Shown here: positions 1-64,000 of the stretch, piece after piece
How positions within the stretch are numbered: the stretch's first letter is position 1
Layout of the letters: each line of letters starts with the position of its first letter
NCBI GenBank assembly: GCA_040766505.1
Contig: JAXGQJ010000004.1
Location: forward strand, 17,549 to 81,548
Reading direction: 5' to 3'
Source of the DNA: Clostridiales bacterium
Lineage (GTDB): Bacteria > Bacillota > Dehalobacteriia > UBA7702
DNA: 64,000 nucleotides
Translations under genes and position numbers: made by a program
Notes under the pieces: generated by a model
Seen by the model: the letters and a program-made list of their open reading frames with translations, nothing else
What the model was told of the DNA's origin: nothing
Database searches by the model: none

Positions 1-954
1 GCATCTTCGCGAATACCGCCGGCAATTCCCCGTCCTTCCCGGCAGCGGCGGCCATTCTTCCCGCCGCCACGATCCAGGTTACCGCCTGGGAAAAGAGGAT
101 GGAGAGAAAAATCAAACCGAGGCCATAGACGATCCAGTCGCCGGCGAAGCCCAGTTCCCCCAAGAAGAAAAAGCAATCCATGATCGCCGTGACGATCGTT
201 GTATTTTCCGAGGGTACGATCACCAGAATCGCCAGCACCGCCACGATATAGAGGACGGAGATCAATACCGCGTTGCCGAGGGTGGCGACGGGCACGTCCC
301 GCACCGGGTTTTTCATTTTATTTCCCACCGTCGACATCACTTCAAAACCGAGATAATTGTAGATCAAGGCCGGGAAAAAGATAAACCCCTCATCGAGCCG
401 AGGAATAAAGCGGGCCAAGGAAAAATCATTGGCCGGCGCATTGCCCCGCAAAAGGAAGAAGGCGGCGGCCAGCGCCATGGAAAGAGCGATGGTAATTTTG
501 AAAACGGCGGCCATATTCGTTAAAAAGGTGGTGGCTTTCAGAGGACGCAGGCCGAACAGAATGATCAGCCAGATCATGGCGACGGCCATCGCGATCTGGG
601 CGGGAAAGGAAACCGCGCCCAAAAAGACCTGCCCAAGGATGCTGACCGTAAAAATGCTGGTCGAAGAAATCCAAATCGCATTGTTGACCCAATAATACCA
701 GGAAATTCTCGCGCCCCAGCGTTTGCCATAAGCCAGCTTGACCCAGCGATACATGCCCCCTTCGGCGGGAAAGCGGGAGCCCATTTCCGCCATAATCAGG
801 CCGGAAGGAAAGAAAAAGATGGCGGTGATGATCAGCGACCAACCGATGGAGGCAGGCCCCATGGAGGCCACTGGGCCCACCGTATCTAAAAAGAACATCA
901 CGCAGATCATGCCGAGAAAGATGTCCCGGCGTTTTAAGCCGTCTTCCCTTTGGT
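1..954 (-). CDS. APC-family amino acid permease, paralog 2 (C-terminal part lies beyond window start)
   Basis: minus-strand frame reads VENQREDGLKRRDIFLGMICVMFFLDTVGPVASMGPASIG..., colinear with N-terminus of permease 1028..2428; GTG start 952..954 preceded by GGAGGTG; plus-strand ORFs 429..695 and 738..986 are antisense shadows mirroring shadows 1851..2183 and 2226..2615 of the paralog. Confidence 0.7.
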
Positions 955-988
955 TTTCCACTACATTTTACACCTCCAGCGACTGAAT

Positions 989-1021
989 TTGCCGGCGCCG
1001 GGGCCAAACCGGCGTCGGCAA
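989..1021 (-). other. near-perfect 13-bp inverted repeat (TTGCCGaCGCCGG / CCGGCGcCGGCAA) between the two tandem permease genes; possible attenuator or processing hairpin, no U-tract
   Basis: read directly; 7 nt after stop of 1028..2428 and about 30 nt before start of next permease. Confidence 0.4.
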
Positions 1022-1027
1022 GGGCCA

Positions 1028-2428
1028 TTACTCCACCGCCTTTCCTTTCTTCACGCTGCGCCAGGTCAAATATTCACCGACGGCGAGGGCGATGAGAACG
1101 CCGGCGAGCAGGGGCAAGGCTTCCGCGGCATAAAAGGGCTGGCCAGGCACCCAGAAAAAGACAAAAATGGTAAAGAGCAAGATGATCTGGCTGATATGGG
1201 CAAAAACGGTTCCCACCATTGGCGGGCCGGGGAAGCGGTAAGGCCGGGGCGTCGACCGATCCGATTTCCGCATCTTGAGATAGCCCTGGTAATTGATAAG
1301 ATAGGGGATCAAAAAGATGATGCTGGTAAAAGCGAAAAGCGTCCAGAACAGGTCTTCGGCGGAACCGGCCATAAAGCCGTAAAGCAATGTGAGAACCGTA
1401 CCCACCGTACCGGTGATCAACAGCGTGCCGAGAGGCGTATCGTTTTTCTTATGAAATTTGGCGAAAACCTGCGGCAGTTCATGGTCGACGGCGGCTTCCG
1501 CGGCCATCCGGCTGGAAGCGACGATCCAAGTAACGGTTTGGGCAAAGAGGATCGACAGGAACATGCAGCCCACCAAAATGATAACCGCCGAGGTGATGGG
1601 CCCGGAGCCGAGGCTGATCATAAAGGTATCGAGAATGCCTTCCACGATATTGATTTCCTCCATCGGGATGATCACCAGGATCGCCAGGGTGGTCAAGATA
1701 TAAAGCAGCGAAATCAGCACCGCATTGCCGATGGTGGCCCTGGGTACGTCCCGGGCCGGGTTTTTCATCTGGCTCCCCATTGAGGACATCACTTCAAAAC
1801 CAAGGTAATTATAAATCAAAGCAGGGAAAAAAGCGAAGGATTGCCCCAAGGTGGGCCGAAAATTGGCGAGGGAAAGATCGCTGGCGGCGCTGCCGTTCCG
1901 GAAGAAAAAGAGGCAGGCGCAGCCAATGATACCACCGGCGATGATGAGCTTAAACAGGGCCGCCACATTGGTCACCCATTTCGATTCCTTGATGGGCCGC
2001 AAACAGACGAGGATCACCAGCCAGATCATGGCGATGGTGAGAACGATCTGCACCGGGAAAGAAATATGGGGCAAAAAAAGCTGGGAAAAAACACCGATGG
2101 TAAAGGTGCAAACGGAAGAAATCCAAACCGCATTGTTGACCCAATACATCCAGGAAACCCGGGCCCCCCAGCGTTTGCCATAGGCCCGCTTCACCCAGGC
2201 GTACATGCCGCCCTCTTCGGGATAGGTGGCGCCGAGTTCCGCAAAGATCAGGCCGGAGGGAAAGAAAAAGATGACGGTGATAATCAAAGACCAGGTAATG
2301 GCCGACGGGCCCATCGCCGCCACAGGGCCGATGGTATCGAGAAAGAACATCACGCAGATCATGCCCAAAAAGATGTCGAGGCCGGTTAAACTCTTTTTCC
2401 GTACCGGCGGGGGAGAAATTTCACTCAT
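1028..2428 (-). CDS. APC-family amino acid permease, paralog 1
   Basis: ORF 1028..2497; multi-TM with FAELGATYPEEGGMYAWVKRAYG; start moved to ATG 2426..2428 (MSEISPPP...) which has AGGAG 9 nt upstream. Confidence 0.8.
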   Translation of the reverse strand: MSEISPPPVRKKSLTGLDIFLGMICVMFFLDTIGPVAAMGPSAITWSLIITVIFFFPSGLIFAELGATYPEEGGMYAWVKRAYGKRWGARVSWMYWVNNAVWISSVCTFTIGVFSQLFLPHISFPVQIVLTIAMIWLVILVCLRPIKESKWVTNVAALFKLIIAGGIIGCACLFFFRNGSAASDLSLANFRPTLGQSFAFFPALIYNYLGFEVMSSMGSQMKNPARDVPRATIGNAVLISLLYILTTLAILVIIPMEEINIVEGILDTFMISLGSGPITSAVIILVGCMFLSILFAQTVTWIVASSRMAAEAAVDHELPQVFAKFHKKNDTPLGTLLITGTVGTVLTLLYGFMAGSAEDLFWTLFAFTSIIFLIPYLINYQGYLKMRKSDRSTPRPYRFPGPPMVGTVFAHISQIILLFTIFVFFWVPGQPFYAAEALPLLAGVLIALAVGEYLTWRSVKKGKAVE

Positions 2429-2611
2429 GCTTCTCACTCCTTGTATTAAATCATCGAAAGCGCGGTTAAAGACCCAAAGGCCTTTGTCAAAAACCAAAGC
2501 GTTTAATGAGGGAGGGATAGGGGGCTCTTGCCCCCTGCCTTTCCTGCTTTATCCCGCGGAGGGCCTTGAACCGCGCCGCCGAAACGCCGCCCGCAAAACG
2601 CGGGGCCAAAC

Positions 2612-4084
2612 TTAGGCAATCCCCAAATCCTTCTCTTCTTTAAGAATCATTTCCCGGATTTCCTTTTGCACATCTTCGGGCAAAGGCGTCGGCTTATGGG
2701 TTTTTAGGATGCGGATGGCCTCCCGGTCGCATTTTTCCACCAGGCTTTGGCTGCCCTCGGCCTGCCAGACATCGATCATATTGCGGTCGATCCATTTCGG
2801 CGTCGATTGGAAATTGCGCACCCGCTTCATCGTATGGGGTTCCGTCAGATAATTGCCGCCGGGGCCGATCTCCTTGATCAAGTCCACGGCCAGGCTTTCA
2901 TCGTCTCCGGGAATGCCCTGTAACACATGGCGCACCATCGCGGCAAATTCATTGTCCATGACCATCTGGCCATAACCCAAGGTAATGCCGAGTTCCAACA
3001 TGCCGAGACCGTAAATCAAATTGGCGCCGGCCAAAGCCGGCAGCAATGCCGTCAATGTCTTTTCATGGCCGGCCTGAATGTCGGCAAGTTTACTGTCCGC
3101 CTAGCCCCCCGCGACGAAACTGGGAATTTGGTAAAATTGGGCCATCCTCGCCACGGCGGCGCTGATCATACCCAGTTCGGGGCAGCCCACGGTGGCGCTG
3201 GCCCGGCGCAAATCGAGAATTGTGGTGGAGCTGCCATAGGTGACGGGATTGCCGGGGTTCACCATCTGGATCAGCACGATATTGGCGAGAATTTCGGCAT
3301 TGTGCACCACCAGTGTCCCCGCCAGGGTGATGGGGGAGGAGCCGCCGGCCATCGCCATCGACAGCGGATTACAGGGCAAACCGACCTTGGCATATTCCAT
3401 CAACATTTCCGTATTGCCCTTTGCCAAGGTCAATGGGCTGACGGGGCAGCCGCCCCCGGAGATGATCGGCCTTTCCTTCAATTTGTCCACACCGCCGACG
3501 ATCGCCGCCGCCATGGCGATGGCGATTTTCGCCTGGTGGGCGTCTTCCGCTCCCTGGCTTTGGTGCTTCGTTGTATTGCTGAGGGTCGCCTCGGCATTGT
3601 GCAGCATCGCCACCTTTTCATGTTTGTCCCGGGCCGTCAGGGTCTGCTCGATCACGTCGATTTGGTCTAAGGCGTCCACCAGCTTCGCCACATCGGCAAT
3701 GTCTTGCTTTGTTGAAGGGCGGCGCTCCTTCGTATCGGGATCCTCTACCATGATCCCTTCGCCAAAAGTAAGGAAGTTGACGCGCCTTCCCTCCAAAACC
3801 ACATCGTTCTTGGGATCCCTCCCGGCCAACAGCACTTTGGGCGGTGCTTTCCGAATCGCGTCTTCTACGACGGAACCGGGGATCCGCACAATTTTTTTGT
3901 CCCAGTCCACCCGGCAGCCGTGCTCTTCATAGACGGCCATCGCCGCTTCACTCTCTACAAAGATGCCGGTATATTCCAGCACGTCCAAGGTATCGAGGTG
4001 GATTTTATACAGCGTGTCTTCGCTCATCACCTGAAGGCTGAAACCCTCATAGGCGCCGCCGCCGGCGGCATAATTTCTCCTCAT
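2612..4084 (-). CDS. mttB: trimethylamine:corrinoid methyltransferase MttB, pyrrolysine-containing (in-frame UAG at 3101..3103)
   Basis: ORFs 3101..4084 (N-part ending ..[14 protein letters not shown]) and 2612..3055 (C-part) are in one frame separated only by TAG; read-through gives ..[39 protein letters not shown].., the MttB Pyl context; MttB-superfamily similarity over full length. Confidence 0.85.
3101..3103 (-). other. in-frame amber codon, predicted pyrrolysine codon of mttB copy 1
   Basis: cta on plus strand = UAG on minus strand at junction of ORFs 3101..4084 and 2612..3055. Confidence 0.8.
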
Positions 4085-4096
4085 CGTCTCTCCTCC

Positions 4097-5515
4097 TTAT
4101 CCTTCAAGGTCTATACGGGCCTTCGCGGCAATTTCGTCCATGGCGGCCACCACATCGGCGGAAAGCGGCTTTGCCTTATGGTTGGCCAAAATCTCGGCCA
4201 ATCTGTCCTGGGCCAAAGCGCGGTAATTCTGGCCGCCGGCAGCGAAAAGGAAGGAATTTTCCGCCTTTTCCATAAAGATTTCCCGGCGGAAATGGCGGAA
4301 GGTATGGTCGTGGCTGAGGAAATTGCCCCGGGGCCCCATTTCGGCGATCACGTCGAGGGCGGCGGTTTCCGCATCCAGGCTGAACTCCCGCAAATAGGCT
4401 TTGCTGTAACGGTAGACTTCGAGATCGAGAACAACGTCGACCAGCGAAGAGCTGAGACAGCTTTCCCGGGTGCCGAACCAACAGCAAACGTCGGGCCGGG
4501 TCATCAGCTTCATCGCCAGTTTATAGACATTGCGTTCGAACCCGGCGACGGTGGAGAAGTCTTTGAATTCCACGGTGCCGCCAACCTCGGAAGGCAGGCC
4601 GTAGAACCGGGCCATATCCACATCGGCGGCGCCCAAAAGCAAATATTCGCTGTTTTCATAGTCGATGCCACCGGTTCGCAAATCCGGCGCGCCGGCATCG
4701 GAAGAATAGAAGAAGCGGGCGTCTTCGGCGGCGCACTTCGCCACCATATAACAGGCCAGCACCTCGCTGTTGACCAATAGGGTGTCGGCGGCGACGGTCG
4801 CCGGGGAAGTGGTGGTCATCTGTGGCAGCGACATCGGGATGATCGGAATGCCGTGGCGGGCGGAAACGGCAATGGCGTCGGCAATGCCCCCTTCCAGCGC
4901 CAGCGGCGTTGTAGGCGCGGAAAGCAAAGACATGATCGGGTTTTTCCGCAGCCGGTCGGTACCGCCGGTGACGGCGGCAGCCAGCTCGATTTGCCATTGG
5001 GCCAGTTTGCCCGAGGCGGAAGAGCACTGTATATGTTTCGTTAAGTTACGAAACGAAATGTCCAGCGCTTTAAACTCCTGGTATTCCCCGTCAAATTCAT
5101 GGGGGAACATCAGCGGCCAAAAGCAGTCCATATCCGCGGAAGCGTCGGCTAAAATACAAAGCTGGGTCAAATCGTTCTCGGTCACATAACGTTTTTTGCC
5201 ACTGTCCTCGTCTTGAATATAGGGAACATAACCGGCTGGGGTTGTGAAGGGATGCCCGCCGGCGGGAAGGGACAGGGTGTGCTTTTCATCCCTCGCCCCC
5301 AACGGGAAAGAGGAAATGGCGAGGCCCAACATTTCCTTCACCATTTCTGCGGGGAACCGCACATTGTCGCCGATGACCTTGGCCCCCTTTTTCGCCAATA
5401 GGCCGCGAACCTCTTCGCTGCCGATATAAACACCGACGGTGGACAAGAGCTCCAATGTCTTTTCGTGGATATATTCCTGCTCTCCTCTACTTAATAATGA
5501 CAATTGTGTACGCAT
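4097..5515 (-). CDS. MttB-superfamily methyltransferase without pyrrolysine (MtgB/MtpB/MtcB-like quaternary-amine:corrinoid methyltransferase candidate)
   Basis: ORF 4097..5689; uninterrupted frame with sense codons at the Pyl column (..FYGLPSEVGGTVEFKDF..); start set to ATG 5513..5515 (MRTQLSLLSRGEQEY) with AAAGGAGA 7 nt upstream; 12-nt gap to mttB. Confidence 0.8.
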   Translation of the reverse strand: MRTQLSLLSRGEQEYIHEKTLELLSTVGVYIGSEEVRGLLAKKGAKVIGDNVRFPAEMVKEMLGLAISSFPLGARDEKHTLSLPAGGHPFTTPAGYVPYIQDEDSGKKRYVTENDLTQLCILADASADMDCFWPLMFPHEFDGEYQEFKALDISFRNLTKHIQCSSASGKLAQWQIELAAAVTGGTDRLRKNPIMSLLSAPTTPLALEGGIADAIAVSARHGIPIIPMSLPQMTTTSPATVAADTLLVNSEVLACYMVAKCAAEDARFFYSSDAGAPDLRTGGIDYENSEYLLLGAADVDMARFYGLPSEVGGTVEFKDFSTVAGFERNVYKLAMKLMTRPDVCCWFGTRESCLSSSLVDVVLDLEVYRYSKAYLREFSLDAETAALDVIAEMGPRGNFLSHDHTFRHFRREIFMEKAENSFLFAAGGQNYRALAQDRLAEILANHKAKPLSADVVAAMDEIAAKARIDLEG

Positions 5516-5560
5516 TTTTGGTCTCCTTTCCTGCGATGGCCACTCGCTTATCCATTCATA

Positions 5561-5577
5561 ATGCAAATCCGATGCCA
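5561..5577 (-). promoter_or_regulatory. sigma-54 (-24/-12) promoter candidate TGGCAT-N5-TTGCAT
   Basis: minus strand 5577->5561 reads TGGCATCGGATTTGCAT with correct GG-N10-GC spacing; about 46 nt upstream of the MttB-family start codon and directly downstream of a sigma-54 activator gene. Confidence 0.55.
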
Positions 5578-5591
5578 TCCCAAGAAAAACG

Positions 5592-5630
5592 ATAAAAAAA
5601 TCCCCTCTCGGATGTTTCAAAAGAGGGAGA
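5592..5630 (-). terminator. rho-independent terminator of the sigma-54 activator gene
   Basis: minus strand CTCCCTCTT-13 nt loop-GAGAGGGGA followed by TTTTTTTAT. Confidence 0.5.
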
Positions 5631-5787
5631 ACAAGCCGGTCTAGGAATTTGTCCTTTCGGACACAGTTTTCAATCGATGGCGGCATCAAAAATACGCCGT
5701 ATTTTTCGGACGGAAAGCAAAAACAGCGGCAAAAACGATACGGTTGCGCTACATATCGGAACAGCAGCGATACAGCAACGAGACACT

Positions 5788-7698
5788 TTATTCCGTTTTT
5801 TCCTCCAAACGCTTCAAACGCCGGTAAAGGGTCGAGCGGGCGACGCCCATATTTCGGGCGGCCAGGGAAATATTGCCATTGGCGGCCTTCAAGTGTTCCA
5901 ACAGCTCCTTTTCTTCCGATTCCTCCCGGCGGCGGGCTTCCTTGGCCAAAATGGCGGCAACGCTTTCCTTTATTGCGGGCTTTTCCGCTTCCCGCTTCGG
6001 CTTTTGCAGGGTGCCGGCAATATGCTGGGGCAAATCCTGCGGCGTGATCTTAGCGCCACCGGAAAGGTATAATACCCGCTCGGCCACATTCTGCAATTCC
6101 CGCACATTGCCGGGCCAATCATAGCGGCTTAAAGCCGCCAGCACCTTGGGATCAATGGCGGCCAGGGTTTCCTCCTTGCTGTAGCGCGCCAAAAAGTTGC
6201 TGAACAAAAGCAAAATGTCCTCTTTTCGTTCCCGCAAGGGCGGAATATGAAGGTTGATAACATTCAGGCGATAATAGAGATCCTGGCGGAAATTTTTCCG
6301 CATCACCTCTTCCAGCAAATCCTTATTGGTAGCGCAGATGATGCGCACATCCACCGGAATTTCCCGGCTGCCCCCCACCCGGGTGATGCGCCGCTCCTGG
6401 ATCACCCGCAATAGGGCGGCCTGCTGCTCCAAGGGCATATCACCGATTTCATCGAGGAAGATGGTGCCGCCCCGGGCCAGTTCGAATTTGCCCGGTTTGC
6501 CTCCTTTTTTTGCCCCGGTGAAGGCCCCCTCATCATAGCCCAACATCTCCGAGCCCACCAGTTCCCTGGGGATCGCGCCACAGTTGACGGCGACAAAAGG
6601 CCCCTTATAACGGGCGCTGCTGTTGTGGATCGATTGGGCGAACAGCTCCTTGCCGGTGCCGCTTTCCCCTTCGATCAAGACGCTGCAATCGCTGGCCGCC
6701 GCTTGCCGGGCGAGGAAGATCGTTTCCTGCAAATTGCCGCTATTGGTCACAATATCGGAAAATTGGAAACGGGACTGGGCGCCGCTGAAGATATTGACCA
6801 GCTTATGCACTTGGGCGATGGGCTTTAATACCAAAAGGCTGCGATGGGAATCCTCCCCCTTGGCCTGCAGCGGTACACCGGAAGCAACAAAGTGGCAATC
6901 CCCGCTCTTCAGCGGAAAATGCATTTCTACGTCGCCAAATTTCCTCCGTTGAAAGATCAGCCGGTGCAAATAAGAATTGGTATCTTGCAATATCTGCCGT
7001 TTAAAACAGGCCAGCAGCTCGTCTCCGGCGGACAACCACTGCTTGTCCGGCCCATAATTCCAAAAAGCGCCGTTGCCATCGGCTTCCAACACGACGATCC
7101 CTTCGGAAATGCTGGCGAGAACCGTCTTTAAATCCTGGTTGACGATGGCCAGTTCCCGGTTGGTCTTGGCCAATTCCTGGGTACGCTGGCGCACCTGGCG
7201 TTCCAATTCCCCCTGCAAATTTTTGAAATGGGTGATGTCCCGGCCTACGTCTTGGTATTCCAACACATTGCCGTATTCATCATAGAAGCAACGGCCGACG
7301 CTTTCCACCCAAACGATGCTGCCATCGGGTTGGCGCACACGGTATTCATATTTGTAATAGGGATTTTCCGGCGTCAGCGCCGCCACCGCCGCATCGATGG
7401 CGGGGCAATCCTCCTTAACGAGAAAATCCATTGTGTTCTGGCCCAAAAGCGCCTCGGGTTCCACATTGTAGAGCTGGCACAAGGCTTCGTTTACATAGAG
7501 AAGGCGATAGTCGGGGCCGGAGCGCTCCACGCATTCCGTCATATTCTCTAAAATGGAATCGTACTGGGCTTTTCGCAAGCGCAGCTCGGCGATTTCCCGG
7601 TTCTGTTCCTCTATCTTCGCCTCGGCATTTGCCAATGCTTCTTTAAGGCCCGCCGCCGAAGCCGCGGCCTTCGTTTCCGTCGGTTCCATCGCATCCAT
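5788..7698 (-). CDS. sigma-54-dependent transcriptional activator with N-terminal PAS sensor region, AAA+ domain and Fis-type HTH
   Basis: 636-aa ORF; GESGTGKE Walker A, GAFTGA sigma-54 contact motif, C-terminal ..LEHLKAANGNISLAARNMGVARSTLYRRLKRL. Confidence 0.85.
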   Translation of the reverse strand: MDAMEPTETKAAASAAGLKEALANAEAKIEEQNREIAELRLRKAQYDSILENMTECVERSGPDYRLLYVNEALCQLYNVEPEALLGQNTMDFLVKEDCPAIDAAVAALTPENPYYKYEYRVRQPDGSIVWVESVGRCFYDEYGNVLEYQDVGRDITHFKNLQGELERQVRQRTQELAKTNRELAIVNQDLKTVLASISEGIVVLEADGNGAFWNYGPDKQWLSAGDELLACFKRQILQDTNSYLHRLIFQRRKFGDVEMHFPLKSGDCHFVASGVPLQAKGEDSHRSLLVLKPIAQVHKLVNIFSGAQSRFQFSDIVTNSGNLQETIFLARQAAASDCSVLIEGESGTGKELFAQSIHNSSARYKGPFVAVNCGAIPRELVGSEMLGYDEGAFTGAKKGGKPGKFELARGGTIFLDEIGDMPLEQQAALLRVIQERRITRVGGSREIPVDVRIICATNKDLLEEVMRKNFRQDLYYRLNVINLHIPPLRERKEDILLLFSNFLARYSKEETLAAIDPKVLAALSRYDWPGNVRELQNVAERVLYLSGGAKITPQDLPQHIAGTLQKPKREAEKPAIKESVAAILAKEARRREESEEKELLEHLKAANGNISLAARNMGVARSTLYRRLKRLEEKTE

Positions 7699-7722
7699 CC
7701 TGGAGATCCTCCCTTCCGTTTC

Positions 7723-7752
7723 AAAAAAAGGGCGCCGCCAAATCGACGCCCC
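7723..7752 (-). terminator. rho-independent terminator after proS
   Basis: minus strand GGGGCGTCGATTTGGCGGCGCCC followed by TTTTTTT. Confidence 0.45.
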
Positions 7753-7781
7753 TTGCCTTATTATGGTTTTGCGCCGAAGCC

Positions 7782-10535
<2,754 letters not shown>

Positions 10536-10559
10536 CAAAGCCGAAAATCACCACCATCA

Positions 10560-11506
10560 CGACCAGAGGGGCAAGCCGACAAACGGTCGGTCCTTCCACC
10601 TTAGGGTTAACGTACGCCCGATGCCCTTCGATCCCCGGTGTTGACCGGCGCGGTCGAGGGCCGGCACCGGCAATAAGCGACGACGTTGAGATTGACGCTG
10701 ATGGCGCCGGCGGGTGATCGCGGTACCGATCGGTACAGAGATGTTTCACCTGCCCTGCCTCACATTTGCCCGACGGCCGACGTAATCGCCACTCCCAGTT
10801 TACCTTGCGCCGGTCACCATTTCAAACAGCGCACCGGATCAGCCTAACCACCCAGGTCGTTCAAACCCCTTTTCACTGCGCCGAAAATGGACATCATCTC
10901 CGTACCGCGGACGATGCCCAATTACGCCCGGCCTGATCGCGTCCACTTCCGGGGGTAACGGCGATGTCCAGGCGTTCACCGGCGTGCGGCCACCGCCCAC
11001 CCATTTCCATGCCCCGGTTGGCGCCGACCTGTTCCGCCCATTTCCCGCGGAAATCGGCGCCCCGCCGATGGCGACGACTTCATCCCCACCTCGATCCCGG
11101 CGGCGGCGGCGGGCTGCCCCGCCTGCACCTCACCGATGCGGGCCTCTTTTACCGGAGAACCCAACATCATGAAGGCGACGATGAAAAGCAGAATCGCCAG
11201 GATAAAGTTGAAGAGAGCGCCGCCAAAAACCACCAGCATCCGCTGGGGTACGGTTTTTTTATCAAAGCCGTTGGGATGCTCGCTCTCCCCGTCCTCCCCG
11301 GGCATTTTGCAATAGCCGCCAATGGGAAACAGCCGCAGCGAATAATAGGTTTCCCGGCCTTGAAAGCCGATCAATTTAGGCCCCATGCCGATGGCGAATT
11401 CCTCTACATAAATTCGGTTCAGCTTGGCAAAAAGCAGGTGCCCTCCCTCGTGAAACAGGATCACAAGGCCGAAGAGCAGCAAGGTCAAAGCGATGGTTAT
11501 GAGCAT
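10560..11506 (-). pseudogene. rseP: RIP zinc metalloprotease RseP (site-2 protease); frame broken
   Basis: N-terminal 176-aa ORF 10976..11506 with HEGGH motif and TM helices; C-terminal part in other frames. Confidence 0.6.
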
Positions 11507-12652
11507 AGCAATACCTCATTGAGATAGGCCCCGGCCCATTCCTGCGCCGCCAAAACCGCGCCAAGATCCGGGTGCGCCACGGGATCATGGGCAGACAGGG
11601 CCTTTTCTACATATTTGGAAATATCCGTATATTTTATTCGGTTTTCCAGGAACATATACACCAAAATTTCATTGGCGGCATTTAGAACCGCCGGCAGCGT
11701 TTGTCCGCTCCGCCCCGCCTCATAGGCCAGGCGCAAAAGCGGAAATTTTTCCTTGTCCGGAGCGAAAAATTCAATCTTGCCCACCGCCGCGAAATCCAGC
11801 GGCGGCAACGGATTGGGCCGCCGCTCCGGATAGGTTAAGGCGAATTGGATCGGAATCCGCATATCCGCCCGGCCCATATGGGCGAGAAAGGAACCGTCTC
11901 CATAGGCCACCAGCGAATGGATGAGGCTTTGGGGCTGGATCAGCACATCGATGCGGTCATAGTCGATGCCGAACAGCCAATGGGCTTCGATAACCTCGAG
12001 GCCCTTGTTCATCATCGTTGAAGAATCCACCGTAACCTTCGCCCCCATCGACCAGGTGGGGTGTTGTAGGGCCATGGCGGGGGTAACCGCCGCCAATGCC
12101 TCCCGGCTAAAAGTGCGGAAGGGGCCGCCGGAGGCGAGAGTATGATCTTTTTCAAACCGCTTTTCCCCGCCAGCAGGCATTGGAAAATCGCGGAATGCTC
12201 GCTGTTCATCGGAACCAGCACGCCGCCCTTCCGCCGCAGCAGCAGCGCATCGACGTAGGTGTCCCGCCGTTACCAGGCTTTCTTTATTGATCGCCACGGT
12301 GCGCCCTCTTCCTCTAAAGCCCAAAGCAGCGGTTTTAACCCCGCCATGCCGGAAATGCCGTGAACGACGATGTCCACAGGGTGTTTCCCGCCGCGGCCAT
12401 TAAGCCCTTCTTCGCCGCAGAGAATTTCGCCGGAAAAGCCCCGCAATGTCCGTTTCAAAAGCGGATAGATGCGGGGTTTCCGGTGACTACAAGGCGGGGC
12501 CGGTATTTTTTTACCTGCCGGGCCAAATCTTCCACCCCGGGCGGCGGCCACCAAAACATCGACCCGGTACGCACCGGGAAACCAATCGACAACCGACAAG
12601 GTTTGGCCGCCGATGGAGCCGGTGGAACCTAAAAAAGCGCAATGGTTTTCAA
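11497..12652 (-). CDS. dxr: 1-deoxy-D-xylulose 5-phosphate reductoisomerase; one frameshift near N-terminus in a T6 run (12631..12636 region)
   Basis: ORF 11497..12324 (C-terminal 275 aa) plus fragment in 12270..12737 containing LGSTGSIGGQTL; adding one T to the T6 run restores MKTIALFLGSTGSIGG; TTG start 12650..12652. Confidence 0.7.
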
Positions 12653-13470
12653 AGGTTACCTCCCATATTATTTGGTAGGAAAATAGGTGACGGTTTCTGG
12701 TGAAAATAGTAGCAAAAGGGGGCGATGAAAAGCGCAAACCTGTCGAAGCGATCTAAAACGCCGCCGTGGCCGGGAATCAGGGTTCCGGCATCCTTCACAT
12801 CGGCCCAACGCTTGACCGCGCTCAAAAAGGTCGCCGATCTGCCCAAGGATCGATATTGAAGAAAGCCATCACCAGCGCGGGCCCCATCGGACGACATTCA
12901 TGATTAAATTGAAGAGGAAAACCACCAAAACAGCGGCGGCAATCCCGCCGATCGCACCTCCACCGATTTATTCGGGCTGACACTGGGCATCAGCTTATGG
13001 CGCCCGAAGGCGCTGCCGACAAAATAGGCCCCGGTATCCGTCAGCCATTGGATCAAAAAAATCATGCAGATGATCCAGAACCCATCTTGAAAATTAAAGC
13101 GGATCATCGCCAGCGTGCTGATGGTAAAAGCGATATAAAAGAGGACGAAGAAGGTCATCGCCATCTCTTCGATGCGCATACGGCCAAAGATGAAGAAAAT
13201 CGTATGCAGTGCGAAGATGATGAAATAGAGGCCGAGGGCCAGTGCCGGCACGTCCTGGCCATAGGCATTGGCGACCAAGAGCAGGATGGCGGAGGGAATA
13301 AACAGAAAGACGCTGAAGCGGTACTCCATCTTCTGCAAAATGGAGCGAAATTCAAGGCCCCCGATGATGGTCACCGCCAGCACAAAACCAGAAATACCCA
13401 GCTCCCAATAAGGCCCTCAAGAAGCATCAAGGGTACAAAAATCAGGCGCTGGCGGCCCGGGTCTTTAGCT
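12649..13470 (-). pseudogene. cdsA: phosphatidate cytidylyltransferase CdsA; frame broken
   Basis: fragments 12649..12897 (C-terminal IPGHGGVLDRFD motif) and 12904..13383 (TM N-terminal part). Confidence 0.6.
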
Positions 13471-13479
13471 TACCAAACA

Positions 13480-14200
13480 TAGCATCCTTACTTTATATCG
13501 CCGTACCGCCGCCGTCTGTTTTGGTAGGCGGCGATGGCTTTATAAAACTCCCCTTTCATTAAAATCCGGCCAGTGGACGCCGGTAAAATAAAAATTCCGC
13601 ATAGGCCGATTGCCAGAGCAGAAAATTGCTGAGCCTTTGCTCTCCTGAGGTCTGCGGATCAAATCTCATCCTTGCCCATCGGTGTAAAGATAATGGCGAA
13701 ATCCACGGTTATGGTTTCCGGACTGGCTTTTCCCCTTTTGTATCCGCTAATATGGCCCGCAAAGCCCGGAAAATCTCCTGGCGGCCACCATAGTTGATCG
13801 CGATATTCAAAATCAGCCCCGTATTGGCCGCCGTCAGGTTCTCCACCCGCCGAATCTCCTGCTGCACATTTTCCGGCAGATATAAGGTCGCCTAGGGGCA
13901 ATGGCCGTGACATTCTTCTCCTTCATTTCCTTCCCTTCACGATCAGGAAATTTCGGATCAGATCATGAGGAAGGACACTTCTTCCATGGGACGGCGCCAA
14001 TTTTCCGTCGAAAAACAATAGAGGGTCAAAACCTCTATGCCTTCAGGCTATCGGCGGTTCTGATCAGCGTTTTGATTATCTCGCGGCTGGCGGCATGGCC
14101 CCGGACGCGGTGGCAGCCGCTGTTTCTGGGCCCAGCGCCCATTGCCGTCCATGATCATTGCCACATGGGCGGAAGCGGATGCTTTTCAATTTCCAGCCTT
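13480..14200 (-). pseudogene. uppS: undecaprenyl diphosphate synthase UppS; frame broken
   Basis: minus-strand translations HVAIIMDGNGRWA (ca. 14120), EGIEVLTLYCFSTENW, LNIAINYGGR (ca. 13790) lie in different frames. Confidence 0.6.
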
Positions 14201-14295
14201 AGATTGTCCGTTTCCTTGTCCATCGGAACCTTACACTTTCTTTGCCAACTCTTCCGTTCTGTAAAATGGCTGCTGCAAAAACCTCAAAAAGTTAG

Positions 14296-14330
14296 AAAAA
14301 GGGCTGTAACATGCCGGTTGCAGCCCCTCT
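14296..14330 (-). terminator. terminator-like hairpin plus T-run after ferredoxin gene
   Basis: minus strand GGGCTG-14 nt loop-CAGCCC then TTTTTCT. Confidence 0.4.
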
Positions 14331-14337
14331 CCCCTTT

Positions 14338-14502
14338 TTATTCTTCAATAATAGCGCCGCTGGGGCAAGCATCGATGCAAGTTCCGCATTCTGTGCAGGT
14401 ATCCTGATCAATGACGTAGATGTCACCCTCTTTGATGGCTTCGCTGGGGCATTCGTCTACGCAGGTTCCGCAAGCGGTGCATTCGTCGGTGATTCTGTAC
14501 AT
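14338..14502 (-). CDS. small 2x[4Fe-4S] ferredoxin (54 aa)
   Basis: two CxxCxxCxxxCP motifs ([24 protein letters not shown]); ATG 14500..14502 preceded by AAAGGAGGTG; longer 76-aa ORF-track version lacks an RBS. Confidence 0.8.
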
Positions 14503-14548
14503 TCTCTTACACCTCCTTTCAGCTATCGTCAAAAATTGCCGGGGCAAT

Positions 14549-15110
14549 TTAGACTTCCATAATTTCACTTTCCTTCACGCCGGTGATCTCGTCCACCTTT
14601 TTTACGAATTTCTCCGTCAGCTTTTGGGCCTCGTCCAGGCCTCTTTTGGCATCGTCTTCCGATATTGCATGGGATTTTTCCAATTCCTTAATATCGTCGT
14701 TCAATTCCCTGCGGAGATTGCGAACCGCCACTTTGGCCTCTTTCCGCTTTCTTTTAACCACTTCAACTAATTCTTTGCGCCTTTCCTCCGTCAATTGGGG
14801 AATGGCGATGCGGATCACTGTGCCGTCATTGTTTGGGTTTAACCCTAAATCCGATTTCAATATCGCTTTCTCGATGGCGCCGATCACGGTTTTGTCCCCA
14901 AGGTTGAACCAGCAAAAGCCTGCTTTCCGGCACGGAAATGTTGGCCATCTGGTTCACCGGCGTCGGCACGCCATAATAATCCACCTGATTTTATCAAGCA
15001 GGCCGGCGTCGCCTGCCCCGCCCGCAAGCCGGAGAAATCCCGCTTCAGGGTTCACAGGTTTCTTGTCATCCGATCTTCCGGCCGATTCCATAAACTCTTT
15101 AATCATAAGA
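14549..15110 (-). CDS. frr: ribosome recycling factor; N-terminal ~70 codons out of frame
   Basis: ORF 14549..14887 equals C-terminal 112 aa of Frr (..[17 protein letters not shown]..). Confidence 0.7.
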
Positions 15111-15129
15111 CTCCCCTCCTATGAAAGTT

Positions 15130-15839
<710 letters not shown>

Positions 15840-15889
15840 CCATTCGATCCCCGGGGAAGCGCCCCGGGCACTCCCATCGTCAATCTTTT

Positions 15890-16527
15890 TTTAAACATGG
15901 AACCCACTTCTTCGGCAAAACCGCAAGCGTCCTTCTTTCCATGCCTTCTCCCACCTGATAGCGGGCAAAACGGCGCACCGAGATGTTTTCACCGATCTTG
16001 GCGACCAAATTCGTGATCAAGCCCTGTACGGTGATGTTTCATCCTTGATGAAGGGTTGTTCAAAAAGGCAGATTTCCTTAAAATACTTTTTTCGATGCGG
16101 GCTGTCGACCATTTTATCGACGATCTTTTCCGGTTTGCCTTCGTTTGGGCGCTTCGGTACTCCTGCTCATGTTCGATTTCCGCGGCGGGGATTTCTTCCC
16201 GTGAGTCATATTGGTGGTTCGAGGCTGCGCAATCTGCATCGCCAAATCCTTACAGAGGATCTTAAACTCCTCGTTCTTCGCCACGAAATCCGTTCGGCAG
16301 TTCACTTCCAGCAGCATAGCCGATGCGGCCGCCGGCATGGATATAGGATTCCACCAAGCCTTCGGCGGTGATGCGGCCGCTTTTTTTCGCGGCTCATGCT
16401 TCCGGTCTCCCTTAACATCGATCGCTTTTTCCATATCTCCACCGACTTCCACCAGGGCTTTCTTGCAATCCATCATCCCGGCGCCGGTTCTTTCTCTCAG
16501 TTCCTTTACCATTGCGGCTGATACCAT
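15890..16527 (-). pseudogene. tsf: elongation factor Ts; frame broken
   Basis: N-terminus [38 protein letters not shown] at 16527 with AGGAGGT RBS; remainder fragmented. Confidence 0.6.
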
Positions 16528-16627
16528 GGTTTTACCTCCTAAACGATTTATAAGGAAAAGCAGGGAATATTCCCTGCTAATCATTGTTTTGCTTACTCAG
16601 CAACCGCCTGTTCAATAGCAGGTTCTT

Positions 16628-17338
16628 CTAATTCGCCGCCGGCTTCCGCTTGGGCCGCTTCCGCCAGCGGAGAAGCCTGTCAATCATGTCGGCCATGCGT
16701 CCGATGTTGAGCTTCACTGCGCGGATCGCGTCGTCATTGCCGGGAATCACATAATCCACCTCTTCGGGGTCGCAGTTTGGGTCGACGATGGCGACGATCG
16801 GAATATGCAGCTTCCTCGCTTCGGCGATGGTGATCCGTTCCTTTCGGATCCACGACAAAATGGCGCCGGGCAGCCGCTTCATTTCCTTGATGCCCCTGCG
16901 AACTTTTCCAGTTTTTCCCGTTTCCCTCTCATCTGGGAAACTTCCCTTCTTGGGCAAAGCTCCAATGTGCCGTCGGCTTCCATCCGTCTGATATCCCGGA
17001 TGAACCGAGCGCCGAATCGTCTTATTATTGGTCAAAAGGCCGCCAAGCCATCTCTGGTTGACATAGAACATGCTGCAGCGTTCCGCCTTCTTCCTGATGG
17101 CGTCCTGGGCTTGTTTTTTTGTGCCGACGAAGAGGATCGATCCTCCCTCGGCGACGGTGTCTTTGATGAAATTATAGGGCCTGTCGATCTTATGAACGGT
17201 CTTTTGCAGGTCGATGATATAGATGCCAATTCCGTCTGTAAAAATATACGGTGCCATTTTGGGGTTCCAGCGCCGGGTTTGGTGGCCAAAATGCACCCCG
17301 GCTCCAAAAGCTGCTTCATGTAAATATCCTCGCCATTT
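16628..17338 (-). pseudogene. rpsB: 30S ribosomal protein S2; several single-base frameshifts
   Basis: ..[35 protein letters not shown]..; homopolymer indels visible, e.g. near 16940..16960 the assembled LELCPRR becomes the S2 consensus LELLPKK by adding one T and removing one G; 5' part of ORF 16628..17587 is read-through from hslU. Confidence 0.7.
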
Positions 17339-17469
17339 TTTTGTTTCCTCCTTTTGTTTTGCCGCCGGATCTGTCATTTTCATCATAAGACCCGCAGGCA
17401 ATACCTTATGATGAATCGAAACCCGTGTGTTTTCCTTTAACATGTTATCATAAAGTCCCCTGCCATGCA

Positions 17470-18817
17470 AGGGTTTTATAAAATATCTCATAAATCCCTT
17501 GTTCTTCATAATATGCTCCATCTTATCCAGTACGAAGCCGTGATCCACCAGGGCGGCACCCCGCATCAGATCCGGGGCCTCGAACAATAGCGTATTCCAA
17601 ACCTTTTTCCATGATGGTGTGCAGGCGGCGGGCGCGCCAATATTCGGGCCCTATTGTTGAGCCTGTCGGCCATGTCGGCGATGGCGTCAATCCCGGAGGT
17701 CGAATTCCACACAGACCCCGTCGGCTTTCCAGGCAATCGGTATACTGTTTCAATAAGGGAATTTTCCGGCTCCACCAAAAAATCCTGCGGTAATCTTCCC
17801 GGCTTAAACTTTCCAAACTCCACGCGGATCGGAAAGCGGCCCTGCAATTCCGGCATCAGATCTGAAGGTTTCGCCACATGAAAAGCGCGCCGGCGGCGAT
17901 AAAGAGTATGTGGTCGGTGCTGACGCTACGCTTCGTATTGACGATGGCGCCCACTCAGGGGGCAGAATATCCCTTTGCACGCCCCCTCGGGAAACGTCGA
18001 TGCCCGGCCCTTTTCGGCGACGGCGATTTTATCGATCTCATCCAAAAAGACGATGCCCATCTGTTCCGCCTTGTCCACCGCTTCGGCGGAAACCTCTTCC
18101 ATATCGATCAGTTTATTGCTTTCTTCCTGGACGAAAATGCGCCGGGCCTCTTTTGGCCGTTACCCGCCGTTTTTTCTTCTGTTTGGCATGAAACTGCCGA
18201 GAACCTCCCCCAGATTGATGCCCATTTCGTCCATTCCTCCCAGCATAGCGCGCTATTGGGAGTGTCCTCCACTTCTATTTCCAGCAATTCCGGTCGAGGT
18301 CGCCGCTGGCCAGCAGGCGGCGGATATAATGGCGGCGGCGCTTATTTTCCTCGGCGGCGGTCAACAATTCCTCCGGCTCCTCTAAATCCTTGGCATAGCC
18401 CTGCATCATCAACTGGTTGAGCAGCCTGGCCTCCGCCAGTTTCTCCGCCTGCTTTTGAACGGTGGCCTGGCGATCGGCCTTCACGATGGTGACGGCGTTT
18501 TCCACCAGATCCCGGATGATGGAATCCACATCCCGGCCCACATAGCCGACCTCCGTAAATTTCGTCGCCTCCACCTTGACGAAAGGGGCATTGACCAACC
18601 GGGCCAGGCGGCGGGCGATCTCCGTTTTTCCCACGCCGGTGGGGCCGATCATGATGATATTTTTCGGCACCACGTCCCTCTGCATCTCTTCGCTCAGCTT
18701 TTTGCGGCGAAAGCGGTTCCGAAGGGCAATGGCGACGCTGCGCTTCGCCGCGTCTTGGCCGATGATGTATTTATCCAATTCAAAAACGATTTTACTGGGG
18801 GTCAATTCTTCGCTCAT
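17470..18817 (-). pseudogene. hslU: ATP-dependent protease ATPase subunit HslU; frame broken several times
   Basis: N-terminal 180-aa ORF 18275..18817 (Walker A GPTGVGKT); PSDLMPELQGRFPIRVE in 17566..17877; [14 protein letters not shown] in 17523..17816. Confidence 0.7.
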
Positions 18818-18825
18818 TTTCTCAC

Positions 18826-19359
18826 CTACTTAATCTCTTCCACTATAATATGGTCATTCGTATAGACGCAGATCGATGCCGCCACCTTCATAGCTTCTCT
18901 GGCGATTTCCACGGCGGTCATCGGGCAGTGGGCCATCATGGCCCTGGCCGCCGCCAAAGCATAGGGGCCGCCGGAACCGATGGCAGCGATGCCGTCGTCG
19001 GGCTCGATGATTTCACCGCTGCCGGAGATGATGAGAAGGTTCTCTTTGTCGGCGACGATCAGCATCGCTTCTAATTTTTGCAAAATCTTATCGGTGCGCC
19101 ATTCCTTCACCAGGGCCACCGCGGCCCGCATCAGATTGCCCCGGTATTCGCCAAGCTTCATTTCAAATTTATCGAACAATGTAAACGCGTCGGCCACGGC
19201 GCCGGCAAAACCCGCCGCCACTTGGTCGTGATAAAGCCGCCGCACCTTTTTGGCGCCGTTTTTCATGACCATCGCATTGCCCATGGTCACCTGGCCGTCC
19301 CCGGCGATGGCGACGGCGCCGTCCTTCTTTACACCGATGATGGTGGTCGCTTCAAACAT
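18826..19359 (-). CDS. hslV: ATP-dependent protease subunit HslV (terminates with UAG)
   Basis: 177 aa; N-terminal [10 protein letters not shown]; stop codon TAG 18826..18828 with in-frame TGA three codons later. Confidence 0.85.
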
Positions 19360-19384
19360 ATTTTTCCTCCTGCCTTCCGCCTCA

Positions 19385-20272
19385 TTATGCCCTTGGATGG
19401 GTGTTTTCAGATCCGTTCAAATGTCCTTTGGTCACATGGGTATAAATTTGCGTGGTGGATAGCCTGGCATGGCCCAAAAGCTCCTGTACCACGCGGATGT
19501 CGGCGCCATTTTCCAAAAGATGGGTGGCATAGGAATGGCGCAAGGTGTGGGGGCTGATGCGCAAATTCGCCGCCAGCCGCAGCACATACCGGTTGAGGAT
19601 GCCCCGAACCCCCCGGCCGGTCAGCCGGTTGCCGTCCCGCTGGTTCAGAAATACCGCTTCGATGCCGTCATACGCGGGGCGTACCAGTTTGGGGCGGCCC
19701 CGTTCCAGATAATTCTTTAAGGCTTCCAGGGCAAAATCCCCCAATGGAACCAGCCGTTCCTTCGAACCTTTACCGAAAACCCGGACGGAATGGAGGCTGA
19801 ATTTGATCTGCCCCAAATCGAGGCCGGTCAATTCCGATACCCGAAGCCCGCCGCCGTAGAGCAGCTCTAAAATGGCCCGATCCCGCAGGCCGCCAGGGCT
19901 TTCATCGGGAAGAGCAAAGATTCCTTTTAGTTCATCATAATGCACAAACTTTGGTAATTTCCGGTGTTCCTTTGGGGTAGATATCATGTCAAGGGGGTTC
20001 TGCGCCACCACATTTTCCCGGCACAGATAGCGGTAGAAGGATCGCAGCGAAGATACCTTCCGAGCCAGCGACGTTTTGCTCAGTCCCCGCCGGCGCAAAT
20101 CCATCATATACTGCCGCACGGCGAGATGGTCAAGATCCGTAGCATGAAGCCCTTTTTTCCCCAAAAAAACAAAAAGCTCCTCCAAATCGCCGCGATAAGC
20201 GGTGACGGTATGGGGAGAAGCGTTTTTTTCCGCCTCTAAATAGGCGATGAAATGTTGCAGATGATCGTCCAT
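19385..20272 (-). CDS. xerC: tyrosine recombinase XerC
   Basis: 295 aa; [36 protein letters not shown] catalytic region; positioned between trmFO and hslV as Bacillus codV. Confidence 0.85.
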
Positions 20273-20279
20273 CTTCCTG

Positions 20280-21581
20280 TTAGACTCCCTTTCTAAATGC
20301 CTCCAATGCCGCGAGGGAGCGGGCGGCCAGCGCCGCGTTCTTTTCCCGTTTTTTTCTGATTCTCGTTTCCAGGGCCGGGAAGAGGCCGAAGTTCACATTC
20401 ATCGGCTGAAAATTCTCGGGGTCGGCACCGGCAATATAATGGGCAAGGGCGCCGATGCCGGTTTCCGTCGGGAATACCAAGGGTTCCTCATCCGCCAACC
20501 GCCGCCCGGCATTGATTCCCGCCAATAGGCCGCTGGCCGCCGATTCCACATAGCCTTCGACGCCGGTCAACTGCCCGGCAAAAAAGAGGCCCGGGCGGAT
20601 TTTCGCCTCCATCGTGGCCAATAGGCATTGGGGCGCATTGATATAGGTATTCCTATGCATCATGCCGTAACGTGCAAATTGGGCCTGTTCCAAACCGGGA
20701 ATCAGCCGGAACACCCGCTGCTGCTCCCCACGGAGCAGATGGGTCTGGAAGCCCACCAGATTGTAAAGGGTGGCGGCGGCATTGTCCTGGCGCAGTTGGA
20801 CGACGCCGTGAAAGGCACCGTCCCGCCGGGGGTCGTGCAAGCCCACAGGCTTCAGCGGCCCATACAATACCGTCTCTTTGCCCCGCCGGGCCATCTCTTC
20901 GATGGGCATACAGCCCTCAAAAAAGCGCAGCGTTTCAAAGGCCCGTCCCGGATAGGTCTCGGCGCCGATCAGGGCTTCATAAAAGACCCCGTATTCCGCT
21001 TTGCTCAAGGGACAATTGATATAGTCGGACTCCCCCTTGCCATAACGGGAGGCATAGAAGGCCTTTTCGAAATCGATGCTGTCCCGAAAGACCACCGGAG
21101 CTACGGCATCGTAAAAGTACAGCTTGTCATCGCCGGCGAGGGCCTGAATCTCGGCGGCGAGAGCGCCGTCGGTTAGGGGGCCGGTGGCAACGACCACCAA
21201 ACCTTCGGGGATGCGGTCGACCCGTTCCCGGCGGATTTCCATCCGATCCAGGGAGGCCAGCATTGCTTCGACGGTACGGGAAAACCCTTCCCGATCCACG
21301 GCAAAGCCGCCGCCGGCGGGCACCCGGTTTTGATCCGCCGCCGCCATGACCAGGGAGTCGAGGCGGCGCATCTCTTCCTTCAATAAGCCAACGGCATTTT
21401 CCAATGCGGCGGCACGAAAAGAATTGCTGCAAACCAGTTCCGCCAAAGCACCGGTTTTGTGGGCGCCGGTGCTGTGGTGGGGGCGCATTTCAAAAAGCCG
21501 CACCGAAATGCCGCGCCGCGCCATCTGCCAAGCGGCCTCGGCGCCCGCCAGGCCGCCGCCGATTACCGTCGCCTCAGCCAT
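20280..21581 (-). CDS. trmFO: methylenetetrahydrofolate--tRNA-(uracil54-C5)-methyltransferase TrmFO
   Basis: ORF 20280..21671; start set to MAEATVIGGGLAGAEAAWQ (FAD GxGxxG), 8-nt overlap with topA stop. Confidence 0.85.
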   Translation of the reverse strand: MAEATVIGGGLAGAEAAWQMARRGISVRLFEMRPHHSTGAHKTGALAELVCSNSFRAAALENAVGLLKEEMRRLDSLVMAAADQNRVPAGGGFAVDREGFSRTVEAMLASLDRMEIRRERVDRIPEGLVVVATGPLTDGALAAEIQALAGDDKLYFYDAVAPVVFRDSIDFEKAFYASRYGKGESDYINCPLSKAEYGVFYEALIGAETYPGRAFETLRFFEGCMPIEEMARRGKETVLYGPLKPVGLHDPRRDGAFHGVVQLRQDNAAATLYNLVGFQTHLLRGEQQRVFRLIPGLEQAQFARYGMMHRNTYINAPQCLLATMEAKIRPGLFFAGQLTGVEGYVESAASGLLAGINAGRRLADEEPLVFPTETGIGALAHYIAGADPENFQPMNVNFGLFPALETRIRKKREKNAALAARSLAALEAFRKGV

Positions 21582-23829
21582 TTTCCGCCTCGGCCTCGGC
21601 TTTTTTACGCTTACCTTTTTCCGCCCGGGGGCGGGCATCGCATTCCTTATTTTCACAGACCAGGATTTCACCCTTCTTCTTATCGGTCTTTTTCACCAGA
21701 TAATGGCCGCAACTGGAGCAAAGCTCCGGCACCGGCGTATTCCAATAATTGACCGTGCATTCGGGATAATTTTTGCAGCCGAAGAAAACCTTCCCGGTCT
21801 TGGTGCGCTTTTTCACCAGCGGCGCGCCGCAGCGATTGCAGTCGACGCCGATTTCCACATCGATGGATTTGATATTCTTGCATTCGGGATAGCCGGGACA
21901 AGCCAGAAACTTGCCGTAACGGCCCTTCTTCACTACCATTTTGCGGCCGCAATGCTCGCAGGCGACATCGCTTTCCTCCACGATTTTCTCTTCCACATTG
22001 CCGTCTTTATCGACGGATTTCACATTGCGGCATTCGGGATAACCGGGGCAGGCCAAAAACCGGCCGTAGCGGCCCATCTTAAACACCATCTTGCGGCCGC
22101 AGAATTCGCAGACGATCTCGCTTTCCTCATCGCTCAATTCCACCTCGCCAATGGTTTCCTCCGCCAAACGCAAGCTCTCCGCGAAGGGGCCGTAAAAGTC
22201 CTCCAGCACCCGGCTCCAACTGATCTGCCCCTCTTCCACATGATCCAGCTTATCCTCCATGCGGGCGGTGAATTCCGCATTGAGAACATCGGGAAAATGC
22301 TCCAAAAGCAAATCGTTCACCACTTTGCCCAGCTCCGTTGGGCGGAAGGTCTTTTCTTTCCGCTGCACATAGCCGCGGGCCACCACCGTCTCAATAATGG
22401 AAACATAGGTGCTGGGGCGGCCGATCCCCAATTTTTCCAGGGTTTTAATCAGGGAGGCCTCGGTATAGGCCGGCGGCGGCTGGGTAAAGTGCTGCTCCGG
22501 CCTGAGGGCCGCCAGCGCCAAACGCTCCCCTTCGCCGATGTCCGGCAACTGGTTTTCCGCCACATCGACGCGATAAACCTTCATATAGCCGGGAAAGGTA
22601 ACGATGCTGCCGGTGGCGCGAAAGAGATATTGTTTGGCCTCGATGTCATAGGCCGTATGCATCATTTTTGCCGCCGCCATTTGGCTGGCGACAAAACGCT
22701 CCCAGACCAGCTTATAGAGCTTGTACTGCGGCTGGGTTAAAAATTCTTTGGCCGCTTGGGGGGTTCGCAATACCGAGGTTGGGCGAATAGCCTCATGGGC
22801 GTCTTGGGTATGGCCGCCCGCCGCTTTATATTGGGGGGGCTGTTCCGGCACATAGGCGGCGCCATAGGCCTCGCCGATATATGCCCTCGCTTCTTCCTGG
22901 GCATTGGCATTGACGCGCACGGAATCGGTGCGCATATAGGTGATCAGGCCCACATTGCCGGAACCGAGGGAAATCCCTTCATACAGCTGCTGGGCCAACT
23001 GCATCGTCCGTTTGGCGGTAAAGCCCAGTTTCTGATTGGCCTCCTGCTGCAAGCCGCTGGTGGTGAACGCCGCCGGCGGCGTTTTCTTTCTTTCCTTTTT
23101 CTGAACCGATGCCACCACGTAAGCGGCGCCCTCTAAATCGGCGACGATGGCTTCCATCGCGGCGCCTTCGGCGGTTTCCGCCTTTTTGCCGTCGATCTTG
23201 GCCAATTTCGCACTGAAGGTTTCCTTTTTATAGAGAAAATCGGCGTCCAATGTCCAGTATTCTTCCGGCTTAAATCCATCGATCTCCTGCTGGCGCTCAC
23301 AGATCAGCCGCACGGCGACGGATTGCACCCGCCCGGCGGACAGGCCCTTGCGCACCTTTTTCCAGAGCAGGGGGCTTAATTTGTAGCCCACCAGCCGGTC
23401 GAGAATGCGGCGGCTTTGCTGGGCCAGCACCCGATCCATATTGATGGGCCGCGGCTTCTTCACCGCCCCCTGGATCGCCTCTTTCGTGATTTCATTGAAT
23501 TCGATCCGGCAGGGCTTATCCCCCTGTTCGCCTTCGAGGTATTGGCTCAGATGCCAGGCAATGGCCTCCCCTTCCCGATCCGGGTCGGCGGCATAGAAGA
23601 TTTTATCGGCGCTTTTTGCCGATTTCTTCAACTCTTTTAAAAGCTCGCCCTTGCCCCGGATGGTGATATAGTGGGGCTGAAAGCCGTTTTCCACATCGAT
23701 GCCCAATTTGCTTTTGGGCAAATCGCGGATATGCCCCATGGAAGACATCACCTTATAGTTCTTACCCAAGAATTTCCCGATGGTTCTTGCCTTGGTTGGG
23801 GATTCCACGACAACCAGATATTTACTCAT
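21574..23829 (-). CDS. topA: DNA topoisomerase I
   Basis: 751 aa intact; Toprim N-terminus; repeated C-terminal CxxC zinc ribbons. Confidence 0.9.
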   Translation of the reverse strand: MSKYLVVVESPTKARTIGKFLGKNYKVMSSMGHIRDLPKSKLGIDVENGFQPHYITIRGKGELLKELKKSAKSADKIFYAADPDREGEAIAWHLSQYLEGEQGDKPCRIEFNEITKEAIQGAVKKPRPINMDRVLAQQSRRILDRLVGYKLSPLLWKKVRKGLSAGRVQSVAVRLICERQQEIDGFKPEEYWTLDADFLYKKETFSAKLAKIDGKKAETAEGAAMEAIVADLEGAAYVVASVQKKERKKTPPAAFTTSGLQQEANQKLGFTAKRTMQLAQQLYEGISLGSGNVGLITYMRTDSVRVNANAQEEARAYIGEAYGAAYVPEQPPQYKAAGGHTQDAHEAIRPTSVLRTPQAAKEFLTQPQYKLYKLVWERFVASQMAAAKMMHTAYDIEAKQYLFRATGSIVTFPGYMKVYRVDVAENQLPDIGEGERLALAALRPEQHFTQPPPAYTEASLIKTLEKLGIGRPSTYVSIIETVVARGYVQRKEKTFRPTELGKVVNDLLLEHFPDVLNAEFTARMEDKLDHVEEGQISWSRVLEDFYGPFAESLRLAEETIGEVELSDEESEIVCEFCGRKMVFKMGRYGRFLACPGYPECRNVKSVDKDGNVEEKIVEESDVACEHCGRKMVVKKGRYGKFLACPGYPECKNIKSIDVEIGVDCNRCGAPLVKKRTKTGKVFFGCKNYPECTVNYWNTPVPELCSSCGHYLVKKTDKKKGEILVCENKECDARPRAEKGKRKKAEAEAENG

Positions 23830-24955
23830 GGTTCACCTCATTGATGGTTTTTGCGATTCTATAAAATTTGCCCGGCAGCGCCTCGACAAAGCCGTCCAAT
23901 TCCCAGTCGGTCATCAGCGTGGCCAGAGAGGCGGGGGAAAGGCCGGAAATCATCTGCAAATCATCGAAATACAGCGGGCCTTCCGCCAATGCCGTCCAAA
24001 CCTTCTTTTCCGCCTCGGAAAATCCCTCGATGGCGGGGGCGGGATTTGCTTTTGCCTCCAGCCAGGCTTTGATCTGTTCCAGATCAAAATATTCCGACAG
24101 GATATCGTCGACGGAATGCACCAGCTTGGCCCCGGCTTTGATCGCCAAATGCGGCCCCTCGCTGGACGGTGAAAAGATCGGGCCGGGAACGGCAAAGATA
24201 TCCTTTCCCTGTTCCAAGCCGTGGTTCACCGTATGCATCGCGCCGCTGGACGCCCTTCCCTCCACCAGCAAAACGCCGCGGCCCAAGCCGCTCATCAGCC
24301 GGTTTCGATAGGGGAAGGTGGAGCGCATCGGCATAAAGTGAAAGGGATATTCCGTCAGCAGGCAGCCCCTTTCTTTAATTTCGCGAAAGAGGCCCTGGTT
24401 TTCCCTGGGGTACACCTCGTCGATGCCGGAAGGCAAAACGGCGACGGTGCGGCCCCCGGCCCGCAATGCACCCAGATGGGCGGCGGTGTCAACGCCGATG
24501 GCGAGGCCGCTGACGATGGCCATGCCCGCCGTTTGCACCAGTTCCCGCGCAAACTTTTCCGCCACGTCCCGGCCATAGCGGCTGCATTGCCGCATACCGA
24601 CGATGGTGAACAGCCATTCCTCCCGCGACGGCAGCGTGCCGAAATAATAGAGGAAATAAGGGTTGCGGTGTACCTCCAATAAATGCGGCGGATATTCCGG
24701 ATCACGGATGGTACATATTTTAACATGGATCTTTTCGGCATATGCGTGAATTTTGTCGGGCTCAACCTTTTTTTTGCCTTGCAGGATAAATTCCAGCTTG
24801 TCCTTGGCGACGGGGAGCACGTTTCGCCAGGCGCCATCGCTTTGCCAGGCTTCGCTGAAGGTGGGGAATTCCGCCGCCAGCGCCTTCAAATACGGCTGTT
24901 CCATGCCGGGAATCTGGGCCAAAGCCATCAAATACATGCGCTCCTGTTCTTTCAC
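23822..24955 (-). CDS. dprA: DNA processing protein DprA (Smf)
   Basis: 377 aa intact; DprA core ..GLAIGVDTAAHLGAL.. Confidence 0.85.
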   Translation of the reverse strand: MKEQERMYLMALAQIPGMEQPYLKALAAEFPTFSEAWQSDGAWRNVLPVAKDKLEFILQGKKKVEPDKIHAYAEKIHVKICTIRDPEYPPHLLEVHRNPYFLYYFGTLPSREEWLFTIVGMRQCSRYGRDVAEKFARELVQTAGMAIVSGLAIGVDTAAHLGALRAGGRTVAVLPSGIDEVYPRENQGLFREIKERGCLLTEYPFHFMPMRSTFPYRNRLMSGLGRGVLLVEGRASSGAMHTVNHGLEQGKDIFAVPGPIFSPSSEGPHLAIKAGAKLVHSVDDILSEYFDLEQIKAWLEAKANPAPAIEGFSEAEKKVWTALAEGPLYFDDLQMISGLSPASLATLMTDWELDGFVEALPGKFYRIAKTINEVNHE

Positions 24956-25006
24956 GGTTTCCCCACCCCCTATATCGGCGTCTACCTAGGCAAGCGCGGC
25001 AAAGTA

Positions 25007-25015
25007 TGCTATAAT
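25007..25015 (+). promoter_or_regulatory. extended -10 promoter element TGCTATAAT
   Basis: exact TGnTATAAT 34 nt upstream of small ORF 25049..25159. Confidence 0.45.
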
Positions 25016-25048
25016 CGGCGATAAGAATTCCCTGGAGGAGAAACCGCC

Positions 25049-25159
25049 ATGCAATGCATCGCCGCTTTGGAGCCCTGGTGGCCAACGATTTTTTCTGTGG
25101 CCGTCGTCGTCATTTTCGCCATTTCCGCCTTCCGTGTTTGGCGCAACCGGCAAAAGTGA
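25049..25159 (+). CDS. small hydrophobic protein, 36 aa (MQCIAALEPWWPTIFSVAVVVIFAISAFRVWRNRQK)
   Basis: ATG preceded by GGAGGAG at -8; one predicted TM helix with basic C-terminus; below the 60-aa cut-off of the ORF track. Confidence 0.4.
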   Translation: MQCIAALEPWWPTIFSVAVVVIFAISAFRVWRNRQK

Positions 25160-25166
25160 ATTCTGC

Positions 25167-26394
25167 TTACTTCTTGCCCTTGGCCCCGCCTTGGGCGAGG
25201 ATATTCGTTTCATAGGTGCGAACCAACCGCGCTTTGTCCCGGCTGCGCCGGAGTGCGATCTGCACCAGACGATCCAGCAATTGAGAAAAAGGCAAACCCA
25301 CCGGCTCCCAAAGATAGAAGGAAAGGGAACCGGGGATCGTATTGACTTCGTTTAAATAGACCTTGCCTTCGGCCCTGTCGATCATAAAGTCGAGACGCCA
25401 AACGCCGCTGGCGAAGAGGGCGTCAAAGGATCGCTTGGCAATGGCGCGGATTTCCTCCGCCGTCTCTTCGGGGATCTCCGCGGGAAGGCGGCTCTTCAGG
25501 CCGATCATGCCTTTATTGGCATTCGGGTACTTATCGTCAAAAGTGATGTTGATGCACCCCGGTTGGCTTTTTCCGCCGCTTTTATCGTCCGTATGCAGGT
25601 ATTTATCCTTGAAGGAAAGAATATCGTCCTGAGAGAGGGGTTCCTCCAAACAGGAAAGCAGCGTTTCATGCTCGTCGCCCAGGACGGCAATGTTGATTTC
25701 TTGCAAGTCCATGATCGCCGGCTCCACCAGCACCTTTTGGGAAAAACGGTGGGCGAGATCGATGGCGTCCCGCAGGCCTTCCCGGTCCATGGCCTTTTTA
25801 ACGCCGATGCTGGAGCCGGTGTCCGCCGGTTTCACGATGAGCGGATAGGGAAACTTTTCCTCTATGGCGGCGAGGATGCTTCCTTCCTCCAGGTTCCAGC
25901 GGGAGGAATAGAACCAGAAACAATCGAGCACCGGGATGTCCCGCATTTGACAGAGGGCCTTTTGGGCCACCTTATCCATACCCACCGCCGCCGCCAGGGT
26001 TCCCGGCCCCACATAGGAATCCCGGTCATTTCCAAGAACCCTTGCAAACAACCGTCCTCCCCTGGGCGCCATGCATCACCGGGAAAAAAACGTCGATCTT
26101 TGCCAGCGGCCCCTTGCTGAGGAGCCCCTGGGGATAGGGGAAAATCTGCCCGTCGCCGCCATTAGCGGACAATAGCACCTTTTTTAATTTCCCCGGCAAT
26201 GCTTTTAGATCTTGAAAGCTGTCGATATTCCACAGGGCGTCGCCGGTATACCATTGGCCGTCCTTTGAAATATAGATCGGCACCACTTCATACTTCTCCC
26301 GATCCAGGCCGTGGATTGCCTGCTGGGCCGAGATGATGGCCACTTCGTGCTCCACAGAAGGGCAGCCGAACAATACGCCGACTTTCGTTTTCAT
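25167..26394 (-). CDS. ddl: D-alanine--D-alanine ligase; two frameshifts near 26030..26080
   Basis: ORF 25167..26072 (C-terminal 301 aa, ATP-grasp) plus 26026..26418 (N-term MKTKVGVLFGC); LQGFLEMTGIP motif in a third frame (25862..26047). Confidence 0.75.
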
Positions 26395-26414
26395 CTTCAA
26401 ACCATCCTTTCCCT

Positions 26415-27800
26415 TCACTCATTATATGTATCGGGCAGATCATTCTCATAGAGGATGATGTCCCCGGCCACAGCTTTGCCATATACATAGGTATTGGCGG
26501 CATTGAGATCCGCCGCCATAAAGATCCGCCCCTCCGGAAAACCCGCGGCCAAAAGGCCTTCCCGGATCGGCTGCGTTTGCCGGATGCCGACGAGGGCCGC
26601 ATAATCGCAGGCTTTCGCCGCTTCGGCGCCGAATAGGCGGTTTTCTTCCGCTTCCCGATCCCCCAGTTCCACCAGGCCCGGCGTGATCAGGAATTTGCGG
26701 CCGCCTTCCATAGCGGCCAAAACCTCCAGCGCCTTTTTCGCGCCGACGGGATTGGAGTTGAAGGCATCGTCGATGATAATTAGGCCATTGGCCGTCGGTT
26801 TCAGCTCCAAACGGTGTTCCACCGGCGGCAGCGAAGCCACGGCGGCGGCGGCCCGTTCCGGTGCTATCCCCAGTTCCTTCCCCATCGCGACGGCGGCGAG
26901 GATATTATAAATATTATGTTCCCCCAAAAGTTTCGTTTTAAAAGGTACGGTTTGCCCCCCCGGCGCCACAAGGGTAAATTGGCTGCCCCGGCTGTGATAG
27001 GCAATGTCCCTGGCGCTATAATCCAGGCCTTCCCCCAATAGCCCATAGGTCACCACCCTGCCCTTCATCCGGTGCGCATGGGCCCGAATCGCCCCATCGT
27101 CAAAATTGAGGACGGCGATGCCATCGGCGGGGAGAGCGTCCAACAATTCGCATTTCGTCGCCACGATGGCCTCGAAACTGCCAAAAGTCTCCAGATGCTG
27201 GGGGCCGATGGCGGTGAGGATGCCGTATTGTGGCTGTACCAGTTCGGAAAGCTCGGCAATATCGCCGGGGTTTTTCGCCCCCATTTCCGTGACAAAGGCC
27301 TCGTGAACCGGCCGCAGCTGCTCGCGGATCACCCGGGTGATCCCCATCGGCGTATTGTAACTGCCCGGCGGCATCAAAGTATGGTACTTTTCTTCCAAGA
27401 TCCGGTTTAAGATATGCTTCACCGAAGTTTTGCCATAGCTGCCGGTGATGGCCACCCGCAGCAACCCCGGATGCTTCGCCACCAGATCCCGGCGCTCCGG
27501 AAGAACCCGGCCTTCCGCCGTTCTTCAAAAGGATGCAGCAAAACATTGGCGGCCAGCATAAAAACGCTGGAAGCGAAAGGCAGGCCCGCCAAAACCAGAA
27601 GGGCCGCGCCACGGAGCGCGCCGTTCAGTTCCCCATTGGCGAGGATGGCCAATAGGATCGCCAGCACCGGCACGGAAATAGAGGCCGAGGGCGACGGCGA
27701 ACAGCCGCCGGGCCCGCTTCGTAAAATCCAGCGGCTTCTTCGCCGGTTTTTTCGCCGCTGCGCAGCAGCGCTCCATAGGACAAAACCCAAAGCAAAAGGG
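26415..27800 (-). CDS. murF: UDP-N-acetylmuramoyl-tripeptide--D-alanyl-D-alanine ligase MurF; N-terminal ~100 codons frame-shifted
   Basis: ORF 26415..27482 is C-terminal 355 aa starting at P-loop AITGSYGKTSVK. Confidence 0.7.
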
Positions 27801-28037
27801 CGACGAAAAGGCCGGCAGTGCCGCCGATAAAAAGACCGCCGGCGGCGACGACGGGCGCCAGTTCCCGATAGGCCGGGCGGCTTTTTCCCGGAGCCAGCAG
27901 CCATAGCGTTCGTTCCGATAGGAATTCAATTGCAGCATATGAAGTTCCCGCCTGATCTTCAGCACGGAAAAGAAAGCGTACGGCAATGAGCAGGGAAGCC
28001 AAAGAAAATCAAGCATCGTTTCTCTCCTTCAACGGTT

Positions 28038-28787
28038 CTAAAAACGCCTCCACCACCGCAGAAAACGGGCATTTTGTTCCAAAAAGGCATAATGGCCCGC
28101 GCCTTCAAAGACGATCAGCGCCGCGTCAATGCCGTTTTGCCGCAGGATTGCCTCCATCTTCCGGCCATCGGCAAGGGGTGGCGGTGTCCGTTTCGCCCCA
28201 AACCAATAAGGTGGGGGCGGTGACTTCGGCGAGGCGGCGGGACAAATCTTCATTGACCACCTTGAGAGAACCTGGCGCATCAGCGGCGAAGCCGCCTGGT
28301 AATCGGCGGAGCCCGCCTTCTTGCGCCGCAGCCTCCAAATGGCTTTTTCTATGTTTGAGACCCGGCAGATCCAGGGTTTTTTTCAACAATTTATAGGAAT
28401 ATACCTTGAAATAATAATCGACGCCCCGGCCGGGCGATGCCGGCGCTGTCCACGAGCACCAGGCGGCAGCAAAGGCCCCGGCCGCCAGCTCAATGGCAAT
28501 GCGGCCGCCATTGAGTGGCCCAGCAAAATCGGTTGCTTCACCTGCAATCTTTCCAGGAACTTGGCGATGCAATCGGCGGTTTCAACCGGTTCCCCAAGGG
28601 GTTTCCGGTTCATCGCTTTCGCCAAAACCGGGAACATCGACGGCAATGACCCGATAACCGGCGGCAAAATGGCGAAACACCGTATCCATATGTCCGAGAT
28701 TGCAGCCCCAGCCGTGAAGCAGCAAGAGGGGATGCCCTCCCCTTCTTCCCGATAATGCAGCCGCAATCCATCGATTTCTATCAACAT
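28038..28787 (-). pseudogene. alpha/beta-fold hydrolase; frame broken
   Basis: 28383..28787 N-terminus IDGLRLHYREEGEG.. and LLGHSMAA nucleophile elbow; 28038..28280 C-terminus ..VFEGAGHYAFLE. Confidence 0.55.
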
Positions 28788-28854
28788 AAAAACTCCCTGT
28801 TTTTTACAATATATGTGGCGGTCGGGGAAAATACGCCGCTTCCGCCTAACCGCA

Positions 28855-30396
28855 TCAGATCACCTTATCCAAAGCCCGGTATTGCACCGCCTCGGCAATA
28901 TGATGGCCGGCGATTCCCGCCGCCCCCTCCAAATCCGCGATGGTGCGGGCAACCTTCAAAATCCGGTCATGGGCCCTGGCGCTGAGGTGCATCCGATCAA
29001 AAACCCGTTCCAACAGTTGCCGGCCCTTGTCGTCCAATGGGCAAAAGGTTTCCAAAAAGCGGCGATCCAATTGGGCATTGCAATAGATGCCGGCCATATC
29101 CCGATAGCGCCGGGCCTGTAGCGACCTGGCCTCCTCCACCCTTTGGCGGATTTGAACGGAAGGCTCCTCCCGGTTTTTTTCATGCAGATCATGAAAGCGC
29201 ACCCGCCCCACTTCCACATGCAGGTCGATCCGATCCAGCAACGGGCCGGAAAGGCGGCCGAGATAACGGCGGATCTGGCCGGGGCTGCAATGGCACTCCT
29301 TATCGGGATCGCCATAATAACCGCAGGGACATGGATTGCAGGCGCAAACCAGTTGAAAATCGGCGGGGAATCTAACGGCGGCGCTGGCCCTGGCGATGGT
29401 AATGGCCTTCTCTTCCAAAGGCTGACGCAAAACCTGCAAAACATGTTTCGGAAACTCCACGATTTCATCGAGAAAGAGCACGCCATTGGAGGCAAGGCTG
29501 ATCTCACCGGGCCGCGGAAAGCTGCCGCCGCCAATCAGGCTCGGCGCCGTGGCGGTATGATGGGGGGAACGATACGGACGGCGGCGAATGATGCTCTCGC
29601 CGTTCAACTCCCCGGCAAGGCTATAGATACGCGTGGTTTCCAAGGCTTCCTGCCGGGTCAGGGCCGGAAGGATCGTCGGCATACTTTTGGCCAGCATGGT
29701 TTTGCCGGAACCGGGGCCGCCGATCAACAGGATATTGTGGCCCCCGGCGGCGGCGATTTCCATCGCCCGTTTGACCCCTTGCTGGCCACGAATATCGGCC
29801 ATATCAACGGCGCCGTCAAAATCTCCGGGGCCGATCTGAAAATCCGCCTCGGTGACGGGGGCGGGTAAAATTTCCATCTCTTCCATCAGGAAAGCGGCGG
29901 TCTCTTCGATATTGCGAAGCGGGTAAACCGGCACTTTGCCGGTAAGGGCCCCTTCGGCGCCATTTTCCGCCGGCAGGAACACCCTAGCCGCCGGATCCAG
30001 CTTGGAAATACCGTCCACCAATGGAAGGATGCCATTGATCGGTGAAATGCCGCCGTCTAAAGACAATTCGCCAAGAAAATAAGAATGGCTGTCCAAACCC
30101 GAGGGCAGCCGGATCTGTTCCGTAGCCAATAAAAGACCGAGGGCGATGGCAAGGTCAAAGTTGGTGCCGTCCTTTTTTAGATCCGCCGGCGCGAGGTTGA
30201 CGATGATTTTTTTGCCGGGAAAGACGAAGCCGCTGTTTCTCAGCGCCGCCTTCACCCTCTCCTTGCTTTCGCGCACCGCGGCGTCGGGAAGGCCAACCAT
30301 ATCAAAGCTGGGCAGCCCATTGCTGACATCAACCTCAATGGCAATGGCATAGGCTTCCAGCCCGATCAAAGAAATGCTTTTCACGATCGACAGCAT
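28855..30396 (-). CDS. comM: YifB/ComM-family Mg-chelatase-like AAA+ ATPase
   Basis: ORF 28855..30420; Walker A GPGSGKT, C-terminal Mg-chelatase domain; start MLSIVKS at 30396. Confidence 0.85.
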   Translation of the reverse strand: MLSIVKSISLIGLEAYAIAIEVDVSNGLPSFDMVGLPDAAVRESKERVKAALRNSGFVFPGKKIIVNLAPADLKKDGTNFDLAIALGLLLATEQIRLPSGLDSHSYFLGELSLDGGISPINGILPLVDGISKLDPAARVFLPAENGAEGALTGKVPVYPLRNIEETAAFLMEEMEILPAPVTEADFQIGPGDFDGAVDMADIRGQQGVKRAMEIAAAGGHNILLIGGPGSGKTMLAKSMPTILPALTRQEALETTRIYSLAGELNGESIIRRRPYRSPHHTATAPSLIGGGSFPRPGEISLASNGVLFLDEIVEFPKHVLQVLRQPLEEKAITIARASAAVRFPADFQLVCACNPCPCGYYGDPDKECHCSPGQIRRYLGRLSGPLLDRIDLHVEVGRVRFHDLHEKNREEPSVQIRQRVEEARSLQARRYRDMAGIYCNAQLDRRFLETFCPLDDKGRQLLERVFDRMHLSARAHDRILKVARTIADLEGAAGIAGHHIAEAVQYRALDKVI

Positions 30397-30431
30397 TGCG
30401 CGGCGCCCCTTTCCCATCACTACAATATATA

Positions 30432-30459
30432 ATTATATGGGAAAAAAGCCAGTTGTCAA
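30432..30459 (-). promoter_or_regulatory. sigma-70-type promoter TTGACA-N16-TATAAT upstream of comM
   Basis: minus strand TTGACAactggcttttttcccaTATAAT read directly. Confidence 0.5.
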
Positions 30460-30638
30460 CAAAATCCTCCGCCGGCGCCAAAATTCCGGGCGGCCGCCGC
30501 CCCCGCCGCCGGCATAAAAATCAACCCGCCCCAAGGGAAGCGACGCGGCTTTTCCCCCGCTTCGCCCACCTTTTCCTCAAACCGAGGCAGCCGATTCCAT
30601 TCCATCCGCAACGGCCCCGCGGCCGGTTTGATCGCGAT

Positions 30639-30669
30639 AAAAAATGCGTTCCGCTATACGGCGGAACGC
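30639..30669 (-). terminator. rho-independent terminator after mttB copy 2
   Basis: minus strand GCGTTCCGC-CGTATA-GCGGAACGC followed by ATTTTTTAT. Confidence 0.6.
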
Positions 30670-30705
30670 GAAACCAGAAAACCGATGTTGATGTTTGGAG
30701 TGGGA

Positions 30706-32197
30706 TCAAATGTGGTATTCGGAAAGGGGAAGGCGGCATGCGCTTTCCATTTCATTTACGATATCCCGCACCGTTTTGCCAATATGGGGCAAAAGGGGCG
30801 GAACCTGATAATTCCGGTACAAATCCAAGGCCCGTTCATTGGCATTTTGGAGAATGTCCCGTCTGCCCGCCGCCTCCCACTCTTCCGGCATGGTGCGGTC
30901 AATCAAATTTGACTGCGACTGGCTTTCCTTAAAATATTGAAAGGTATGGCTGTGCGGATACGAATTCTCCGCCGGGGCCCACCTCGCGGATGGCGGCCAA
31001 TGCCAAAGATTCCTCATCCACCTCGATGCCTTTCAAAGCGTGAAGAATCATACCGGCGAATTCATTGTCCATAACCAGCTTGGAATAATCGAAGGTAATG
31101 CCCAATCCCAGCATACCCAGGCCATAAATCACATTGGCGCCTGCCAATGCCGCCAACAGCGCCGAGAGGGTGGTCTCATGGCCCGCTTGGGCGTCGGGAA
31201 CTTTGGCATCGGCCTAGCCGCCCGCAACCCAACTGGGCAAATGATAAAATTGGGCAATTTGCGCCACCGAGGCGGAGATCATGCCCAATTCCGGCGCTCC
31301 CACCCCGGCGGTGGTGGTGCGCAGATCCATCATCGTCGTGGAGCTGCCATAAATAAAGGGATTCCCCGGCCGGATGCCCTGGCACAAAACGAGGCCCGCC
31401 AACACCTCGGCATTGTGAACCACCAAGGTGCCGGCGAGGGTCACGGGGCCGGTTCCGCCCGACAGGGCCATGGAAAGCACATTGACGGGGATGCCTGCCA
31501 TCGCGGCTTCCATAATCACTTCCGTCGTATCCGGATTCAAGGAAAGGGGGCTGTTCGGGCAACAGAGAGGGGAATAGATCGGCCGCTTTCTCAGATTCTC
31601 CATCCCTCCTTGGATCGCCGCGGCCATGCGAATGATGGCTTTGGCGTTCTGCCCATTGCCCGCGCCAATAAAGGCATGTTTCGTTGTGTGATGGAAAATG
31701 GCCTCCGCATTGTGAATGCTTTGCACTTCCGGCGGAACTTCATCGGCGCCCAGCGCCCTTTCATAGACGGCGATGTTTTCCATCGCGTCACAGAGGCGCG
31801 TGGCGTCGCCAACGTCTTTTTTTGTAGAATTTTTCGCGGAGCGGCTTACCGGATCCACCACCTTGATTCCTTCGCCAAAATTGGTAAATGTCACCTTTTT
31901 CCCGTAGAGATAGACGTCGTTCTTGGGATTGCGCCCGCAGAGAAGAACAGAGCTCGGCGCCGCCCTGAGGGCGTCCTCCACCATGCTGGGCGTTACATAA
32001 ACGATTTGCCGGGCGGCGTCAAATTCCGCGCCCAGGCCTAAAAAAATGTCTTGCGCCTCCGGAGAAATCACCTTGACGCCGGTGTTCTGCAATATATCCA
32101 GGGTAGCGCCATGCAAGAGATACAGGTCATCTTCGGAGAACAGGTTCAACCCTATGCCGAGTATTTTCTCCTGCCCCGCCAATAAAGCGCGATTCAT
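30706..32197 (-). CDS. mttB: second, divergent pyrrolysine-type MttB-family methyltransferase (in-frame UAG 31214..31216; additional frameshift ca. 30965)
   Basis: ORF 31214..32197 ends ..[11 protein letters not shown], then TAG, then in-frame ..[17 protein letters not shown] (30929..31156); last ~100 codons continue in another frame (30706..31017); about 50% identical to copy 1. Confidence 0.75.
31214..31216 (-). other. in-frame amber codon, predicted pyrrolysine codon of mttB copy 2
   Basis: cta on plus strand; same alignment column (VAGG-O-A) as in copy 1 although flanking nucleotides differ. Confidence 0.75.
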
Positions 32198-32463
32198 TTT
32201 ATCTCCCCCTTCTTTTGGTCATCGTCGCCCTTTTTGCCTTTTGTGTTGTTCTTATTATAGCAGAAATTGAAATCCGTTCCCGCCTACAAAAAGTAAAATG
32301 ATGACTTTACACTTCGTAAGATTCCCCGGCGGGGCAAAAAAACTTAATTTTGGTAAAACGGAAACTAGACAATGTGTAAAATGACATTTTATCAATTCAA
32401 TGCTACGCTTAGGGCAATTGCCATAAAAAACCGTATATAGAGATTTTGGAAGGAGAGAGAAAA

Positions 32464-33954
32464 ATGGGTGAAATCAAAAGGCTTCAATATTTCGCCGGCG
32501 GCCAATGGCACACCTCAAAAAGTGAAACGTATATGACCGTATACAATCCCAGCACCGGCCAGCCGATCGCCGAAACGCCCTGCTGTACCGAGGAGGAGTC
32601 AACCATGCCGTCGCCTGCGCGAAAGAAGCGTTTCCGGGCTGGAGGGACACCCCGGCCATCAAAAGGGCCCAAATCCTCTAAACTACGGGATCTGTTGATG
32701 GAACATTTGGATGAACTCACCTATCTGGTGGCCTGGGAAAATGGCAAAGCCTGGGGCGACGCAAAAGGCGATGTATTGAAGGCGAAGAAGCCGACGGAGG
32801 TCGCCTGCGGCATTCCCAGCCTGATGATGGGCGAATCCAGCATGGACACATCAAAAGGCGTGGATACCGTACTATACCGCGAACCGTTGGGGGTTTTCGC
32901 GGGGATCGTTCCCCTTTAATTTTCCCGCGATGATTCCGATGGGCTGGATGACGCCGTTTGTATCGCCGCCGGCAATACCATCGTTTTAAAAGCCGCCAGC
33001 ATGACGCCGCAAACCGCGATGCGCATCGCCGATTTATACCGCGAAGCCGGCCTGCCCGACGGCGTGCTGAATCTCGTCACCTGCTCCAGGAATGAAGCGA
33101 ATCTGCTGCTTTCCCATCCGGATATCAAGAGCATCAGCTTTGTCGGTTCCACCGCCATCGGCCTTTCCGTCTATTCCCAGGCCGCCGCCGCCGGTAAGCG
33201 GGTGCAGTGCCTCTGTGAGGCGAAGAACCATGCCCTCGTCCTAGACGACGCGCCGATAGAACGAACCGCGGCGGGCATCATCAATTCCTGCTTCGGCTGT
33301 GCCGGAGAACGGTGCATGGCTTTGCCGGTTGTCGTCGCCCAGGAAAGCATTGCCGATCAACTGGTGGCGGCGATCGTTCGCAAGGCGAAAGAGCTAAAGG
33401 TGGGGCCGGCCTATGAAAAAGATACGGAGATGGGCCCCTTGGTCTCCGGCGGCCATAAGGATTTTGTCCTCAAATGGATCGACAAAGGGGAGGCGGAGGG
33501 CGCCGAAATGGTTCTGGACGGTAGGAATTTTAAGGTTCCCGGTTATGAGAACGGTTTTTTCGTCGGCCCCACCGTCGTGGACAAGGTACGGCCCGGCATG
33601 ACCATTGGCGATGAAGAGATCTTTGGGCCGGTGGTCTGCATCAAAAGGGTGAAGGATTTTGAGAGGGGCCTGGCCCTGATGAATGAAAACCAATTCGCCA
33701 ATGGCTCCGTTATTTTCACCCAGAACGGCTATTATGCCAGGGAATTTGCAGGGCGAACCGACGGCGGCATGGTCGGCGTTAATGTCGGCATCCCGGTTCC
33801 CATCGGCATTTTCCCCTTCTCCGGCCACAAACGCTCCTTCTTTGGCGATCTGCATTGTCTCGGAAAGGATGGCATCCGCTTCTATACCGAATCAAAATGC
33901 GTAACCACCCGCTGGTTCGACGAAGAAGAGCTGAAAAAGAAGGTCGATACTTGA
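32464..33954 (+). CDS. mmsA: CoA-acylating malonate/methylmalonate-semialdehyde dehydrogenase (MmsA/IolA type); frameshifted between ca. 32600 and 33000
   Basis: N-terminus MGEIKRLQYFAGGQWHTSKSETYMTVYNPSTGQPIAE after GGAAGGAGAG; ORF 33001..33954 (GERCMA, FPFSGHKRSFFGDLHCLGKDGIRFYT) matches MmsA closely. Confidence 0.75.
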
Positions 33955-34033
33955 GACAGCACCATCTGAGCCGGCCAAAACCTTGGTCGATTCCTCTATG
34001 AAGAGACATCCGAGCAAGCGAAGGAGGATGGTA

Positions 34034-35356
<1,323 letters not shown>

Positions 35357-35593
35357 AAAGAACGCGGAGGATAAATTCCCCGGCCCACAATGGAAAAGCA
35401 TCCTCCATATCAAGTCTTAAAAGCCCCAGAACCGCCAAATTCAGGGGCTATCCTTTCAAAAAAGGCAACCAATGCATAGAACCCCGGCGCTTTTAGCGAA
35501 AATCCAGATTATAGCCCAAAGCCGCCTTGCAGCGGCTTTAGGCTCAATCTGGCGGGCTTCGAGAAACGGCCTAGAGCTAGGTGCGGACAAAGG

Positions 35594-35631
35594 CCAGGCC
35601 CCAACGTATACGCACATACGTTGGGGCCTGG
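35594..35631. terminator. perfect 16-bp stem-loop between convergent gdhA and BCCT genes (bidirectional terminator candidate)
   Basis: CCAGGCCCCAACGTAT-acgcac-ATACGTTGGGGCCTGG followed by CTTTGGG. Confidence 0.5.
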
Positions 35632-35731
35632 CTTTGGGAGGGATGATGCCATTGGCGGTTTGTCGGCGGCCCGGAACCCGGCGGCGCTTTGCGCCGGGTT
35701 TCAGGCATTACAATGCCGGTTTTTCCAACAT

Positions 35732-37415
35732 TTAACGGCAAAGCGGCGGCTCCAGCCCGCTCACTTCTTGCACATCCTCATACTTATGGGTCACTTTGAT
35801 CTCCTTTTCTTTGTCTTGGCCAAAGTCCTCTTTCAGCATTCGATTCCCTGAAAGCACAAGGATCACAAAAATCGGAATCAGGAAAATCGCCGCGGCGATG
35901 GAAAGGGTTTGAATTTGCCCCGCCACGCCAAGATAGGTCAGGATCACCGCCAGCACCGCCATGGCGATGGCCCAGGAGAACCGATGCCAACGGGCCGGCT
36001 GCTCTTCCGCCTTTAAATCGCCGGAACAGATGGAAGCGATGGTATAAGCGGAAGAGTCGATGGTGGTGGCCGCGAAGATAAACGCCAGGACGATGTATAG
36101 AATAAGAAAGAAGATAGGAATCGGCAATGTTTGCAAAACCGCGATGATGGTGCCCACATTGCCCAGCTCCGCCATGGCTTCCGTCATCGCCATGGTTCCG
36201 GTCCATTCCAGATACATGCTGTATCCGCCCATGACCGCAAACATGCCACAGGTTCCAAACGTTCCAAACACCAATTCGGCGACGACCAATTGGCGAATGG
36301 TGCGGCCTTTCGATATACGCGCAACAAAAAGGCCCATCATCGGCGCATACGCCAGCCACCAGGCCCAATAAAAGACCGTCCACCATTGCGGGAAACTGGC
36401 GCCATTGTCCAAGACGGAGAATGGATCTGTCCAAAGGCTGATGCGGAAAAAATCCGCCAGCATGAGGCCGATGCTGTTCGTGGTCAGATTAAAAATAAAG
36501 GAAGTATAACCCCTAAACAGGCCGATGACCAAAATCCCGATGGCAAATAGGATCGCCAGATACAGGTTAATATCGCTCAACCGCGATATGCCCTTGTCGA
36601 GGCCGAGGAAAATCGAAGTGCCGAAGATCAGGAACCAGATGCCGATGACCACAAAAACAATCCAGGTCGAATTGCTGAGATCCAGGCCGAAAACACTGCC
36701 GGCCAGGCCGGTAATGGTCGGCACCGCAATGGACAATGTGGTGCCGACGGCGCCGACGATGCCGAAAATAGAAAAGATGTCGATCAGCACGCCGAGCCAA
36801 TTGTCGGCCCATTTCCCCAGCAGCGGTTTGCATGCGGCGCTCAGGCGCAGGATGTTCTTTTTACGCACAAAGATCATATAGGCGATCGGCACCGTTGGAA
36901 TGCAATAGATCGCCCAGGCGCTAAAGCCCCAGTGAAACATCGGATACATATGGGCATATTCAAAAATCAGCGCCTTGGCGGAACCGGTAAGGTTGACGCC
37001 AATCCCGGCGGCGGAATCCACATTATAAAGGGCCGCCAAACCGAGGGCGCGCCATCCAAATAGCTGACGCTTTCATAAAATCCCCAGCTCATAATCCCGC
37101 CGCCGATGCCGGCACAAAACAGCATTGCAACCCAGTTAAACCAGGAATAATCGGGTTTGTCCTCCGGCCCCCCAACTTGACCGTACCGTAGCGCCCCACA
37201 GCCCAATACAGCAACACAAAAAAGCAAAACAGACAGAACAATAAATAGGCCCAGCCCCAAGGAATCGTCGTCCAATTAAACGCCGAGGTGATCATCTTGG
37301 AAGCAATGTCCCGCGACAGAGAAATCGGCAGAAAAATCGCGAGCAGAACGATCACGGCGGGCAGGGTTACCCTTTTATCCACCTTTACATACCGAAACGG
37401 ATCTTCCAATTTCAT
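35732..37415 (-). CDS. BCCT-family (betaine/carnitine/choline) transporter; two frameshifts in N-terminal third
   Basis: ORF 35732..37039 (435 aa, many TM helices) plus 36967..37275 and 37089..37415 (N-terminus MKLEDPFRYVKVDKRVTLPAVIV.., AGIGGGIMSWGFYES). Confidence 0.75.
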
Positions 37416-37585
37416 GTTTCATCCTCCTTTACCCTATTTTAAATTATCCAAAAATTATGCAACCAAAGGCCCCACCTCCCTCATTTTGGCAATAAAAAAG
37501 CACCGGAACATGCATTCTGCATTTTTATAAGAAATGCATCTCCGTCATACGCCAATCGCCGATTGGCAAAAAACAGTGATCTTGG

Positions 37586-37632
37586 CCGAAAACCGGGAAA
37601 GGAAACGGCATTTTCGCCCGTTTCCTTTCCCT
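37586..37632 (-). terminator. rho-independent terminator after MttB-family gene 37640..39060
   Basis: minus strand GGGAAAGGAAACGG-10 nt-CGTTTCCTTTCCC then GGTTTTC. Confidence 0.55.
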
Positions 37633-37639
37633 TCCCCTA

Positions 37640-39060
37640 TTATTCTTTTACAACCGAACGGATATAATCCTGCAAAAGGCGGTCGAGTTCGGAATCGAGC
37701 ATGGTTTCCGGCGCCGCCGCCAAGCGCTCTTTATAGAGACGGTGGGCCCGCTCCAACATGTCCCGGCCTTCCATTTTCGCATAGCTGTCATAGGAGGACC
37801 AATCGGAAACCGTCGGCTGCCAATATTCCTTATAGTGTTCAAATGTGCTGGCATGGGCCAAATAACTGCCCTGCCCCACCTCGTCAATCAGATCCAGAGA
37901 CATGGCTTCGTCTCCGATGTCCATACCGGCGGCGATGCGGAAAACGCGTTCCACACATTCCTCGTCGATGATAAACTTTTCAAAAGACATGGTCATAATC
38001 GAATCGAGCACCCCCAAGCATTCATGGATGATATGGGCACCGCCCAGAATGCCCATCATCAAGTTTTGCATCGTTTCCAAAGCGGATTGGGGGTCAACGG
38101 TTTTCGCTTCCGACATTCCCGTCATCATACGGGTCGGCAGATGGTAAAAATGGTGGAAGATATCGAGGGAGGCCAGGTCGATCAGGAACATCTCCGGCGC
38201 CGCCGAGAGGTAGGAAGCGCGCTTCATATAGGTAATAGAGGAACAGGGAGCCGCCACAACCGGGCAGCCGGGCTTTACCAGCTGTACCAAAACCAGACCG
38301 GCGATGATTTCCGCCACCTGGGTCATCACGGTTCCGAACAGGTGCACCGGTGCGGTGGCGCCGCTCATGGCGCAGGGCAACACCATCACCACTTGACCGG
38401 CTTTCGCATAGGTCAGGATCGCTTCGGTGGTATCGGTGCCGAAAGCCAATGGGCTTAACGGATTGGCGGAAACGGCGGTTACGATCCGGTCATCGGAAAT
38501 CTCGTCCAGGCCAAAGGCCAGCGCCGTCATTTTCAACAACTGGCTGCTGTTTGCGCCATTGCTGTTGATGCTGATGATGGCTTTGTCCGTATGCCGCAAT
38601 ACCGCATAGAGCATATGGAGGTGCTTGGTGCTTTGGTCGATGTCATTGGGATTGATGGGATTCGCGCCGACAAGGCCGGTAACGGAACTGCTTTGGTGCA
38701 ATTTCTGCACAGCGGCATAATCCGCCAAAGTGCCGAAACGGCGGGGCCCTTGCCAGTCTTGCATATAAACACAACCGACATTGGGCTCACAAACCTGGTC
38801 CCGGCCCATCAAGATGGTATGGTTCGGATTCCGGGCCTCCCAATAGAATTGGGAGGGCGCCGTCTGCAAGGCACGTTCCGTCATCTCTTTTGGAATATGC
38901 ACCACATTTCCTCAACGCGGGCGCCGTGGGAGCGAAACACCTCCACAGCCTCGGGGCAGTCAAACCGTATACCGGTACGATCCAAAATGGTGAGCACCCC
39001 GCCGTGCACGCGTTCCATATCGTCGCGGTTCAACATCGACAGTCTGGGTTTCCTGATCAT
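37640..39060 (-). CDS. MttB-superfamily methyltransferase without pyrrolysine, copy 2 (one frameshift ca. 38890)
   Basis: ORF 37640..38905 (421 aa) plus N-terminal fragment in 38881..39177 (MIRKPRLSMLNRDDMERVHGGVLTILDRTGIRFD); no stop at the Pyl column. Confidence 0.75.
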
Positions 39061-39082
39061 GATTTTGTCTCCCTTCCATCCT

Positions 39083-40387
39083 TTAATTGCACGCGCCGTC
39101 CAAGATGGCCAGGTTCTTATCGAGGACGGCCAGCACATCATCGAGTTGATCCTTGGTGATGACCAAAGGAGGGCCAAAATTCATCAGATTGCTATAGGTC
39201 ATGTGATAGACGCCGTCCTTCAGATTGGCGCTTTTGAACGCCGACATAGAGGCATCGTCCATCTTTTCCTTCGTTTCGCGGTTTTTAACAAATTCCAAGC
39301 CGATAAATAGGCCGATCCCTCGCACATCGCCGATGGCGGGATGATGCTCCTGCAGTGCCTGGAGCTTCTCTTTCGCATAGGCGCCAAGGATCACTGAATT
39401 CCTCAATAAACCTTCTTCGCCATAAATCTCCATCACCCTGCAAGCGGTGGCGACACTTAATGTATGTCCGCTATAGGTCAAGCCCGCCGACAGCTTGCGG
39501 TCTTCAAAATAATCGGCGATTTCATCTTTAACCGCCACCGCCCCCAAAGGAGCGTAGCCGCTGGTCATCCCTTTGGCCATTGTCACCATGTCGGGGACGA
39601 TGCCAAAATGTTCAAAGGCGAACATTTTGCCGGTGCGGCCGAAACCCGCCATGACTTCATCGCAAACCAGCAAAATCCCGTACCGGTCGCAAATGGAACG
39701 GATCTTAGGCAGATAGCCTTTCGGCGGCACAATGATGCCGTTGGTTCCGGTGACCGTTTCTAAAAAGACGGCGGCGATGGTGGCGGGGCCTTCATATTGC
39801 ACCACCTCTTCAAAATGCTTGGCGCATTCCAAATGGCAATTTTCCTCCTTTTGGCCGAAAGGGCAACGGTAGCAATAGGGATCGAGAAATTTCACGACGC
39901 CGGGAATCAGAGGCTCCGCGTCAACGCGCCTGGGATCGCCGGTTAAGGCGAGGGCGCCGGCGGTGGCGCCATGGTATGAACGGTAGCGGGACAACAGTTT
40001 GGAGCGGCCCGTATAATAGTGGGCGATCTTGATGGCGTTTTCATTGGCGTCGGCACCGGCATTGGTGAAAAAAACCTTGCCAAACCCTTTCGGTAGAAAA
40101 TCGACGATTTTTTTCGCACATTCCCCTTTTTTGCTATTGCTGAAGCAGGGCGCCGCAAAGGTCAATACATCCGCCTGCTCTTTCAGAGCGGCGATTGCTT
40201 TAGGATGCTGGTGCCCGATATTACAGTTGACCAACTGCGCCGACAGATCGACAAAACGGTTTCCTTCCGCGTCGAAAAAATAGATGCCCTCTCCCCGCTC
40301 CATCGGTATCGGGTAAATCGCGCCCTGCACAGACCAGGAAAACAGATTGTATTTTCTGTTCAGCTTGATGATTTCCTTATTGTCCAT
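39083..40387 (-). CDS. class-III PLP-dependent aminotransferase (omega-amino acid / beta-alanine--pyruvate transaminase type)
   Basis: ORF 39083..40552; start MDNKEIIKLNRKYNLFSW at 40387 after AAAGGAGAGAG; ..VTMAKGMTSGYAPLGAV.. PLP-lysine region. Confidence 0.8.
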   Translation of the reverse strand: MDNKEIIKLNRKYNLFSWSVQGAIYPIPMERGEGIYFFDAEGNRFVDLSAQLVNCNIGHQHPKAIAALKEQADVLTFAAPCFSNSKKGECAKKIVDFLPKGFGKVFFTNAGADANENAIKIAHYYTGRSKLLSRYRSYHGATAGALALTGDPRRVDAEPLIPGVVKFLDPYCYRCPFGQKEENCHLECAKHFEEVVQYEGPATIAAVFLETVTGTNGIIVPPKGYLPKIRSICDRYGILLVCDEVMAGFGRTGKMFAFEHFGIVPDMVTMAKGMTSGYAPLGAVAVKDEIADYFEDRKLSAGLTYSGHTLSVATACRVMEIYGEEGLLRNSVILGAYAKEKLQALQEHHPAIGDVRGIGLFIGLEFVKNRETKEKMDDASMSAFKSANLKDGVYHMTYSNLMNFGPPLVITKDQLDDVLAVLDKNLAILDGACN

Positions 40388-40620
40388 TCTTCTCTCTCCT
40401 TTTGCTCGTTTTTCGATGCCATCGCCGCTGCGGAAAGGGGGGATCAGCCCATGAAGAAACGCCCCTTTTTCGCCTCTTCCGATGAAGAGAATGCGCCGGA
40501 AACGGCGGCGTTCGCCCAACGGCCCCGCGCAGCCGTTTTCCGGCCAAACCAAAGCATCACACCCTGCTTCACTGATTGCAACAAATGGTCTTTCCCCACA
40601 CTGTACCCGTTCCTAGCAGA

Positions 40621-41271
40621 TTATGACCGCAATAGCTCCATGGCTTTCGTGACGCCGTCGGCGGCGTTTTCCGCAAATGCGTCGGCGCCGATCCGTTTGG
40701 CCCAATGCTCCGTTACCGGCGCGCCACCCACAATGGTTTTGAATTTTCCCTTCAGCCCTCTTTCCAGCAACAGGTTTTCCAAATGCTTTTGCTGTATCAT
40801 GGTTGTGGTCAACAGGGAGCTGGTGCCGATAATGTCCACATCATATTCCACGGCCTTTTCCAGGATCGCGGCATTGGAGACATCCCGTCCCAGGTCGATC
40901 ACCTCAAAGCCATTGGCAACCAAAAGTGAGGCTACGATCCCTTTGCCAATGTCGTGAATGTCGCTTTCCACCGTAGCGATCAAAAACTTGCCGGCGCTGC
41001 GTTTTTCCCCGCCGGAAGTTGCCAGAGCTTCATTTAAAACCGTCAAAGCTTCCTTCATTGTTTCCGCCGCCCGCATTAGTTCGGGCAAAAACAGCGTCCC
41101 TTCTTCAAACCGGTCGCCGACTTCCATAATGCCGGGAATGAAACCGTCGTCGATCAGCCGGTTGGGCGCCAGGCCCATTTCCAAACCTTGTTTGGCGATG
41201 TCCACGGCCCCTTCGGCATCCCCTTCCACAATGGCCTGTAAAGCATCGTTTAACAGCGCGTCATTTTTCAT
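40621..41271 (-). CDS. methylamine-family corrinoid (cobalamin-binding) protein, MtbC/MttC-like
   Basis: 216 aa; B12-binding DxHxxG (SDIHDIGKGIV); 30-nt gap to mtbB. Confidence 0.8.
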   Translation of the reverse strand: MKNDALLNDALQAIVEGDAEGAVDIAKQGLEMGLAPNRLIDDGFIPGIMEVGDRFEEGTLFLPELMRAAETMKEALTVLNEALATSGGEKRSAGKFLIATVESDIHDIGKGIVASLLVANGFEVIDLGRDVSNAAILEKAVEYDVDIIGTSSLLTTTMIQQKHLENLLLERGLKGKFKTIVGGAPVTEHWAKRIGADAFAENAADGVTKAMELLRS

Positions 41272-41301
41272 TTCTCCGCCCTCCAAATATTGTGTTTCCG
41301 G

Positions 41302-42690
41302 TCAAAAGGTCATACCGGTTTTTTTTGAAAATTTCTCCACACAGTTGATTTCAATTCCCAATAGTTTTGCAATATTGGCCTTGGCCTCAATGCCCCGGCT
41401 GGCGGCTCCATACCCCATGAATACAGTGGCGATGTCCAGATCCTCCCGGACTTCCCGCATGGCAACTTCATCGGTGAGATCGAGCAAACCAACCCCCAGC
41501 TTTCCGGCGACATATTCCTTCGCTTCATTTAAGCGCATTTTTTTTGCCAGTTGCATCCGTGCCACCAAATCCCCGGCGGTGCGAACCCCCCCCAAGCCGG
41601 AGGCCTGGCTGTGAACGATGGCCATCCCGGAAGGATCGCCATAACCAACCTACAATCCGTCCATTTTGGCGATTTCCGCCATAGCGGTAGAGGCCCGGGA
41701 AACCGCGTCGATGGGCGGCGTGATCTGCATCGGCACGCCGCCAACCCCCATGCCCACATTGGCGTGAACCGGAATCGGCGAAATTTCGCCGCAATATTTA
41801 CACATCGTGACCGACCGTGCCAAGTTCCAGGGAAAACTTTTTTTGGTATTGGTATTGACCACAGCGCCAAAAACGTCGCCGCCGGCCCGGGCTACCATTT
41901 CCGCCTGGCGGTGCGGATACATGCCCGCCAACCTCTCGCCATGGTAGGTAATTTCGCCATGGAAGCCGAGAATAAATTCACCGGCCATGCCGACTTCAAT
42001 TTGGATCTTGGGATATTTCGCTTTTAGATTTTCAACGCCCCGCAACACCGCATAGAATTCCGCATCTCCTCCGGCGGCGGTCGTGTCAAAGTCGATGCCG
42101 TCGGCGCCGGCTTCAAACATCGCGGCGCCAAGCAAGCCGATATCGCCGATCAGCATTTCCGCGGTTTCCATCTGTGCTTCCTGGGCCTCCCGTATCTTAC
42201 CCTTTGGCATCAGCTCCGCCGCGTTTTCAGCGGGGCCGTCGGGCTTCGTATACATGGGCATATTCGGCATTGCGCCGTATAAAAGCGGCAAGGTTGTGCC
42301 CAATAAGGCCTCCGCCGTTATATATTGCTCCTCGGGCAAGATGGTTTTCAACGGCTTGAAGCTATAATGCACATAGGCCATCTCCAATGTGTCGGCCATT
42401 AAAACCCGTTCATAGGTTTGCAGGATCTGCGGCCTTGCGATCGGAAGGCCCAGCCGGGTGAATTTCAGCGGCTGAGAATCATAGGTAAGAACAAGTTCAT
42501 TGCCTCGCTCCACACTGACAAATTTGCGCGCTTCACAAATGATTTCCATCAGTTTTTCAATATCATCACCGGTGAGCGGCGGACATTTGCAATTCTTTAC
42601 AGCCTGGGCCACCCCGCTTTCGATCTCTTCACGAATCTCAGCCCGTGACATCTGCACGAAGGTTCCGTCTCCCATGCGTGTGCGTATCAC
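41302..42690 (-). CDS. mtbB: dimethylamine:corrinoid methyltransferase MtbB, pyrrolysine-containing (in-frame UAG 41650..41652)
   Basis: ORFs 41650..42690 (..[22 protein letters not shown]) and 41302..41625 in one frame separated by TAG: ..[38 protein letters not shown].., matching the archaeal MtbB Pyl context as recalled (..VDGI-O-TIGVGDP..). Confidence 0.8.
41650..41652 (-). other. in-frame amber codon, predicted pyrrolysine codon of mtbB
   Basis: cta on plus strand at junction of ORFs 41650..42690 and 41302..41625. Confidence 0.75.
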
Positions 42691-42734
42691 AATATACCCC
42701 CCTATCTTTTTTTAAGTCGGTTTTATTGCTTTCA

Positions 42735-42770
42735 TTATAAGCAAAAAAAAAATTTTCCACATTGCACAGA
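42735..42770 (-). promoter_or_regulatory. AT-rich promoter region upstream of mtbB with TATAAT -10 box
   Basis: minus strand ..TTTTTTTTTTGCTTATAATGAAAGC..; only strongly AT-rich stretch in a ~60% GC window. Confidence 0.35.
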
Positions 42771-42816
42771 ATGTAAAAAATTCTTTTAACACTATCGTTT
42801 GTTATTTTTTAAGCGG

Positions 42817-44433
42817 CTATACCGTTAAGTGTCCGTTATTTTTCCCAAACAAATAGGCGTGCAGGGCAAATTCCAAGGCGAACCGTTTTGCCCCACGGTC
42901 AAAGCCTTCGCCGAGGATGTCCTCAATTTTTTGCAATCGAAAATAAAGGGTCTGGCGAACCACAAAAAGTTTTTCCGCCGTCTTTTGCTTGGAGCAGTTG
43001 CATTCAAAAAAGGTCATCAGCGTATGCAGCAGCTCTTTATTCTCGGGCCGTACCAAATCGCCGAGGTGATCCGCAATAAAGTCCGCAAGCAGTTCCCCTT
43101 CCGCCAAACCATAAAGGATGCGGTCGATATACAATTCTTCATAAAAAACGGTTTGCCGATGCTGTTTTTTTACGATCTCCATGGCGATCCAAGCCGTATC
43201 ATAGCTAAGATGCAGGTCTTCACAGCGGTATACCCGCTTTCCGAGAGAAAAATGGGCCTTTGAATAGTCGATATAGGGGTTTTGCCGATCCCGCAAGGTT
43301 TCCACCAGGCCGTTTACATGGGCCCAAACCTCTTTCCCCGGGGCGGGGGCCAATAGGATATAGATAAACGTATTGTTCTCCATATAACTTAAAAGGCAAA
43401 GGCCCGCGTCCTCAAAGGTTTTGCGCACAATCGCATTGGTATGCAGCAAAAAATCCTCGTTGAAGCGAAACGCATCCATCGGGGTGTTTCTGTCGCAGCG
43501 GAGAATATCCACCAGAAAGACTTGCGCCCCGATCTTGCCATATTGCAGGCCCATATGCCGCAAATGGGTCAGCACATCCCGTTCCCGTAGTTTTCCTTCC
43601 AGCCAATCCCTAAGCCAGCCGTAATTTTTGCGCAAGGCCTCTTCCTTCACGAGCATTTCCTTCATAATATCATGCTCCAATTTATCGGCCAGGCGATCCA
43701 AAATGAGCATTTCAAATTGGGTAAGGTCGCGTTCATTGCTATGGAAGGCCAAAATTCCATAGGGCTTTCCCACCACTTTTAACATCTTCGCCAAAAAGTT
43801 CTCTTTGGAAAAAATGCGATCCTCTTTAATGTCGTCCCGATACTGGTGCACCCACCTTTCCAAAACCGTGGCCATGGTGGGATCGGAATGATACGGTTTA
43901 TTGTGATAAGGCAGATAGGCGATATTGAGTTTTAAATATCTCGCGGTATAGGCCACGCTTTCGTCGATGCTCTGATTTTCCGCCAAAAATTTCAATTGGT
44001 GCTCATAGTAGTCCACATGCTGAAAGATTTTGCTGCTGCTGCTGATGATCCGGGTATTGATTTCCCGGGTGATGTCGATAAAGCGCACGGCTTTGGAAAA
44101 AATAATCAGTGGAAAATCGTGTTCTTTCGCGAGATCGATCATGGCCTGGGGGATCACTTTGTAATAATAAAACGCTTCGATACAAAGGGCCGAAACATTG
44201 CGGGCGATCAATTGCCGCAAAAATTCAACGGCAATTTCCGTGTTCTCAAAGCCAATTCCGGTGGTAAGAACAAGTTCATCGCCGTTGACATATTCCGTAA
44301 TATCGTCTCGAATTTCTAAAATGTGTACCCAACTCACTTTACGGCCCAGGTTTTTTGAGCCGACCAAAACGAGAGCGACATCTTGTAAGCCGGGCATTTC
44401 CAGAACATCTCTCAATGTCACACCAAAATCCAT
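42817..44433 (-). CDS. PucR-family transcriptional regulator (terminates with UAG)
   Basis: ORF 42817..44457; C-terminal PucR HTH ..TAEKLFVVRQTLYFRLQKIEDILG..; start MDFGVTLRDVLEM after GAAGGAGGT; TAG stop with in-frame TAA four codons later. Confidence 0.8.
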   Translation of the reverse strand: MDFGVTLRDVLEMPGLQDVALVLVGSKNLGRKVSWVHILEIRDDITEYVNGDELVLTTGIGFENTEIAVEFLRQLIARNVSALCIEAFYYYKVIPQAMIDLAKEHDFPLIIFSKAVRFIDITREINTRIISSSSKIFQHVDYYEHQLKFLAENQSIDESVAYTARYLKLNIAYLPYHNKPYHSDPTMATVLERWVHQYRDDIKEDRIFSKENFLAKMLKVVGKPYGILAFHSNERDLTQFEMLILDRLADKLEHDIMKEMLVKEEALRKNYGWLRDWLEGKLRERDVLTHLRHMGLQYGKIGAQVFLVDILRCDRNTPMDAFRFNEDFLLHTNAIVRKTFEDAGLCLLSYMENNTFIYILLAPAPGKEVWAHVNGLVETLRDRQNPYIDYSKAHFSLGKRVYRCEDLHLSYDTAWIAMEIVKKQHRQTVFYEELYIDRILYGLAEGELLADFIADHLGDLVRPENKELLHTLMTFFECNCSKQKTAEKLFVVRQTLYFRLQKIEDILGEGFDRGAKRFALEFALHAYLFGKNNGHLTV

Positions 44434-44570
44434 GTGAACCTCCTTCACTCTTTTCACAATGAAGACGCAAATGAGATGCTTTCCATCCTTAATTTTATTA
44501 TAAAGATCGGGCCATGGTTGTCAATAAAATACCGAAACATTCCGCCGCCGTTCGAAAAGCAACGGAAGGC

Positions 44571-44939
44571 TCAGGCATAAATATCTTTGACAATCTCCTC
44601 TCCGGTGACGGTACCGTCGGCGTCGAGATAGACGGCGGCGGCCCAAAATTCCACTTCCCGATCTTCCAACCGGTAGGTCTGGAGATAAAACGCCGCGGCG
44701 CGGCGCAGATGGCGCATTTTTTTCGGGGTCATGCTGTCGAAGGGGCCGCCAAAAGCGGCATTGCTTCTCGTTTTTACCTCGATGAATACAATGCGACCGT
44801 CCTTTTCTAGCACCAAATCGAGTTCGCCGCCGCGCAGCCGGTAATTTTGATGCCGCAGGCGATAACCCTCCCGTTCCATCCGGGTACGGATGTGCGCTTC
44901 GCCCTGTTGCCCTTTCTCCCGGCGATCCATTTCAGACAT
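44571..44939 (-). CDS. YraN-family (UPF0102) endonuclease
   Basis: ..GEAHIRTRMEREGYRLRHQNYRLRGGELDLVL..IVFIEVKTR..; start MSEMDRREKG. Confidence 0.7.
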   Translation of the reverse strand: MSEMDRREKGQQGEAHIRTRMEREGYRLRHQNYRLRGGELDLVLEKDGRIVFIEVKTRSNAAFGGPFDSMTPKKMRHLRRAAAFYLQTYRLEDREVEFWAAAVYLDADGTVTGEEIVKDIYA

Positions 44940-45309
44940 TCCCTTCCGGCGCGGGGCAAAGATTTTCACAGGGGCGAATACCGGCAACGCCCAGCACGGG
45001 CAGAGAAAAAACGATGGCATGGGCCTCGGTATGGCGCCCCGCGGATTTCGAAATGGCCTGCATCACGGCGATGCATTTTTCCTGGGGCATCACCATCATC
45101 AGCATCTCTTTTTCCGCTTGAATCGGCACGCCGAAAAACATCTCCGCCTGTTTTAAGCCGGCGCCCCTGCCGTGCAGAAGGGTGCCCCCGGTGGCCCCCG
45201 CCGTTTTCGCCAATTCCATCACATCGTCGCCATATCCCTGGTTAACAATGGCCAATACCAGCCCATAAGGGGGCGTTGCGCCGTTGCGGCGCCGGCCCAT
45301 TTCCTTCAT
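44932..45309 (-). CDS. P-II(GlnB)-like small signalling protein, copy 1
   Basis: 125-aa ORF; ..YGLVLAIVNQGYGDDVMELAKTAGATGGTLLHGRGAG..; genomically paired with DUF1538 membrane protein. Confidence 0.55.
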   Translation of the reverse strand: MKEMGRRRNGATPPYGLVLAIVNQGYGDDVMELAKTAGATGGTLLHGRGAGLKQAEMFFGVPIQAEKEMLMMVMPQEKCIAVMQAISKSAGRHTEAHAIVFSLPVLGVAGIRPCENLCPAPEGNV

Positions 45310-45690
45310 GGCTTTCGGATTTTTCCATGGAAAACCCTCCTTGTTCTCTTTTTAACCCATGGCAGATCGCCGCCGCGACTTCGCCGCTGATTCCCGTCAG
45401 CGGCACGGTAAAGGCCATGCCTGTGCCGGACGGCTCCATTTTTCCGCCATGACCGCCAGGATCTTGCCGGACAATGCCTGGCATCGCGCCGAAAAGAACC
45501 TCCTGGTCCGTTTCGCCCCAACCGAGACAGCAGCCATAGCGGTTGTCGGCGGTTCCCCGCGCGAGGGCCAGCATATGGAAGGAGCGCTGCCGGCCGCCGC
45601 CGCTTTTTTCACCACCTTTTCCCCTTTGCCCCGGGGCACCACCACGCCCATCCAGACCAGGCGCGGTATCCGTTCATCGCAATCCGCCAT
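45310..45690 (-). CDS. P-II-like protein, copy 2 (one frameshift as assembled)
   Basis: ATG 45688..45690 after GAAGGAGG; MADCDERIPRLVWMGVVVPRGKGEKVVKKAAAAG.. then frame switch to ..HMLALARGTADNRYGCCLGWGETDQEVLFGAMPGIV.. (ORF 45242..45574); paralog of copy 1. Confidence 0.45.
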
Positions 45691-45703
45691 CGTTCTTCCT
45701 CCT

Positions 45704-47479
45704 TCACGGCTTCGCTTCCCCATCCGTGGCCGGTGCGTCCGCAGCCTTTCCTGTTTCGCCATCAGAATATTCCCCAACGGCGGCGGCCGTGCCGTCCCCC
45801 GGTTCCGTTTGGTTCGGGGGTATATCCTCTGAACCCAAGCCGGGCTTCCCCTTCCGATCCTTGGCCTTCGGTTGTGGCGGCGCGACGGCCCGCTTTGGCT
45901 CCTCTTCCCCTTCCGTGGCGGCGAAGTCCGGGGGATTCTGCCAATACCAGCCCTCAAAGACGGGCCACAAAACTTCCGCTTCGGCGGCCTCTTCCGCCGC
46001 CAACTTCGCTTCCTTCTTCCTATTATGGTTTCGTTTGACCCGATAGAGGATGCCGACGATCTGCACCGTAATCAGCGGCAGCACCGCCACCATGGCGATC
46101 ATACCAAAGGCGTCGGCCATTATATTGCCGCCGACGGCGCCGCAAATGCCAATGGCAAAAGGAAGCAAAAAGGCGGCGGTCATGGTACCGGCGGCGACGC
46201 CACCGGAATCAAAAGCGATGGCGGTAAAGATTTTTGGCGTAAAAAACGTCAACAACAGCGCAATGCCATAAGCGGGCAACATAAAATACCACAGGCTGAT
46301 GGAAGTCAAAACCCGCACCACAGACAGGGCCGCCGCCACGCTGACCCCCAGGGTCAAGCCGGCCATCATCATTTTTTTGGAGATCGCGCCACTGGTGATC
46401 CCCTCCACTTGCCGATTGAGAACATGAACCGCCGGTTCCGCCAAAACGACGAAGAAGCCGAATATGGCGCCAAATAGAACAACGATGCCGGGATGGAAAG
46501 AAGCCGCGATTTCATTGCCGATCAAAGCGCCGGTGGGCATAAAGCCGATATTGGCGCCGCAAAGGAAAACCGTCAGCCCGGCGACCGTATAGACGATCCC
46601 GGCGGCGATGCGCAAAAGCCGCATACGGGACAGCTTCAGCCGGGCCATTTGCAATACGCCGAACAGCACCACGATCGGCAAAAGAACAAAGATGATTTCT
46701 CGAAAGAAAACGATCAAACCGATGGCAAAAGAGGAAAAAACATCGGAAATTCCTTCAAAATCCAGTATCTCCACCTCAAAAGCATAGCCGGAGGCGGAAG
46801 CATCGAAAAACATGCCGACGAGCAAAACCGCGATCACCGGGCCGATGGAACAGAGGGCGCAAAGGCCAAAACTGTCCTCCTCGGCGCTTTTGCTTCCCCG
46901 CACCGCGGAGATGCCGATTCCCAGCGCCAGAATAAACGGCACGGTAATGGGCCCCGTCGTTACGCCGCCGGAATCCAAGCCGACGGCGAGGAAATCCGGA
47001 GCCGCAAAGGCCGCCACCAAAAAAACAGCCAGATAGGAACCAATGAACAACAGCGAAAGGGAGACGCGGTAAACGATGCGCAGCAAAGCGACGACGAGAA
47101 AAACGCCGACGCCAACGGCAACCGCCGCTACCATAACCGGATCCGGAACCGCCGGAACCTGCTTCGTTAAAACCTGCAAATCCGGTTCGGCAATGGTCAC
47201 CGCAACCCCGATGACAAAGCCGGCCAACAGAATGAAGGAAAGCCGCCTCGATTTTGTCAGTTCCGCCCCGACGGCTTCACCGATGGGTAGAATGGCGATG
47301 TCGATGCCGAGGGTAAAAATGCCCATGCCGATAATGAGCAGGCCCGTGGCAATGAGAAATGTGACCAAAGTCCAAAAGGGCAGTGGCGTCAGAAAAAAGT
47401 GCAGCGCGAGAACGAGGCCGGCGACGGGCAAAACCGACCACGCCGCTTCCTTCATTTTTTCGGAAAGCCCACCTGTCAT
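45704..47479 (-). CDS. fused tandem DUF1538-family integral membrane protein with ~130-aa acidic low-complexity C-terminal tail
   Basis: 591-aa ORF; two repeated ~230-aa TM modules; tail rich in P/A/E/G/D (..EGEEEPKRAVAPPQPKAKDRKGKPGLGSEDIPPNQTEPGDG..); its TGA overlaps the RBS of the following P-II-like gene. Confidence 0.7.
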   Translation of the reverse strand: MTGGLSEKMKEAAWSVLPVAGLVLALHFFLTPLPFWTLVTFLIATGLLIIGMGIFTLGIDIAILPIGEAVGAELTKSRRLSFILLAGFVIGVAVTIAEPDLQVLTKQVPAVPDPVMVAAVAVGVGVFLVVALLRIVYRVSLSLLFIGSYLAVFLVAAFAAPDFLAVGLDSGGVTTGPITVPFILALGIGISAVRGSKSAEEDSFGLCALCSIGPVIAVLLVGMFFDASASGYAFEVEILDFEGISDVFSSFAIGLIVFFREIIFVLLPIVVLFGVLQMARLKLSRMRLLRIAAGIVYTVAGLTVFLCGANIGFMPTGALIGNEIAASFHPGIVVLFGAIFGFFVVLAEPAVHVLNRQVEGITSGAISKKMMMAGLTLGVSVAAALSVVRVLTSISLWYFMLPAYGIALLLTFFTPKIFTAIAFDSGGVAAGTMTAAFLLPFAIGICGAVGGNIMADAFGMIAMVAVLPLITVQIVGILYRVKRNHNRKKEAKLAAEEAAEAEVLWPVFEGWYWQNPPDFAATEGEEEPKRAVAPPQPKAKDRKGKPGLGSEDIPPNQTEPGDGTAAAVGEYSDGETGKAADAPATDGEAKP

Positions 47480-48046
47480 ACAACACGCTCTTTTCCCATG
47501 TATTTTGTGCTAAGGCAGGATCCGCCGTTGCAGATTGGGGAAAAGGCGGCGCATCCCGTTTCCGTTCCGGCGGTTGCACCGGAAGGATACCCACATCATA
47601 TCACGAAAAAAGCGAAACGGCAAACTTGATCGGCGACAATCTACAATACATTGCGGAAAATACCAGCGGATAAAAAGAAAAAAGGCTTGCGGCCCCCCAT
47701 GAGAACGGTGCTGCCGCACAGCATTCTGAACGGGGGCGGCAAACCATGGCCGGGAAAATGGTGCCGCTTAATAAAAAGGCGGCCAAGGGCCAAACCGGGA
47801 AATTGGCCCGTGGCGGTATAGAAGAAACCCCCAAAGGCCCACCGGCCAAAAGAAAAACCGCCCAAGCGGTACGGTACGGACAAAGCTGTAGGCGGCAAAG
47901 CGCCAAACCATAGGGGCGCAAAGGCGCGCCGGCCTGTAAACTTGGGCCGGGGGCCGCCCGCATTTCCTTATAAAACAGATGGTAGAATCCCGGTTTTCCC
48001 GGCGTCAAATGGGGCAATGGTGACGCCACAGGTTTTTACACCCTAT
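47480..48046 (-). promoter_or_regulatory. 567-nt GC-rich structured leader upstream of the DUF1538/P-II operon; candidate cis-regulatory RNA, class not recognised
   Basis: no coherent coding frame on either strand; nested stems (GGCGTCA..TGACGCC, GCGGCA..TGCCGC) and GCGGC..GCCGC-AAGCC-TTTTTTCTTTTT near 47672..47705. Confidence 0.3.
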
Positions 48047-48501
48047 TTTCTTGATATACTTTTTCAAGTAAATCCGCCACCGTCTCAAAGTTTTTAACTA
48101 ATGTTTCACTTTGCTCCTCCGTCATTTGATGGAATGCCTCAAGTTCCGCCGACTTTAACTTTGACAGAATCTCCGATGCGAAACGTTCCCCTTTTTTAAA
48201 AGCCTGATGGCTTTGTTTCGGCGATCCTTTAGCACTTATCTCCTTAATGATATGCCCTCTTTTTCAAGGCCGCCTATGATTTGTGATACCGTCTGTTTCG
48301 GAAAAGCAACTTTTTGCAAATTTGCCTTGGGGTACAGGGCAGTTTTGCGTGGTATATCTCATAAAGTACGAACAATGTCGTTTCCTGCATACCCTGGGCT
48401 TTGGCCCATAAACTGTAGATGTCGTTTATTTTAAACCAGGAGCGATAATATCTTTCGATTTGCCGTTCCAGGCGATCTTTTCCTTCCACCTCTGCCGCCA
48501 C
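48047..48501 (-). pseudogene. MarR-family transcriptional regulator; two frameshifts
   Basis: ORF 48274..48501 (..TLFVLYEIYHAKLPCTPRQICKKLL..) continues in other frames as ..KQTVSQIIGGLEKEGISLRR.. and ..SETLVKNFETVADLLEKVYQENRV-stop. Confidence 0.55.
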
Positions 48502-48535
48502 CTCTTCCTAAATCAATGGCTTACGCCGCCAAATT

Positions 48536-48830
48536 CAATCCAATCACGCCAATTACGATCAGCGCAATCGAAACCACCTTTGCCACGTTCACTGTTTTAA
48601 CACATACGATGCCAATCGCAGAGAGCACCACGATGCCGACCGCCGACCAAACCGCATAGGCCACACCCATATCGATCTTTTTCAAAGCAAACGACAATAG
48701 CGTAAAGCAAGCAATGTATCCGACCAGGGTTCCTATGGTTGGCAGAAGCTTGAAAACCCATCGATACCTTCATCAATGTTGTGGCAATAATTTCAAAAGT
48801 CATCGCCCCTATTAAATAAACCCATGACAT
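48536..48830 (-). pseudogene. small multidrug resistance (SMR, EmrE/SugE-like) transporter; frame broken
   Basis: N-terminus MSWVYLIGAMTFEIIATTLMKVS (48597..48830) and C-terminus ..VVSIALIVIGVIGLNLAA-stop in another frame. Confidence 0.55.
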
Positions 48831-48965
48831 AACGCACCATCCTCCCCATTTAAGTTGGTCTGTTTATGGACTAATTTAGCGTATCTCTTTCTCTTTTGTC
48901 AATACAAATATTATACCGGAGTTTTTCGCGCCATTTTTCTGCTTCCCGGCAAATTTTTCAGCGGC

Positions 48966-49012
48966 AAACATGAAAGCGTGCCGCTTGGCGTTTAAAAAAC
49001 GCTTCGCGGCAC
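48966..49012. terminator. 12-bp inverted repeat AAAGCGTGCCGC / GCGGCACGCTTT with internal A/T run; terminator-like element downstream of nuoN
   Basis: read directly. Confidence 0.4.
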
Positions 49013-49048
49013 GCTTTTGCCTTTAAATCTAGGGATTTTGGCGACGGT

Positions 49049-50471
49049 TTAAGCGCCGAAAAAGGCTTTCGCCACGGCGCTGACCAGACGCGTCAGCGGT
49101 TCTTGGTAAACGCCGAGAACCAGCGTTACCAGGGCGGAAACAACCATGACCAAAGCCGCGGAACCCGGCGTTTTTACCGGCGTATCTTCCAGCGGTTCGC
49201 CGATAAACATCACCTTCGCCACGATCAAATAGTAGTACACGGAAACCATGCTCATCATGATGGCGAGGAATGCCAGCCAGATATAGCCTTCCTTAATGAT
49301 GGCGACGAAGAGATAGAATTTGCCGTAGAACCCGGCCAAAGGCGGGATGCCTGCCAGCGAAAGCAGGGAAACGAGGATGATCGTCGCCATAAAGGGCGAG
49401 CGCTTCGACATACCGCAAAATCACGGATTTCCTCGCTACCGGTCTGGTTGGTAATACGGTGATGGCGGCGAAAACACCGACATTGGCAAAGATATAGATC
49501 GCCGAATAATAGAGCATCGCCGCAATGCCGATCTCATTGAAGGCCAAAAGACCCAAAAGCAGATAACCGGCATGGGCAATGCTCGAGAAGGCCAGCATTC
49601 TCTTTAATATTCGTCTGCGGAATCGCCACGAAGTTCCCGAGCAGGATCGTCAGTCGCAAGGACAATCAGCAGGGTGCCGATGGGGCCCGCCGCATCCGGA
49701 GCCGCCACATGAATGAAGCGGATGAAAGCGGCCAATGCGGCAATTTTTGGAACCGGTGGACAAAAGCGCCGTTATGGGCGCCGGCGCGCCTTCGTAAATG
49801 TCCGGCGCCCACATATGGAAGGGCACCAGCGACAGTTTAAAGGAGAAGCCGGCGATGATCATCACCGCCGCCGCAATCATCATTGCGGAAACGCCGCCGC
49901 TCAGAATACCGGCGATGCCTTCGTAGGCGACGGTGCCCGTCAGACCGAAAACATAGCTGATCCCGAACAGCATAATCGCCGAAGACATGGCGCTCAATAG
50001 GATATATTTCAGCCCGGCTTCCGAGGATTTCTTATCGCCCTTTTTGTAGGCGACGAGAATGATGAAGGAAATCGTCATCAGTTCCAGGCCAAGGTACAGG
50101 GTGACAAAGTCGGTGGCGGACGCCATGACCATCATGCCGACCAGCGTTGAAACGATCAGCGCATAGTATTCGCCTTGGCTGTGGCCCAGCCGCTCGGTAA
50201 AGCGGAGGGACATGCCGCAGACGAGGGCGCCGGTGATCAAGAACAGGATTTTAAAGAACCCGCTCATCGCATCCACTTGGTACATGCCGCCGAAGGCCGA
50301 ACCTTCCACGGTATGCATCAGCCAAGCAATGCCCAGCACCACAATGAGGCCCATCACCGCGAAATAGCCGACGCCTTTTTGTTGATCTCTAGGGGCGATC
50401 AAGCCAAAAACCAGGAGAACCAGTGCGAGAGCCGCCGTTGCCAATTCTACCGTAATCAATTGGATATTCAT
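49049..50471 (-). CDS. nuoN: NADH-quinone oxidoreductase subunit N (frameshifted in C-terminal third)
   Basis: ORFs 49650..50471, 49293..49598 and 49049..49411 colinear with NuoN. Confidence 0.7.
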
Positions 50472-51957
50472 CAGAACAGCCCTCCCATCTTGAATTCATA
50501 GACTTTCTCCGCGAGAGGCGTGATGCCATTGTTGATCAAATCCATCATCAGATTGGGCCAGACGCCAAAGAGAATCAGGGTGCAGCACAGGATAATGATG
50601 GGAACCAATTCCACGCCTTTGGCATCGGTCATATGATCCCATTCTTCCTTCCGCGGGCCAAAGAATACCCGTTTCACAACGGTGAGAACGTAGATCGCCG
50701 TAATGACGATGGCGAAAACAGAGATAACGGCTTGAACCGGGAAGGCTTGGATCGCTCCGGTAAAGATTGAGAATTCCGCGACGAAATTATAGAGCCCCGG
50801 CAAGCCGAGAGAAGCGAGACCGGCGATCATGAAGCCGTAAGCCACCCTTGGCATCTGGTGGGCCAAGCCGCCGAATACGGCGATCTCCCGCGTATGGGCC
50901 TTGTGGTAAATATTGCCGACCAAAGCGAAGAAGAGGGCCGTCATAATCCCGTGGGCAAACATCTGGGCCACGGCGCCATCCAAACTGACGGTGTTCAAAG
51001 CGGCGATCCCCAAAAGCACATAACCCATGTGGCTGACGGAGGAATAGCCGATCACAAATTTCAGGTCTTTTTGCACCATGGCGACGAAAGCGCCATAAGT
51101 GGCATTGACCGTGCATAAAGTGGCGATCAGCGGCGCCCAGTAATAAGCGCCTTCCGGGAAACAGGCGATGCCGACCCGGATCAGACCGTAACCCCAGCTT
51201 CATCAGAACGCCGGCGTGCAACATACTGACGGCGGTGGGCGCGGCGACGGACCGTCGGGAGACCAGGTATGCAGCGGCCACATCGGCACCAGGAAGCCAA
51301 AGCCGATCATCATGAAAAAGAAAGCGAACTCTGAAACGGGCTGTCATAGACCACCGAAGCCAGGGTCGCGATATCGAAGGTATTGTAACCCAGACGATGC
51401 CGGCCTGATATAGGTGGCGATCATGCCGATCAGAACGAAAGCGGAGCCCACCAACAGGTACAGCGTCAGCTTCATTGCGGCATACTCTTTCTCGTGCTGC
51501 CCCACACACCGATTAGAATATACATCGGGATCACGGCGACTTCAAAGAAAAGGTAGAAGAAAAACAGATCCATGGAGAGGAAAACGCCGAATACCCCGGC
51601 CACCAGCAGCAAAAGGAAAATGAAGAATTCCTTAATCCGGTGGTGCATATCCCAGGAAGCAAAGACGCCGGTAAAGATCACAAGCCCCGTCAACAGCAGC
51701 AGCGGGATGCTGATGCCGTCCACACCGAAGGCAAAATGGATGCCAAATTCCTCAATCCAAGGCACATCGAAGATGAATTGCAAACCGCCGGCGGCCTTAT
51801 CGTAAAAGAGGTAAAGGAGAATCGTTCCCAACAGCGAGATAAAGGTAAACACCGCCGCGGTGGCTTTGATCAGCACATCGGATTTCGTCGGGATACAGGC
51901 GATGATGATGGCCCCGACGATCGGCGAAAAGACGATCATAGGCAAAAGCAAGCTCAT
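50471..51957 (-). CDS. nuoM: NADH-quinone oxidoreductase subunit M (frameshifted centre)
   Basis: N-term ORF 51472..51957; C-term ORF 50471..51079 (..GYSSVSHMGYVLLG..). Confidence 0.7.
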
Positions 51958-53842
51958 TTAAACACACCTCCTAAAATCGGGGTGGCCAAAAGAATCATAA
52001 TGATCACCACAGCGCCGAAGAAAATCAAAGCATAACTTTGTAAACTGCCGTTTTGAATGAAGCGCAACCAAGCGCCGGTATAGCGTACCGTATCGCCGGT
52101 GCCGTCGGCAATGCCGTCCACCACTTTGCGGTCGCACTTATTGCAAAGCCAGGCAATGCCCAGCATTATTTTGCGATAGAGCCACGCATATACTTCGTCG
52201 ATATAAAACTTATTGTACAGCAAATTGTAGAGGGGTTTCCATTTTTCCGCCAGCGCCACATAGTCCACAACGTTTTTATAGTAGACGAGATAGGCGAGGA
52301 AGATGCCGCCCAAGGCCACCAGGGTGGAGACGCCGGCAATCACGAGGTTCAGCTCGGCATGGTGCGGATGGCCATAGAAAACGAGTTCCGGATACCCCAG
52401 CTTCAGCATGACATAGCCGGCGCCGATGGCGAAAACCGCGAGGACGATCAAAGGCCCCGTCATAAAAAAGTTGCATTCATGGGCATGGTGATCGCTGCGC
52501 TTTTTGCCGAAGAAGGTAACAAAGACAAGGCGGAACATATAGAAAGCCGTCATCCCCGCTACCAACGTGCCGATGACCAACAGCGGCGTCCAACCGCCGG
52601 TAAAGGCCGAAAGCAAGATTTCGTCCTTGCTCCAGAAGCCGGAAAGCGGGAAGATACCGGCAAGGGACAGCGCCCCGATAATGAAAGTCGTCGTTGTAAT
52701 CGGCATCTTTTTGGCGAGGCCGCCCATATTGAAGATGTCTTGGTCATGCACGGCATGGATCACCGCGCCGGCGCCAAGGAAGAGCATACATTTGAAGAAA
52801 GCGTGGGTGGTCAGGTGAAACATCCCCGCCGTCATCGCGCCCATGCCCATGGCCATAATCATATAGCCCAACTGGCTCAGGGTGGAAAAGGCCAAAATCC
52901 GCTTAATATCCCGCTGCACCAAAGCGATGCTGGCGGCAAACAGAGCGGTAAACCCGCCGAGATAGGCGATATAGATCAGGGCATTCGGCGCCGCATGGAA
53001 GATCACGAAGGAACGGGCGATCAAATACACCCCGGCGGCCACCATGGTGGCGGCGTGGAGGATGGAGGAAACCGGCGTGGGGCCTTCCATCGCATCGGGC
53101 AACCAAACGTGCAGCGGGAACTGGGCGCTTTTGGCCATCGGGCCAAAGAAGATCAGGATGGCGATCAACAGCATCATCCCGGTGCTGACTTCGACGCTGC
53201 CGCTGCCGATGACGCTGGAAAGCTCCATAAAATCAAAGGTTCCGAAGGTCAGATAGAGGAGAATGATCCCCAGCATAAAGCCGAAGTCCCCCCAGCGGTT
53301 CGTGATGAAGGCCTTATTGGCCGCGTCCGCCGCCGACTGTTTGTGGAACCAAAAGCCGATCAACAGATAGGAGCATAGACCCACCAATTCCCAGCCGATG
53401 AACATCACAAAGATATTGTCGGCGATAACGAGGAGCAACATCGAGAAAGCGAACAGGGACATATAGGCAAAGTAGCGGGAAAACCCCGAATCCCCTTCCA
53501 TATAGCCGACGGAATAGACCAAGACAAGGAAGGCGATCAGCGTAACCATTGCCATCATCGTGGTCGACAAAGCTGATCCAAGAGCATCCCCATGCCGATT
53601 TTCAACGACAAAATCGCCCAAGGAAAAAGATTCAGCCAATTGACCGTTACCTGATAGGGTTGTTCCATGCTGTAACCGCCGCCGACCACCGAAACCATGG
53701 CCATAATGGAGACGGCAAGGGCGCCGCCCATAAAGGCGATGGCGGTACCGGCGCTTAAAGCCTTGGAACCTTTGAACAGGAAGATGATCAGGATATAGGC
53801 GATCAAGGGCAGAATGGGAATTAACCATGCATAATCTAACAT
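51954..53842 (-). CDS. nuoL: NADH-quinone oxidoreductase subunit L (one frameshift ca. 53580)
   Basis: ORF 51954..53828 body; true N-terminus MLDYAWLIPILPLIAYILIIF in ORF 53555..53842. Confidence 0.8.
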
Positions 53843-53876
53843 TTTCTCAAATCACCCTCCTTACCACTTCAGCCAG

Positions 53877-54180
53877 TCGAGTTCGTCCACGTCGGTGGAG
53901 AAGCGATCTCTGTAAACACTGATAATCACCGCGAGACCCACCGCCACTTCCGCCGCGGCCACAACGATAACGAAGATGGCGAAAACATGGCCGACGAATT
54001 CATTGGGGGTCAGGTAACGGAGAATGCGACGAGGTTAATATTGACGGAATTCAGCATCAGCCGATGCCCATCAAACCGCAATGGCGTTCTTTTTCACGAC
54101 GGCGCCATAGAAGCCGATGGCAAAAAGGGCGGCGGCGAGTAGAGATAATGGTGAACACCCACCGTAAACAAGCCGGTGAA
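53877..54180 (-). pseudogene. nuoK: NADH-quinone oxidoreductase subunit K; frame broken
   Basis: minus-strand translation ..[38 protein letters not shown]-stop. Confidence 0.55.
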
Positions 54181-54189
54181 AATCGTAGA

Positions 54190-54725
54190 CGATCGTCATC
54201 TGGAATGCTTCACCCCTTTCGCGATAATGATGGCGCCGACCAGAGCAAAGAGCAGCAAGAGCGCCGCCACTTCAAAGGGAACGACGAAATCCGTCATCAT
54301 CAAATCTCCTGACGGGCCGACAATGCTGGTCCCTTCGCTGAGATAAGGCACATAAAAATCGGTACGCACCGAAACATAGGACAACATGCCGGAAAAGCAA
54401 AAGGAAACGATACGCCGCTAAAGCGGTAGCGATTCGGCACATTGACTGGCGAATATCGCCCCTTCTCGTCAGCATCACACCAAAGGTGAAAGCAAAACCG
54501 AGATGGCGCTGACATAGACCAACAACTGCAGGGCGGCGATGAAATCCGCCAGCAATAAAAAGAGATGCCGGAAACGCCGATAAAGCACAAAACCATGAAA
54601 ACGGCGCTGTGTACCAGGTTCTTGGAAAGCACCATGCCCAGGGCCATCGCAACGATGATGAAGGCGAGAAGGAAAAACACGGCGCCGGGCAAAATGGTGT
54701 GAACAAAGGATATCAACTCTTGCAT
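54190..54725 (-). pseudogene. nuoJ: NADH-quinone oxidoreductase subunit J; frame broken
   Basis: N-terminus MQELISFVHTILPGAVFFLLAFIIVAMALGMV (54300..54725); C-terminus in 54196..54387. Confidence 0.55.
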
Positions 54726-54739
54726 CAGGCTTTTTCCTC

Positions 54740-55250
54740 CTTCCTGGCTCTGGCGGCGCTTCCTCCGCCACCGGTTTGGGGCAAAGGTCGTCTCTGTGGA
54801 AGAGATGCGCCTTGATTTCTTCCCGGCTATAGACGGCTTTTTTCAAATTCCTGGGTTTGCACAAGGGCGCTTTGGGGGCAGGATTCGACGCAAAAGCCGC
54901 AATAGAGACAGTACATCAGGTTCATTTGATAATCGGTGACTTGCCATTTGTTGTTTTCGTCCCGGCATTTTTCGAGGGAAATGACCCGGTTGGGGCAGGC
55001 ATTGACACATATGCCGCAGGCGGTACATTTTTCCGGGTCCGGAAATAGTTCTTGACAGACAAGGGCAAATCCGGCATCACATCAGGATATTCCGTCTTCG
55101 TCTTTTTGAAATAGTGCTTTAGGGTGACGCCTAAGCCTTTGACCAATCCTTCGCCGTACATTACATCACCACCATCCATCATCTGGACGAAGCTCGCCGC
55201 CTTGATGGCCAGACCGGTCAACACGATACGCTGCCAGCGCCACCGGCAGT
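54740..55250 (-). pseudogene. nuoI: NADH-quinone oxidoreductase subunit I (2x[4Fe-4S]); frame broken
   Basis: N-terminus in 54922..55224; ferredoxin motif KCTACGICVNACP encoded ca. 54980..55020 in a different frame. Confidence 0.55.
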
Positions 55251-55257
55251 AAGAATT

Positions 55258-56207
55258 TCAGTTAAATTTCATCATCATTTTATCGATCCTGATTCTCGGA
55301 TAGGTCCATTTTACCCACATGAAGAGCCAGATCATCAGATACATCTTGAGGAAGAACCAGAGCCAACCGGGCAGGAAGGGCCCGCCAGCCGCCGAGAAAA
55401 CGGTGGCGCCAATGGCGGCCATCGCCACCAGGTTTATATTCCGCAAGATAGAAGGGGCAAAACGCACGCCGGAATATTCCAGGTGATAACCGCCACCAAC
55501 TCCTGTTCGCCTTCGGGCAAGTCGAAGGGCCTGCGGTCTTCAATTCGGCGGCTGGATAAAATAGACGAGAAACGCAACGGGTTGCAGCACGATAAACCAA
55601 AGGTTCCCCTGGGCCAAAACGATATCGCTCATGCGAAGGGAGCCGGTCAGCATGATAACCCCCAAGAAGGAAAATCAGCGGGATTTCATAGCTGATCATT
55701 TGGGCCACGGCCCTCAAGCCGCCGATCAGCGAATATTTATTGTTGGCGCCCCAACCGGCCACTTCTCAGGGATGAACATCGTGGTGAGAGACGCCACCGA
55801 GAGCATGAAGAAGATCCCGATGCAATCCACCACCGCCATCCCTTCGCCGAACGGAACGACGAGGAAAACCAAAAGAGGCGCGCCCAAGGCCGCCATCTTA
55901 TAAACGGGGCGGTCCACGTCGGCGGGGGTAATCAATTCCTTACCCAAAAGCTTCAAAATGTCGATGACGGTCTGAAACAGACCCTTCGGCCCCAAACGGT
56001 TGGGGCCAAGCCGTTCCTGGAAAAAGGAGCATACGCGGCGCTCCATATAAACGAGGAAAAGGACGTTCAAAATGATAAAGACCAAAACGACAATCCAATT
56101 GATGAAAACCATGGCGGCGTCGATCAGCCAATCTTGAAATCCCCAGCCATCCATTAACCCCCGAATCCAGCCGGCAATATTAAGGAATAGATGATTAACA
56201 ATACCCA
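55258..56207 (-). CDS. nuoH: NADH-quinone oxidoreductase subunit H (frameshifted centre)
   Basis: N-term ORF 55726..56232 (start MGIVNHLFL); C-term ORF 55258..55467. Confidence 0.7.
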
Positions 56208-56228
56208 TAATTTCTTCTCTCCTATACA

Positions 56229-57358
56229 TCACCCAATTAGCGGTCCACTTTCACCTAAAACAATGTCAATGGAAGCCAAAGAGGTTACGGCGTCTTGCAA
56301 TAAAGTGTTTTTCGCCATGTCGGGATATGCGCCGAGGTTGACGAAGGACGGGCTGTGCAGGTGAAGACGGTAGGGGTTCTTCCCGCCGTCGCTGACCAAA
56401 TAGAAGCCGACAAGCCCTTGAGCCTTCGATCTGCCCATAGGTTTCGCCGGCGGGAACCTTCAGCACCCTAGGCACCTTCGCCATGGTGGGGGCGTCCTCC
56501 GGCAATTGGAGATAGGCTTCATAGGCTTGCTTGACGATGCGCAAGGACTGTTCCCATCTCAAGAATGCGCAGATAATAACGGTCGAAATTGTCTCCCGTT
56601 TCACCCAGCGGAACGTCAAATTCAAAGCGGCCATAAAGGCCATAGGGCGCGGCCTTCCGTAAATCGAAGTTGACGCCGCTGGCCCTGAGGTTCGGGCCGG
56701 TAAAGCCATAATCCAAAGCCATGTCTCTGTCGACGACGGCCACGCCTTTAGGGCCCTGGAAGATTTCATTGCCGGTGACCAGATTGCTTGCAAATCGGTG
56801 ATGGCCGGGCGATAATCGAAAAATGCTTCCAACTGCTTTTTGAACTCGGCACAGAAATGTGGGCTGCCCGCCGATCCGGGTGGCGGTGGTGGTCAGGCGG
56901 GAACCGCAATATAGCTCAAAAAGATCGAGGATCTTTTCCCTGTCATAAAAGGGATACATCCAGCCGGTCCAAGCCGACAAGTCCAAAGCGAAGGAAGCCA
57001 ACATCACGAGGTGGCTGGCGATCCGCTGCAATTCCCCGAGAATGACGCGGATATATTCCCCTTTTTCCGGCACCTCCAGACCGAGGGCCTTCTCTACCGT
57101 CAGGCAATACCCCCAGTTGTTTAAGATGCCCGCCAAATAGTCGAGGCGGTCGGTATAGGGAATAAACTGGGTATAGGTTCTCGTTTCCGCCAGTTTTTCC
57201 ATGCCCCGGTGCAAATAGCCGACAACGTTTTCCAAGTGGACAACATATTCCCCGTCCATCGTTAAAATCGCCCGGTACACCCCGTGGGTACTGGGGTGCT
57301 GCGGCCCCATATTGAGGAGGAATTCCTGTGTTCTAAAATCGCCTTCCTGTCTTAGCAC
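56229..57358 (-). CDS. nuoD: NADH-quinone oxidoreductase subunit D; C-terminal ~90 codons frame-shifted
   Basis: ORF 56519..57358 (..[11 protein letters not shown]..) plus 56229..56438. Confidence 0.75.
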
Positions 57359-57373
57359 GTTGATCCCCCTTTC

Positions 57374-57820
57374 TCAGCGCCGCGCTACCGGCTGCAAAAT
57401 ATAGTCTTTTCTGAGCGGATGTCCTTCAAAATCATCGGGACAAAGAACCCGCTTCAGATTCGGGTGGTCTTCAAAGACAATCCCCATCAGATCATAGGTT
57501 TCCCGCTCCATCATGTCGGCGGCTTTCCAGATCGGATACAGCGAGGCGATTTTCGGCGCCTCTTTATCCAAGTTGGAGCATAGCTTGAGACAGGAACCGT
57601 TCTCCAAAGAGAGGAGATGGTAGACCATCTGGAACGAATCCGGGTAGTCCACGGCGGTCAGATCCAAAAGGAAATTGTATTCGGTTTCACTTTTTAAGAA
57701 TTGGCAGAAATCCAGCACGATTTCGGGCGCAAACCAAATTTCGTCCTTTCCTTCCGGCCGGTAAACTTTTTCGCCAAATCGCTCTTTACTCTTTTCTAAT
57801 ATCTCTGTACGGTCAATCAT
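57374..57820 (-). CDS. nuoC: NADH-quinone oxidoreductase subunit C
   Basis: 148 aa intact. Confidence 0.8.
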
Positions 57821-58385
57821 TTTTCTTTTTCGCCCCCTTATTCAAATCTTGGATCGAGGGCATGTCGATTTTCGCCCGCAGTTGCAGCAACCCATAGATC
57901 AACGCTTCCGGCCGCGGCGGGCAGCCGGGCACATAGACGTCGACGGGGACGACGGTATCGACCCCCGCGGCCACGCTATAGGAATCGACGAAGGGCCCGC
58001 CGCTGCATGCGCAGGAACCCATGGCGACGACATATTTCGGTTCCGGCATCTGGTCATAAATCCGGCGCAGCAAAGGCACCATCTTATGGGTTACGGTACC
58101 GGCAACGATCATCACGTCGGCATGCCGGGGAGAGGGACGAAACACCTCATAACCAAAGCGTGCCAAGTCGAAACGGGCGCCGCCGGTGGCCATCATTTCA
58201 ATGGCGCAGCAGGCAAGCCCGAATGTAACCGGCCAAAGGGAGCGACCCCGAGCAAAGTTCAGGATCTTCTCGATGGATGCCATGATGACATTTGGGGCGA
58301 CGCGACATTTTCCGATCAAGGGAGAAGTGCCGACCCCAGGGTCTTTTTTAATTCCATTCCAAAGCTCCTCTTCCAGGCATACCAA
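57813..58385 (-). CDS. nuoB: NADH-quinone oxidoreductase subunit B (N2 cluster subunit)
   Basis: ..[32 protein letters not shown]..; real start may be internal (MASIEKIL, 58283). Confidence 0.8.
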
Positions 58386-58702
58386 AGGCCTAAGACTAAG
58401 ATTCCGATAAAGATTACCATTTCAATAAAGGCAAACAAACCAAGGACTTGGAAACGCACCGCCCAAGGATACAGGAAAACCGTCTCCACGTCGAAGATCA
58501 CAAAGATCAAGGCATACAGAAAATAGTTCATTTTGAACTGAACCCATGTTTTCCCCTGGGTATCCAAACCGCATTCATAGGTGGTCATCTTTTCCGCGTT
58601 GGGTTTCTTTGGCGCCAAAAACCAGCCGCAGAAGATGACGATGAAGGGAAATACGATGGTCCAAAAGGCAAAGATGCCAAGACCTCCCATCTGTTGGAGC
58701 AT
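58350..58702 (-). CDS. nuoA: NADH-quinone oxidoreductase subunit A (frameshift at extreme C-terminus)
   Basis: ATG 58700..58702 ([14 protein letters not shown]..) after AGGGGGTG; embedded in read-through ORF 58316..59281. Confidence 0.7.
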
Positions 58703-58734
58703 TTTTTCACCCCCTATCGTCGTTATTAAATGTA

Positions 58735-59380
58735 TAAAATGGAAATAAGGTTTTCTTATATTAAGCGGAAGGTGGCCCGGTGCGGTGGGCAGGGGCCATA
58801 TTTTCGCACTGCTTCGCGATGAGGCAAAGTGATAGCCTTTATGCCGATCAAAACCATACGCAGGGTATCTTTGGTGATAATGGTGCATCAGTCTATCCCT
58901 ATGACATTTGGCGAGGATGCTGGCGGCCGCGATCGATGCGGAAGCAGTGTCCCCCCGATGATTGTTTTCTGTTCCAATTGACTGCCGATGGTGAAAGTAC
59001 CGTCGATGAGCAAAAAATCCGGCGCTTGGCGAAGATTGCGCACCGCCCAGCTCCATGGCGAGTTTCGTGGCTTCCAAAATATTGACGCGTTCGATCACCC
59101 GGGCGGAAACCGCACCAATAGACCAGGCCAAAGCCTTTTCTTTGATTTCCGTCTCCAAGCGGAGGCGCCGCTTTGCCGTCAGCTTCTTGGAATCGTTCAA
59201 ACCCGGAATCCAACCCCGGGGCAAAATGACGGCAGCGGCTACAACGGGACCGGCCAATGGGCCCCGGCCCTGCTCGTCCAAACCGGCAGGAGATCTCTTC
59301 CTGGCCGAAAGAGCTGCTCTTCATAGCGGTACATATCCGGTGCTGCCGACTTCGCCCCCATGGGTTCCCTCCTATCGCGG
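58735..59380 (-). pseudogene. rnhB: ribonuclease HII; frame broken
   Basis: ..GRGPLAGPVVAAAVIL..LNDSKKLT.. and ..SIAAASILAK..YPAYGF..HKGY.. within ORF 58316..59281; first ~30 codons in another frame. Confidence 0.65.
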
Positions 59381-60223
59381 CGGTTTTTCCAAGCAAATCT
59401 TCCCTAAAACGCCCGAACGGAATTCCTTCAAAAGGAGAATATAGGCGTCCCGTTCGCGGATTTTACCGCCGCCGCTTAAAAGCCCGCGCCTTTTGCCGAT
59501 TTCCGCCAATAGATCCTCGCTATGTTCCGGCAATGTCTCGATCTGGTAGCGGTTTTTAAAAACCCCCGGCTTATTCTGGCGCAGCCAATTTAACAGATAC
59601 CAACCGCTTTGCTCTTCGCCATAAGCGTCTTTGCTGATGGAACCCACCACCGCCAATTTAATGGCGGCATCCTGGTCCTCCAGCCTCGGCCAGAGCAGGC
59701 CCGGCGAATCGAGGATTTCCCAATTTTCTCCGGAACGAACCCATTGCAAAGCCCTGGTCAAGCCCGGGCGATCGCCGGTTTTTACTTTGCGCTGGCCAAT
59801 AAGGGCGTTCAAAACCGCGCTTTTGCCGCTATTGGGAATGCCGGCAACCACCAGCCGCAGCGGCCGCGGCCGCCGCCCCCTGGCCGCCATCTCTTCGTTG
59901 AGGATCTCGGCCTTTTCCGCCAGCAGCGCCTTCAAATCCCTTAACCCATTTTTTTCGATGGCGGAAACAAAAAGCGCCGTTTCGCCCCGGTTCCGATACC
60001 AATCCAGCCAAGCCTTCGCATCGGCTTTTTCCACCAGATCCGCTTTATTTAAGATCAGAACCGAAGGTTTTTTGCCCAACAGCGCGCCCAGCTCCGGATT
60101 TCTGGAAGCTATCGGCAGGCGGGCATCCGCCGTCTCGATCACGAGATCCGCAATGGCAATCTGTTCTTTCAGGCCTTTTCGCGCCTTGGCCATATGGCCG
60201 GGATACCAATTTACAACCGTCAT
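59372..60223 (-). CDS. rbgA: ribosome biogenesis GTPase A (YlqF/RbgA); terminates with UAG
   Basis: 283 aa intact; circularly permuted GTPase motifs (..ILNKADL.. before ..GIPNSGKS..); TAG 59372..59374. Confidence 0.85.
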   Translation of the reverse strand: MTVVNWYPGHMAKARKGLKEQIAIADLVIETADARLPIASRNPELGALLGKKPSVLILNKADLVEKADAKAWLDWYRNRGETALFVSAIEKNGLRDLKALLAEKAEILNEEMAARGRRPRPLRLVVAGIPNSGKSAVLNALIGQRKVKTGDRPGLTRALQWVRSGENWEILDSPGLLWPRLEDQDAAIKLAVVGSISKDAYGEEQSGWYLLNWLRQNKPGVFKNRYQIETLPEHSEDLLAEIGKRRGLLSGGGKIRERDAYILLLKEFRSGVLGKICLEKPPR

Positions 60224-60496
60224 GCTGTACTCCGTGTAACCGATCCTCCCTTATGCAAAAGGATAAAAGGCTACTAATATTATTTTATAACAGGCATTTT
60301 GCAAAACAAGGGCAAATAATTGCGAATTGTTGATTTTCAAAACGAGATGTTTCCTAATATTTATACTCAGGTTTTGACATCCCGCTGTAAGCCCCGGTGT
60401 GACAGACAAAAAAGGGACGTCTCCGTTGAGAAATCCCTTTCATTTCTGTATGTTCTTCCTTGCTTTCCGTCCCGAAAGGGCAGTGCAGACAAGAAA

Positions 60497-60837
60497 TCAG
60501 CGCAATTCCTTGATTCTGGCGGCTTTCCCGGTTCTTGCCGCAGATAATATAGCTTCGCCCGGCGAACCTTCCCTTTTTTGACGATTTCGATCTTGTCCAA
60601 ACGCGGGAATGCACGGGAAATGTCCGCTCCACACCGACATTGTAGGCAACGCGGCGCACCTTGAAGGTTTCCCGTAAGCCGCCGCCTTTTCTCGCGATGA
60701 CGACGCCTTCATAAATCTGAACCCGTTCCTTTTCCCTTCTTTGATCTTGACGTGAACCTTTACCGTATCCCTAACTCTGAACGGGGAATATCGCTTCTCA
60801 AATAGGACTGTTCCACCAAATCGACTACGCTCATTTT
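60497..60837 (-). CDS. rplS: 50S ribosomal protein L19 (frameshifted as assembled)
   Basis: minus-strand translation [72 protein letters not shown]-stop spread over two frames. Confidence 0.7.
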
Positions 60838-61008
60838 TATTCTCCTTCCTAAAGGCGTTCGTATGCGCAAAAACGCCAGAGGACCACCTCAATTCAAAAC
60901 AAAAGTATTTTAGCATACATACCAAAAAAATGCAAGCCCCCAAGCGGAAGGCGCGGGTTCTTTCATCATTTCGCTGATTTTTCACCCTGTTATAGGCCCG
61001 TTTCAGCC

Positions 61009-61480
61009 CTATTCGCCTAAAAGCCGGTCGACGATGATGGCGACGGCGCTGCGTACCGAAAGATGATTGTAAACGCCGCGGCCCTCTACCGGCTTCAGCA
61101 CATGATCCGAGGATTCCAGCACTTCTTCGGCGATACCGTGTCCGGTGCCGAAAACCAATAGACAATCGCCGTCTTCCCGCCATATTTTTCGGCGCAAATC
61201 CGCAAAGGAAATGGCATTGGGCCGCATCTTGGCGGAAGTGGCGACGATGGTGGGACGCCGCCGGCGCCGCCCGGCGACATCGGCCGCCGCTTCTTCCAGC
61301 GAATCGACGAGGACAACCCGCACAAAGCCGCCCGGCGGTCGGGATTGACGGCGCCGCCATGCCCAAAACCCAGTAATCCAACAGGGATTGCGCCAGCTCC
61401 CGCTGCTCCCTTGCCGGGCTGGACGATATAGTAGCGGGCAGATCATAGGTGGTGGCCAGGCGGGCGATGTCGTGGATATC
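61009..61480 (-). CDS. SPOUT-like putative RNA methyltransferase (conserved hypothetical); one frameshift
   Basis: ..[41 protein letters not shown].. and ORF 61009..61446 ..LVFGTGHGIAEEVLESSDHVLKPVEGRGVYNHLSVRSAVAIIVDRLLGE. Confidence 0.45.
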
Positions 61481-62282
61481 GAGGTTCGTCAACGATGTAT
61501 GGATCACCTTACCTCTCGGATCCAAAACCGGATAATGCACCAGTACCGGATACACGGCGGTGCGCGGCGGGGCCGCCGCCGCCATCGGGAGGGCAAAGCC
61601 CCGGCGGAAAACTTTTCCAACAGATCCGGCCGATTGGCCCAGGTTCTTGCAATGGCTTGTTCTTTGCGCCAGGCTTCGATCCGCCGATGGTCGCCGCTAA
61701 AGAGAACTTCGGGCACGTCAAGGCCGCGAAAACTGGCGGGCCGCGTATATTGCGGATGCTCCAGAAGCCCGGCGGAGAAGGATTCTTCGTCGAGGAGGCA
61801 CTGTCGCCCAGCACGCCGGGGAGCAAGCGCACCGTTGCGTCGACCAGCACCATTGCCGGCAATTCGCCGCCGGTGAGCACATAGTCGCCGATGGAGATTT
61901 CCTCGGCCCGGGTGAAATCCGCCACCCGCTGGTCGATGCCCTCATAATGGCCGCAGAGGATGAACAGGCGCTCTTCCCGGCTGAGGCGCAAAGCGGTTTG
62001 CTGGTTAAAGGGTTTCCCGGCGGGGCTGGGAAGCACCACCGTATCGCCGGGGCGATACCCCAGGGCTTCCAGGGCCGCCAAAATCGGTTCCGGCTTCATC
62101 ACCATGCCGGCGCCGCCGCCATAAACCAGATCGTCCACCATCCAATGGGGAGGTTTCGCATAATCGCGAATATTGGTGATTTGAAAATGGGCCAAACCCT
62201 TTTGCACCGCCCGCTTCATCATGCTTTCGCCCAGCGGCAGAAACATTTCAGGAAAGAGCGTCAGTATATCAATCCGCATCAT
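61480..62282 (-). CDS. trmD: tRNA (guanine37-N1)-methyltransferase TrmD; C-terminal ~50 codons frame-shifted
   Basis: ORF 61509..62282 N-terminal 190 aa (..[31 protein letters not shown]..); C-terminus [24 protein letters not shown] in ORF 61504..61716. Confidence 0.75.
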
Positions 62283-62775
62283 GTCGCCTCCAAAAGACCC
62301 GCCGGCACCTTAACCTCCATGCGCCCTTTGTCCAAATCCACCTTGAGGACGATGCTTTTCAGCGCCGGCAGCAGGAAACGGCGGCCATCGGGCCTTTGGA
62401 CGCCATAGACATCGTGGGCGGCGCTTTCGATGATTTCAACGATTTCTCCCAGGCAAATGCCGCTTTCATACACCTGTAGACCCAATAGTTGAAAATGATA
62501 AAAATGCCCTTCCGGCAGCGGCATCGCCGTTTCCTCGGGGATCTCCAAATAAGCGCCAACCAGCGCTTTGGCGGCGTCCGGTCCGCGATGCCGTCGAAGC
62601 GAACGAGGTAGACGTCCCCCCGTTTTTTGGCGGCTTCCAGGCGGTAGGTTCCCGTTTTGCCGCTGAGCGTCACCACCGCGCCCTTTTGAAAGCGCTGGGG
62701 AAAATCCGTCAAGGGGCGTATCTTCAGATCGCCCCCGATTCCATGCACCCCTTGTATCCAACCGATTCGAATCAT
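62279..62775 (-). CDS. rimM: 16S rRNA processing protein RimM (one frameshift ca. 62540)
   Basis: N-term MIRIGWIQGVHGIGGDLKIRPLTDFPQRF (62359..62787) and C-terminal PRC-barrel part ..GEIVEIIESAAHDVYGVQ.. (62279..62761). Confidence 0.75.
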
Positions 62776-62815
62776 TGCTTCACCCATTCATTCCCATGCC
62801 GTACAAGATAAAAAC

Positions 62816-64000
62816 GGAAAAAGGCTGTCGTTAAATACGCCGCCCGTGAACTGCCCCCCAAAAGTTGGACAAAAGCATCAGCTTGAATATGTGTGAAGTG
62901 CTCTAAAAGTACAGGTGTCAATCCATTAAGCCTTTCAGAAATCCTAATGTGATTGTAGTAATAAATATAGTCGTTGAGTTCGTTTATAAACTCTTCTACC
63001 GAGGTAAACTCCTGAAGGTAATAGAATTCAGATTTTAAGATGGCAAAGAAGCTTTGATCACGGCGTTATCGAGGCACGTGGCCTTTCTTGACATGCTTTG
63101 TGTGAAGCCTCTATTGCGTAAAAGCTTGACATATTCCTTGTGATGGTATTGCCAGCCCTGATCCGAATGGATCAATAATCCCCCAGTCATCGAAAGTGTT
63201 CAAAGCATCTTTCATCATATCTTGTACGAGCTTGAAAGAGGGTCTATTATCAATGGAATAAGCGCGGACCTCACGGTTAAAGAGGTCAAGGAGCACAGAT
63301 AAAAAGAGATCTTTTTCCCCTGGATATTGAATTCGGTGACATCGGTGACCCATTTGCGATCGGGAGCCTCTGCATGGAAATCCCGGTTTAAGATATTGGG
63401 CGCCTTTGTAGCGGCCATATGGGCCTTAAAAGCGGAATATTTCTTCTTCCGCACTTGGCAGGAGAGCACTCATTTCCTTCATAAGTTTGGCGACGGTTTT
63501 ATGGTTGATCGTCATCTCTTTTTCAATTCCAGGGTAATTCTTCTATAGCCGCAGCGTCCTTTATGTTTTTCTTGGAAGAGGAAGCGGATCCTTTCCTTTA
63601 CATCCTTGTATTTGTCATGTAGCTTCCTCTTATCTTGAATTGAGGTTTGGTAATAGTAGGTGCTGCGGGGAATGTTGGCGAAGGTGAGTAAATTGGAGAG
63701 TGAGAAGTCTTCCTTAATTCATGAACAACCTGGATTTTTAGCTTTCTTTGGTTGTCCCCTCTCCTGAATTAAGGCCTTCAATTTTTTGTAAATAGGCATT
63801 CTCCATGCGCAAATACTCATTTTTCACGCAAGTAGATCCTTATGATCTTTTTACTGGAGGTTTGGGCTTCCGCGGCTTTTTAGCTGCCTTTTCCTGAGGG
63901 GTAAGATAAAAGACGGCAGCGCCTTCGCGCTTATAGAGATTATACCATTGCTGAACAACGGAATGTTTTGATATGCCATATTTCTTTGCCGCATTTCGCA
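62816..64000 (-). mobile_element. IS3-family insertion sequence (orfA plus orfB, degenerate/frameshifted), continues past window end
   Basis: minus-strand translations: orfA ..AAKKYGISKHSVVQQWYNLYKREG.. and ENEYLRMENAYLQKI; orfB ..KWVTDVTEFNIQGKK.., DLFNREV.AYSI, ..SMSRK..CLDNAVI..SEFYYLQEFTSVEEFINELNDYIYYYNHIRI; internal stop and frame changes. Confidence 0.7.

Follow-up and report, generated by a model that had tools for sequence, protein, structure and literature searches.

Gene organization around mttB copy 1

The window (the whole 64-kb stretch of DNA analysed here) carries a gene of the pyrrolysine (Pyl)-type trimethylamine:corrinoid methyltransferase family, mttB copy 1, whose frame contains a single internal stop codon, TAG (Table 1). 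The gene starts at ATG 4084, with GGAGGAG just upstream, and ends at TAA 2612-2614. In the ORF list it appears as two pieces in the same frame (3101..4084 and 2612..3055), which the first-pass annotation had regarded as the halves of one MttB protein. Re-reading of the DNA confirmed the coordinates and sequence context given there, and the joined protein (with X at the TAG) bears out the idea of one protein: it matched Pfam MTTB end to end (312 bits) and the NCBIfam equivalog TIGR02369 'trimeth_pyl' over profile positions 1-468 of 469, with 699.8 bits against a cut-off of 525. As these matches cover the full length, the joining of the frame by TAG is not due to chance. In addition, Methanosarcina barkeri MttB (PDB 7xcl) aligned with 385 bits (residues 2-485 against 3-490).

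Table 1. Positions of genes and elements in the window; all numbers refer to the whole stretch.
Feature	Position	Strand	Details
Second APC-superfamily permease	2..967	minus	Pfam AA_permease_2; continues beyond window edge
APC-superfamily permease, candidate methylamine permease	1028..2401	minus	Pfam AA_permease_2 191 bits; NCBIfam matches
mttB copy 1, pyrrolysine-type trimethylamine:corrinoid methyltransferase	2612..4084	minus	490 codons including UAG
Rfam PYLIS_3 match (RF02510), 100 nt from UAG	3004..3103	minus	75.8 bits, gathering score 38
In-frame UAG, codon 328, pyrrolysine codon	3101..3103	minus	Aligns with X334 of 7xcl; invariant in 10 orthologous loci
Non-Pyl MttB-superfamily paralogue	4097..5515	minus	Pfam MTTB 180 bits; first operon gene
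Sigma-54 -24/-12 promoter element, TGGCATCGGATTTGC(A), also written TGGCATCGGATTTGCA	5563..5577	minus	62 nt upstream of ATG 5515
Terminator-like hairpin and T-run ending the activator gene	5602..5626	minus
PAS-domain sigma-54-dependent activator (enhancer-binding protein)	5788..7698	minus	Pfam PAS_3, Sigma54_activat, AAA_lid_14, HTH_8
mttB copy 2, Pyl-type	30706..32197	minus	TAG 31214-31216, also codon 328
Methyltransferase-cognate corrinoid protein (MtbC/MttC-like)	40624..41286	minus	TIGR02370 211 bits
mtbB, pyrrolysine-type dimethylamine methyltransferase	41302..42690	minus	In-frame TAG 41650-41652

The stop codon of a non-Pyl member of the MttB superfamily lies 12 nt before the ATG of mttB copy 1, the second gene of the operon. 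This divergent paralogue shares 27% identity with mttB copy 1 and carries Thr at the Pyl column, and it reaches 258 bits with TIGR02369, below the cut-off of 525; a 471-aa orthologue with 84% identity is present in locus L001. The sigma-54 element upstream of it was also found 68-72 nt before the called start in L001, L004 and L008, and in L003, where it lies 24 nt before a longer gene call of 486 aa. Similarly, the sigma-54 activator adjoins the cassette in every orthologous locus that reaches far enough upstream (L001-L009). It is presumably the regulator that switches the operon on, and the promoter element together with the neighbouring activator gene suggests that the copy-1 operon is under sigma-54 control. 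Transcription would then run from the sigma-54 promoter through the non-Pyl paralogue and the Pyl-type mttB into the APC permease genes.

The position of the first permease gene downstream of mttB is kept in the orthologous loci, and the second permease is likewise present in L004-L010. The archaeal mtt operon also has a permease (MttP), with which the permeases beside mttB copy 1 agree. The copy-1 operon was found to contain no corrinoid-protein gene (mttC), and the same holds for the ten orthologous loci. The cassette without a corrinoid protein is found again in several lineages of uncultured Bacillota, in differing genomic contexts, and versions of it occur in hundreds of metagenome assemblies. 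What this locus adds to existing knowledge is the conserved cassette itself, composed of a sigma-54 activator, a sigma-54 promoter, a non-Pyl MttB paralogue, a Pyl-type MttB and APC permeases.

Other pyrrolysine-type genes in the window

A scan of long ORF pairs across the window yielded three genuine pairs joined by TAG, all of them methylamine methyltransferases; the remaining TAG-joined pairs were antisense or gene-boundary artefacts. Besides mttB copy 1, these are mttB copy 2 and mtbB. The former shares only 52% identity with copy 1 in the first 327 residues, has its own Rfam PYLIS_3 match (74.6 bits at 31117-31216) and contains one frameshift near 30947-30960. The latter passes TIGR02368 (481 bits, cut-off 369) and carries an Rfam PYLIS_2 match of 58.2 bits at 41553-41652. 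With three independent, family-specific UAG codons, two in mttB genes and one in mtbB, a Pyl-decoding host is the only economical reading.

The corrinoid protein next to mtbB is the only one in the window and lies 36 kb from mttB copy 1. It formally does not pass TIGR02370, as its score is just under the cut-off of 215.3, and it matched the MtbC model with 192 bits. Adjacency of mttC to a methyltransferase gene is typical and not strictly defining.

The UAG codon at the pyrrolysine column

Pyrrolysine is the 22nd amino acid, and it is the catalytic residue in characterised MttB (structure 7xcl). The first-pass annotation had placed the TAG exactly at the Pyl column and proposed an alignment to Methanosarcina MttB as a check. 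This alignment indeed puts residue X328 of mttB copy 1 exactly opposite Pyl334 of 7xcl, within the M. barkeri segment YVAGS-X-SDAKVPDDQAGHEKT. The GG-O-A context, given there as that of pyrrolysine-containing trimethylamine methyltransferases, is no signature: GS-O-A or GT-O-A is found in the orthologues, and GS-O-S in M. barkeri. At the same column, the non-Pyl enzyme MtgB (2qne) has Leu, homologues with approximately 50-55% identity to mttB copy 1 have Trp, Leu or Ser, and one homologue (P0130, in a cluster of at least 90% identity) has Gln.

Conservation of the frame beyond the UAG codon

Ten orthologous loci (L001-L010) with 76-86% protein identity were collected from NCBI, ENA and Logan assemblies, and they represent several genomic contexts. 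Codon 328 is TAG in all ten, and it is followed in each by an open frame of 162-163 codons. The TAG codon is invariant, while the adjoining codons differ at third positions. Between mttB copy 1 and its orthologue in L001, dN/dS (Nei-Gojobori) was 0.061 for the part ahead of the TAG and 0.082 for the part behind it; as dS is near saturation, these ratios are rough, yet they are far below 1 and show purifying selection on both sides of the codon. The first in-frame ATG, GTG or TTG after the TAG does not occur until codon 344 or later, and in the 16 codons between the TAG and such a possible restart, synonymous and nonsynonymous changes relative to orthologues were 5:1, 7:1 and 9:0. Because these 16 codons differ almost only synonymously, the evolutionary evidence indicates that the ribosome reads through the UAG, and the frame beyond it bears the signature of translation by read-through.

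In the window, UAG is also the stop codon of ordinary genes such as rpsB, hslV, ylqF and the gene for a PucR-like regulator (8 of 44 supported ORFs), so the codon has not been reassigned genome-wide. As in other bacteria that use Pyl, it is decoded ambiguously or in competition. Among 159 homologous protein sequences obtained from searches, 84 are exactly 327 aa long and end at the TAG; gene callers everywhere split the gene at this codon.

The PYLIS_3 match

The first three positions of the Rfam PYLIS_3 model (mttB pyrrolysine insertion sequence) are UAG, and the match in mttB copy 1 begins exactly at TAG 3103. The score lies above the gathering score; however, the sequence likeness to PYLIS_3 comes without structural support. 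Folding of the 100 nt from the UAG was no better than that of shuffled sequence (z-score -0.84), and when this region was folded as an alignment of five homologues, the covariation term was unfavourable and many pairs were broken. A functional cis-acting RNA of the PYLIS type in mttB copy 1 was rejected on both grounds. As neither thermodynamics nor covariation supports a structure, the match is best regarded as conserved coding sequence.

Pyrrolysine machinery and the host lineage

The genes for Pyl synthesis and decoding were sought throughout the window. ARAGORN found no tRNA of any kind in the 64 kb; as a positive control, it recognised tRNA-Pyl at 15 of the 26 loci used for comparison. 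A sweep with Pfam and NCBIfam models over the supported ORFs revealed no pylS, pylB, pylC or pylD in the same 64 kb. In addition, tblastn against the window gave no match with PylSc of Desulfitobacterium hafniense (query sequence checked against PDB 3dsq) and no pyl gene with all ORFs from 120 PylS loci. An ATP-grasp gene at 25170-26072 was considered as PylC and rejected, as it is Ddl adjoining murF. What the sweep does show is housekeeping genes: proS, ispG, dxr, pyrH, tsf, rpsB, hslVU, xerC and trmFO, as well as topA, dprA, ddl-murF, yifB, complex I, rnhB, trmD and rimM. The presence of pylT and pylSBCD in the source genome is inferred, and they would have to be encoded outside the window.

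TopA of the window is 67-82% identical to TopA of metagenome-assembled genomes labelled 'Firmicutes/Clostridiales bacterium', an uncultured Bacillota clade. The nearest named organisms, at 53-60%, are Ca. Formimonas warabiya, Desulfofundulus, Desulfotomaculum, Desulforamulus and Moorella, of which Ca. Formimonas warabiya (59%) is the closest named relative. Judged by this protein, which resolves the placement to about the level of an order, the host belongs to an uncultured lineage of Bacillota in the neighbourhood of Peptococcaceae/Desulfotomaculia.

Peptococcaceae-type Bacillota are classical bacterial Pyl users, among them Desulfotomaculum, Desulfitobacterium and Thermincola, and Ca. Formimonas warabiya ('DCMF') has pylT, pylSc, pylSn and pylBCD along with 23 Pyl-containing methylamine methyltransferases (PMC6778437). 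A motif scan of a genome collection for PylS (RPMLAPNLY-N48-FExGxCxRKES-N12-HLxEFTM) detected at least 120 loci in at least 120 species genomes, and all 120 listed were true PylS. Among the matches listed were Peptococcaceae, Desulfitobacteriaceae, Sporomusa, Acetobacterium, Anaerovoracaceae, Oscillospiraceae, Lachnospiraceae, Selenomonadaceae, Thermacetogeniaceae, Actinomycetota, Desulfobacterota and others. The earlier view that Pyl use in a Firmicutes-like backbone is notable is outdated in the light of these known users and of PylS loci spread across bacterial families. A Pyl-type mttB is unsurprising here, because relatives in Bacillota are known Pyl users and PylS is widespread; it is expected in such a backbone, and nothing about the codon, the enzyme family or the kind of host is new.

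Sequence quality and alternative explanations

Several genes in the window are broken. The genes dxr, ispG and proS are split into multiple frames here and are intact in the syntenic locus L001 (382, 354 and 567 aa, respectively); mttB copy 2, an aldehyde dehydrogenase gene and some nuo genes are also frameshifted. No break affects the copy-1 operon, its regulator or topA, among others. Such unevenness points to indel errors of the assembly more than to genuine decay, which is the less likely alternative: the frameshifts are clustered, and relatives have the affected genes in intact form. The TAG is of a substitution type and is conserved across independent assemblies, and it is therefore unaffected by such indels.

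The broken genes and the lack of pyl genes in the window (ARAGORN, tblastn) would be consistent with relic genes: after loss of the Pyl machinery, or in the course of genome decay, mttB and mtbB genes with TAG that were functional in a recent ancestor would now be left without read-through. This is considered quite unlikely. The frameshifts, including those in mttB copy 2, proS, ispG and dxr, are better explained by assembly error for the reasons given above, mttB copy 1 stands intact among broken neighbours together with its paralogue partner and the regulator, and dN/dS after the TAG is still only 0.08. A plain nonsense mutation or a sequencing error that turned the gene into a pseudogene might also be suspected in an assembly with many errors or indels. 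However, the TAG occurs at the same codon in ten independent assemblies and in a paralogue with only 52% identity, it falls exactly on the Pyl column, and the frame behind it is open and under selection, by which this explanation is effectively refuted.

Two other explanations accept that the C-terminal part is made. UAG might terminate translation, with the last 147-162 residues produced from an internal start and the two polypeptides assembling afterwards; in all relatives, gene callers have indeed annotated two ORFs (327 aa and 129-148 aa). Such a split gene is very improbable: codons 329-343, which precede the first in-frame start, are strongly conserved in amino acids with mostly synonymous change and align with the active-site segment SDAKVPDDQAGHEKT of M. 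barkeri, and the position of the start varies (codon 351 in L008). It is equally improbable that UAG is read as a standard amino acid, such as Trp or Gln, by near-cognate or suppressor decoding. The homologues with Trp, Leu or Ser at approximately 50-55% identity, and P0130 with Gln, show that other residues occur at this column; however, mttB copy 1 passes the Pyl-specific equivalog TIGR02369, its orthologues strictly keep TAG though one substitution would give Trp or Gln, and Pyl is the catalytic residue of the characterised enzyme (7xcl). Taken together, positions 4084..2612 very probably represent an intact gene for a Pyl-dependent MttB that is read through at UAG codon 328, with the Pyl machinery encoded outside the window.

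Proposed function and implications

An amber-suppressor tRNA(Pyl), loaded by PylS, would decode the UAG, with Pyl supplied by the products of pylBCD, and read-through would give an enzyme of 490 residues that carries pyrrolysine in its active site. This enzyme is predicted to methylate a Co(I) corrinoid protein, with trimethylamine as the probable methyl donor. A more distant possibility, regarded as unlikely, is that the two methyltransferases of the cassette form a route not yet described, each acting in turn on some methylated amine that is not free trimethylamine, or that the substrate of the Pyl enzyme differs from that of archaeal MttB.

These findings suggest that this uncultured lineage of Bacillota probably consumes trimethylamine and dimethylamine under anaerobic conditions, and they leave the knowledge of pyrrolysine itself unchanged. 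In practical terms, all three methyltransferase genes are cut at UAG by gene callers, and dozens of database entries are 327-aa stubs. The annotation of this genome needs Pyl-aware correction for this reason.

Comparison with known systems

Among characterised enzymes, M. barkeri MttB (7xcl/7xcm/7xcn) is similar to mttB copy 1 in its full-length homology and in the position of Pyl334, and both proteins keep the active-site motif D-x-K-x-x-D-x-Q-A-G-H-E-K-T. The two systems differ in that the host is bacterial here, mttC does not adjoin the gene, and a non-Pyl paralogue is its partner under a sigma-54 promoter. In addition, tetrahydrofolate is presumably the final methyl acceptor of the pathway in bacteria, in place of coenzyme M.

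The glycine betaine methyltransferase MtgB of D. hafniense (2qne) shares the superfamily fold with mttB copy 1 (268 bits) and serves as the model for the two non-Pyl paralogues of the window, which have Thr or Met at the Pyl column and remain below the TIGR02369 cut-off. In contrast to MtgB with its Leu, mttB copy 1 has UAG at this column, and its score lies above the cut-off of the trimethylamine equivalog.

Peptococcaceae-type Bacillota (Desulfitobacterium, Desulfotomaculum, Thermincola and Formimonas) have the same mttB family, in which the TAG gene is likewise called as a 327-aa fragment; that of Formimonas (P0062), cut at the TAG, is 61% identical to mttB copy 1. Their genomes contain numerous MttB paralogues, both Pyl and non-Pyl (PMC6778437). 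Unlike these named Pyl users, the present organism comes from an uncultured clade.

Pyrrolysine-type genes and ordinary UAG stops

Besides the first pyrrolysine (Pyl)-type mttB (copy 1), the window holds a second Pyl-type copy, which is only 52% identical to it and shares its TAG at codon 328, as well as mtbB (dimethylamine methyltransferase), which passed the TIGR02368 cut-off, carries an in-frame TAG (41650-41652) and adjoins an mtbC-like corrinoid-protein gene. TAG is also the normal stop in 8 of the 44 supported ORFs; UAG is thus not avoided in this genome, even with three Pyl genes inside 64 kb.

Rfam gathering scores were passed by PYLIS_3 in both mttB copies and by PYLIS_2 in mtbB. The fold of the copy-1 segment had a z-score of only -0.84, and no covariation was detected in the alignment fold of its homologues, copy-2 segment included. 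The mttB matches seem to represent conserved coding sequence past the UAG rather than RNA structure.

Features of the window and their positions
Feature	Position	Strand	Remark
PYLIS_3 match, copy 1	3004-3103	-	
Non-Pyl MttB-superfamily paralogue 1	4097-5515	-	Thr at Pyl column
Sigma-54 -24/-12 element	5563-5577	-	TGGCAT-N5-TTGCA, ahead of two-methyltransferase operon
mttB copy 2, Pyl-type	30706-32197	-	TAG at 31214-31216
PYLIS_3 match, copy 2	31117-31216	-	
BCCT transporter	35735-37039		
Non-Pyl MttB-superfamily paralogue 2	37643-38905	-	Met at Pyl column
Class-III aminotransferase	39086-40387		
mtbB and neighbouring corrinoid-protein gene	40624-42690	-	
PYLIS_2 match, mtbB	41553-41652	-	
PucR/CdaR-like regulator	42820-44457		Upstream of mtbB
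rve_2 (integrase-core) short fragment, IS remnant	62775-63065	-	Adjoins rimM/trmD
TAG-ended genes rpsB, hslV, PucR-like regulator, ylqF	gene ends 16631, 18829, 42820, 59375		

Non-pyrrolysine paralogues and sigma-54 control

Both non-Pyl paralogues share 26-27% identity with copy 1. The second belongs to an island that also contains the BCCT transporter, the class-III aminotransferase and an aldehyde dehydrogenase, a gene content which suggests the breakdown of a quaternary amine. The sigma-54 element is conserved upstream of the non-Pyl MttB gene in four orthologous loci (L001, L003, L004 and L008) and neighbours the gene of a PAS-domain sigma-54 activator, whose top NCBIfam model was PrdR with a score below the cut-off.

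Frameshifts and neighbouring genes

Several housekeeping genes (proS, ispG, dxr, tsf, pyrH, an aldehyde dehydrogenase and nuo subunits) are broken across several frames, the affected regions being 7780-18800, 32400-35200, 49600-51200 and 54000-58000. L001, a syntenic relative, has all of them unbroken, and the frameshifts are unevenly spread (none across 2.6-7.7 kb and 19-30 kb); this points tentatively to an indel-rich assembly, perhaps from noisy long reads, rather than to biology. Copy 2 has one frameshift, around 30947-30960, so that it is a pseudogene unless the assembly is wrong at this point.

Among the Clostridia, two unrelated MAGs (PylS loci L042 and L116) have pylS directly adjoining the pyrH-frr-uppS-cdsA-dxr cluster. 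This cluster also occurs in the window, about 8 kb from copy 1 and without any pyl gene; the resemblance is probably coincidental.

Residues at the pyrrolysine column in homologues

Trp (P0006, P0007, P0012, P0013 and P0016), Leu (P0027 and P0036) or Ser (P0011) occupies the pyrrolysine column in full-length homologues that share 48-55% identity with copy 1 and are sense-codon relatives very near the Pyl clade. Although it clusters at 90% identity or more with orthologues cut at the TAG, homologue P0130 has Gln at this column, which could reflect either a TAG-to-CAG change or a gene call under an alternative code.

Follow-up and report, generated by a model that had tools for sequence, protein, structure and literature searches.

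Control of mttB by sigma-54 is already known, having first been reported in 2025, and the switch described here adds a member. In Sporomusa sphaeroides KIAC, SigL promoters mapped by dRNA-seq are described together with sigma-54 regulators in a betaine/mttBC cluster (mSystems 2025, PMC12456013). A second study predicts that MttB (COG5598) of the class Clostridia is sigma-54 regulated (PLoS One 2025, PMC12316311). The two studies weaken an assertion made in a preliminary description of the present locus, namely that sigma-54 is an unusual mode of regulation for such operons.

The Sporomusa system resembles ours in belonging to a Firmicute, in its TGGCA-N6-TTGC promoters and sigma-54-interacting regulators, and in a cluster with mtgABC and mttBC; the cluster is substrate-induced (PMC12456013). 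It is betaine-centred, spans 58 kb, includes grd genes and comes from a cultured Negativicute, with dRNA-seq support, whereas the locus described here is a compact four-gene cassette without a corrinoid-protein gene, from uncultured gut and digester Firmicutes. Enhancer repeats and a terminator insulator, both proposed below, are not described in the consulted passages of the Sporomusa account (PMC12456013). No Sporomusa protein was found among the 120 closest homologues of our activator, so the regulators of the two systems may not be orthologous. The Clostridia survey likewise links -24/-12 promoters computationally to MttB-family genes. It does so as a COG-level listing. Its single passage on MttB names neither an activator nor a binding site, does not distinguish Pyl from non-Pyl proteins, and gives cobalamin biosynthesis as the role of the gene (PMC12316311). 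Methyltransferase, trimethylamine and betaine targets are not mentioned in a 2019 survey of sigma-54 in Clostridiales (PMC6615313).

Among individual regulators, PrdR (NF041552; survey PMC6615313), a one-component PAS-type enhancer-binding protein of Clostridiales, shares with our activator the PAS, AAA+ (GAFTGA) and HTH_8 domains and a gene that adjoins the catabolic operon it targets. In NCBIfam the activator matches PrdR best, but identity with PrdR was rejected: the score of 406 bits is far under the cut-off of 795, and the match is limited to residues 181-630 and leaves out PAS1, which the two do not share. The target of PrdR is proline reductase, that of our activator methylamine methyltransferases. 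NtrC, ZraR, FleQ and NifA are related through the AAA+ core (E 1e-70), and we assume by analogy that the sigma-54 closed complex is opened here, as there, by an ATP-driven activator acting from an upstream enhancer. Unlike them, our activator lacks a receiver domain and has a tandem PAS sensor. Paired inverted repeats are the usual form of NtrC-type sites, whereas the candidate enhancer at this locus consists of same-strand hexamers with ~11 bp phasing. The archaeal methylamine operons (mttB-mttC-mttP; Methanosarcina, Methanomassiliicoccus) also combine a Pyl mttB, a PYLIS-type element and a linked permease (PMC5688252). They rely on archaeal transcription without sigma-54, include the corrinoid protein gene mttC, and have no counterpart of the non-Pyl MttB paralogue at the head of the bacterial cassette.

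Results

The -24/-12 element

All positions refer to the window, the whole 64 kb stretch of DNA that was analysed; promoter, operon, hairpin, repeats and activator gene lie on its minus strand. At 5577..5561 this strand reads TGGCATCGGATTTGCAT, an element of the sigma-54 (-24/-12) type that can also be written TGGCAT-N5-TTGCA. The GG doublet at 5576/5575 and the GC doublet at 5564/5563 give an exact GG-N10-GC spacing, and TGGCATCGGATTTGCA agrees with TGGCAC-N5-TTGCW at 15 of 16 consensus positions. The pattern TGGCAY-N5-TTGCW has a single match on both strands of the 64 kb window, which is this element (0.17 expected per 128 kb). At least one match somewhere was present in 15 of 100 shuffled windows, and by our own arithmetic the probability of a match in the right orientation within the 270-nt spacer is ~4e-4. 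Direct reading, doublet spacing and uniqueness in the window thus bear out the near-consensus sigma-54 promoter of the preliminary description. The distance of 46 nt to the start codon given there also holds, since 45 nt lie between the element and the ATG (5515..5513) of the downstream methyltransferase gene, equal to 46 positions by that count. Orientation is correct, the distance to the gene is short, the activator gene adjoins and phased repeats lie ~160-210 bp upstream. Counting from the C of the -12 element, transcription is predicted to start at ~5551. A promoter scan found no sigma-70-like promoter in the activator-operon spacer, and no known RNA element was found in the operon leader.

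To place the element in a comparative context we used 22 non-redundant places, namely the window and 21 related MAG or metagenome loci in which the activator flanks a methylamine methyltransferase operon (mttB or mtbC-mtbB). Their activators are 46-78% identical to that of the window. The lineage itself is known from MAGs only. A -24/-12 element occupied the correct intergenic position and orientation in 22/22 places, with ~0.25 expected from a background of ~0.04-0.06 per kb for the relaxed pattern. It is kept in co-directional as well as divergent layouts, despite unconserved flanking sequence. Six-frame translations of the window and of related loci L001-L037 (~660 kb) contained no RpoN box.

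The activator

The gene at 5788..7698 encodes an intact protein of 636 aa. From N- to C-terminus it consists of an N-terminal helix, PAS1, a coiled-coil helix, PAS2, an AAA+ domain with GAFTGA, an AAA lid and a Fis-type HTH. Pfam matches were PAS_3/PAS at residues 45-159, Sigma54_activat (PF00158) at residues 316-483 (E 2.4e-68), AAA_lid_14, and HTH_8 (PF02954) at residues 591-631. The translation contains GESGTGKE, GAFTGA (residues 391-396) and DEIGDM, and hence both Walker motifs A and B; a simple pattern search found GAFTGA in 59 of the 60 closest homologues. Searched against solved structures in the PDB, the AAA+ core matched ZraR, NtrC and FleQ with E down to 1e-70. By its translated domains the protein is a bacterial enhancer-binding protein, and the PAS/AAA+/Fis-HTH architecture reported earlier for the gene directly upstream of the operon was confirmed.

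An AlphaFold model of residues 1-318 (mean pLDDT 83.8) places PAS folds at 56-154 and 200-293, linked by a helix at 156-195. The best Foldseek matches of this modelled sensor were tandem-PAS sensors such as NifL, LOV-PAS, DosP and FixL, at only 13-17% identity. Four aromatic residues of PAS1 (Y115, Y117, W130 and Y148) are invariant.

Members of the activator family occur almost only in linkage with methylamine methyltransferase operons. Beside mtbC-mtbB(Pyl), paralogues are found in L008, L010, L014, L025 and L039; in L018, L019, L021 and L038 they stand divergent to a Pyl mttB or mtbB. The homologue in L007 lacks a methyltransferase neighbour. In one genome there are three paralogues, and every one of them lies at a methyltransferase operon of its own. 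In a tree of the sensor domains, mttB-type and mtbB-type activators were intermixed, which argues against simple sensing of one substrate by one paralogue.

Candidate enhancer repeats and hairpin

The preliminary description suggested a search for inverted repeats between 5600 and 5790. The region does hold candidate sites, but in place of inverted repeats they are five phased direct repeats at 5737..5785, identified by tandem-repeat detection and comparison of spacers: TGTCTC (5785-5780), TGTATC (5774-5769), TGTTCC (5763-5758), TGTAGC (5753-5748) and CGTATC (5742-5737). Spacings are 11, 11, 10 and 11 bp, and the first repeat begins 5 nt past the first base of the activator stop codon; an 11-nt tandem repeat was detected at 5761-5782. 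Of the five repeats in the window, only two agree perfectly with the consensus hexamer. Across 13 orthologous spacers, the first 100 nt after the activator stop codon contained TGT[AC]TC 33 times in forward and once in reverse orientation, compared with 0.47 expected, a ~70-fold enrichment that is strand-specific and helically phased. TGTATC was 80-fold enriched and present in 12 of these 13 spacers. Spacings between their repeats were 11 (14 times), 10, 21-22 and 32-33. The candidate enhancers comprise 3-7 same-strand hexamers with ~11 bp phasing. The hexamer differs by activator subgroup (TGTATC/TGTCTC, TGTWAC or TGTGCC), and the sequence of the HTH helix varies along with it. These phased TGT(A/C)TC direct repeats just past the activator stop codon are new in this analysis, and their position and phasing suggest that they are likely an enhancer bound by the activator.

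Between repeats and promoter lies an intrinsic-terminator-like hairpin with a T7 run (5592..5630), located by terminator scan and folding. A 9-pair stem (5626..5602) is followed by ATTTTTTT, and the structure ends 16 nt ahead of the -24 element. The scan thus recovered the terminator previously ascribed to the activator gene, although its energy is modest: at -11 kcal/mol (z -0.3) it folds no better than shuffled sequences. A hairpin with T-run occupies the same position in 15 of 18 co-directional spacers, window counted, and 12 of those 15 hairpins fold at -15 to -30 kcal/mol; stem sequences are unrelated. That a terminator-like hairpin usually parts the repeats from the promoter is a further new feature.

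Operon genes

The genes after the promoter had been described as an mttB operon. The first two do belong to the MttB family, but the leading one lacks a Pyl codon and the Pyl mttB comes second. The first gene (4097..5515, 472 aa; Pfam MTTB, PF06253) is preceded by the ribosome-binding site AAGGAG (5528-5523). It has no in-frame stop and no pyrrolysine codon, with Thr aligned to the Pyl position. Its assignment as a Pyl MttB was rejected, since it lacks the codon and scores 258.5 bits against TIGR02369 (TMA methyltransferase equivalog, cut-off 525). The product is 27% identical to the neighbouring Pyl MttB and about equidistant from MtgB (156 bits; PDB 2qne, 9yce) and MttB (148 bits; 7xcl). Judged by these scores it is a non-Pyl paralogue, assignable to the MttB superfamily only.

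The second gene (2612..4084) matches TIGR02369 over its full length, with 455.5 and 193.7 bits on its two halves (cut-off 525). It contains one in-frame TAG at 3101..3103 (codon 328, context GG-O-ADSK) and a PYLIS element at 3004..3103 (Rfam PYLIS_3, 75.8 bits, gathering score 38). By these features it is a true Pyl mttB, encoding trimethylamine methyltransferase.

The third gene (1028..2497; Pfam AA_permease_2) encodes an APC-family permease, a putative methylamine transporter. Orthologous permeases align to 2440..1040 in tblastn, and translation probably begins near 2440. This permease follows Pyl mttB in every cassette locus with a long enough contig. A second APC-family permease (1..985), cut by the window start, forms the fourth gene; in tblastn the second of the L002 permeases aligns to it with 65% identity, over 967..5 in frame -1. 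The same comparison marked a listed ORF at 426..1028 as spurious. The predicted operon order of non-Pyl MttB paralogue, Pyl MttB and two APC permeases is new in this analysis.

The cassette of activator, non-Pyl MttB, Pyl MttB and one or two APC permeases (two in most) recurs in L001, L002, L004/L010, L005, L006, L009, L011, L012, L013, L015 and L017; the L013 contig stops inside the first methyltransferase gene. Because flanking genes differ among L001, L002, L004, L005 and L006, the loci with flanks listed, the cassette appears to be kept as a unit. A second Pyl cluster in the window does, as noted before, stand beside a PucR-type regulator (42817..44457).

Discussion

The locus likely represents a self-contained cassette for sigma-54 control of methylamine catabolism that acts as a signal-dependent on/off switch. 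The activator would probably be made at a low level and may depend on read-through, because the terminator of proS directly adjoins the ribosome-binding site of its gene. Its Fis-type HTH would bind the phased TGT(A/C)TC repeats (5737..5785) just past its own stop codon. A signal received by the tandem PAS sensor would let the AAA+ domain with its GAFTGA loop assemble, and the activator, using ATP, would then open the closed complex of a sigma-54 holoenzyme, presumed present, at 5577..5561, ~185 bp downstream, by DNA looping. Transcription would proceed from ~5551 through the non-Pyl MttB paralogue, the Pyl MttB and the two APC permeases. The hairpin and T-run would block read-through from the activator gene, leaving the operon silent unless the activator fires.

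That the adjoining PAS-type activator drives the promoter of the methyltransferase genes, as first proposed from the window, receives strong support from the 22/22 conservation, and no sigma-70-like site was seen in the spacer. A fortuitous consensus match, with transcription of the operon due to read-through or to a sigma-70 promoter that went unrecognised, could appeal to the shuffled windows that contain a match and to the weak window hairpin. Given the comparative data, with the element at the same relative position in every place while flanks are unconserved, a chance origin is untenable; the adjoining gene moreover encodes a dedicated sigma-54 activator, and we consider this explanation extremely improbable. 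Firing of a genuine promoter in trans, with the adjoining activator regulating something else, is hardly more credible. These genomes do hold several sigma-54 activators, including a shorter type of ~481 aa beside other MttB-family genes, and the L007 homologue has no neighbouring methyltransferase, but activator and promoter adjoin in all 22 places, co-directional or divergent and in varied genomic contexts, and the repeat motif both adjoins the activator gene and varies with activator subgroup. The many frameshifted housekeeping genes of the window (proS, ispG and dxr are each split over two or three frames) cast doubt on sequence quality, and in this genome the locus may be decaying or mis-assembled, its signals being relics. 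A second mttB copy that breaks past its Pyl codon and unrelated domains fused within single ORFs would fit such decay. However, activator, both methyltransferases and the first permease are uninterrupted except for the Pyl TAG and are 43-86% identical to intact orthologues across loci, the GG-N10-GC spacing is exact, and the frameshifts, being limited to scattered genes, resemble indel errors of long reads more than decay, so that a non-functional locus is improbable, if slightly less so than activation in trans.

Another explanation accepts promoter and activator as proposed but lets the PAS domains read a general state (redox, energy, a haem or flavin cofactor) or the signal of a partner protein. 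The nearest structural matches are cofactor-type sensors (NifL, LOV, DosP, FixL, MmoS), mttB- and mtbB-adjacent activators are mixed in the sensor tree, and in Clostridiales PAS activators may respond to redox state or to energy status (PMC6615313). At such low identity, though, the structural matches are uninformative on the ligand; the near-exclusive linkage to methylamine methyltransferase operons suggests a pathway-specific signal, and three paralogues at three such operons in one genome are hard to square with one global signal. We regard general-state sensing as a possibility of rather low probability. Within the proposed sigma-54 switch, trimethylamine or another methylated amine related to it is the most plausible signal. 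A more specific version, which we offer tentatively and hold no likelier than general-state sensing, makes the tandem-PAS activator a direct cytoplasmic sensor of TMA/DMA that nucleates its active oligomer on an enhancer of an unusual type, with same-strand hexamers phased by one helical turn. Y115, Y117, W130 and Y148 of PAS1 might then form a cation-pi cage for TMA/DMA.

To our knowledge no methylamine-sensing transcription activator has been described before in bacteria. If TMA/DMA sensing holds true, the protein would be the first of its kind, and it would provide a ready-made TMA biosensor part from TMA-removing gut anaerobes.

Results

Sigma-54 promoter and operon

Direct reading of the minus strand at 5577..5561 gave TGGCATCGGATTTGCAT. 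Its -24 and -12 doublets, GG at 5576/5575 and GC at 5564/5563, have exactly the canonical GG-N10-GC spacing, confirming the near-consensus sigma-54 promoter that a preliminary description had placed upstream of an MttB-family gene. The ATG of this gene lies downstream at 5515, preceded by AAGGAG (5528-5523), and counting from the -12 C at 5563 transcription would start near 5551. The pattern TGGCAY-N5-TTGCW matched only once on both strands of the 64-kb window, at the promoter itself, with 0.17 matches expected. At least one match occurred anywhere in 15 of 100 shuffled windows, and by our own arithmetic the chance of a single match landing, in the right orientation, in the 270-nt spacer between the activator stop codon and the first methyltransferase gene is about 4e-4. 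No sigma-70-like promoter was detected on the minus strand of this spacer.

The first operon gene (4097..5515, minus strand, 472 aa) belongs to the MttB superfamily. It is not a pyrrolysine (Pyl) enzyme: the gene contains no in-frame stop, its score against the TMA-methyltransferase equivalog is 258 bits (cut-off 525), and Thr stands opposite the Pyl position, where its orthologues in the related loci L001-L017 have Thr or Ser. The protein is 27% identical to the adjoining Pyl MttB and equidistant from the solved MtgB and MttB structures. The Pyl mttB is the second gene (2612..4084, minus strand), with a single in-frame TAG at 3101..3103 and halves that score 455 and 194 bits. An Rfam scan of 2400..8000 revealed no riboswitch or leader RNA; the only match was PYLIS_3, the mttB-type pyrrolysine insertion sequence (3004..3103, minus strand, 75.8 bits), which starts exactly at this TAG. 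Two APC permease genes follow, the third operon gene at 1028..2497 (minus strand) and another in frame -1 that runs from about 985 to before position 1, off the window start. An ORF of 200 aa at 426..1028 was rejected as spurious, as it has no Pfam match and the second permease reads in another frame.

The activator and its sensor

The description of a 636-aa PAS/AAA+/Fis-HTH activator upstream of the promoter was borne out by domain matches and intact motifs. The ORF (5788..7698, minus strand) matches PAS (residues 45-159), Sigma54_activat (316-483, E 2e-68), AAA_lid_14 and HTH_8 (591-631), and contains GESGTGKE, GAFTGA and DEIGDM. PrdR was its best NCBIfam match, yet the score was half the PrdR cut-off and this identity was rejected.

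Residues 1-318 were modelled with AlphaFold from a 20-sequence alignment (mean pLDDT 83.8). The modelled order is an N-terminal helix (9-51), PAS1 (56-154), a 40-residue helix (156-195), PAS2 (200-293) and a linker helix. Foldseek matches to the tandem-PAS sensors NifL, LOV-PAS, DosP and FixL, at 13-17% identity, confirm the predicted tandem-PAS fold and are uninformative on the ligand. The invariant aromatic residues of PAS1 include Y115, Y117, W130 and Y148, and it is an attractive idea that they might form a cation-pi cage for methylammonium.

Upstream of the activator (7699..7781), a GC-rich, terminator-like hairpin with a T7 run (about 7752..7722) comes after the proS stop codon and nearly touches the activator ribosome-binding site. 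This interval offers neither obvious room for an activator promoter nor a match to one, and the activator may, very tentatively, be expressed at a low level by read-through of the proS terminator.

Conservation in related loci

NCBI holds one entry 100% identical to the activator and many homologues of 45-78% identity, in metagenome-assembled genomes (MAGs) labelled Clostridiales, Bacillota or Peptococcaceae. Locus contexts were fetched for these homologues and annotated by BLASTP against the window proteins. One genome collection was scanned with the sensor-region alignment, and its closest relatives reached at most 53% identity. With few exceptions, homologues that share 46% identity or more adjoin methylamine methyltransferase genes; the ones in L007, L020, L022 and L024, and more distant Syntrophomonas proteins, have no adjoining methyltransferase.

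The cassette of activator, non-Pyl MttB, Pyl MttB and one or two APC permeases is present in L001, L002, L004/L010, L005, L006, L009, L011, L012, L013 (whose contig stops within the first methyltransferase gene), L015 and L017, from MAGs of human gut (HRGM, Hadza), rumen and anaerobic digesters. Within the cassette, the non-Pyl MttB paralogue is invariably found immediately ahead of the Pyl mttB, and no corrinoid-protein gene was found in the window operon or in any cassette. Flanking genes differ among L001, L002, L004, L005 and L006. Other arrangements are activator, Pyl MttB and permease (L016), and activator, corrinoid protein and Pyl MtbB (L008, the second activator of L010, L025 and L039). 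Downstream of the L014 activator, Pyl MtbB alone was detected; the layouts of L018, L019, L021 and L038 are divergent. The 2.65-Mb contig ERZ21831019 ctg34037l carries three activator paralogues beside three different Pyl methyltransferase operons, all with a -24/-12 element: an mttB cassette (L005), a divergent mttB (L038) and an mtbC-mtbB operon (L039).

A near-consensus -24/-12 element was found, correctly placed and oriented in the intergenic region, at all 22 non-redundant places with an adjoining methyltransferase operon (the window and 21 related loci). Distances to the start codon, where measured, were 37-107 nt, and the sequence flanking the element is not conserved. The background of the relaxed pattern was about 0.04-0.06 per kb (1.33 Mb, both strands), which predicts about 0.25 matches over the 22 target spacers; on these counts a chance origin of the promoter is excluded. 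The core of the preliminary description, an adjacent PAS activator driving a sigma-54 promoter at a methyltransferase operon, is therefore supported, with corrections.

A second, shorter type of sigma-54 activator (481 aa in L005, where it has no PAS match; similar in L009 and L012) adjoins non-Pyl MttB-family genes in L005 (343..3604), L012 (108..3387) and L009 (3581..9685). Each of these loci has its own -24/-12 element, at 2060 in L005, 1857 in L012 and 9685 (minus strand) in L009, and the transporters beside the MttB genes are MFS in L005 and BCCT in L009. TGGTAC-N5-CTTGCT also occurs within the second APC permease, about 370 nt before the gene end (L004 15869, L010 9250, L006 14095, plus strand), where it is probably conserved coding sequence and not a promoter.

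Candidate enhancer and terminator

The preliminary description had suggested a search for activator sites in the form of inverted repeats between 5600 and 5790; same-strand phased hexamers are present instead. Beginning 5 nt past the first base of the activator stop codon, the minus strand carries the candidate enhancer hexamers TGTCTC (5785-5780), TGTATC (5774-5769), TGTTCC (5763-5758), TGTAGC (5753-5748) and CGTATC (5742-5737), spaced by 11, 11, 10 and 11 bp; an 11-nt tandem unit was found computationally at 5761-5782. Over the 100 nt that follow the activator stop codon in 13 orthologous spacers, TGT[AC]TC occurred 33 times forward and once in reverse, versus 0.47 expected, and TGTATC was the top-enriched hexamer (80-fold, 12 of 13 loci). 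Hexamer spacings in these spacers cluster at 11 bp (14 cases), 10, 21-22 and 32-33 bp, a phasing that puts them on a single helical face. Subgroups use variants, namely TGTWAC (divergent loci), TGTGCC/TGTGTC (L010b, the second activator of L010, and L014) and TGTTCTC (L008), and their HTH recognition regions likewise differ. This co-variation, although from a small sample, is the pattern that cognate sites would show, and the phased repeats are likely to be the enhancer to which the activator binds.

A perfect palindrome, AAAAATACG-C-CGTATTTTT (5688..5706), sits between the repeats and the terminator. It was not kept as an activator site because it is missing from the closest orthologous spacer, that of L001.

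The terminator reported after the activator gene (5592..5630) was recovered by a terminator scan as a stem at 5626..5602 followed by ATTTTTTT, with a modest energy of -11 kcal/mol. Of 18 co-directional spacers, 15, that of the window among them, have a hairpin with a T-run that precedes the -24 element by 0-17 nt. Folding energies of 12 of the 15 hairpins range from -15 to -30 kcal/mol, with stems of unrelated sequence. This conserved position points to an architecture of activator gene, enhancer, terminator and sigma-54 promoter. The candidate enhancer is thus predicted to fall in the 3' untranslated region of the activator mRNA, and the terminator to shield the target operon from read-through. 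The mtbC-mtbB-type loci L008 (9990..10027) and L025 (about 1455..1484) are unlike the mttB cassette: their -24 element lies 54-73 nt past the activator stop codon inside the inverted repeat TTGTGCC-N8-GGCACAA, and the terminator hairpin is missing.

Second cluster and sequence quality

The second methylamine cluster (31214..44457) comprises a broken Pyl mttB, an aldehyde dehydrogenase fragment, a BCCT transporter, an MttB-family gene, a class-III aminotransferase, a corrinoid protein, a Pyl mtbB and, as first described, a PucR-type regulator. No -24/-12 element was found in this cluster. ARAGORN detected no tRNA genes, tRNA-Pyl included, in the whole window. When the window and L001-L037 were translated in six frames, the RpoN box RRT[VIL][ATS]KYR was not found; at about 20 kb per genome this search is uninformative.

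Housekeeping genes at 7788..12377 are frameshifted (proS in frames -1, -2 and -3; ispG and dxr in two each), the second Pyl mttB (about 30700..32197) breaks about 100 aa past its Pyl codon, and RNase HII and NuoA domains are fused in a single ORF (58316..59281). These features point to an error-prone, perhaps long-read, assembly or to pseudogenes, and the sequence quality of the window is doubtful. Even so, the module genes lying wholly inside the window are unbroken and the promoter keeps its exact spacing.

Discussion

Judged by its sequence conservation, we regard the regulatory module as real and conserved. The activator would bind the phased repeats and assemble upon a signal passing through PAS1 and PAS2; with ATP and its GAFTGA loop it would then open the closed sigma-54 complex, some 185 bp distant, and transcription from near 5551 would cover the non-Pyl MttB gene, the Pyl mttB and the two permease genes. 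We hold the part of this mechanism that concerns the promoter and its cognate activator to be probable, the enhancer role of the repeats to be likely, and the ligand to be much less certain. TMA or a related methylamine is the most plausible signal; direct sensing of the substrate by the activator is possible and rather doubtful. A division into TMA-sensing and DMA-sensing clades was not supported in its simple form. The neighbour-joining tree of sensor regions mixes mttB-type and mtbB-type activators, with the mtbB-type L010b and L014 nested within the mttB-type clade, which argues against one substrate per paralogue in its simplest form.

PAS-type one-component sigma-54 activators beside catabolic operons are the rule in Clostridiales and common in Clostridia. 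Sigma-54 control had been called unusual for operons of this kind. The 2019 survey of Clostridiales sigma-54 regulons lists no methyltransferase, trimethylamine or betaine targets (PMC6615313). The claim is weaker in view of the later literature: mttB was linked to sigma-54 in 2025, so the regulatory mode is known, and a PSSM survey places Clostridia MttB (COG5598) among sigma-54 targets (PMC12316311). Our literature search for sigma-54 with MttB, MtgB or pyrrolysine found nothing else relevant. What the comparison of loci adds is a dedicated tandem-PAS activator family, a phased direct-repeat candidate enhancer, a putative terminator insulator, and a conserved cassette of non-Pyl and Pyl mttB with permease in uncultured gut, rumen and digester Firmicutes. 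The general picture of sigma-54 catabolic control is unchanged.

TMAO is formed from TMA produced by gut microbes, and bacteria able to demethylate TMA through a Pyl-containing MttB attract interest as TMA sinks. The order of activator, TGTATC repeats, terminator and -24/-12 element provides a genomic signature for methylamine (TMA/DMA) regulons, and the conserved non-Pyl MttB paralogue ahead of the Pyl mttB is brought to notice. A sensor protein and its DNA site are now open to testing, a route to a bacterial methylamine sensor. In the uncultured hosts, the use of TMA and DMA is probably turned on by an activator-dependent sigma-54 promoter that is otherwise tightly off.

Follow-up and report, generated by a model that had tools for sequence, protein, structure and literature searches.

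The second pyrrolysine (Pyl)-type mttB gene (copy 2) of the 64,000-nucleotide stretch analysed here, which we call the window, is with a probability of about 80% a functional gene for a Pyl-dependent trimethylamine (TMA):corrinoid methyltransferase. In this reading copy 2 is an old paralog of the other Pyl-type mttB in the window (copy 1; 2612-4084, minus strand), and the break in its reading frame is one spurious base in an indel-rich draft assembly. The first-pass annotation of this DNA had already recognized a second genuine Pyl-type mttB here, an identification that holds on its TAG at the Pyl column and its score on the family model TIGR02369, and its description of the sequence was correct in nearly all details. 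The features of the gene and its flanks are as follows.

30706..32197, minus strand: mttB copy 2, Pyl-type trimethylamine:corrinoid methyltransferase gene, with matches to Pfam MTTB, TIGR02369 and PDB 7XCL
31214..31216, minus strand: in-frame TAG, codon 328, predicted to be read as pyrrolysine; aligns with X334 of Methanosarcina barkeri MttB
31117..31216, minus strand: mttB-type pyrrolysine insertion sequence, match to Rfam RF02510 PYLIS_3 with 74.6 bits (gathering score 38)
30955..30957, minus strand: one additional base, within tatCCGcac, that causes the frameshift; the only gap in a 1.49-kb DNA alignment with the closest ortholog, L001
30637..30669, minus strand: intrinsic-terminator-like hairpin and T-run, 37 nt past the TGA stop
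32198..32463, no strand assigned: 266-nt divergent intergenic region between mttB and an aldehyde dehydrogenase gene, with a ribosome-binding site (RBS) and an extended -10 box for mttB

Copy 2 is encoded on the minus strand from an ATG at 32197 to a TGA at 30706-30708. The TAG at 31214-31216 is preceded by 327 sense codons and followed in the same frame by 94 codons up to a TAA at 30929-30931, after which a third piece, in another frame, runs to the terminal TGA. The first two pieces match the Pfam family MTTB (PF06253, length 500) over profile positions 31-337 (E 3e-53) and 341-428 (E 6e-22), and the third matches positions 427-494 (E 8e-9). These matches are far beyond chance and, being consecutive, they assign all three pieces to a single gene that contains an in-frame TAG and is broken once in its frame. 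After deletion of the extra base the gene comprises 496 codons, and its product scores 658.7 bits on the NCBIfam equivalog TIGR02369 (trimeth_pyl; cut-off 525), spanning profile positions 2-469 of 469. Copy 1 scores 699.8 bits against the same cut-off, and the two non-Pyl MttB paralogs of the window, at 4097-5689 and 37640-38905, fall below it at approximately 258 bits. With its TAG and its score above the cut-off, copy 2 therefore stands outside the non-Pyl, MtgB-like part of the MttB superfamily. MtgB of Desulfitobacterium hafniense (PDB 2QNE, 9YCE) shares the Pfam family and the TIM-barrel fold with copy 2, but MtgB-type non-Pyl members act on quaternary amines and have an ordinary amino acid codon at the Pyl column. 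Identity to copy 2 is approximately 29-30% for the two non-Pyl paralogs of the window.

The structurally solved MttB of M. barkeri (PDB 7XCL, 7XCM, 7XCN; PMC9842639) is matched end to end by the repaired copy 2 product (phmmer against 7XCL, E 2e-119), which is of similar length and has its UAG at the Pyl334 column. In the phmmer alignment, X328 of copy 2 pairs with pyrrolysine X334, and G108, M243 and Y358 are the equivalents of Gly110, Met249 and Tyr364, the residues that position or activate Pyl334 in the archaeal enzyme (Li et al. 2023, PMC9842639). The two proteins differ in that copy 2 is only 45% identical and has a bacterial host, and in that the cis-peptide Thr111 of M. barkeri MttB is replaced by Glu109 in copy 2, as it is in the 15 bacterial sequences aligned. 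The methyl group removed by copy 2 would presumably pass to tetrahydrofolate rather than to coenzyme M.

The TAG of copy 2 lies at codon 328, the same codon as in copy 1, just as the first reading of the sequence had it, and the column is conserved widely. Scanning one genome per species yielded 80 loci from other genomes, 79 of which have TAG at this column. Between 158 and 175 uninterrupted in-frame codons follow the TAG in 78 of these 79, the contig of the remaining one (L061) ending 65 codons past it, and the sole exception among the 80 is a locus (L080) with TGG. The PYLIS_3 match in copy 2 covers model positions 1-100 of 100 from the TAG onwards, and an equally full-length match begins at the TAG of copy 1 (3004-3103). 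We read the match in copy 2 as a sign of regional conservation, the existence of a function for the PYLIS element being under debate. An Rfam E-value scan of 30300-32700, intergenic region included, returned PYLIS_3 alone and no other structured RNA.

A capacity of the host to decode UAG as pyrrolysine is inferred here from the three TAG-carrying methyltransferase genes of the window, namely the two mttB copies and a dimethylamine methyltransferase gene, mtbB, in all of which the frame downstream of the TAG is intact (in copy 2 after repair); a search of the 64 kb revealed neither pylTSBCD genes nor a tRNA. TAG also serves as the ordinary stop codon of some well-supported genes in the window, among them those for a PucR regulator (42817-44457, minus strand), HslV (hslV; 18829-19416, minus strand) and a ylqF-like GTPase (59372-60223, minus strand), so that UAG is ambiguous in this host, as in other Pyl-using bacteria.

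A separate observation concerns MttB proteins that are 45-53% identical to copy 2, where the usual figure for the non-Pyl superfamily is approximately 28%, and in which the Pyl column is nonetheless occupied by a sense codon. The residue is Trp (VAGGWGDSK) in L080 (10982-10984), P0008, P0009 and P0017, Ala in P0004, Val in P0063 and Gly in P0065. Because L080 is nested among deltaproteobacterial Pyl-type sequences in our tree, this distribution suggests that Pyl may have been replaced repeatedly among these sense-codon relatives.

The frame break itself is a matter of one base. The ortholog L001 (GCA_040766525.1, JAXGQI010000002.1) is 81% identical to copy 2 at the amino acid level and has TAG at the same codon; its frame is intact over 1491 nt, in contrast to that of copy 2, which is one base longer. 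Aligned as DNA, the two genes are 74% identical with one gap, where the window has an additional base in gtatCCGcacagc. Removing the G or one C at 30955-30957 leaves a gene of 1491 nt, exactly the length in L001, whose product across the break matches the VSHEHTY/VSNMHTF of the orthologs. As assembled, the last 82 codons of copy 2 are out of frame, and an uninterrupted frame to the normal C-terminus exists only after the one-base removal; the repaired frame has no premature stop, leaving one lesion in 1.49 kb. The frameshift placed near 30965 by the first-pass annotation is thus real in the given sequence, although its site is 30955-30957, outside the GGCCCCGGCGGAGAATTCG quoted for it, and the C-terminal part is indeed out of frame, if by 82 codons rather than the approximately 100 residues proposed.

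Relative to L001, dN/dS of copy 2 is 0.06 for codons 1-327, 0.06 for codons 329-414 and 0.10 for codons 415-496, which follow the break, although dS is saturated at this distance and the ratios thus rule out an old inactivation only, not a very recent one. We also considered relaxed selection after the break, given that the C-terminal part of copy 2 is only 61% identical to its ortholog, and rejected it, since the C-terminal part is the least conserved in all ortholog pairs. A search for an independent assembly of the same organism gave no match to the exact pattern across the break site, and the best match in a protein scan of metagenome contigs was only 61% identical.

What decides how the break should be read is the indel background of the assembly. 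Gap lists from DNA alignments with L001, from which the indel counts derive because tblastn with L001 proteins merged frames poorly, contain approximately 15 frame-disrupting indels in 5.8 kb: one in mttB, four in the aldehyde dehydrogenase gene, eight in the glutamate dehydrogenase gene (gdh) and two in a BCCT-family transporter gene (at about 37046 and 37177). All eight in gdh, which lies approximately 2 kb from mttB, are deletions of 1-2 nt, several of them beside short homopolymers, and deletions near copy 2 outnumber insertions by approximately 12 to 2-3. The same pattern extends to essential genes. The AA_kinase profile is matched by pyrH over positions 1-110 and 112-202 in two different frames, tsf matches positions 1-47 of 204 only, and ispG, proS and hslU are fragmented across all three frames. 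Genes split over two or three frames in the window also include rpsB, the dxr region and nuo genes.

A Viterbi model of codon usage, trained on long open reading frames, counts 74 same-strand frame switches in the 64 kb, a rough figure of which approximately 15-20 are judged to be true gene junctions. The switches cluster at 7.7-18.3, 27.5-28.8, 32.4-37.4, 44.5-45.7, 49-50, 53.5-56.5 and 60.5-63.5 kb and leave regions such as 18.8-27.4 kb and 37.6-44.5 kb unaffected. Copy 1, mtbB and a number of long genes are likewise free of errors, so that the error load is patchy. A free-living organism cannot lose the genes of the rpsB operon, proS or ispG, and the indels in those genes must therefore be errors. 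Against such a background one more indel in mttB is expected from the error rate alone, and a break that is one of very many, some of them in essential genes, has no weight as evidence for a pseudogene. Judged by this background rate, the extra base at 30955-30957 is most likely an assembly error. By the same token, pseudogene or frame-break calls anywhere in the window need to be discounted, as it contains dozens of single-base indels.

Copies 1 and 2 are clearly distinct genes. Their products are 50.0% identical over 484 amino acids, in agreement with the approximately 50% first estimated. The additional statement that the nucleotides around the two TAG codons differ completely was too strong, as 85 of 123 are identical within 60 nt on either side, but the two copies are not an assembly duplicate: the first 984 nt are 56% identical with a longest common word of 14 nt, which marks two genes. 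In a neighbour-joining tree, copy 2 groups with L001, L002 (an uncultured bacterium), L003 (Peptococcaceae HRGM_4028), L004 (Peptococcaceae UBA7702) and L006 (Candidatus Cryptoclostridium obscurum), and copy 1 forms a separate deep branch. The 50% identity and the separate branches exclude copy 2 as a recent duplicate of copy 1. Judged from these comparisons, the duplication that gave rise to the two copies is old, and the clade of copy 2 is conserved in Peptococcaceae-like Bacillota.

Multiple Pyl-type mttB loci per genome are familiar from related bacteria. Our scan recovered four in DCMF and two each in Peptococcaceae UBA7702, Syntrophaceticus schinkii and a Dehalobacterium MAG, and several divergent Pyl-mttB paralogs per genome have already been described in Peptococcaceae (Holland et al. 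2019, PMC6778437). The DCMF genome ('Candidatus Formimonas warabiya') holds 82 mttB-family genes, and Pyl occurs in 23 of its 96 methylamine methyltransferases (PMC6778437). As in the window, DCMF and other Peptococcaceae have several divergent TAG-containing mttB genes per genome beside BCCT, corrinoid protein and mtbB genes (PMC6778437). The four DCMF loci, recovered at 52-55% identity, belong to a different clade from copy 2 and, unlike copy 2, they are free of frame breaks in a finished and curated genome.

The gene has its own expression signals, in line with what the first-pass annotation had listed. An RBS (AGGGGGAG) lies at 32203-32210, and a terminator-like hairpin at 30669-30646, with a 9-bp stem containing seven G-C pairs and a 6-nt loop, is followed by the T-rich tail ATTTTTTATC. 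The 266-nt divergent region between mttB and the aldehyde dehydrogenase start at 32464 is likewise as reported. A scan for the sigma-70 consensus upstream of mttB found no promoter; an extended -10 box, TGcTATAAT, is present at 32254-32262 on the mttB side and is kept as TGyTATAAT in L001 together with an upstream block, TCTTACGAArTGTAAAG. We infer from this conservation that the box is the probable mttB promoter. A perfect sigma-70 consensus (TTGACA, 16 nt, TATAAT; 12/12) occurs at 30432-30459 (minus strand), directly upstream of a comM/yifB-like gene of the Mg-chelatase family (28855-30420).

Divergent from copy 2 are genes for an MmsA-like aldehyde dehydrogenase (32464-33966, plus strand) and a glutamate dehydrogenase (34034-35356, plus strand). 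L001 shares this neighbourhood, including the BCCT gene; its aldehyde dehydrogenase gene has a single break of its own at L001:6511. The pair is found in the window and L001 only and is absent from L002, L003, L004 and L006, the clade members checked. At L001:79-2086, a non-Pyl mttB paralog is broken up, with a DUF772 (transposase-family) gene just downstream of the fragments, a pattern suggestive of genuine decay within this relative's methylamine region.

Beyond the divergent pair, the minus strand carries the following set of genes.

~35768..37250, minus strand: BCCT-family transporter, frame-broken, nearest candidate permease (Pfam BCCT, E 6e-96)
37640-38905, minus strand: non-Pyl MttB paralog (MttB superfamily)
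39083-40552, minus strand: class-III aminotransferase
40621..41286, minus strand: corrinoid protein of MtbC/MttC type, candidate methyl acceptor (Pfam B12-binding and B12-binding_2)
41305..42690, minus strand: Pyl-type dimethylamine methyltransferase gene mtbB with its TAG at 41647-41649 (Pfam Dimeth_Pyl, E 3e-135)
42817-44457, minus strand: PucR-type regulator

The mtbB gene, which brings the TAG-containing methyltransferase genes of the window to three, has a single TAG in its translation and a PYLIS_2 match in Rfam (58.2 bits at 41553-41652), and it lies directly upstream of the corrinoid protein gene, whose product scores 211 bits on the NCBIfam model pyl_corrinoid, just below the cut-off of 215.3. 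Copy 2 had been described as standing alone, without a corrinoid protein or permease gene next to it. The description fits its immediate neighbours only, as the BCCT, corrinoid and mtbB genes all follow on its own strand at a distance of 3.5-10 kb, with the aldehyde dehydrogenase-gdh pair alone, on the other strand, between mttB and the island genes. The orthologs of copy 2 sit directly beside such genes. L002 has the order BCCT-corrinoid-mtbB-mttB on one strand, the corrinoid gene being approximately 1.5 kb upstream of mttB with mtbB between them, L004 has BCCT genes on both sides of mttB, and the L006 neighbourhood includes a PucR regulator as well as a BCCT gene. Copy 2 is thus not an isolated gene; it forms the end of a methylamine island of approximately 14 kb.

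The two non-Pyl MttB paralogs, both on the minus strand, are 27-30% identical to the Pyl copies. That at 4097-5689 is directly upstream of copy 1, and that at 37640-38905 lies between the BCCT and class-III aminotransferase genes. The latter lacks its N-terminus (profile 1-76), probably through another indel, and its orthologs adjoin Pyl-mttB in Formimonas and Dehalobacterium loci (L029, L057, L064).

These observations bear unequally on the ways in which copy 2 could be understood. If the break were genuine, copy 2 would be a very recently inactivated pseudogene, redundant with copy 1, and as assembled it would encode a protein without most of the dimerisation loop and without the C-terminal helices. 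The only available sequence shows the break, which falls in the region equivalent to the dimerisation loop 396-452 of M. barkeri MttB, a loop that stabilises the MttB-MttC pair (PMC9842639), so that the enzyme would be inactivated. Copy 1 gives the organism another Pyl-mttB, decay is apparent nearby in L001, where a non-Pyl mttB seems to be interrupted beside the DUF772 gene, and, where most nearby indels are deletions, this one is an insertion that lies in a CC dinucleotide at most. We nevertheless regard such an inactivation as unlikely, given a single lesion in an otherwise open 1.49-kb frame, a dN/dS of approximately 0.1 after it and like lesions in essential genes across the window as well as the eight in gdh. 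The earlier suggestion of a decaying copy is accordingly not supported, as indels are common throughout the window and constraint persists past the break. A programmed ribosomal frameshift regulating MttB synthesis would account for the seamless homology where one frame passes into the other; we reject it as wholly improbable, since it occurs in no relative examined, in genomes or metagenomes alike. The frame is contiguous in L001 and in all 78 other relatives in which it can be traced to the end, 80 metagenome relatives are contiguous too, and tatccgcac contains no slippery heptamer.

An intact copy 2 might also be specialised for a methylated amine other than that of copy 1. The old paralogy, with 50% identity and separate clades, would agree with such a divergence, as would the two to four Pyl-mttB loci of other Peptococcaceae-like genomes and the control region that copy 2 has in common with the aldehyde dehydrogenase-glutamate dehydrogenase pair in this lineage. 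Both copies, however, score above the TIGR02369 cut-off and retain the residues in contact with pyrrolysine (copy 2 has the equivalents of Gly110, Met249, Pyl334 and Tyr364), and the dehydrogenase neighbourhood is confined to the window and L001 within the clade. The proposal of different substrates in the first-pass annotation is thus not supported, and we consider a specialised copy 2 even less likely than a genuine inactivation. We are not aware of any Pyl-MttB that acts on a compound other than TMA. It is similarly doubtful that the whole clade of copy 2 (the window, L001, L002, L003, L004 and L006) is tuned to a non-TMA amine, with co-regulation of mttB and the aldehyde dehydrogenase-gdh pair here, or else that the break records the ongoing loss of a redundant Pyl gene; were the former true, the clade would be the first of Pyl-MttB with a non-TMA substrate.

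We therefore favour copy 2 as a functional, Pyl-dependent TMA methyltransferase gene with one spurious base in its assembled sequence. Its UAG codon 328 would be decoded as pyrrolysine, and TMA would add to the pyrroline ring of Pyl328, from which the methyl group would be transferred to the Co(I) corrinoid bound by a second protein. For this role the MtbC/MttC-type protein of the methylamine island, whose gene lies at a distance of 8-10 kb, is the likeliest candidate, and the dimethylamine produced may be handled by the Pyl-type mtbB of the same island. Both this partner and TMA as the substrate are probable assignments. Read in this way, the organism joins the bacteria whose genomes encode a Pyl-type mtbB together with two or more Pyl-type mttB genes, and copy 2 raises no new question but fits the known picture of methylamine-using Peptococcaceae-like anaerobes.

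Follow-up and report, generated by a model that had tools for sequence, protein, structure and literature searches.

A bacterial gene island joining Pyl methyltransferases to a Pyl-free MttB, a BCCT carrier and an omega-aminotransferase module

The 64-kb window, the whole stretch of DNA that was analysed, carries at ~30.7-44.5 kb an island that combines genes for three cobalamin-dependent N-methyltransferases, two of them containing the rare amino acid pyrrolysine (Pyl), with one corrinoid protein gene, a BCCT carrier, genes for amine and aldehyde conversion and a PucR-family regulator (Table 1). We read the island, tentatively, as a single catabolic unit: an acidic trimethylammonium compound (a betaine) would be imported, demethylated stepwise and then deaminated and oxidised. 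If this is true, the island represents an undescribed route by which one imported betaine loses each of its three methyl groups. The same set of families is found intact in close relatives and reshuffled in unrelated lineages.

Organization and gene products of the island

Table 1. Features of the island (positions are those of the window)
Feature	Position	Strand	Basis
Sigma-70-type promoter-like site 5' of pucR	44497..44524	-	TTGACA-16-TATAAT, 12/12 matches
PucR-family transcriptional regulator (pucR)	42817..44433	-	PF07905 109 bits, PF13556 66 bits; ends in TAG
TATAAT hexamer, AT-rich 126-nt spacer upstream of mtbB	42734..42739	-	direct sequence reading
mtbB-type methyltransferase, in-frame TAG (Pyl) 41650-41652	41302..42690	-	PF09505, TIGR02368
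Cobalamin-binding corrinoid protein	40621..41271	-	PF02607 + PF02310
Class-III (omega) aminotransferase, taurine/beta-alanine:2-oxoglutarate type	39083..40387	-	NF004718
MttB-superfamily methyltransferase without Pyl	37640..39060	-	PF06253; Met at Pyl position
Terminator-like hairpin + UUUU, 3' of Pyl-free mttB	37589..37631	-	14-bp G+C-rich stem, -27.8 kcal/mol, z = -2.7
BCCT-family transporter, two frameshifts	35732..37415	-	PF02028 414 bits
Glutamate dehydrogenase (gdh), broken by several frameshifts	34034..35356	+	three-frame translation; tblastn with intact L073 orthologue
CoA-acylating methylmalonate/malonate-semialdehyde dehydrogenase (MMSDH)	32464..33954	+	TIGR01722
mttB with in-frame TAG (Pyl) 31214-31216, frameshift near 30950	30706..32197	-	TIGR02369
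Terminator-like site 3' of Pyl-mttB, lower edge of the island	30646..30669	-	9-bp stem, 7 G-C pairs, then T-rich tail

The six genes that a sequence-only reading had placed on the minus strand, in the order pucR, mtbB, corrinoid protein, aminotransferase, Pyl-free mttB and BCCT carrier, were all found. Its interval (35732-44433) was right in gene content but too short, as the functional neighbourhood reaches ~30700 and adds gdh, MMSDH and a Pyl-mttB gene. The site 5' of pucR is the only perfect sigma-70-type match returned by a consensus scan of 30500-44800. The TATAAT described in the AT-rich region before mtbB is present (42739-42734) and was not scored as a full promoter by that scan. A hairpin (37631-37595) followed by UUUU lies where a terminator had been proposed (37586..37632); it is missing from the consensus terminator scan listing because its T tract is short. 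The corrinoid gene begins 30 nt past mtbB. The stop codon of the aminotransferase gene is spaced by 22 nt from the start of the Pyl-free mttB, and the two genes probably share an operon.

Both Pyl enzymes exceed the curated equivalog cutoffs for TMA and DMA methyltransferases. The mtbB product scores 619 bits with PF09505 and 485 bits with TIGR02368 (cutoff 369). Its earlier assignment as a Pyl gene is borne out by the in-frame stop, a TAG at the canonical Pyl site after which the frame stays open and conserved; 90/90 full-length homologues from the fetched loci have their stop at that alignment position, without exception as TAG. The Pyl-mttB product reaches 586 bits with TIGR02369 (cutoff 525) and 364 bits against Methanosarcina barkeri MttB (7xcm); its TAG and its C-terminal piece were both confirmed. 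It keeps G110, M249, Pyl334, Y364 and G372 and has Glu instead of T111 (M. barkeri MttB numbering). Pyl-MttBs carry an aromatic residue at the position of the acid-binding Arg of the family, and no sign of an altered substrate pocket was seen in the sequences of the Pyl enzymes. The corrinoid protein scores 211 with TIGR02370 (cutoff 215), 192 with the MtbC model and 180 with the MtgC model. Its gene is the only one of its kind in the island, alongside three methyltransferase genes.

The Pyl-free MttB scores 355 bits with PF06253 and 300 with TIGR02369, under the 525 cutoff. Its closest solved relative is MtgB from D. hafniense (PDB 2qne/9yce; 291 bits, full length). It has retained the Arg that corresponds to MtgB R312, a residue by which all characterised family members bind the acid group (PMC13080624). 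Three of the four glycine-betaine-binding residues of MtgB are changed (Y97 to Val, H348 to Glu, F356 to Ile), and an MtgB identity was rejected. An intact 82% orthologue, P0122, is encoded in locus L006.

The most telling genes are those for the aminotransferase, glutamate dehydrogenase and semialdehyde dehydrogenase, of which the sequence-only reading made little use. The aminotransferase passes NF004718 (537 bits, cutoff 472). Its best solved relative is the taurine:2-oxoglutarate aminotransferase 6jix (382 bits; runner-up 279), and its relatives carry the JGI annotation taurine--2-oxoglutarate transaminase. MMSDH passes TIGR01722 (561 bits, cutoff 448), with orthologues in L073 (81-88%), L009 (65%) and L172 (67%). 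In L172 the MMSDH relative adjoins a 73% relative of the aminotransferase with no methyltransferases near, the two thus forming an omega-amino-acid module. The best NCBIfam equivalog of the BCCT carrier is the carnitine/gamma-butyrobetaine antiporter (343 bits, under its cutoff). An 83% orthologue of the carrier is found in L001/L073, where gdh holds the same position as in the island.

Conservation and recurrence of the gene set

A search for the same gene order elsewhere, which had been suggested as a check, identified a conserved core of pucR, mtbB and corrinoid gene, with pucR adjoining mtbB, in L002, L004, L006, L093 and L096. L006, a short-read contig from a relative, has an intact run pucR-mtbB(TAG)-corrinoid-BCCT-aminotransferase-mttB. 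L001/L073 (Clostridiales MAG AnMBR.bin322) has the same run plus BCCT, gdh, aldehyde dehydrogenase and Pyl-mttB. Three loci from unrelated lineages hold the same families in a single co-directional cluster: L009/L104 (pucR / non-Pyl mttB, aminotransferase, Pyl-mttB, Pyl-mtbB, corrinoid, BCCT and an MMSDH-like aldehyde dehydrogenase), L130 (aminotransferase, Pyl-mtbB, corrinoid, Pyl-mttB, corrinoid, non-Pyl mttB, BCCT, AOR) and L013 (non-Pyl mttB, corrinoid, Pyl-mttB, Pyl-mtbB, corrinoid, AOR, aminotransferase). Further reshuffled occurrences in unrelated lineages are L063, L105, L123 and L067. L122, another of these, has Pyl-mtbB, corrinoid, AOR, a GABA transaminase (TIGR00700, 599 bits, cutoff 506) and a molybdenum aldehyde oxidoreductase, in this order.

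At least four class-III subfamilies are represented among the aminotransferases adjoining mtbB, which suggests independent recruitment. In de-duplicated loci, 9/9 class-III aminotransferase genes have a Pyl-methyltransferase or corrinoid gene no more than 2.5 kb away (expected fraction 0.49, binomial p = 0.0016, n = 9 genes); with an intermediate limit of 1.5 kb the enrichment is not significant for these nine genes.

Proposed pathway and alternatives

The BCCT carrier would bring the betaine in. The quaternary amine R-N+(CH3)3 would be demethylated by the Pyl-free MttB, the tertiary amine R-N(CH3)2, a TMA analogue, by the Pyl-MttB, and the secondary amine R-NH-CH3, a DMA analogue, by the Pyl-MtbB, with both Pyl enzymes predicted to accept substituted amines. 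All three N-methyl groups would pass in turn to the single corrinoid protein, whose sharing is likewise putative; a corrinoid:THF methyltransferase and a reductive activase would necessarily be encoded elsewhere. The Toa-type aminotransferase may then transfer the amino group of R-NH2 to 2-oxoglutarate, which glutamate dehydrogenase would restore with ammonia freed, and the CoA-acylating semialdehyde dehydrogenase would convert the aldehyde to an acyl-CoA. PucR is a candidate activator of, at minimum, mtbB and the corrinoid gene. The leading candidate substrate, proposed with low confidence, is beta-alanine betaine, which would be degraded to acetyl-CoA with beta-alanine and malonate semialdehyde as intermediates.

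Stepwise demethylation of one imported betaine had already been suggested; the locus comparison favours it, while the part played by the aminotransferase, gdh and dehydrogenase had been underused. That reading let mtbB act on a dimethylamino acid. Such a compound is a tertiary amine, an analogue of TMA, so that the Pyl-MttB (30706-32197) is the likelier enzyme and MtbB would take the N-monomethyl intermediate. The composition had also been called no described operon type, in agreement with a full-text literature search that gave no description of it or of such a role for Pyl enzymes.

The single pathway is favoured because of the conserved core, the recurrence of the set, the single corrinoid gene and the 22-nt spacing. 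Further points in its favour are the several aminotransferase subfamilies recruited next to mtbB and their 2.5-kb enrichment, the need of an aminotransferase for a primary amine, the exact match of three methyltransferase classes to three methyl groups with no MtmB seen near the clusters, the omega-amino-acid module in L172, the retention of the R312-equivalent Arg in the Pyl-free MttB, and a TRAP transporter that lies in L004 in a co-directional run with corrinoid and Pyl-mttB genes. TRAP transporters carry organic anions. Points against it are the equivalog-level scores of both Pyl enzymes, the M. barkeri catalytic residues and the aromatic residue at the acid-binding Arg position of Pyl-MttB, and the absence of Pyl machinery from the window, in whose 64 kb no tRNA genes were found either. 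An mttB next to mtbB is equally expected for ordinary TMA to DMA to MMA metabolism.

The main rival to the one-pathway reading is that independent modules stand side by side, which we consider possible and only somewhat less probable: a free DMA/TMA system (pucR-mtbB-corrinoid and Pyl-mttB), a single demethylation of betaine with excretion of the product (Pyl-free MttB and BCCT) and a beta-alanine/taurine-type catabolism (aminotransferase, semialdehyde dehydrogenase and gdh), brought close by the clustering of methylated-amine and amine genes in such genomes. L172 does have the aminotransferase-aldehyde dehydrogenase pair by itself, as this reading would have it. Many relatives have the core triad and nothing more (L004, L093, L096) or mtbB alone (L005), and an aminotransferase lies within 10 kb in only 3/41 mtbB loci of at least 8 kb; these two distributions count against a single pathway, as does the lack of significance of the enrichment at 1.5 kb. 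So does the layout in the window, where the parts occupy both strands and at least three or four transcription units, with the hairpin and gaps of 224-233 nt between units; the hairpin and a 233-nt gap fall within 35732-44433. The equivalog-level scores of the Pyl enzymes and the removal of a single methyl group in every characterised quaternary-amine system (PMC12155760) also fit separate modules better. However, side-by-side modules leave unexplained why aminotransferases of four omega subfamilies, and aldehyde oxidoreductases of several kinds, stand directly beside Pyl-mtbB/corrinoid genes in unrelated lineages. They give no account of the aminotransferase gene just upstream of the Pyl-free mttB, of one corrinoid gene for the whole island, or of the transporters being BCCT or TRAP.

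Release of free TMA/DMA by cleavage of the betaine, or of the compound that its first demethylation leaves, is unlikely; beta-elimination from a 3-(methylammonio)propionyl compound would be one example. Such a cleavage would reconcile classical Pyl enzymes with the linkage to the BCCT carrier and the Pyl-free MttB, but the island has no candidate gene for a lyase, a CoA-transferase or an acyl-CoA dehydrogenase, and the aminotransferase, an enzyme that requires a primary amine, would be left without substrate.

The sequence-only reading overlooked frameshifts in the Pyl-free mttB (a 1-nt deletion near 38911 that puts the first 50 codons in another frame) and in the BCCT gene (near 37170 and 37045). 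One shift in the former and two in the latter might suggest a decaying island with two true pseudogenes, which we hold to be very unlikely. Compared with the orthologues, the lesions are losses of one base each, apart from them the coding sequences are 82-85% identical to their L006/L073 orthologues over the full length, and gdh, dxr, ispG, proS and nuo genes of the window are broken likewise, which as real lesions would be incompatible with a viable cell. Since the frames of housekeeping genes are broken alike all along the window, the frameshifts are probably assembly errors.

Also very unlikely is that the Pyl enzymes act on free TMA/DMA with the aminotransferase standing in for MtmB, turning monomethylamine into formaldehyde for aldehyde oxidoreductases: MtmB is indeed absent near the clusters (seven loci gave none in their Pfam lists, and the 25 families most common in 129 neighbouring ORFs do not include it) and AOR-type enzymes adjoin mtbB in several loci, but the aldehyde enzyme of the window, a (methyl)malonate-semialdehyde dehydrogenase, is CoA-acylating, the L122 enzyme is a bona fide GABA-transaminase equivalog, the aminotransferase-MMSDH pair occurs without methyltransferases, and we know of no class-III transaminase acting on methylamine.

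Comparison with known systems

The Methanosarcina mtt/mtb systems (MttB/MttC, MtbB/MtbC) share with the island the TIGR02369 and TIGR02368 families with UAG at the same sites, an adjacent cognate corrinoid protein and, in MttB, the catalytic Gly110, Met249, Pyl334 and Tyr364. The island differs in being bacterial, in having one corrinoid gene for three methyltransferases and neither MtmB nor a CoM methyltransferase, in the replacement of Thr111 by Glu, and in its linkage to BCCT, Pyl-free MttB, omega-aminotransferase, gdh and semialdehyde dehydrogenase genes.

The MtqC-centred systems of Eubacterium limosum (MtpB, MtcB, MtyB, MthB) likewise use a Pyl-free MttB-superfamily enzyme for an acidic quaternary amine and one corrinoid protein common to several methyltransferases (PMC12155760, PMC13080624), and, as in MtgB, the R312-equivalent Arg is kept. 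In contrast to the island, they have no Pyl enzymes and no aminotransferase or aldehyde-oxidation module; a single methyl group is removed and the tertiary amine excreted, as for all characterised quaternary-amine systems.

More than one methyl group is taken off a single betaine by 'Ca. Formimonas warabiya' DCMF and Sporomusa ovata An4, which convert glycine betaine to dimethylglycine and sarcosine in an anaerobic, corrinoid-dependent manner, the second of these steps having no assigned enzyme (PMC6778437, PMC9768040). Unlike the route proposed here, they stop at sarcosine, followed by reductive cleavage, and neither Pyl enzymes nor an aminotransferase have been proposed to take part. A DCMF locus (L054) has a Pyl-mttB and a Pyl-free mttB flanked by two BCCT genes.

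Finally, the beta-alanine/taurine pair of Toa (PDB 6jix) and (methyl)malonate-semialdehyde dehydrogenase resembles the two corresponding island products at the level of the scores given above. In the island this pair is embedded among methyltransferase genes, its aminotransferase gene being probably co-operonic with the Pyl-free mttB.

Gene content and organization of the island

The six genes listed by the sequence-only reading were all found by profile searches in the given order on the minus strand, and their identity and order are established. The island extends past this interval with three further genes directly below the BCCT carrier gene: gdh, a gene for a CoA-acylating methylmalonate/malonate-semialdehyde dehydrogenase, and a Pyl-mttB (mttB with an in-frame TAG, the pyrrolysine (Pyl) codon). 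The nearest equivalog model of the BCCT protein is the carnitine/gamma-butyrobetaine antiporter, with a score below its cutoff.

Features of the window (nucleotide positions) and the evidence for them
Feature	Position	Strand	Evidence or remark
Promoter-like site 5′ of pucR	44524-44497	-	perfect TTGACA-16-TATAAT
PucR-family regulator	42817-44433	-	N-terminal PF07905 109 bits; C-terminal HTH_30 PF13556 66 bits
pucR stop codon	42817-42819	-	TAG
TATAAT before mtbB	42739-42734	-	AT-rich spacer
mtbB (MtbB-type methyltransferase)	41302-42690	-	PF09505 619 bits; TIGR02368 485 bits (cutoff 369)
mtbB in-frame stop	41650-41652	-	TAG
Cobalamin-binding corrinoid protein	40621-41271	-	TIGR02370 211 (cutoff 215); MtbC model 192
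Corrinoid-aminotransferase spacer	40388-40620		233 nt
Class-III aminotransferase	39083-40387	-	NF004718 537 bits (cutoff 472)
Pyl-free MttB-superfamily gene	37640-39060	-	PF06253 355 bits; TIGR02369 300 (cutoff 525)
Terminator-like hairpin	37631-37595	-	followed by UUUU; -27.8 kcal/mol, z = -2.7
BCCT carrier	35732-37415	-	PF02028 414 bits and TIGR00842 367 bits (below cutoff 407.6), on hand-joined protein with two frameshifts
gdh	34034-35356	+	split by several frameshifts
Methylmalonate/malonate-semialdehyde dehydrogenase	32464-33954	+	TIGR01722 561 bits (cutoff 448); runner-up family 328
Pyl-mttB	30706-32197	-	TIGR02369 586 bits (cutoff 525)
Pyl-mttB FGEG motif	31870-31881	-	
Pyl-mttB TAG	31214-31216	-	motif GG*AD
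nuo genes	49653-57841		in pieces
dxr	11500-12399		partial
ispG	9652-10215		partial
proS	7785-8255		partial
Sigma-54/PAS activator	5791-7842	-	second cluster
Pyl-free MttB	4313-5503	-	second cluster
MttB with TAG	2615-4096	-	second cluster; TAG 3101-3103
APC-family permeases	1031-2548; 2-967	-	second cluster

The intergenic spacers measure 126 nt (pucR-mtbB), 30 nt (mtbB-corrinoid gene), 233 nt (corrinoid gene-aminotransferase gene), 22 nt (aminotransferase gene-Pyl-free mttB) and 224 nt (Pyl-free mttB-BCCT gene). These lengths indicate at least three transcription units within the six-gene interval; the aminotransferase gene almost certainly shares a transcript with the Pyl-free mttB. The TATAAT noted earlier in the spacer before mtbB and a hairpin at the terminator proposed after the Pyl-free mttB were both recovered. 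A scan for consensus promoters and terminators gave overall about what is expected from shuffled sequence (14 promoter-like sites versus 12.8; 25 terminator-like sites versus 22), and from scan and folding only the perfect promoter of pucR and the folded hairpin are relied on.

In the Pyl-free mttB a deletion of 1 nt near 38911 puts codons 1-50 in a different frame; the BCCT gene is spread over three frames. The lesions that can be aligned with orthologues from close relatives (loci L006 and L073; mttB, and BCCT near 37045) are single-base deletions. Housekeeping genes of the window are also broken: gdh is split several times, the nuo genes are fragmented, and the dxr, ispG and proS ORFs span only parts of their domains. 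Because no cell could survive with all those genes broken, we attribute the shifts to an assembly prone to indel errors. Gene decay, which would make the frameshifted genes pseudogenes, is unlikely given that the housekeeping genes are split alike and that the lesions are single-base.

Window positions 2-7842 hold a second methylamine cluster on the minus strand, where Pyl-free and Pyl MttB genes again lie beside transporters.

Pyrrolysine codons and methyltransferases

The in-frame stop of mtbB is TAG and the frame goes on with conserved sequence. TAG is found at one identical alignment position in 90 of 90 full-length MtbB homologues from the fetched loci (genomic or metagenomic, designated L) that were compared with the window. 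The score, this TAG site and the adjacent downstream corrinoid gene agree with the TIGR02368/PF09505 family. The three canonical in-frame TAGs of the window imply that TAG would be decoded as Pyl; neither Pyl machinery genes nor tRNA genes were found within the 64 kb. The pucR ORF ends with TAG; the organism evidently decodes some TAG codons as pyrrolysine.

The Pyl-MttB of the island retains Gly110, Met249, Pyl334, Tyr364 and Gly372 of Methanosarcina barkeri MttB and has Glu in place of Thr111, so that FGTG (Gly110-Thr111) reads FGEG. This change is so far the sole sequence feature separating these Pyl enzymes from classical ones. Glu occupies the position in 59 of 72 Pyl-MttBs (71 fetched loci), including every one accompanied by a Pyl-free MttB, a BCCT gene or an aminotransferase; the 11 that have Thr are the most distant sequences. 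For MtbB, no solved structure was found for a comparison of the pocket. A carboxylate-binding Arg was also sought in the Pyl-MttBs at the position of R312 of MtgB, the glycine betaine methyltransferase, but the alignment gave no support for it: the window's enzyme, like most others, has an aromatic residue there. Arg is present in only four distant Pyl-MttBs (L132, L143, L144, L154), within the motif IPVRISGG*, and there Pyl-mttB adjoins mtbB.

The Pyl-free MttB matches PF06253 over profile positions 29-493 and carries Met316 at the Pyl site, its gene having no UAG there. It is not MtgB: among the residues that bind glycine betaine in that enzyme (Y97, R312, H348, F356; PMC13080624) it shares the Arg alone, as Arg311, which is invariant within the clade, and the other three are Val, Glu and Ile. 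The equivalent of R312 binds the acid group of the substrate in Pyl-free members of the family and is kept in all characterised ones, each of which acts on an acidic quaternary amine (PMC13080624). Since this acid-binding Arg is conserved, the substrate of the Pyl-free MttB is likely an acidic betaine.

Recurrence of the gene set

Close relatives carry the same run of genes. L006, a contig from a short-read metagenome, has intact pucR, mtbB (346 + 107 aa around the TAG), corrinoid, BCCT, aminotransferase and mttB genes; identity with the window is 86% for the MtbB part and 82% for the Pyl-free MttB. In L001/L073 (MAG Clostridiales bacterium AnMBR.bin322, from an anaerobic membrane bioreactor) the run is followed by BCCT, gdh, aldehyde dehydrogenase and Pyl-mttB as in the window. 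In both relatives one more BCCT gene, of the glycine betaine type, separates the corrinoid and aminotransferase genes (L006 5296-6990; L001 12245-13908), where the window has only a spacer; the window retains the other, CaiT-like BCCT gene after mttB. Transposase genes (rve/HTH_Tnp_1, DUF772) flank the island in L001 (2829-3973 and 17096-17515), one of them just past its fragmented Pyl-free mttB. More distant relatives have only pucR-mtbB-corrinoid (L004, L093, L096), the same three genes plus those for an NCS1 transporter and aldehyde:ferredoxin oxidoreductase (AOR) (L002), or mtbB alone (L005). Locus L004, from the same organism as L100, has at 1287-6599 a co-directional run of corrinoid gene, Pyl-mttB and DctPQM TRAP transporter, adjoining pucR-pucR-mtbB(TAG)-corrinoid. 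TRAP systems transport organic anions, and to find one here is unexpected if the system serves TMA.

Genomes were scanned with the Pyl-free MttB clade as anchor and metagenomes with MtbB, and the results of both scans were mapped by tblastn. The MtbB loci measuring 8 kb or more number 41; a Pyl-mttB is present in 32 of them, a corrinoid gene in 30, a Pyl-free mttB in 21, an aldehyde-oxidising enzyme in nine, BCCT in six and a class-III aminotransferase in three. A search for the gene set elsewhere, as had been suggested, established that the full set recurs, but in clearly different architectures. In L009/L104 a divergent pucR stands beside Pyl-free mttB, aminotransferase, Pyl-mttB, Pyl-mtbB, corrinoid, BCCT, methylmalonate-semialdehyde dehydrogenase (MMSDH)-like aldehyde dehydrogenase (in L009 65% identical to the window's) and methylmalonyl-CoA mutase genes. 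The order is aminotransferase, Pyl-mtbB, corrinoid, Pyl-mttB, corrinoid, Pyl-free mttB, BCCT, AOR in L130; Pyl-free mttB, corrinoid, Pyl-mttB, Pyl-mtbB, corrinoid, AOR, aminotransferase in L013; and Pyl-mtbB, corrinoid, AOR, GABA transaminase (above the equivalog cutoff), molybdenum aldehyde oxidoreductase in L122. Partial versions occur in L063, L105, L123, L067, L108 and L127.

The aminotransferases of these clusters fall into at least four class-III subfamilies and were therefore recruited more than once. In an internal control on de-duplicated loci, 9 of 9 class-III aminotransferase genes have a Pyl-methyltransferase or corrinoid gene no more than 2.5 kb away (expected fraction 0.49, p = 0.0016), and 4 of 9 have one within 0.5 kb (expected fraction 0.148, p = 0.03); at 1.5 kb the proximity of the nine genes is not significant. 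The signal is real, on few genes and few independent loci. MtmB is absent from the Pfam lists of seven loci; among 129 neighbouring ORFs left unassigned, it is not one of the 25 most frequent families.

NAD(P) transhydrogenase (PntA/PntB) genes adjoin several clusters (L067 2361-3539; L108 3527-6468; L130 964-2289 and 6804-7973). Alanine dehydrogenase was considered as a recurrent recycler of the amino acceptor and rejected: the "AlaDH-like" ORFs precede PntB and are transhydrogenase alpha subunits. L007/L091 (JGI 3300032870) has a run of corrinoid, URO-D-type MT2, mtbB(TAG), mttB(TAG) and Pyl-free mttB genes, then genes for a BKACE (beta-keto acid cleavage enzyme) and a dehydrogenase, a pairing known from carnitine breakdown.

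A candidate demethylation pathway and its alternatives

The aminotransferase needs a primary amine while the BCCT carrier would deliver a trimethylammonium compound, and a three-step demethylation is proposed for this reason. Between the two proteins the island offers exactly three corrinoid-dependent methyltransferase classes and a single corrinoid gene. The Pyl-free MttB would demethylate the quaternary amine, the Pyl-MttB the resulting tertiary amine, equivalent to TMA with one methyl replaced by a carbon chain, and the Pyl-MtbB the secondary amine, an analogue of DMA. The primary amine would then be transaminated, with gdh recycling 2-oxoglutarate, and the aldehyde converted to acyl-CoA. 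Such chemistry is plausible, since amine activation by Pyl is believed to proceed via a charged adduct (PMC9842639, PMC12155760). From the sequences we infer all substrates, the common use of the corrinoid protein and regulation by PucR.

The second half of the pathway provides clues to the carbon skeleton. The aminotransferase belongs to a class-III subfamily that contains Toa (NF004718), and its best PDB match is 6jix, a taurine:2-oxoglutarate aminotransferase, at 382 bits, about 100 bits ahead of the next (279). The enzyme class EC 2.6.1.55 also accepts beta-alanine. A 2-oxoglutarate-dependent aminotransferase would fit the neighbouring gdh. The presence of a malonate-semialdehyde dehydrogenase suggests a skeleton of three carbons, and beta-alanine betaine is, weakly, the best-fitting candidate substrate; gamma-butyrobetaine-type substrates would fit L122 better.

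Our tentative reading is that bacterial Pyl MttB and MtbB of this type may not be, or not only be, free TMA and DMA methyltransferases. They may demethylate N,N-dimethyl and N-methyl omega-amino acids and, with the Pyl-free MttB, convert a betaine (in this island probably beta-alanine betaine, in loci such as L122 one of the gamma-butyrobetaine type) into the primary amine, which would be transaminated and oxidised. Its strongest rival is the juxtaposition of three modules: a free-DMA/TMA system, a betaine module that performs a single demethylation, and a beta-alanine/taurine module. Both Pyl enzymes score above the curated TMA/DMA thresholds, mttB-mtbB adjacency is classical, and every characterised system takes off one methyl only. 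The core triad is also found by itself, as is the aminotransferase-dehydrogenase pair. In L172 relatives of the aminotransferase (73%) and of the semialdehyde dehydrogenase (67%) are immediate neighbours, in a region devoid of methyltransferases, which makes the pair a stand-alone omega-amino-acid module; a 65% relative in L171 also has no methyltransferase context, so membership of this aminotransferase clade does not by itself imply a tie to these clusters. Juxtaposition accounts less well, however, for the repeated and independent recruitment of omega-aminotransferases and aldehyde oxidoreductases right beside Pyl-mtbB, for the gap of just 22 nt between the aminotransferase gene and mttB, for the single corrinoid gene, and for transporters of the BCCT or TRAP types. 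Cleavage that releases free TMA or DMA, and transamination of methylamine, are less likely.

The stepwise demethylation reading makes the island and its recurring relatives a concrete, testable candidate, with defined genes and a short substrate list, for the role of bacterial Pyl-methyltransferases and for the enzymes that take the second and third methyls off betaines in anaerobes. If it is true, anaerobes would use betaines fully (carbon, nitrogen and three methyls) by a TMA-free route to complete mineralisation. This would then matter for methane precursors in sediments and digesters, and for TMA/TMAO in guts. It would also make those annotation pipelines and microbiome inventories partly wrong in which each Pyl-mttB or Pyl-mtbB is scored as consuming TMA or DMA.

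The gene composition had been considered not to be a described operon type, and full-text literature searches likewise found no description of it, nor any suggestion of substituted amines as substrates for Pyl enzymes. A metaproteome paper on DCMF states that Pyl methyltransferases have so far been linked only to methylamine methanogenesis and calls their bacterial role open (PMC9768040). The papers on stepwise glycine betaine demethylation by anaerobes assign no enzyme to the dimethylglycine step (PMC6778437, PMC9768040). A cold-seep study lists mtbB/mtbC within some types of mtgB cluster, without interpretation. The families joined in the island are thus known ones; their combination, which recurs, is undescribed and would imply a new substrate range. 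To our knowledge, pyrrolysine is known from just three enzyme activities, the MMA, DMA and TMA methyltransferases; if the proposal holds, N-methylated omega-amino acids would add a class to the substrates of pyrrolysine enzymes for the first time since these were discovered.

Follow-up and report, generated by a model that had tools for sequence, protein, structure and literature searches.

The locus considered here raises two questions: whether a single in-frame TAG in a gene resembling mtbB, the gene of dimethylamine (DMA) methyltransferase, is read as pyrrolysine (Pyl) in an anaerobic Clostridia-type bacterium, and, if so, which amine is demethylated by the resulting enzyme. The gene is located on the minus strand of the window, i.e., the whole 64-kb stretch of DNA that was analysed, and comprises the following elements:

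41302..42690, minus strand: mtbB, DMA-type corrinoid methyltransferase gene (translation, PF09505, TIGR02368, identity to the Methanohalophilus halophilus gene)
41650..41652, minus strand: probable pyrrolysine codon, the in-frame TAG that forms codon 347 of mtbB (alignment with the archaeal TAG, bacterial copies, first base of the PYLIS_2 match)
42697..42703, minus strand: Shine-Dalgarno-like AGGGGGG, separated from the GTG of mtbB by a 6-nt spacer (direct reading of the sequence)

Translated from 42690 to 41302, mtbB consists of 462 sense codons including UAG, with one internal stop, and terminates with TGA at 41304..41302. An earlier interpretation made from the sequence alone (the sequence-only reading) had taken two listed open reading frames, 41650..42690 and 41302..41625, as halves of one frame with TAG as the sole break, and translation agrees with it; the start of the second one, 41625, is the first ATG in the ORF listing, while the mtbB frame is open from 41649 on. 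The start codon is the GTG at 42690, and a database protein 100% identical to the window MtbB (P0001) uses the same start. The surroundings of codon 347 read ...[45 protein letters not shown], as the sequence-only reading had quoted them, and 115 codons lie between the TAG and the TGA.

The read-through translation matches the Pfam family PF09505 (Dimeth_Pyl) with 622 bits (cut-off 25) over residues 3–456, corresponding to positions 4–462 of the 463 positions of the profile, and scores 488.2 bits against TIGR02368, the NCBIfam MtbB equivalog (cut-off 369.1). In a global alignment with mtbB of M. halophilus (49.3% identity), the window TAG falls on the TAG of the archaeal gene, codon 356 of 467, so that the proposed correspondence with the Pyl position of archaeal MtbB held. 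TAG occupies this column in both archaeal mtbB genes fetched (2/2), fragments from named Methanosarcinaceae have their C-terminal end at residue 355, and for archaeal MtbB, Pyl at the UAG position has been established by mass spectrometry (PMC2933860). A scan of species-representative genomes yielded at least 439 confirmed mtbB places, the best 79 of which are all bacterial; with the Pyl column defined by sequence comparison, these 79 loci, from several phyla, contain 88 mtbB copies, and TAG is found at the column in all 88 (81 of 81 motif instances plus the 7 remaining loci). Database MtbB homologues are nearly all N-terminal fragments of 346 residues with DGL as last residues, and gene calls that read through have Q at the Pyl column.

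Bacterial mtbB is less rare than had been assumed. Apart from the places recovered in the genome scan, Pyl-type mtbB was reported in 2007 by Zhang and Gladyshev from the Olavius algarvensis delta-1 symbiont (PMC1976440) and in 2021 by Kivenson et al. from marine Desulfobacterales (PMC8318568); the function of bacterial Pyl methyltransferases has been called unclear in published work (PMC3941956; PMC9768040). The gene described here thus is a bacterial Pyl-mtbB of an already known kind, and what is new is the further bacterial lineage. It groups with a Clostridia clade of Anaerovoracaceae/Peptostreptococcales-like metagenome-assembled genomes (MAGs), its closest relative among the matches listed being that of Clostridiales AnMBR.bin322 (locus L009, 88% identical), and the signature that follows its Pyl is [15 protein letters not shown]. 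No solved MtbB structure was found, either by sequence search of a PDB copy or by Foldseek with the AlphaFold model of a bacterial homologue 48% identical to the window MtbB (P0099; pLDDT 86, pTM 0.90). The model consists of alternating beta and alpha elements with the Pyl column on strand 351–354, and the solved folds closest to it are (beta-alpha)8 barrels of a generic kind, among them the methyltransferase domains of BHMT and MetH.

Downstream of the TAG, the gene has diverged less than in its N-terminal part. Comparison of the post-TAG region with five relatives gave pN values of 0.04–0.13 as against pS values of 0.67–0.98 (0.043 and 0.665, respectively, for L009); judged by these values, the region is under strong purifying selection and is kept as protein.

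Two further genes of the window carry a TAG at the Pyl column of their family:

2615..4084, minus strand: first Pyl-type mttB, intact, 490 codons, TAG at 3101..3103 (PYLIS_3 75.8 bits, translation, Pfam, tblastn)
30757..32197, minus strand: second Pyl-type mttB, TAG at 31214..31216, frame shift near 30960 (PYLIS_3 74.6 bits, translation, tblastn)

In the second gene, tblastn places residues 1–414 in frame -1 and residues 407–480 in frame -2. The first is flanked by a non-Pyl MttB homologue (4097..5689), a sigma-54 activator (5788..7698) and an amino-acid permease (1028..2497). Both TAG codons are real and stand in the context ...VAGG-TAG-AD..., and a match to PYLIS_3 of Rfam begins at each of them. 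The TAG of mtbB had been counted as the third Pyl codon of the window and mtbB as its second Pyl enzyme class, beside two mttB genes; both statements proved right.

The mtbB TAG is likewise associated with an Rfam match:

41553..41652, minus strand: match to PYLIS_2 (RF02509, the mtbB 'pyrrolysine insertion sequence'), 58.2 bits as compared to a gathering score of 36, model positions 1–100
41557..41584, minus strand: conserved RNA hairpin in the mtbB coding region, 68–96 nt past the UAG, 11 pairs, AGAU-type loop, one internal mismatch

The first base of the PYLIS_2 match is the T of the TAG. The whole model is matched, but its score derives largely from conserved coding sequence, and its two hairpins behave differently. 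The 5' hairpin contains 8 non-standard pairs in the window, is 68.6% paired over 57 bacterial genes, and thus lacks support in bacteria, whereas the 3' helix is 84.7% paired in the bacterial genes, or 86.1% when extended to 11 pairs, and shows some covariation. In a control with the partners slid, paired cells dropped from 86.1% to at most 43.7%; the wobble-position pairs 75:90, 72:93 and 69:96 ranked first, fourth and fifth of 253 by mutual information, and 10 of the 11 pairs form in the minimum-energy fold of the window sequence. The two archaeal mtbB genes show a weaker hairpin (7/11 and 5/11 pairs). Located 68 nt past the UAG, it presumably is too distant to touch the decoding ribosome. 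PYLIS as a recoding signal was considered and rejected: the 5' hairpin is unconserved, the fold energy is unremarkable (z = -0.98), and the element is dispensable in published work, which found no PYLIS in mtbB and the mtmB element not to be essential (PMC2933860).

The genes on either side of mtbB code for a corrinoid protein and a regulator:

40621..41271, minus strand: corrinoid (B12-binding) protein, presumed methyl acceptor of MtbB (PF02607 + PF02310)
42817..44457, minus strand: PucR-family transcriptional regulator directly upstream of mtbB, stop codon TAG (PF07905 + PF13556)

As had been noticed before, the corrinoid protein gene directly follows mtbB: its ATG at 41271, with a GGAGGG ribosome-binding site, lies 30 nt past the mtbB stop. 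The DxHxxG motif of the protein reads SDIHDIG. Since it misses both specific cut-offs, just below that of TIGR02370 (pyl_corrinoid; 211.1 vs. 215.3 bits) and below that of MtbC, NF041607 (192.2 vs. 350 bits), it is regarded as a corrinoid protein of the cognate type rather than MtbC proper. In 51 of the best 79 loci, a homologue is encoded no more than 10 kb from mtbB. The PucR gene is preceded by a consensus promoter, TTGACA-16-TATAAT, at 44524..44497, and PucR homologues flank mtbB in 9 of the best 79 loci. Weak similarity of the regulator to PmfR, the activator of the 4-methylaminobutyrate operon of Arthrobacter (52.7 bits, cut-off 800), was also observed and was not used as evidence.

The gene very probably codes for a genuine Pyl-type methyltransferase of the MtbB family, which is translated through the UAG and works together with the adjacent corrinoid protein. 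By analogy with MtbB, MttB and MtmB of Methanosarcina, a tRNA-Pyl/PylS system, the genes of which would lie in another part of the genome, would insert pyrrolysine at the UAG, giving a product of about 462 residues with the predicted fold of a TIM barrel, in which Pyl would be on one of the barrel strands. The imine of Pyl and the amine nitrogen of the substrate would form an ammonium adduct, from which the methyl group would be transferred to the Co(I) of the neighbouring corrinoid protein. It would then be passed on by a second methyltransferase, in a bacterium presumably to tetrahydrofolate, while a RamA-type activase would keep the cobalt reduced; neither of these two enzymes is encoded in the window. 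The default substrate would be DMA, supplied for instance by the two Pyl-MttB enzymes of the window, and would be converted to monomethylamine. Which amine is used is less certain than any other step of this explanation, with free DMA slightly more likely than not to be the physiological substrate. Doubt arises from the metabolic genes downstream of the mtbB–corrinoid pair:

39083..40552, minus strand: class-III (omega) aminotransferase, likely start Met at about 40387 (PF00202 315 bits; NF004718 539 bits, cut-off 472)
37640..39042, minus strand: gene of the MttB superfamily whose Pyl column has no TAG, frameshift near 38910 (PF06253 308 bits, profile positions 77–493)
35732..37039, minus strand: BCCT (betaine/carnitine/choline) transporter, N-terminal part in another frame or upstream (PF02028 322 bits, positions 121–484)
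32446..33954, plus strand: aldehyde dehydrogenase of the CoA-acylating methylmalonate/malonate-semialdehyde type, two ORFs by frameshift (TIGR01722, Pfam Aldedh)

Among solved structures, the closest relative of the aminotransferase is taurine:2-oxoglutarate aminotransferase (6jix; 383 bits, next best 279). The non-Pyl MttB gene, the N-terminal 44 residues of which are found in another frame by tblastn and the upstream frame of which contains stops, presumably codes for a quaternary-amine methyltransferase. The syntenic counterpart of the BCCT transporter in L009 is 85% identical, and TIGR01722 matches the dehydrogenase with 86 bits (positions 2–145) and 365 bits (positions 175–477). A plain DMA pathway needs neither the aminotransferase, the non-Pyl MttB, the BCCT transporter nor the aldehyde dehydrogenase, and these four are counted against it. 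Moreover, the 64-kb window contains no mtmB, URO-D-type second methyltransferase, RamA or aldehyde:ferredoxin oxidoreductase (AOR) gene. The proposed scheme of trimethylamine (TMA) being converted via DMA and monomethylamine to ammonia finds no support in the window, given this absence of mtmB, which is found near bacterial mtbB in just two of the best 79 loci (L067 and L078), as judged by a probe sequence that was validated solely by the 56%-identical full-length genes of these two loci.

The neighbours suggest that a different substrate is worth considering. With family and mechanism unchanged, MtbB might act on a larger N-methylated secondary amine, the final intermediate still to carry a methyl group when a betaine is completely demethylated, a possibility that we advance tentatively and consider rather doubtful at present. 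The BCCT transporter would import the quaternary amine, and the non-Pyl MttB homologue would take the first methyl group; Pyl-MttB would take the second one from the tertiary amine, and Pyl-MtbB the remaining one from the secondary amine. The omega-aminotransferase would then turn the primary amine into an aldehyde, to be oxidised by the aldehyde dehydrogenase. Beta-alanine betaine, methylated taurine or a related compound would be candidates in the window, and conversion of gamma-butyrobetaine to GABA would be a candidate for the GabT-linked clusters of Desulfobacterales. All six functions are encoded on the same strand or adjacently, within 30.7–44.5 kb of the window, and the chemistry fits: quaternary amines are direct substrates of non-Pyl MttB homologues, and Pyl is thought to make a quaternary-like adduct from a non-quaternary amine (PMC12155760).

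The wider set of loci points in the same direction, albeit with exceptions. Of the best 79 loci, 24 have a class-III aminotransferase gene no more than 10 kb from mtbB, 12 of these 24 at a distance of up to 400 bp and 22 of them on the same strand as mtbB; none is present in the two archaeal mtbB clusters examined. In this comparison, the background frequency of such genes is an estimate and the archaeal controls are two loci. The aminotransferases belong to different subfamilies which track the MtbB subclades, that of the window being Toa-like and the L077 type GabT-like (closest to E. coli GabT, 421 bits). Aldehyde-oxidising enzymes also recur: homologues of the window dehydrogenase, of the MMSDH type and 62–64% identical, occur near mtbB in L014 and L049, and AOR homologues in 14 of the best 79 loci; in L057 such a homologue adjoins the aminotransferase–mtbB pair, and in L077 one lies two genes downstream of mtbB. 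The mtmB-bearing loci L067 and L078, by contrast, lack the aminotransferase and form a clade that separates from the remaining bacterial copies and branches beside the archaeal outgroup. On the other hand, the basis of this proposal is gene context; the window MtbB exceeds the equivalog threshold of DMA methyltransferases, and the surroundings of its Pyl are highly conserved with archaeal MtbB. The aminotransferase, 68–233 nt from the mtbB–corrinoid pair in the window, is about 1.9 kb away in L009, and no aminotransferase is present in the available flanks of L001–L008, which belong to the window's own clade. The generalisation that bacterial Pyl-MtbB and Pyl-MttB perform the later steps of complete betaine demethylation rather than being mainly DMA and TMA enzymes, with subclades paired with aminotransferase subfamilies serving different betaines, is likewise a speculative suggestion. 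No published link between Pyl methyltransferases and aminotransferases was found in the literature searched.

The same genes could be read as a substitute for MtmB: MtbB would make monomethylamine from DMA, the omega-aminotransferase would convert methylamine to formaldehyde, and an aldehyde oxidoreductase or dehydrogenase would oxidise the latter. The lack of mtmB in the window and in 77 of the best 79 loci, where aminotransferases and AOR-family enzymes are common, would agree with such a route, and the AOR family includes formaldehyde-oxidising members. However, aminotransferases of several subfamilies (GabT-like, Toa-like and others) are unexpected for one common substrate, and a CoA-acylating dehydrogenase of the malonate/methylmalonate-semialdehyde type makes no sense for formaldehyde. 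To our knowledge there is no methylamine transaminase, nor was one found in the literature searched, and we consider this route improbable.

Still less credible, and indeed very unlikely, is that no full-length protein is made, translation either stopping at the UAG to leave the 346-residue fragment or the gene being a decaying remnant in a genome devoid of Pyl machinery. It is true that neither ARAGORN nor tblastn with pylBCD revealed pylT, pylS or pylBCD in the 64-kb window; homologues of pylB, pylC and pylD occur within 10 kb of mtbB in 13–19 of the best 79 loci. Of 28 confident window genes, 4 also use UAG as a true stop, including rpsB and the PucR regulator gene next to mtbB, so that TAG avoidance as a sign of Pyl use was not seen in this set; the decoding of UAG therefore is ambiguous, as in other Pyl-using organisms. 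Finally, many genes of the window are disrupted. But what breaks these genes are single-base frameshifts, and essential genes (ispG, dxr, tsf) are affected too, so that faulty assembly is a likelier cause than decay; mtbB itself is intact despite the imperfect assembly around it. Conservation of the intact post-TAG codons above that of the N-terminal part, and retention of TAG at the respective Pyl columns by three separate genes, likewise speak against truncation or decay, and we infer by analogy that the capacity to decode UAG, i.e., the Pyl machinery, resides elsewhere in the genome. A sequencing error at the TAG, or a stop that arose by chance in an ordinary gene, is extremely improbable in spite of the many indel-type errors of the assembly, which are frameshifts and not substitutions, since all bacterial and archaeal copies inspected (88/88 and 2/2) share the TAG and no sense-codon variant was seen.

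With a Pyl-type MtbB as the preferred reading, one more bacterial lineage, a clade of Clostridia akin to MAGs from anaerobic digesters and sediments, apparently reads UAG as pyrrolysine, with three Pyl genes, representing two classes of enzyme, in 64 kb. The locus aids annotation, as standard gene callers cut Pyl genes at UAG, and it bears on estimates of bacterial methylamine use in competition with methanogens. The recurrent, subclade-specific association of mtbB with omega-aminotransferases and aldehyde-oxidising enzymes provides a specific hypothesis amenable to tests in vitro. If the betaine proposal were true, Pyl enzymes would enable bacteria to strip all three methyl groups from a betaine and then to use its carbon skeleton; the substrate range of pyrrolysine enzymes would be wider, and models of osmolyte turnover and of TMA-independent degradation of quaternary amines in sediments and guts would change.

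Compared with MtbB1–3 of Methanosarcina barkeri and other Methanosarcinaceae, the protein belongs to the same family over its full length, has UAG in the same column, and is encoded adjacent to a B12-binding corrinoid protein; the common motif is DG(L/I)-Pyl-(V/I)G.GDP...R.AGDLVARM. The corrinoid protein gene is located downstream of mtbB in the window but upstream in the two archaeal clusters examined, and mtmB, an mtbA-type second methyltransferase gene and pyl genes are absent from its vicinity in the window. In place of the methanogen neighbours, the window has the aminotransferase, the non-Pyl MttB homologue, the BCCT transporter and the aldehyde dehydrogenase, and in a bacterial host the methyl group cannot be channelled to coenzyme M and methane. 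With mtbB of the Olavius delta-1 symbiont and of marine Desulfobacterales, the locus shares the amber codon, Pyl-mttB, cognate corrinoid proteins and non-Pyl MttB homologues, whereas the lineage differs, the window gene belonging to the Clostridia clade. MttB and MtmB have the chemistry in common with MtbB, in that the pyrrolysine of a TIM-barrel methyltransferase is encoded by UAG and the enzyme methylates its cognate corrinoid protein, but there is no detectable sequence similarity between them and MtbB, and the Pyl column is located elsewhere (PMC9842639). In anaerobic bacteria, MtgB, MtcB, MtpB and MtyB of the non-Pyl MttB superfamily likewise demethylate methylated amines in a corrinoid-dependent manner, with the methyl group going to tetrahydrofolate; they use quaternary amines and remove one methyl group only (PMC12155760; PMC8604678). 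They form a protein family other than MtbB and lack Pyl, and one such homologue is encoded three genes downstream of mtbB.

The mtbB gene (42690..41302, minus strand) forms one reading frame of 462 sense codons with a single internal stop, the TAG at codon 347 (41652..41650, minus strand), and a terminal TGA; the two ORFs distinguished in the sequence-only reading are its halves, and the protein context of the TAG is identical to that quoted there. The GTG start at 42690 is preceded by the ribosome-binding site AGGGGGG and coincides with that of P0001, a database protein 100% identical to the N-terminal fragment. In family profile searches with lysine placed at the TAG position, the match to Pfam Dimeth_Pyl (PF09505) spanned the entire protein (622 bits), which also passed the cut-off of the NCBIfam equivalog [dimethylamine--corrinoid protein] Co-methyltransferase (488 vs. 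369 bits). A sequence search of the structure database found no solved structure for any relative. The AlphaFold model of P0099, a bacterial homologue with 48% identity (pLDDT 86, pTM 0.90), shows alternating beta/alpha elements with the pyrrolysine (Pyl) column predicted on strand 351-354; among solved folds it comes closest to generic (beta-alpha)8 barrels, with the methyltransferase domains of BHMT and MetH among them.

Four independent lines of sequence evidence place the TAG at the Pyl column. Gene callers end the frame at the TAG, so nearly every database homologue is a fragment of 346 residues with DGL at its end; in the few full-length calls (P0099, P0100) the residue at this column is Q, the mark of a translation table that reads TAG. 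Alignment with archaeal MtbB (the sequence-only reading had proposed Methanosarcina MtbB1-3) confirmed the column; it comprised two loci, L080 of the cultured methanogen Methanohalophilus halophilus (CP017921.1) and L081, an ENA metagenome contig whose gene content suggests Methanomassiliicoccales. In global alignments of the read-through translations, the window protein is 49.3% and 50.5% identical to L080 and L081, respectively, and its TAG pairs precisely with theirs (codons 356 and 355). The Rfam family PYLIS_2, modelled on the stretch around the mtbB amber codon, aligns to 41652..41553 with its full 100 positions (58.2 bits vs. a gathering score of 36), beginning at the T of the TAG. For archaeal MtbB, published mass spectrometry has identified the residue at the UAG as pyrrolysine (PMC2933860).

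Full-length MtbB entries with glutamine at the Pyl column are P0099, P0100, P0121, P0122 and P0129. These entries come from TAG-reading gene calling and do not represent real Gln variants. Other members of the 90% cluster of P0099 stop there; among them are truncated proteins of 352 residues, which carry the annotation MtbB and are assigned to Emergencia and Anaerotruncus. Archaeal fragment lengths provide the remaining line of evidence for the column: in P0100 the Q is residue 356, and its relatives from Methanosarcinaceae (Methanolapillus, Methanohalophilus, Methanolobus) are nearly all 355 residues long.

Scanning one genome per species (GTDB representatives) yielded at least 439 confirmed places encoding a relative. 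The best 79 of these loci are all bacterial and span Clostridia, Syntrophomonadaceae, Halanaerobiales, Dehalococcoidia, Spirochaetota, Desulfobacterales, Actinomycetota and others. Within these 79, all 88 copies have TAG at the Pyl column (81 of 81 motif instances plus the seven copies whose motif diverges), with no sense-codon variant found. In comparisons with five relatives, the 115 post-TAG codons differ by 0.04-0.13 at nonsynonymous and by 0.67-0.98 at synonymous sites and diverge less than the N-terminal part; purifying selection thus acts on the protein encoded beyond the TAG. The scan, together with bacterial reports since 2007, contradicts the earlier assumption that bacterial mtbB is rare: Pyl-type mtbB was described in the Olavius delta-1 symbiont in 2007 (six copies; PMC1976440) and in marine Desulfobacterales in 2021 (PMC8318568), and the view that mtbB is almost exclusive to Methanosarcinales, still stated in 2014 (PMC3941956), is outdated by the scan. 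The window mtbB is a known type of gene, in a Clostridia lineage most closely related to MAGs from digesters and sediments (Anaerovoracaceae/Peptostreptococcales); the closest locus among those listed is L009 (88% identical).

Two to three Pyl-mtbB paralogues lie within about 20 kb in L004, L017, L020, L033, L046, L049, L051, L055, L064, L076 and L079; they belong to different subclades and differ in their post-Pyl motifs (e.g. GMHAAHA vs. GMAITHA), which hints at functional diversification. A Spirochaetes MAG (L037, 6387-9490) has homologues of pylB, pylC and pylD immediately upstream of mtbB, and such homologues lie within 10 kb of it in 13-19 of the best 79 of at least 439 loci (including L018, L020, L023, L024, L030 and L053); physical linkage between mtbB and Pyl biosynthesis genes is thus frequent in bacteria.

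The PYLIS_2 match is mostly conserved coding sequence. Its 5' hairpin contains eight non-standard pairs in the window and is just 68.6% paired across 57 bacterial genes, in agreement with a report that no PYLIS is seen in mtbB and that the element is dispensable (PMC2933860). An 11-pair hairpin in the coding region (41584..41557, minus strand; 68-96 nt past the UAG, columns 69-96 of alignment A2), whose inner part is the 3' hairpin of PYLIS_2, is well supported: it is 86% paired vs. at most 44% with partners slid, mutual information in the 57 bacterial genes puts three wobble-to-wobble (synonymous) pairs at ranks 1, 4 and 5 of 253, and it is present in the minimum-energy fold of the window sequence. 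It is weaker in both archaeal genes examined, and at this distance it probably cannot act on a ribosome that is decoding the UAG.

TAG is also the terminal stop of four of the 28 confident window genes, namely rpsB (16628), hslV (18826), the PucR regulator (42817) and a GTPase (59372), and TAG avoidance was not seen elsewhere among these 28. UAG is thus ambiguous in this organism, as in other Pyl users, and these four genes would be prone to read-through if Pyl-tRNA is present.

The neighbourhood of mtbB and a second methylamine cluster comprise the following features.

Features around mtbB and in the second methylamine cluster (426-7698)
44524..44497, minus: perfect consensus sigma-70 promoter (TTGACA, 16 nt, TATAAT) preceding the PucR regulator
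44457..42817, minus: PucR-family regulator, upstream of mtbB
41271..40621, minus: corrinoid protein (B12-binding_2 and B12-binding domains, DxHxxG motif)
39083..40552, minus: class-III aminotransferase, first gene after the corrinoid gene
ends 37640, minus: MttB-superfamily gene without TAG at the Pyl column, after the aminotransferase
ends 35732, minus: BCCT transporter, after the non-Pyl MttB gene
32446..33954, divergent: CoA-acylating malonate/methylmalonate-semialdehyde-type dehydrogenase (TIGR01722)
32197..30757, minus: Pyl-mttB copy 2, beyond the dehydrogenase
5788-7698: sigma-54 activator with PAS domain, near Pyl-mttB copy 1
4097-5689: non-Pyl MttB-superfamily protein (530 residues, no TAG), near Pyl-mttB copy 1
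4084..2615, minus: Pyl-mttB copy 1, intact, TAG at 3101-3103
1028-2497: amino-acid-permease-family transporter, near Pyl-mttB copy 1
426-1028: 200-residue ORF without Pfam match, near Pyl-mttB copy 1

As anticipated from the sequence, the corrinoid gene directly follows mtbB, beginning 30 nt past its stop, and two Pyl-mttB genes carry the other Pyl codons, mtbB being the second Pyl enzyme class of the window. The corrinoid protein scores just below the pyl_corrinoid cut-off and far below the MtbC equivalog cut-off. No promoter resembling that of the PucR gene was found within the 126 nt that precede mtbB; expression dependent on an activator would be consistent with this. The 64-kb window revealed no tRNA, pylBCD, mtmB, URO-D-type second methyltransferase, RamA or aldehyde:ferredoxin oxidoreductase (AOR).

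Apparent single-base frameshifts break many window genes (9649-12737, 16114-16584, 32446-33954, 35732-39042, 30757-32197, 49049-51079 and 58316-59281): ispG/GcpE and dxr are each in two pieces, EF-Ts (tsf) is truncated, nuo-type antiporter subunits are fragmented with RNase HII/NuoA as one fusion ORF, the aldehyde dehydrogenase is split, the N-termini of the BCCT and non-Pyl MttB genes are missing, and near 30960 the frame of Pyl-mttB copy 2 shifts. Since the affected genes include essential ones, the breaks are probably indel errors of the assembly (e.g. from long-read data) rather than pseudogenes, which renders the fine structure of the mtbB neighbours uncertain; mtbB itself, unlike many window genes, is intact.

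The sequence data establish family membership, conservation of both the UAG column and the frame after it, a corrinoid partner next to mtbB and the co-occurrence of two Pyl-mttB genes; the mechanism is a proposal. By analogy with archaeal systems (PMC9842639, PMC2933860, PMC12155760), the UAG would be read as pyrrolysine, whose imine would bind the amine nitrogen to give a quaternary-like adduct; the methyl group would be taken by Co(I) of the corrinoid protein and passed by a second methyltransferase to tetrahydrofolate, while a RamA-type activase would repair oxidised cobalt. The default substrate, on the same analogy, would be plain dimethylamine, which we consider slightly favoured. The role of bacterial Pyl methyltransferases has been described by authors as unclear (PMC3941956, PMC9768040).

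It is possible, though less likely than plain dimethylamine, that many bacterial Pyl-MtbB proteins catalyze the last demethylation step in complete betaine demethylation, with a non-Pyl MttB acting on the quaternary, Pyl-MttB on the tertiary and Pyl-MtbB on the secondary amine, followed by transamination and aldehyde oxidation. This fits the accepted rationale that Pyl is needed for amines not already quaternary (PMC12155760), and it is suggested by aminotransferases tracking MtbB subclades, recurrent aldehyde-oxidising enzymes and the near-absence of mtmB around bacterial mtbB; it is, however, deduced from gene context. Literature searches turned up no published report of such a pathway or of a link between Pyl methyltransferases and aminotransferases. 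In a tblastn survey of window proteins against the best 79 of at least 439 mtbB loci, a class-III aminotransferase occurred within 10 kb of mtbB in 24 (L009, L014, L023, L025, L035, L037-L040, L045, L046, L048, L049, L055, L057, L059, L061, L062, L066, L068-L070, L073, L077), in 12 of these within 400 bp and in 22 on the same strand. The enzymes represent several subfamilies (Toa-like, GabT-like and others) following MtbB subclades, not one orthologous group: for those of the window and L009 the best match is taurine:2-oxoglutarate aminotransferase (6jix, 383 bits, well ahead of the next), whereas the Desulfobacterales type (e.g. L077) most resembles E. coli GabT (421 bits). L077 has the order Pyl-type mttB, aminotransferase, mtbB, corrinoid protein, URO-D methyltransferase, AOR. 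Of the 79 loci, 14 have an AOR homologue near mtbB, aminotransferase-bearing loci often also contain AOR homologues or MMSDH-type aldehyde dehydrogenases, and relatives of the window dehydrogenase (62-64% identity) occur near mtbB in L014 and L049.

The mtbB observation is thus confirmed and its interpretation supported, except for the claimed rarity and an implied TMA-to-ammonia pathway; the latter finds no mtmB in the window, and among the best 79 of at least 439 loci mtmB lies near mtbB solely in L067 and L078, a clade without aminotransferase that stands apart from the other bacterial copies, beside the archaeal outgroup. The gene itself is an ordinary but solid finding; the neighbourhood pattern is a testable, possibly new idea. 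The archaeal clusters L080 and L081 have the canonical mtbC-mtbB(-mttB-mtmB-pylS) layout, with no aminotransferase seen in either, and in Methanohalophilus a permease of the same Pfam families as that at 1028-2497 of the window lies directly downstream of mtbB.
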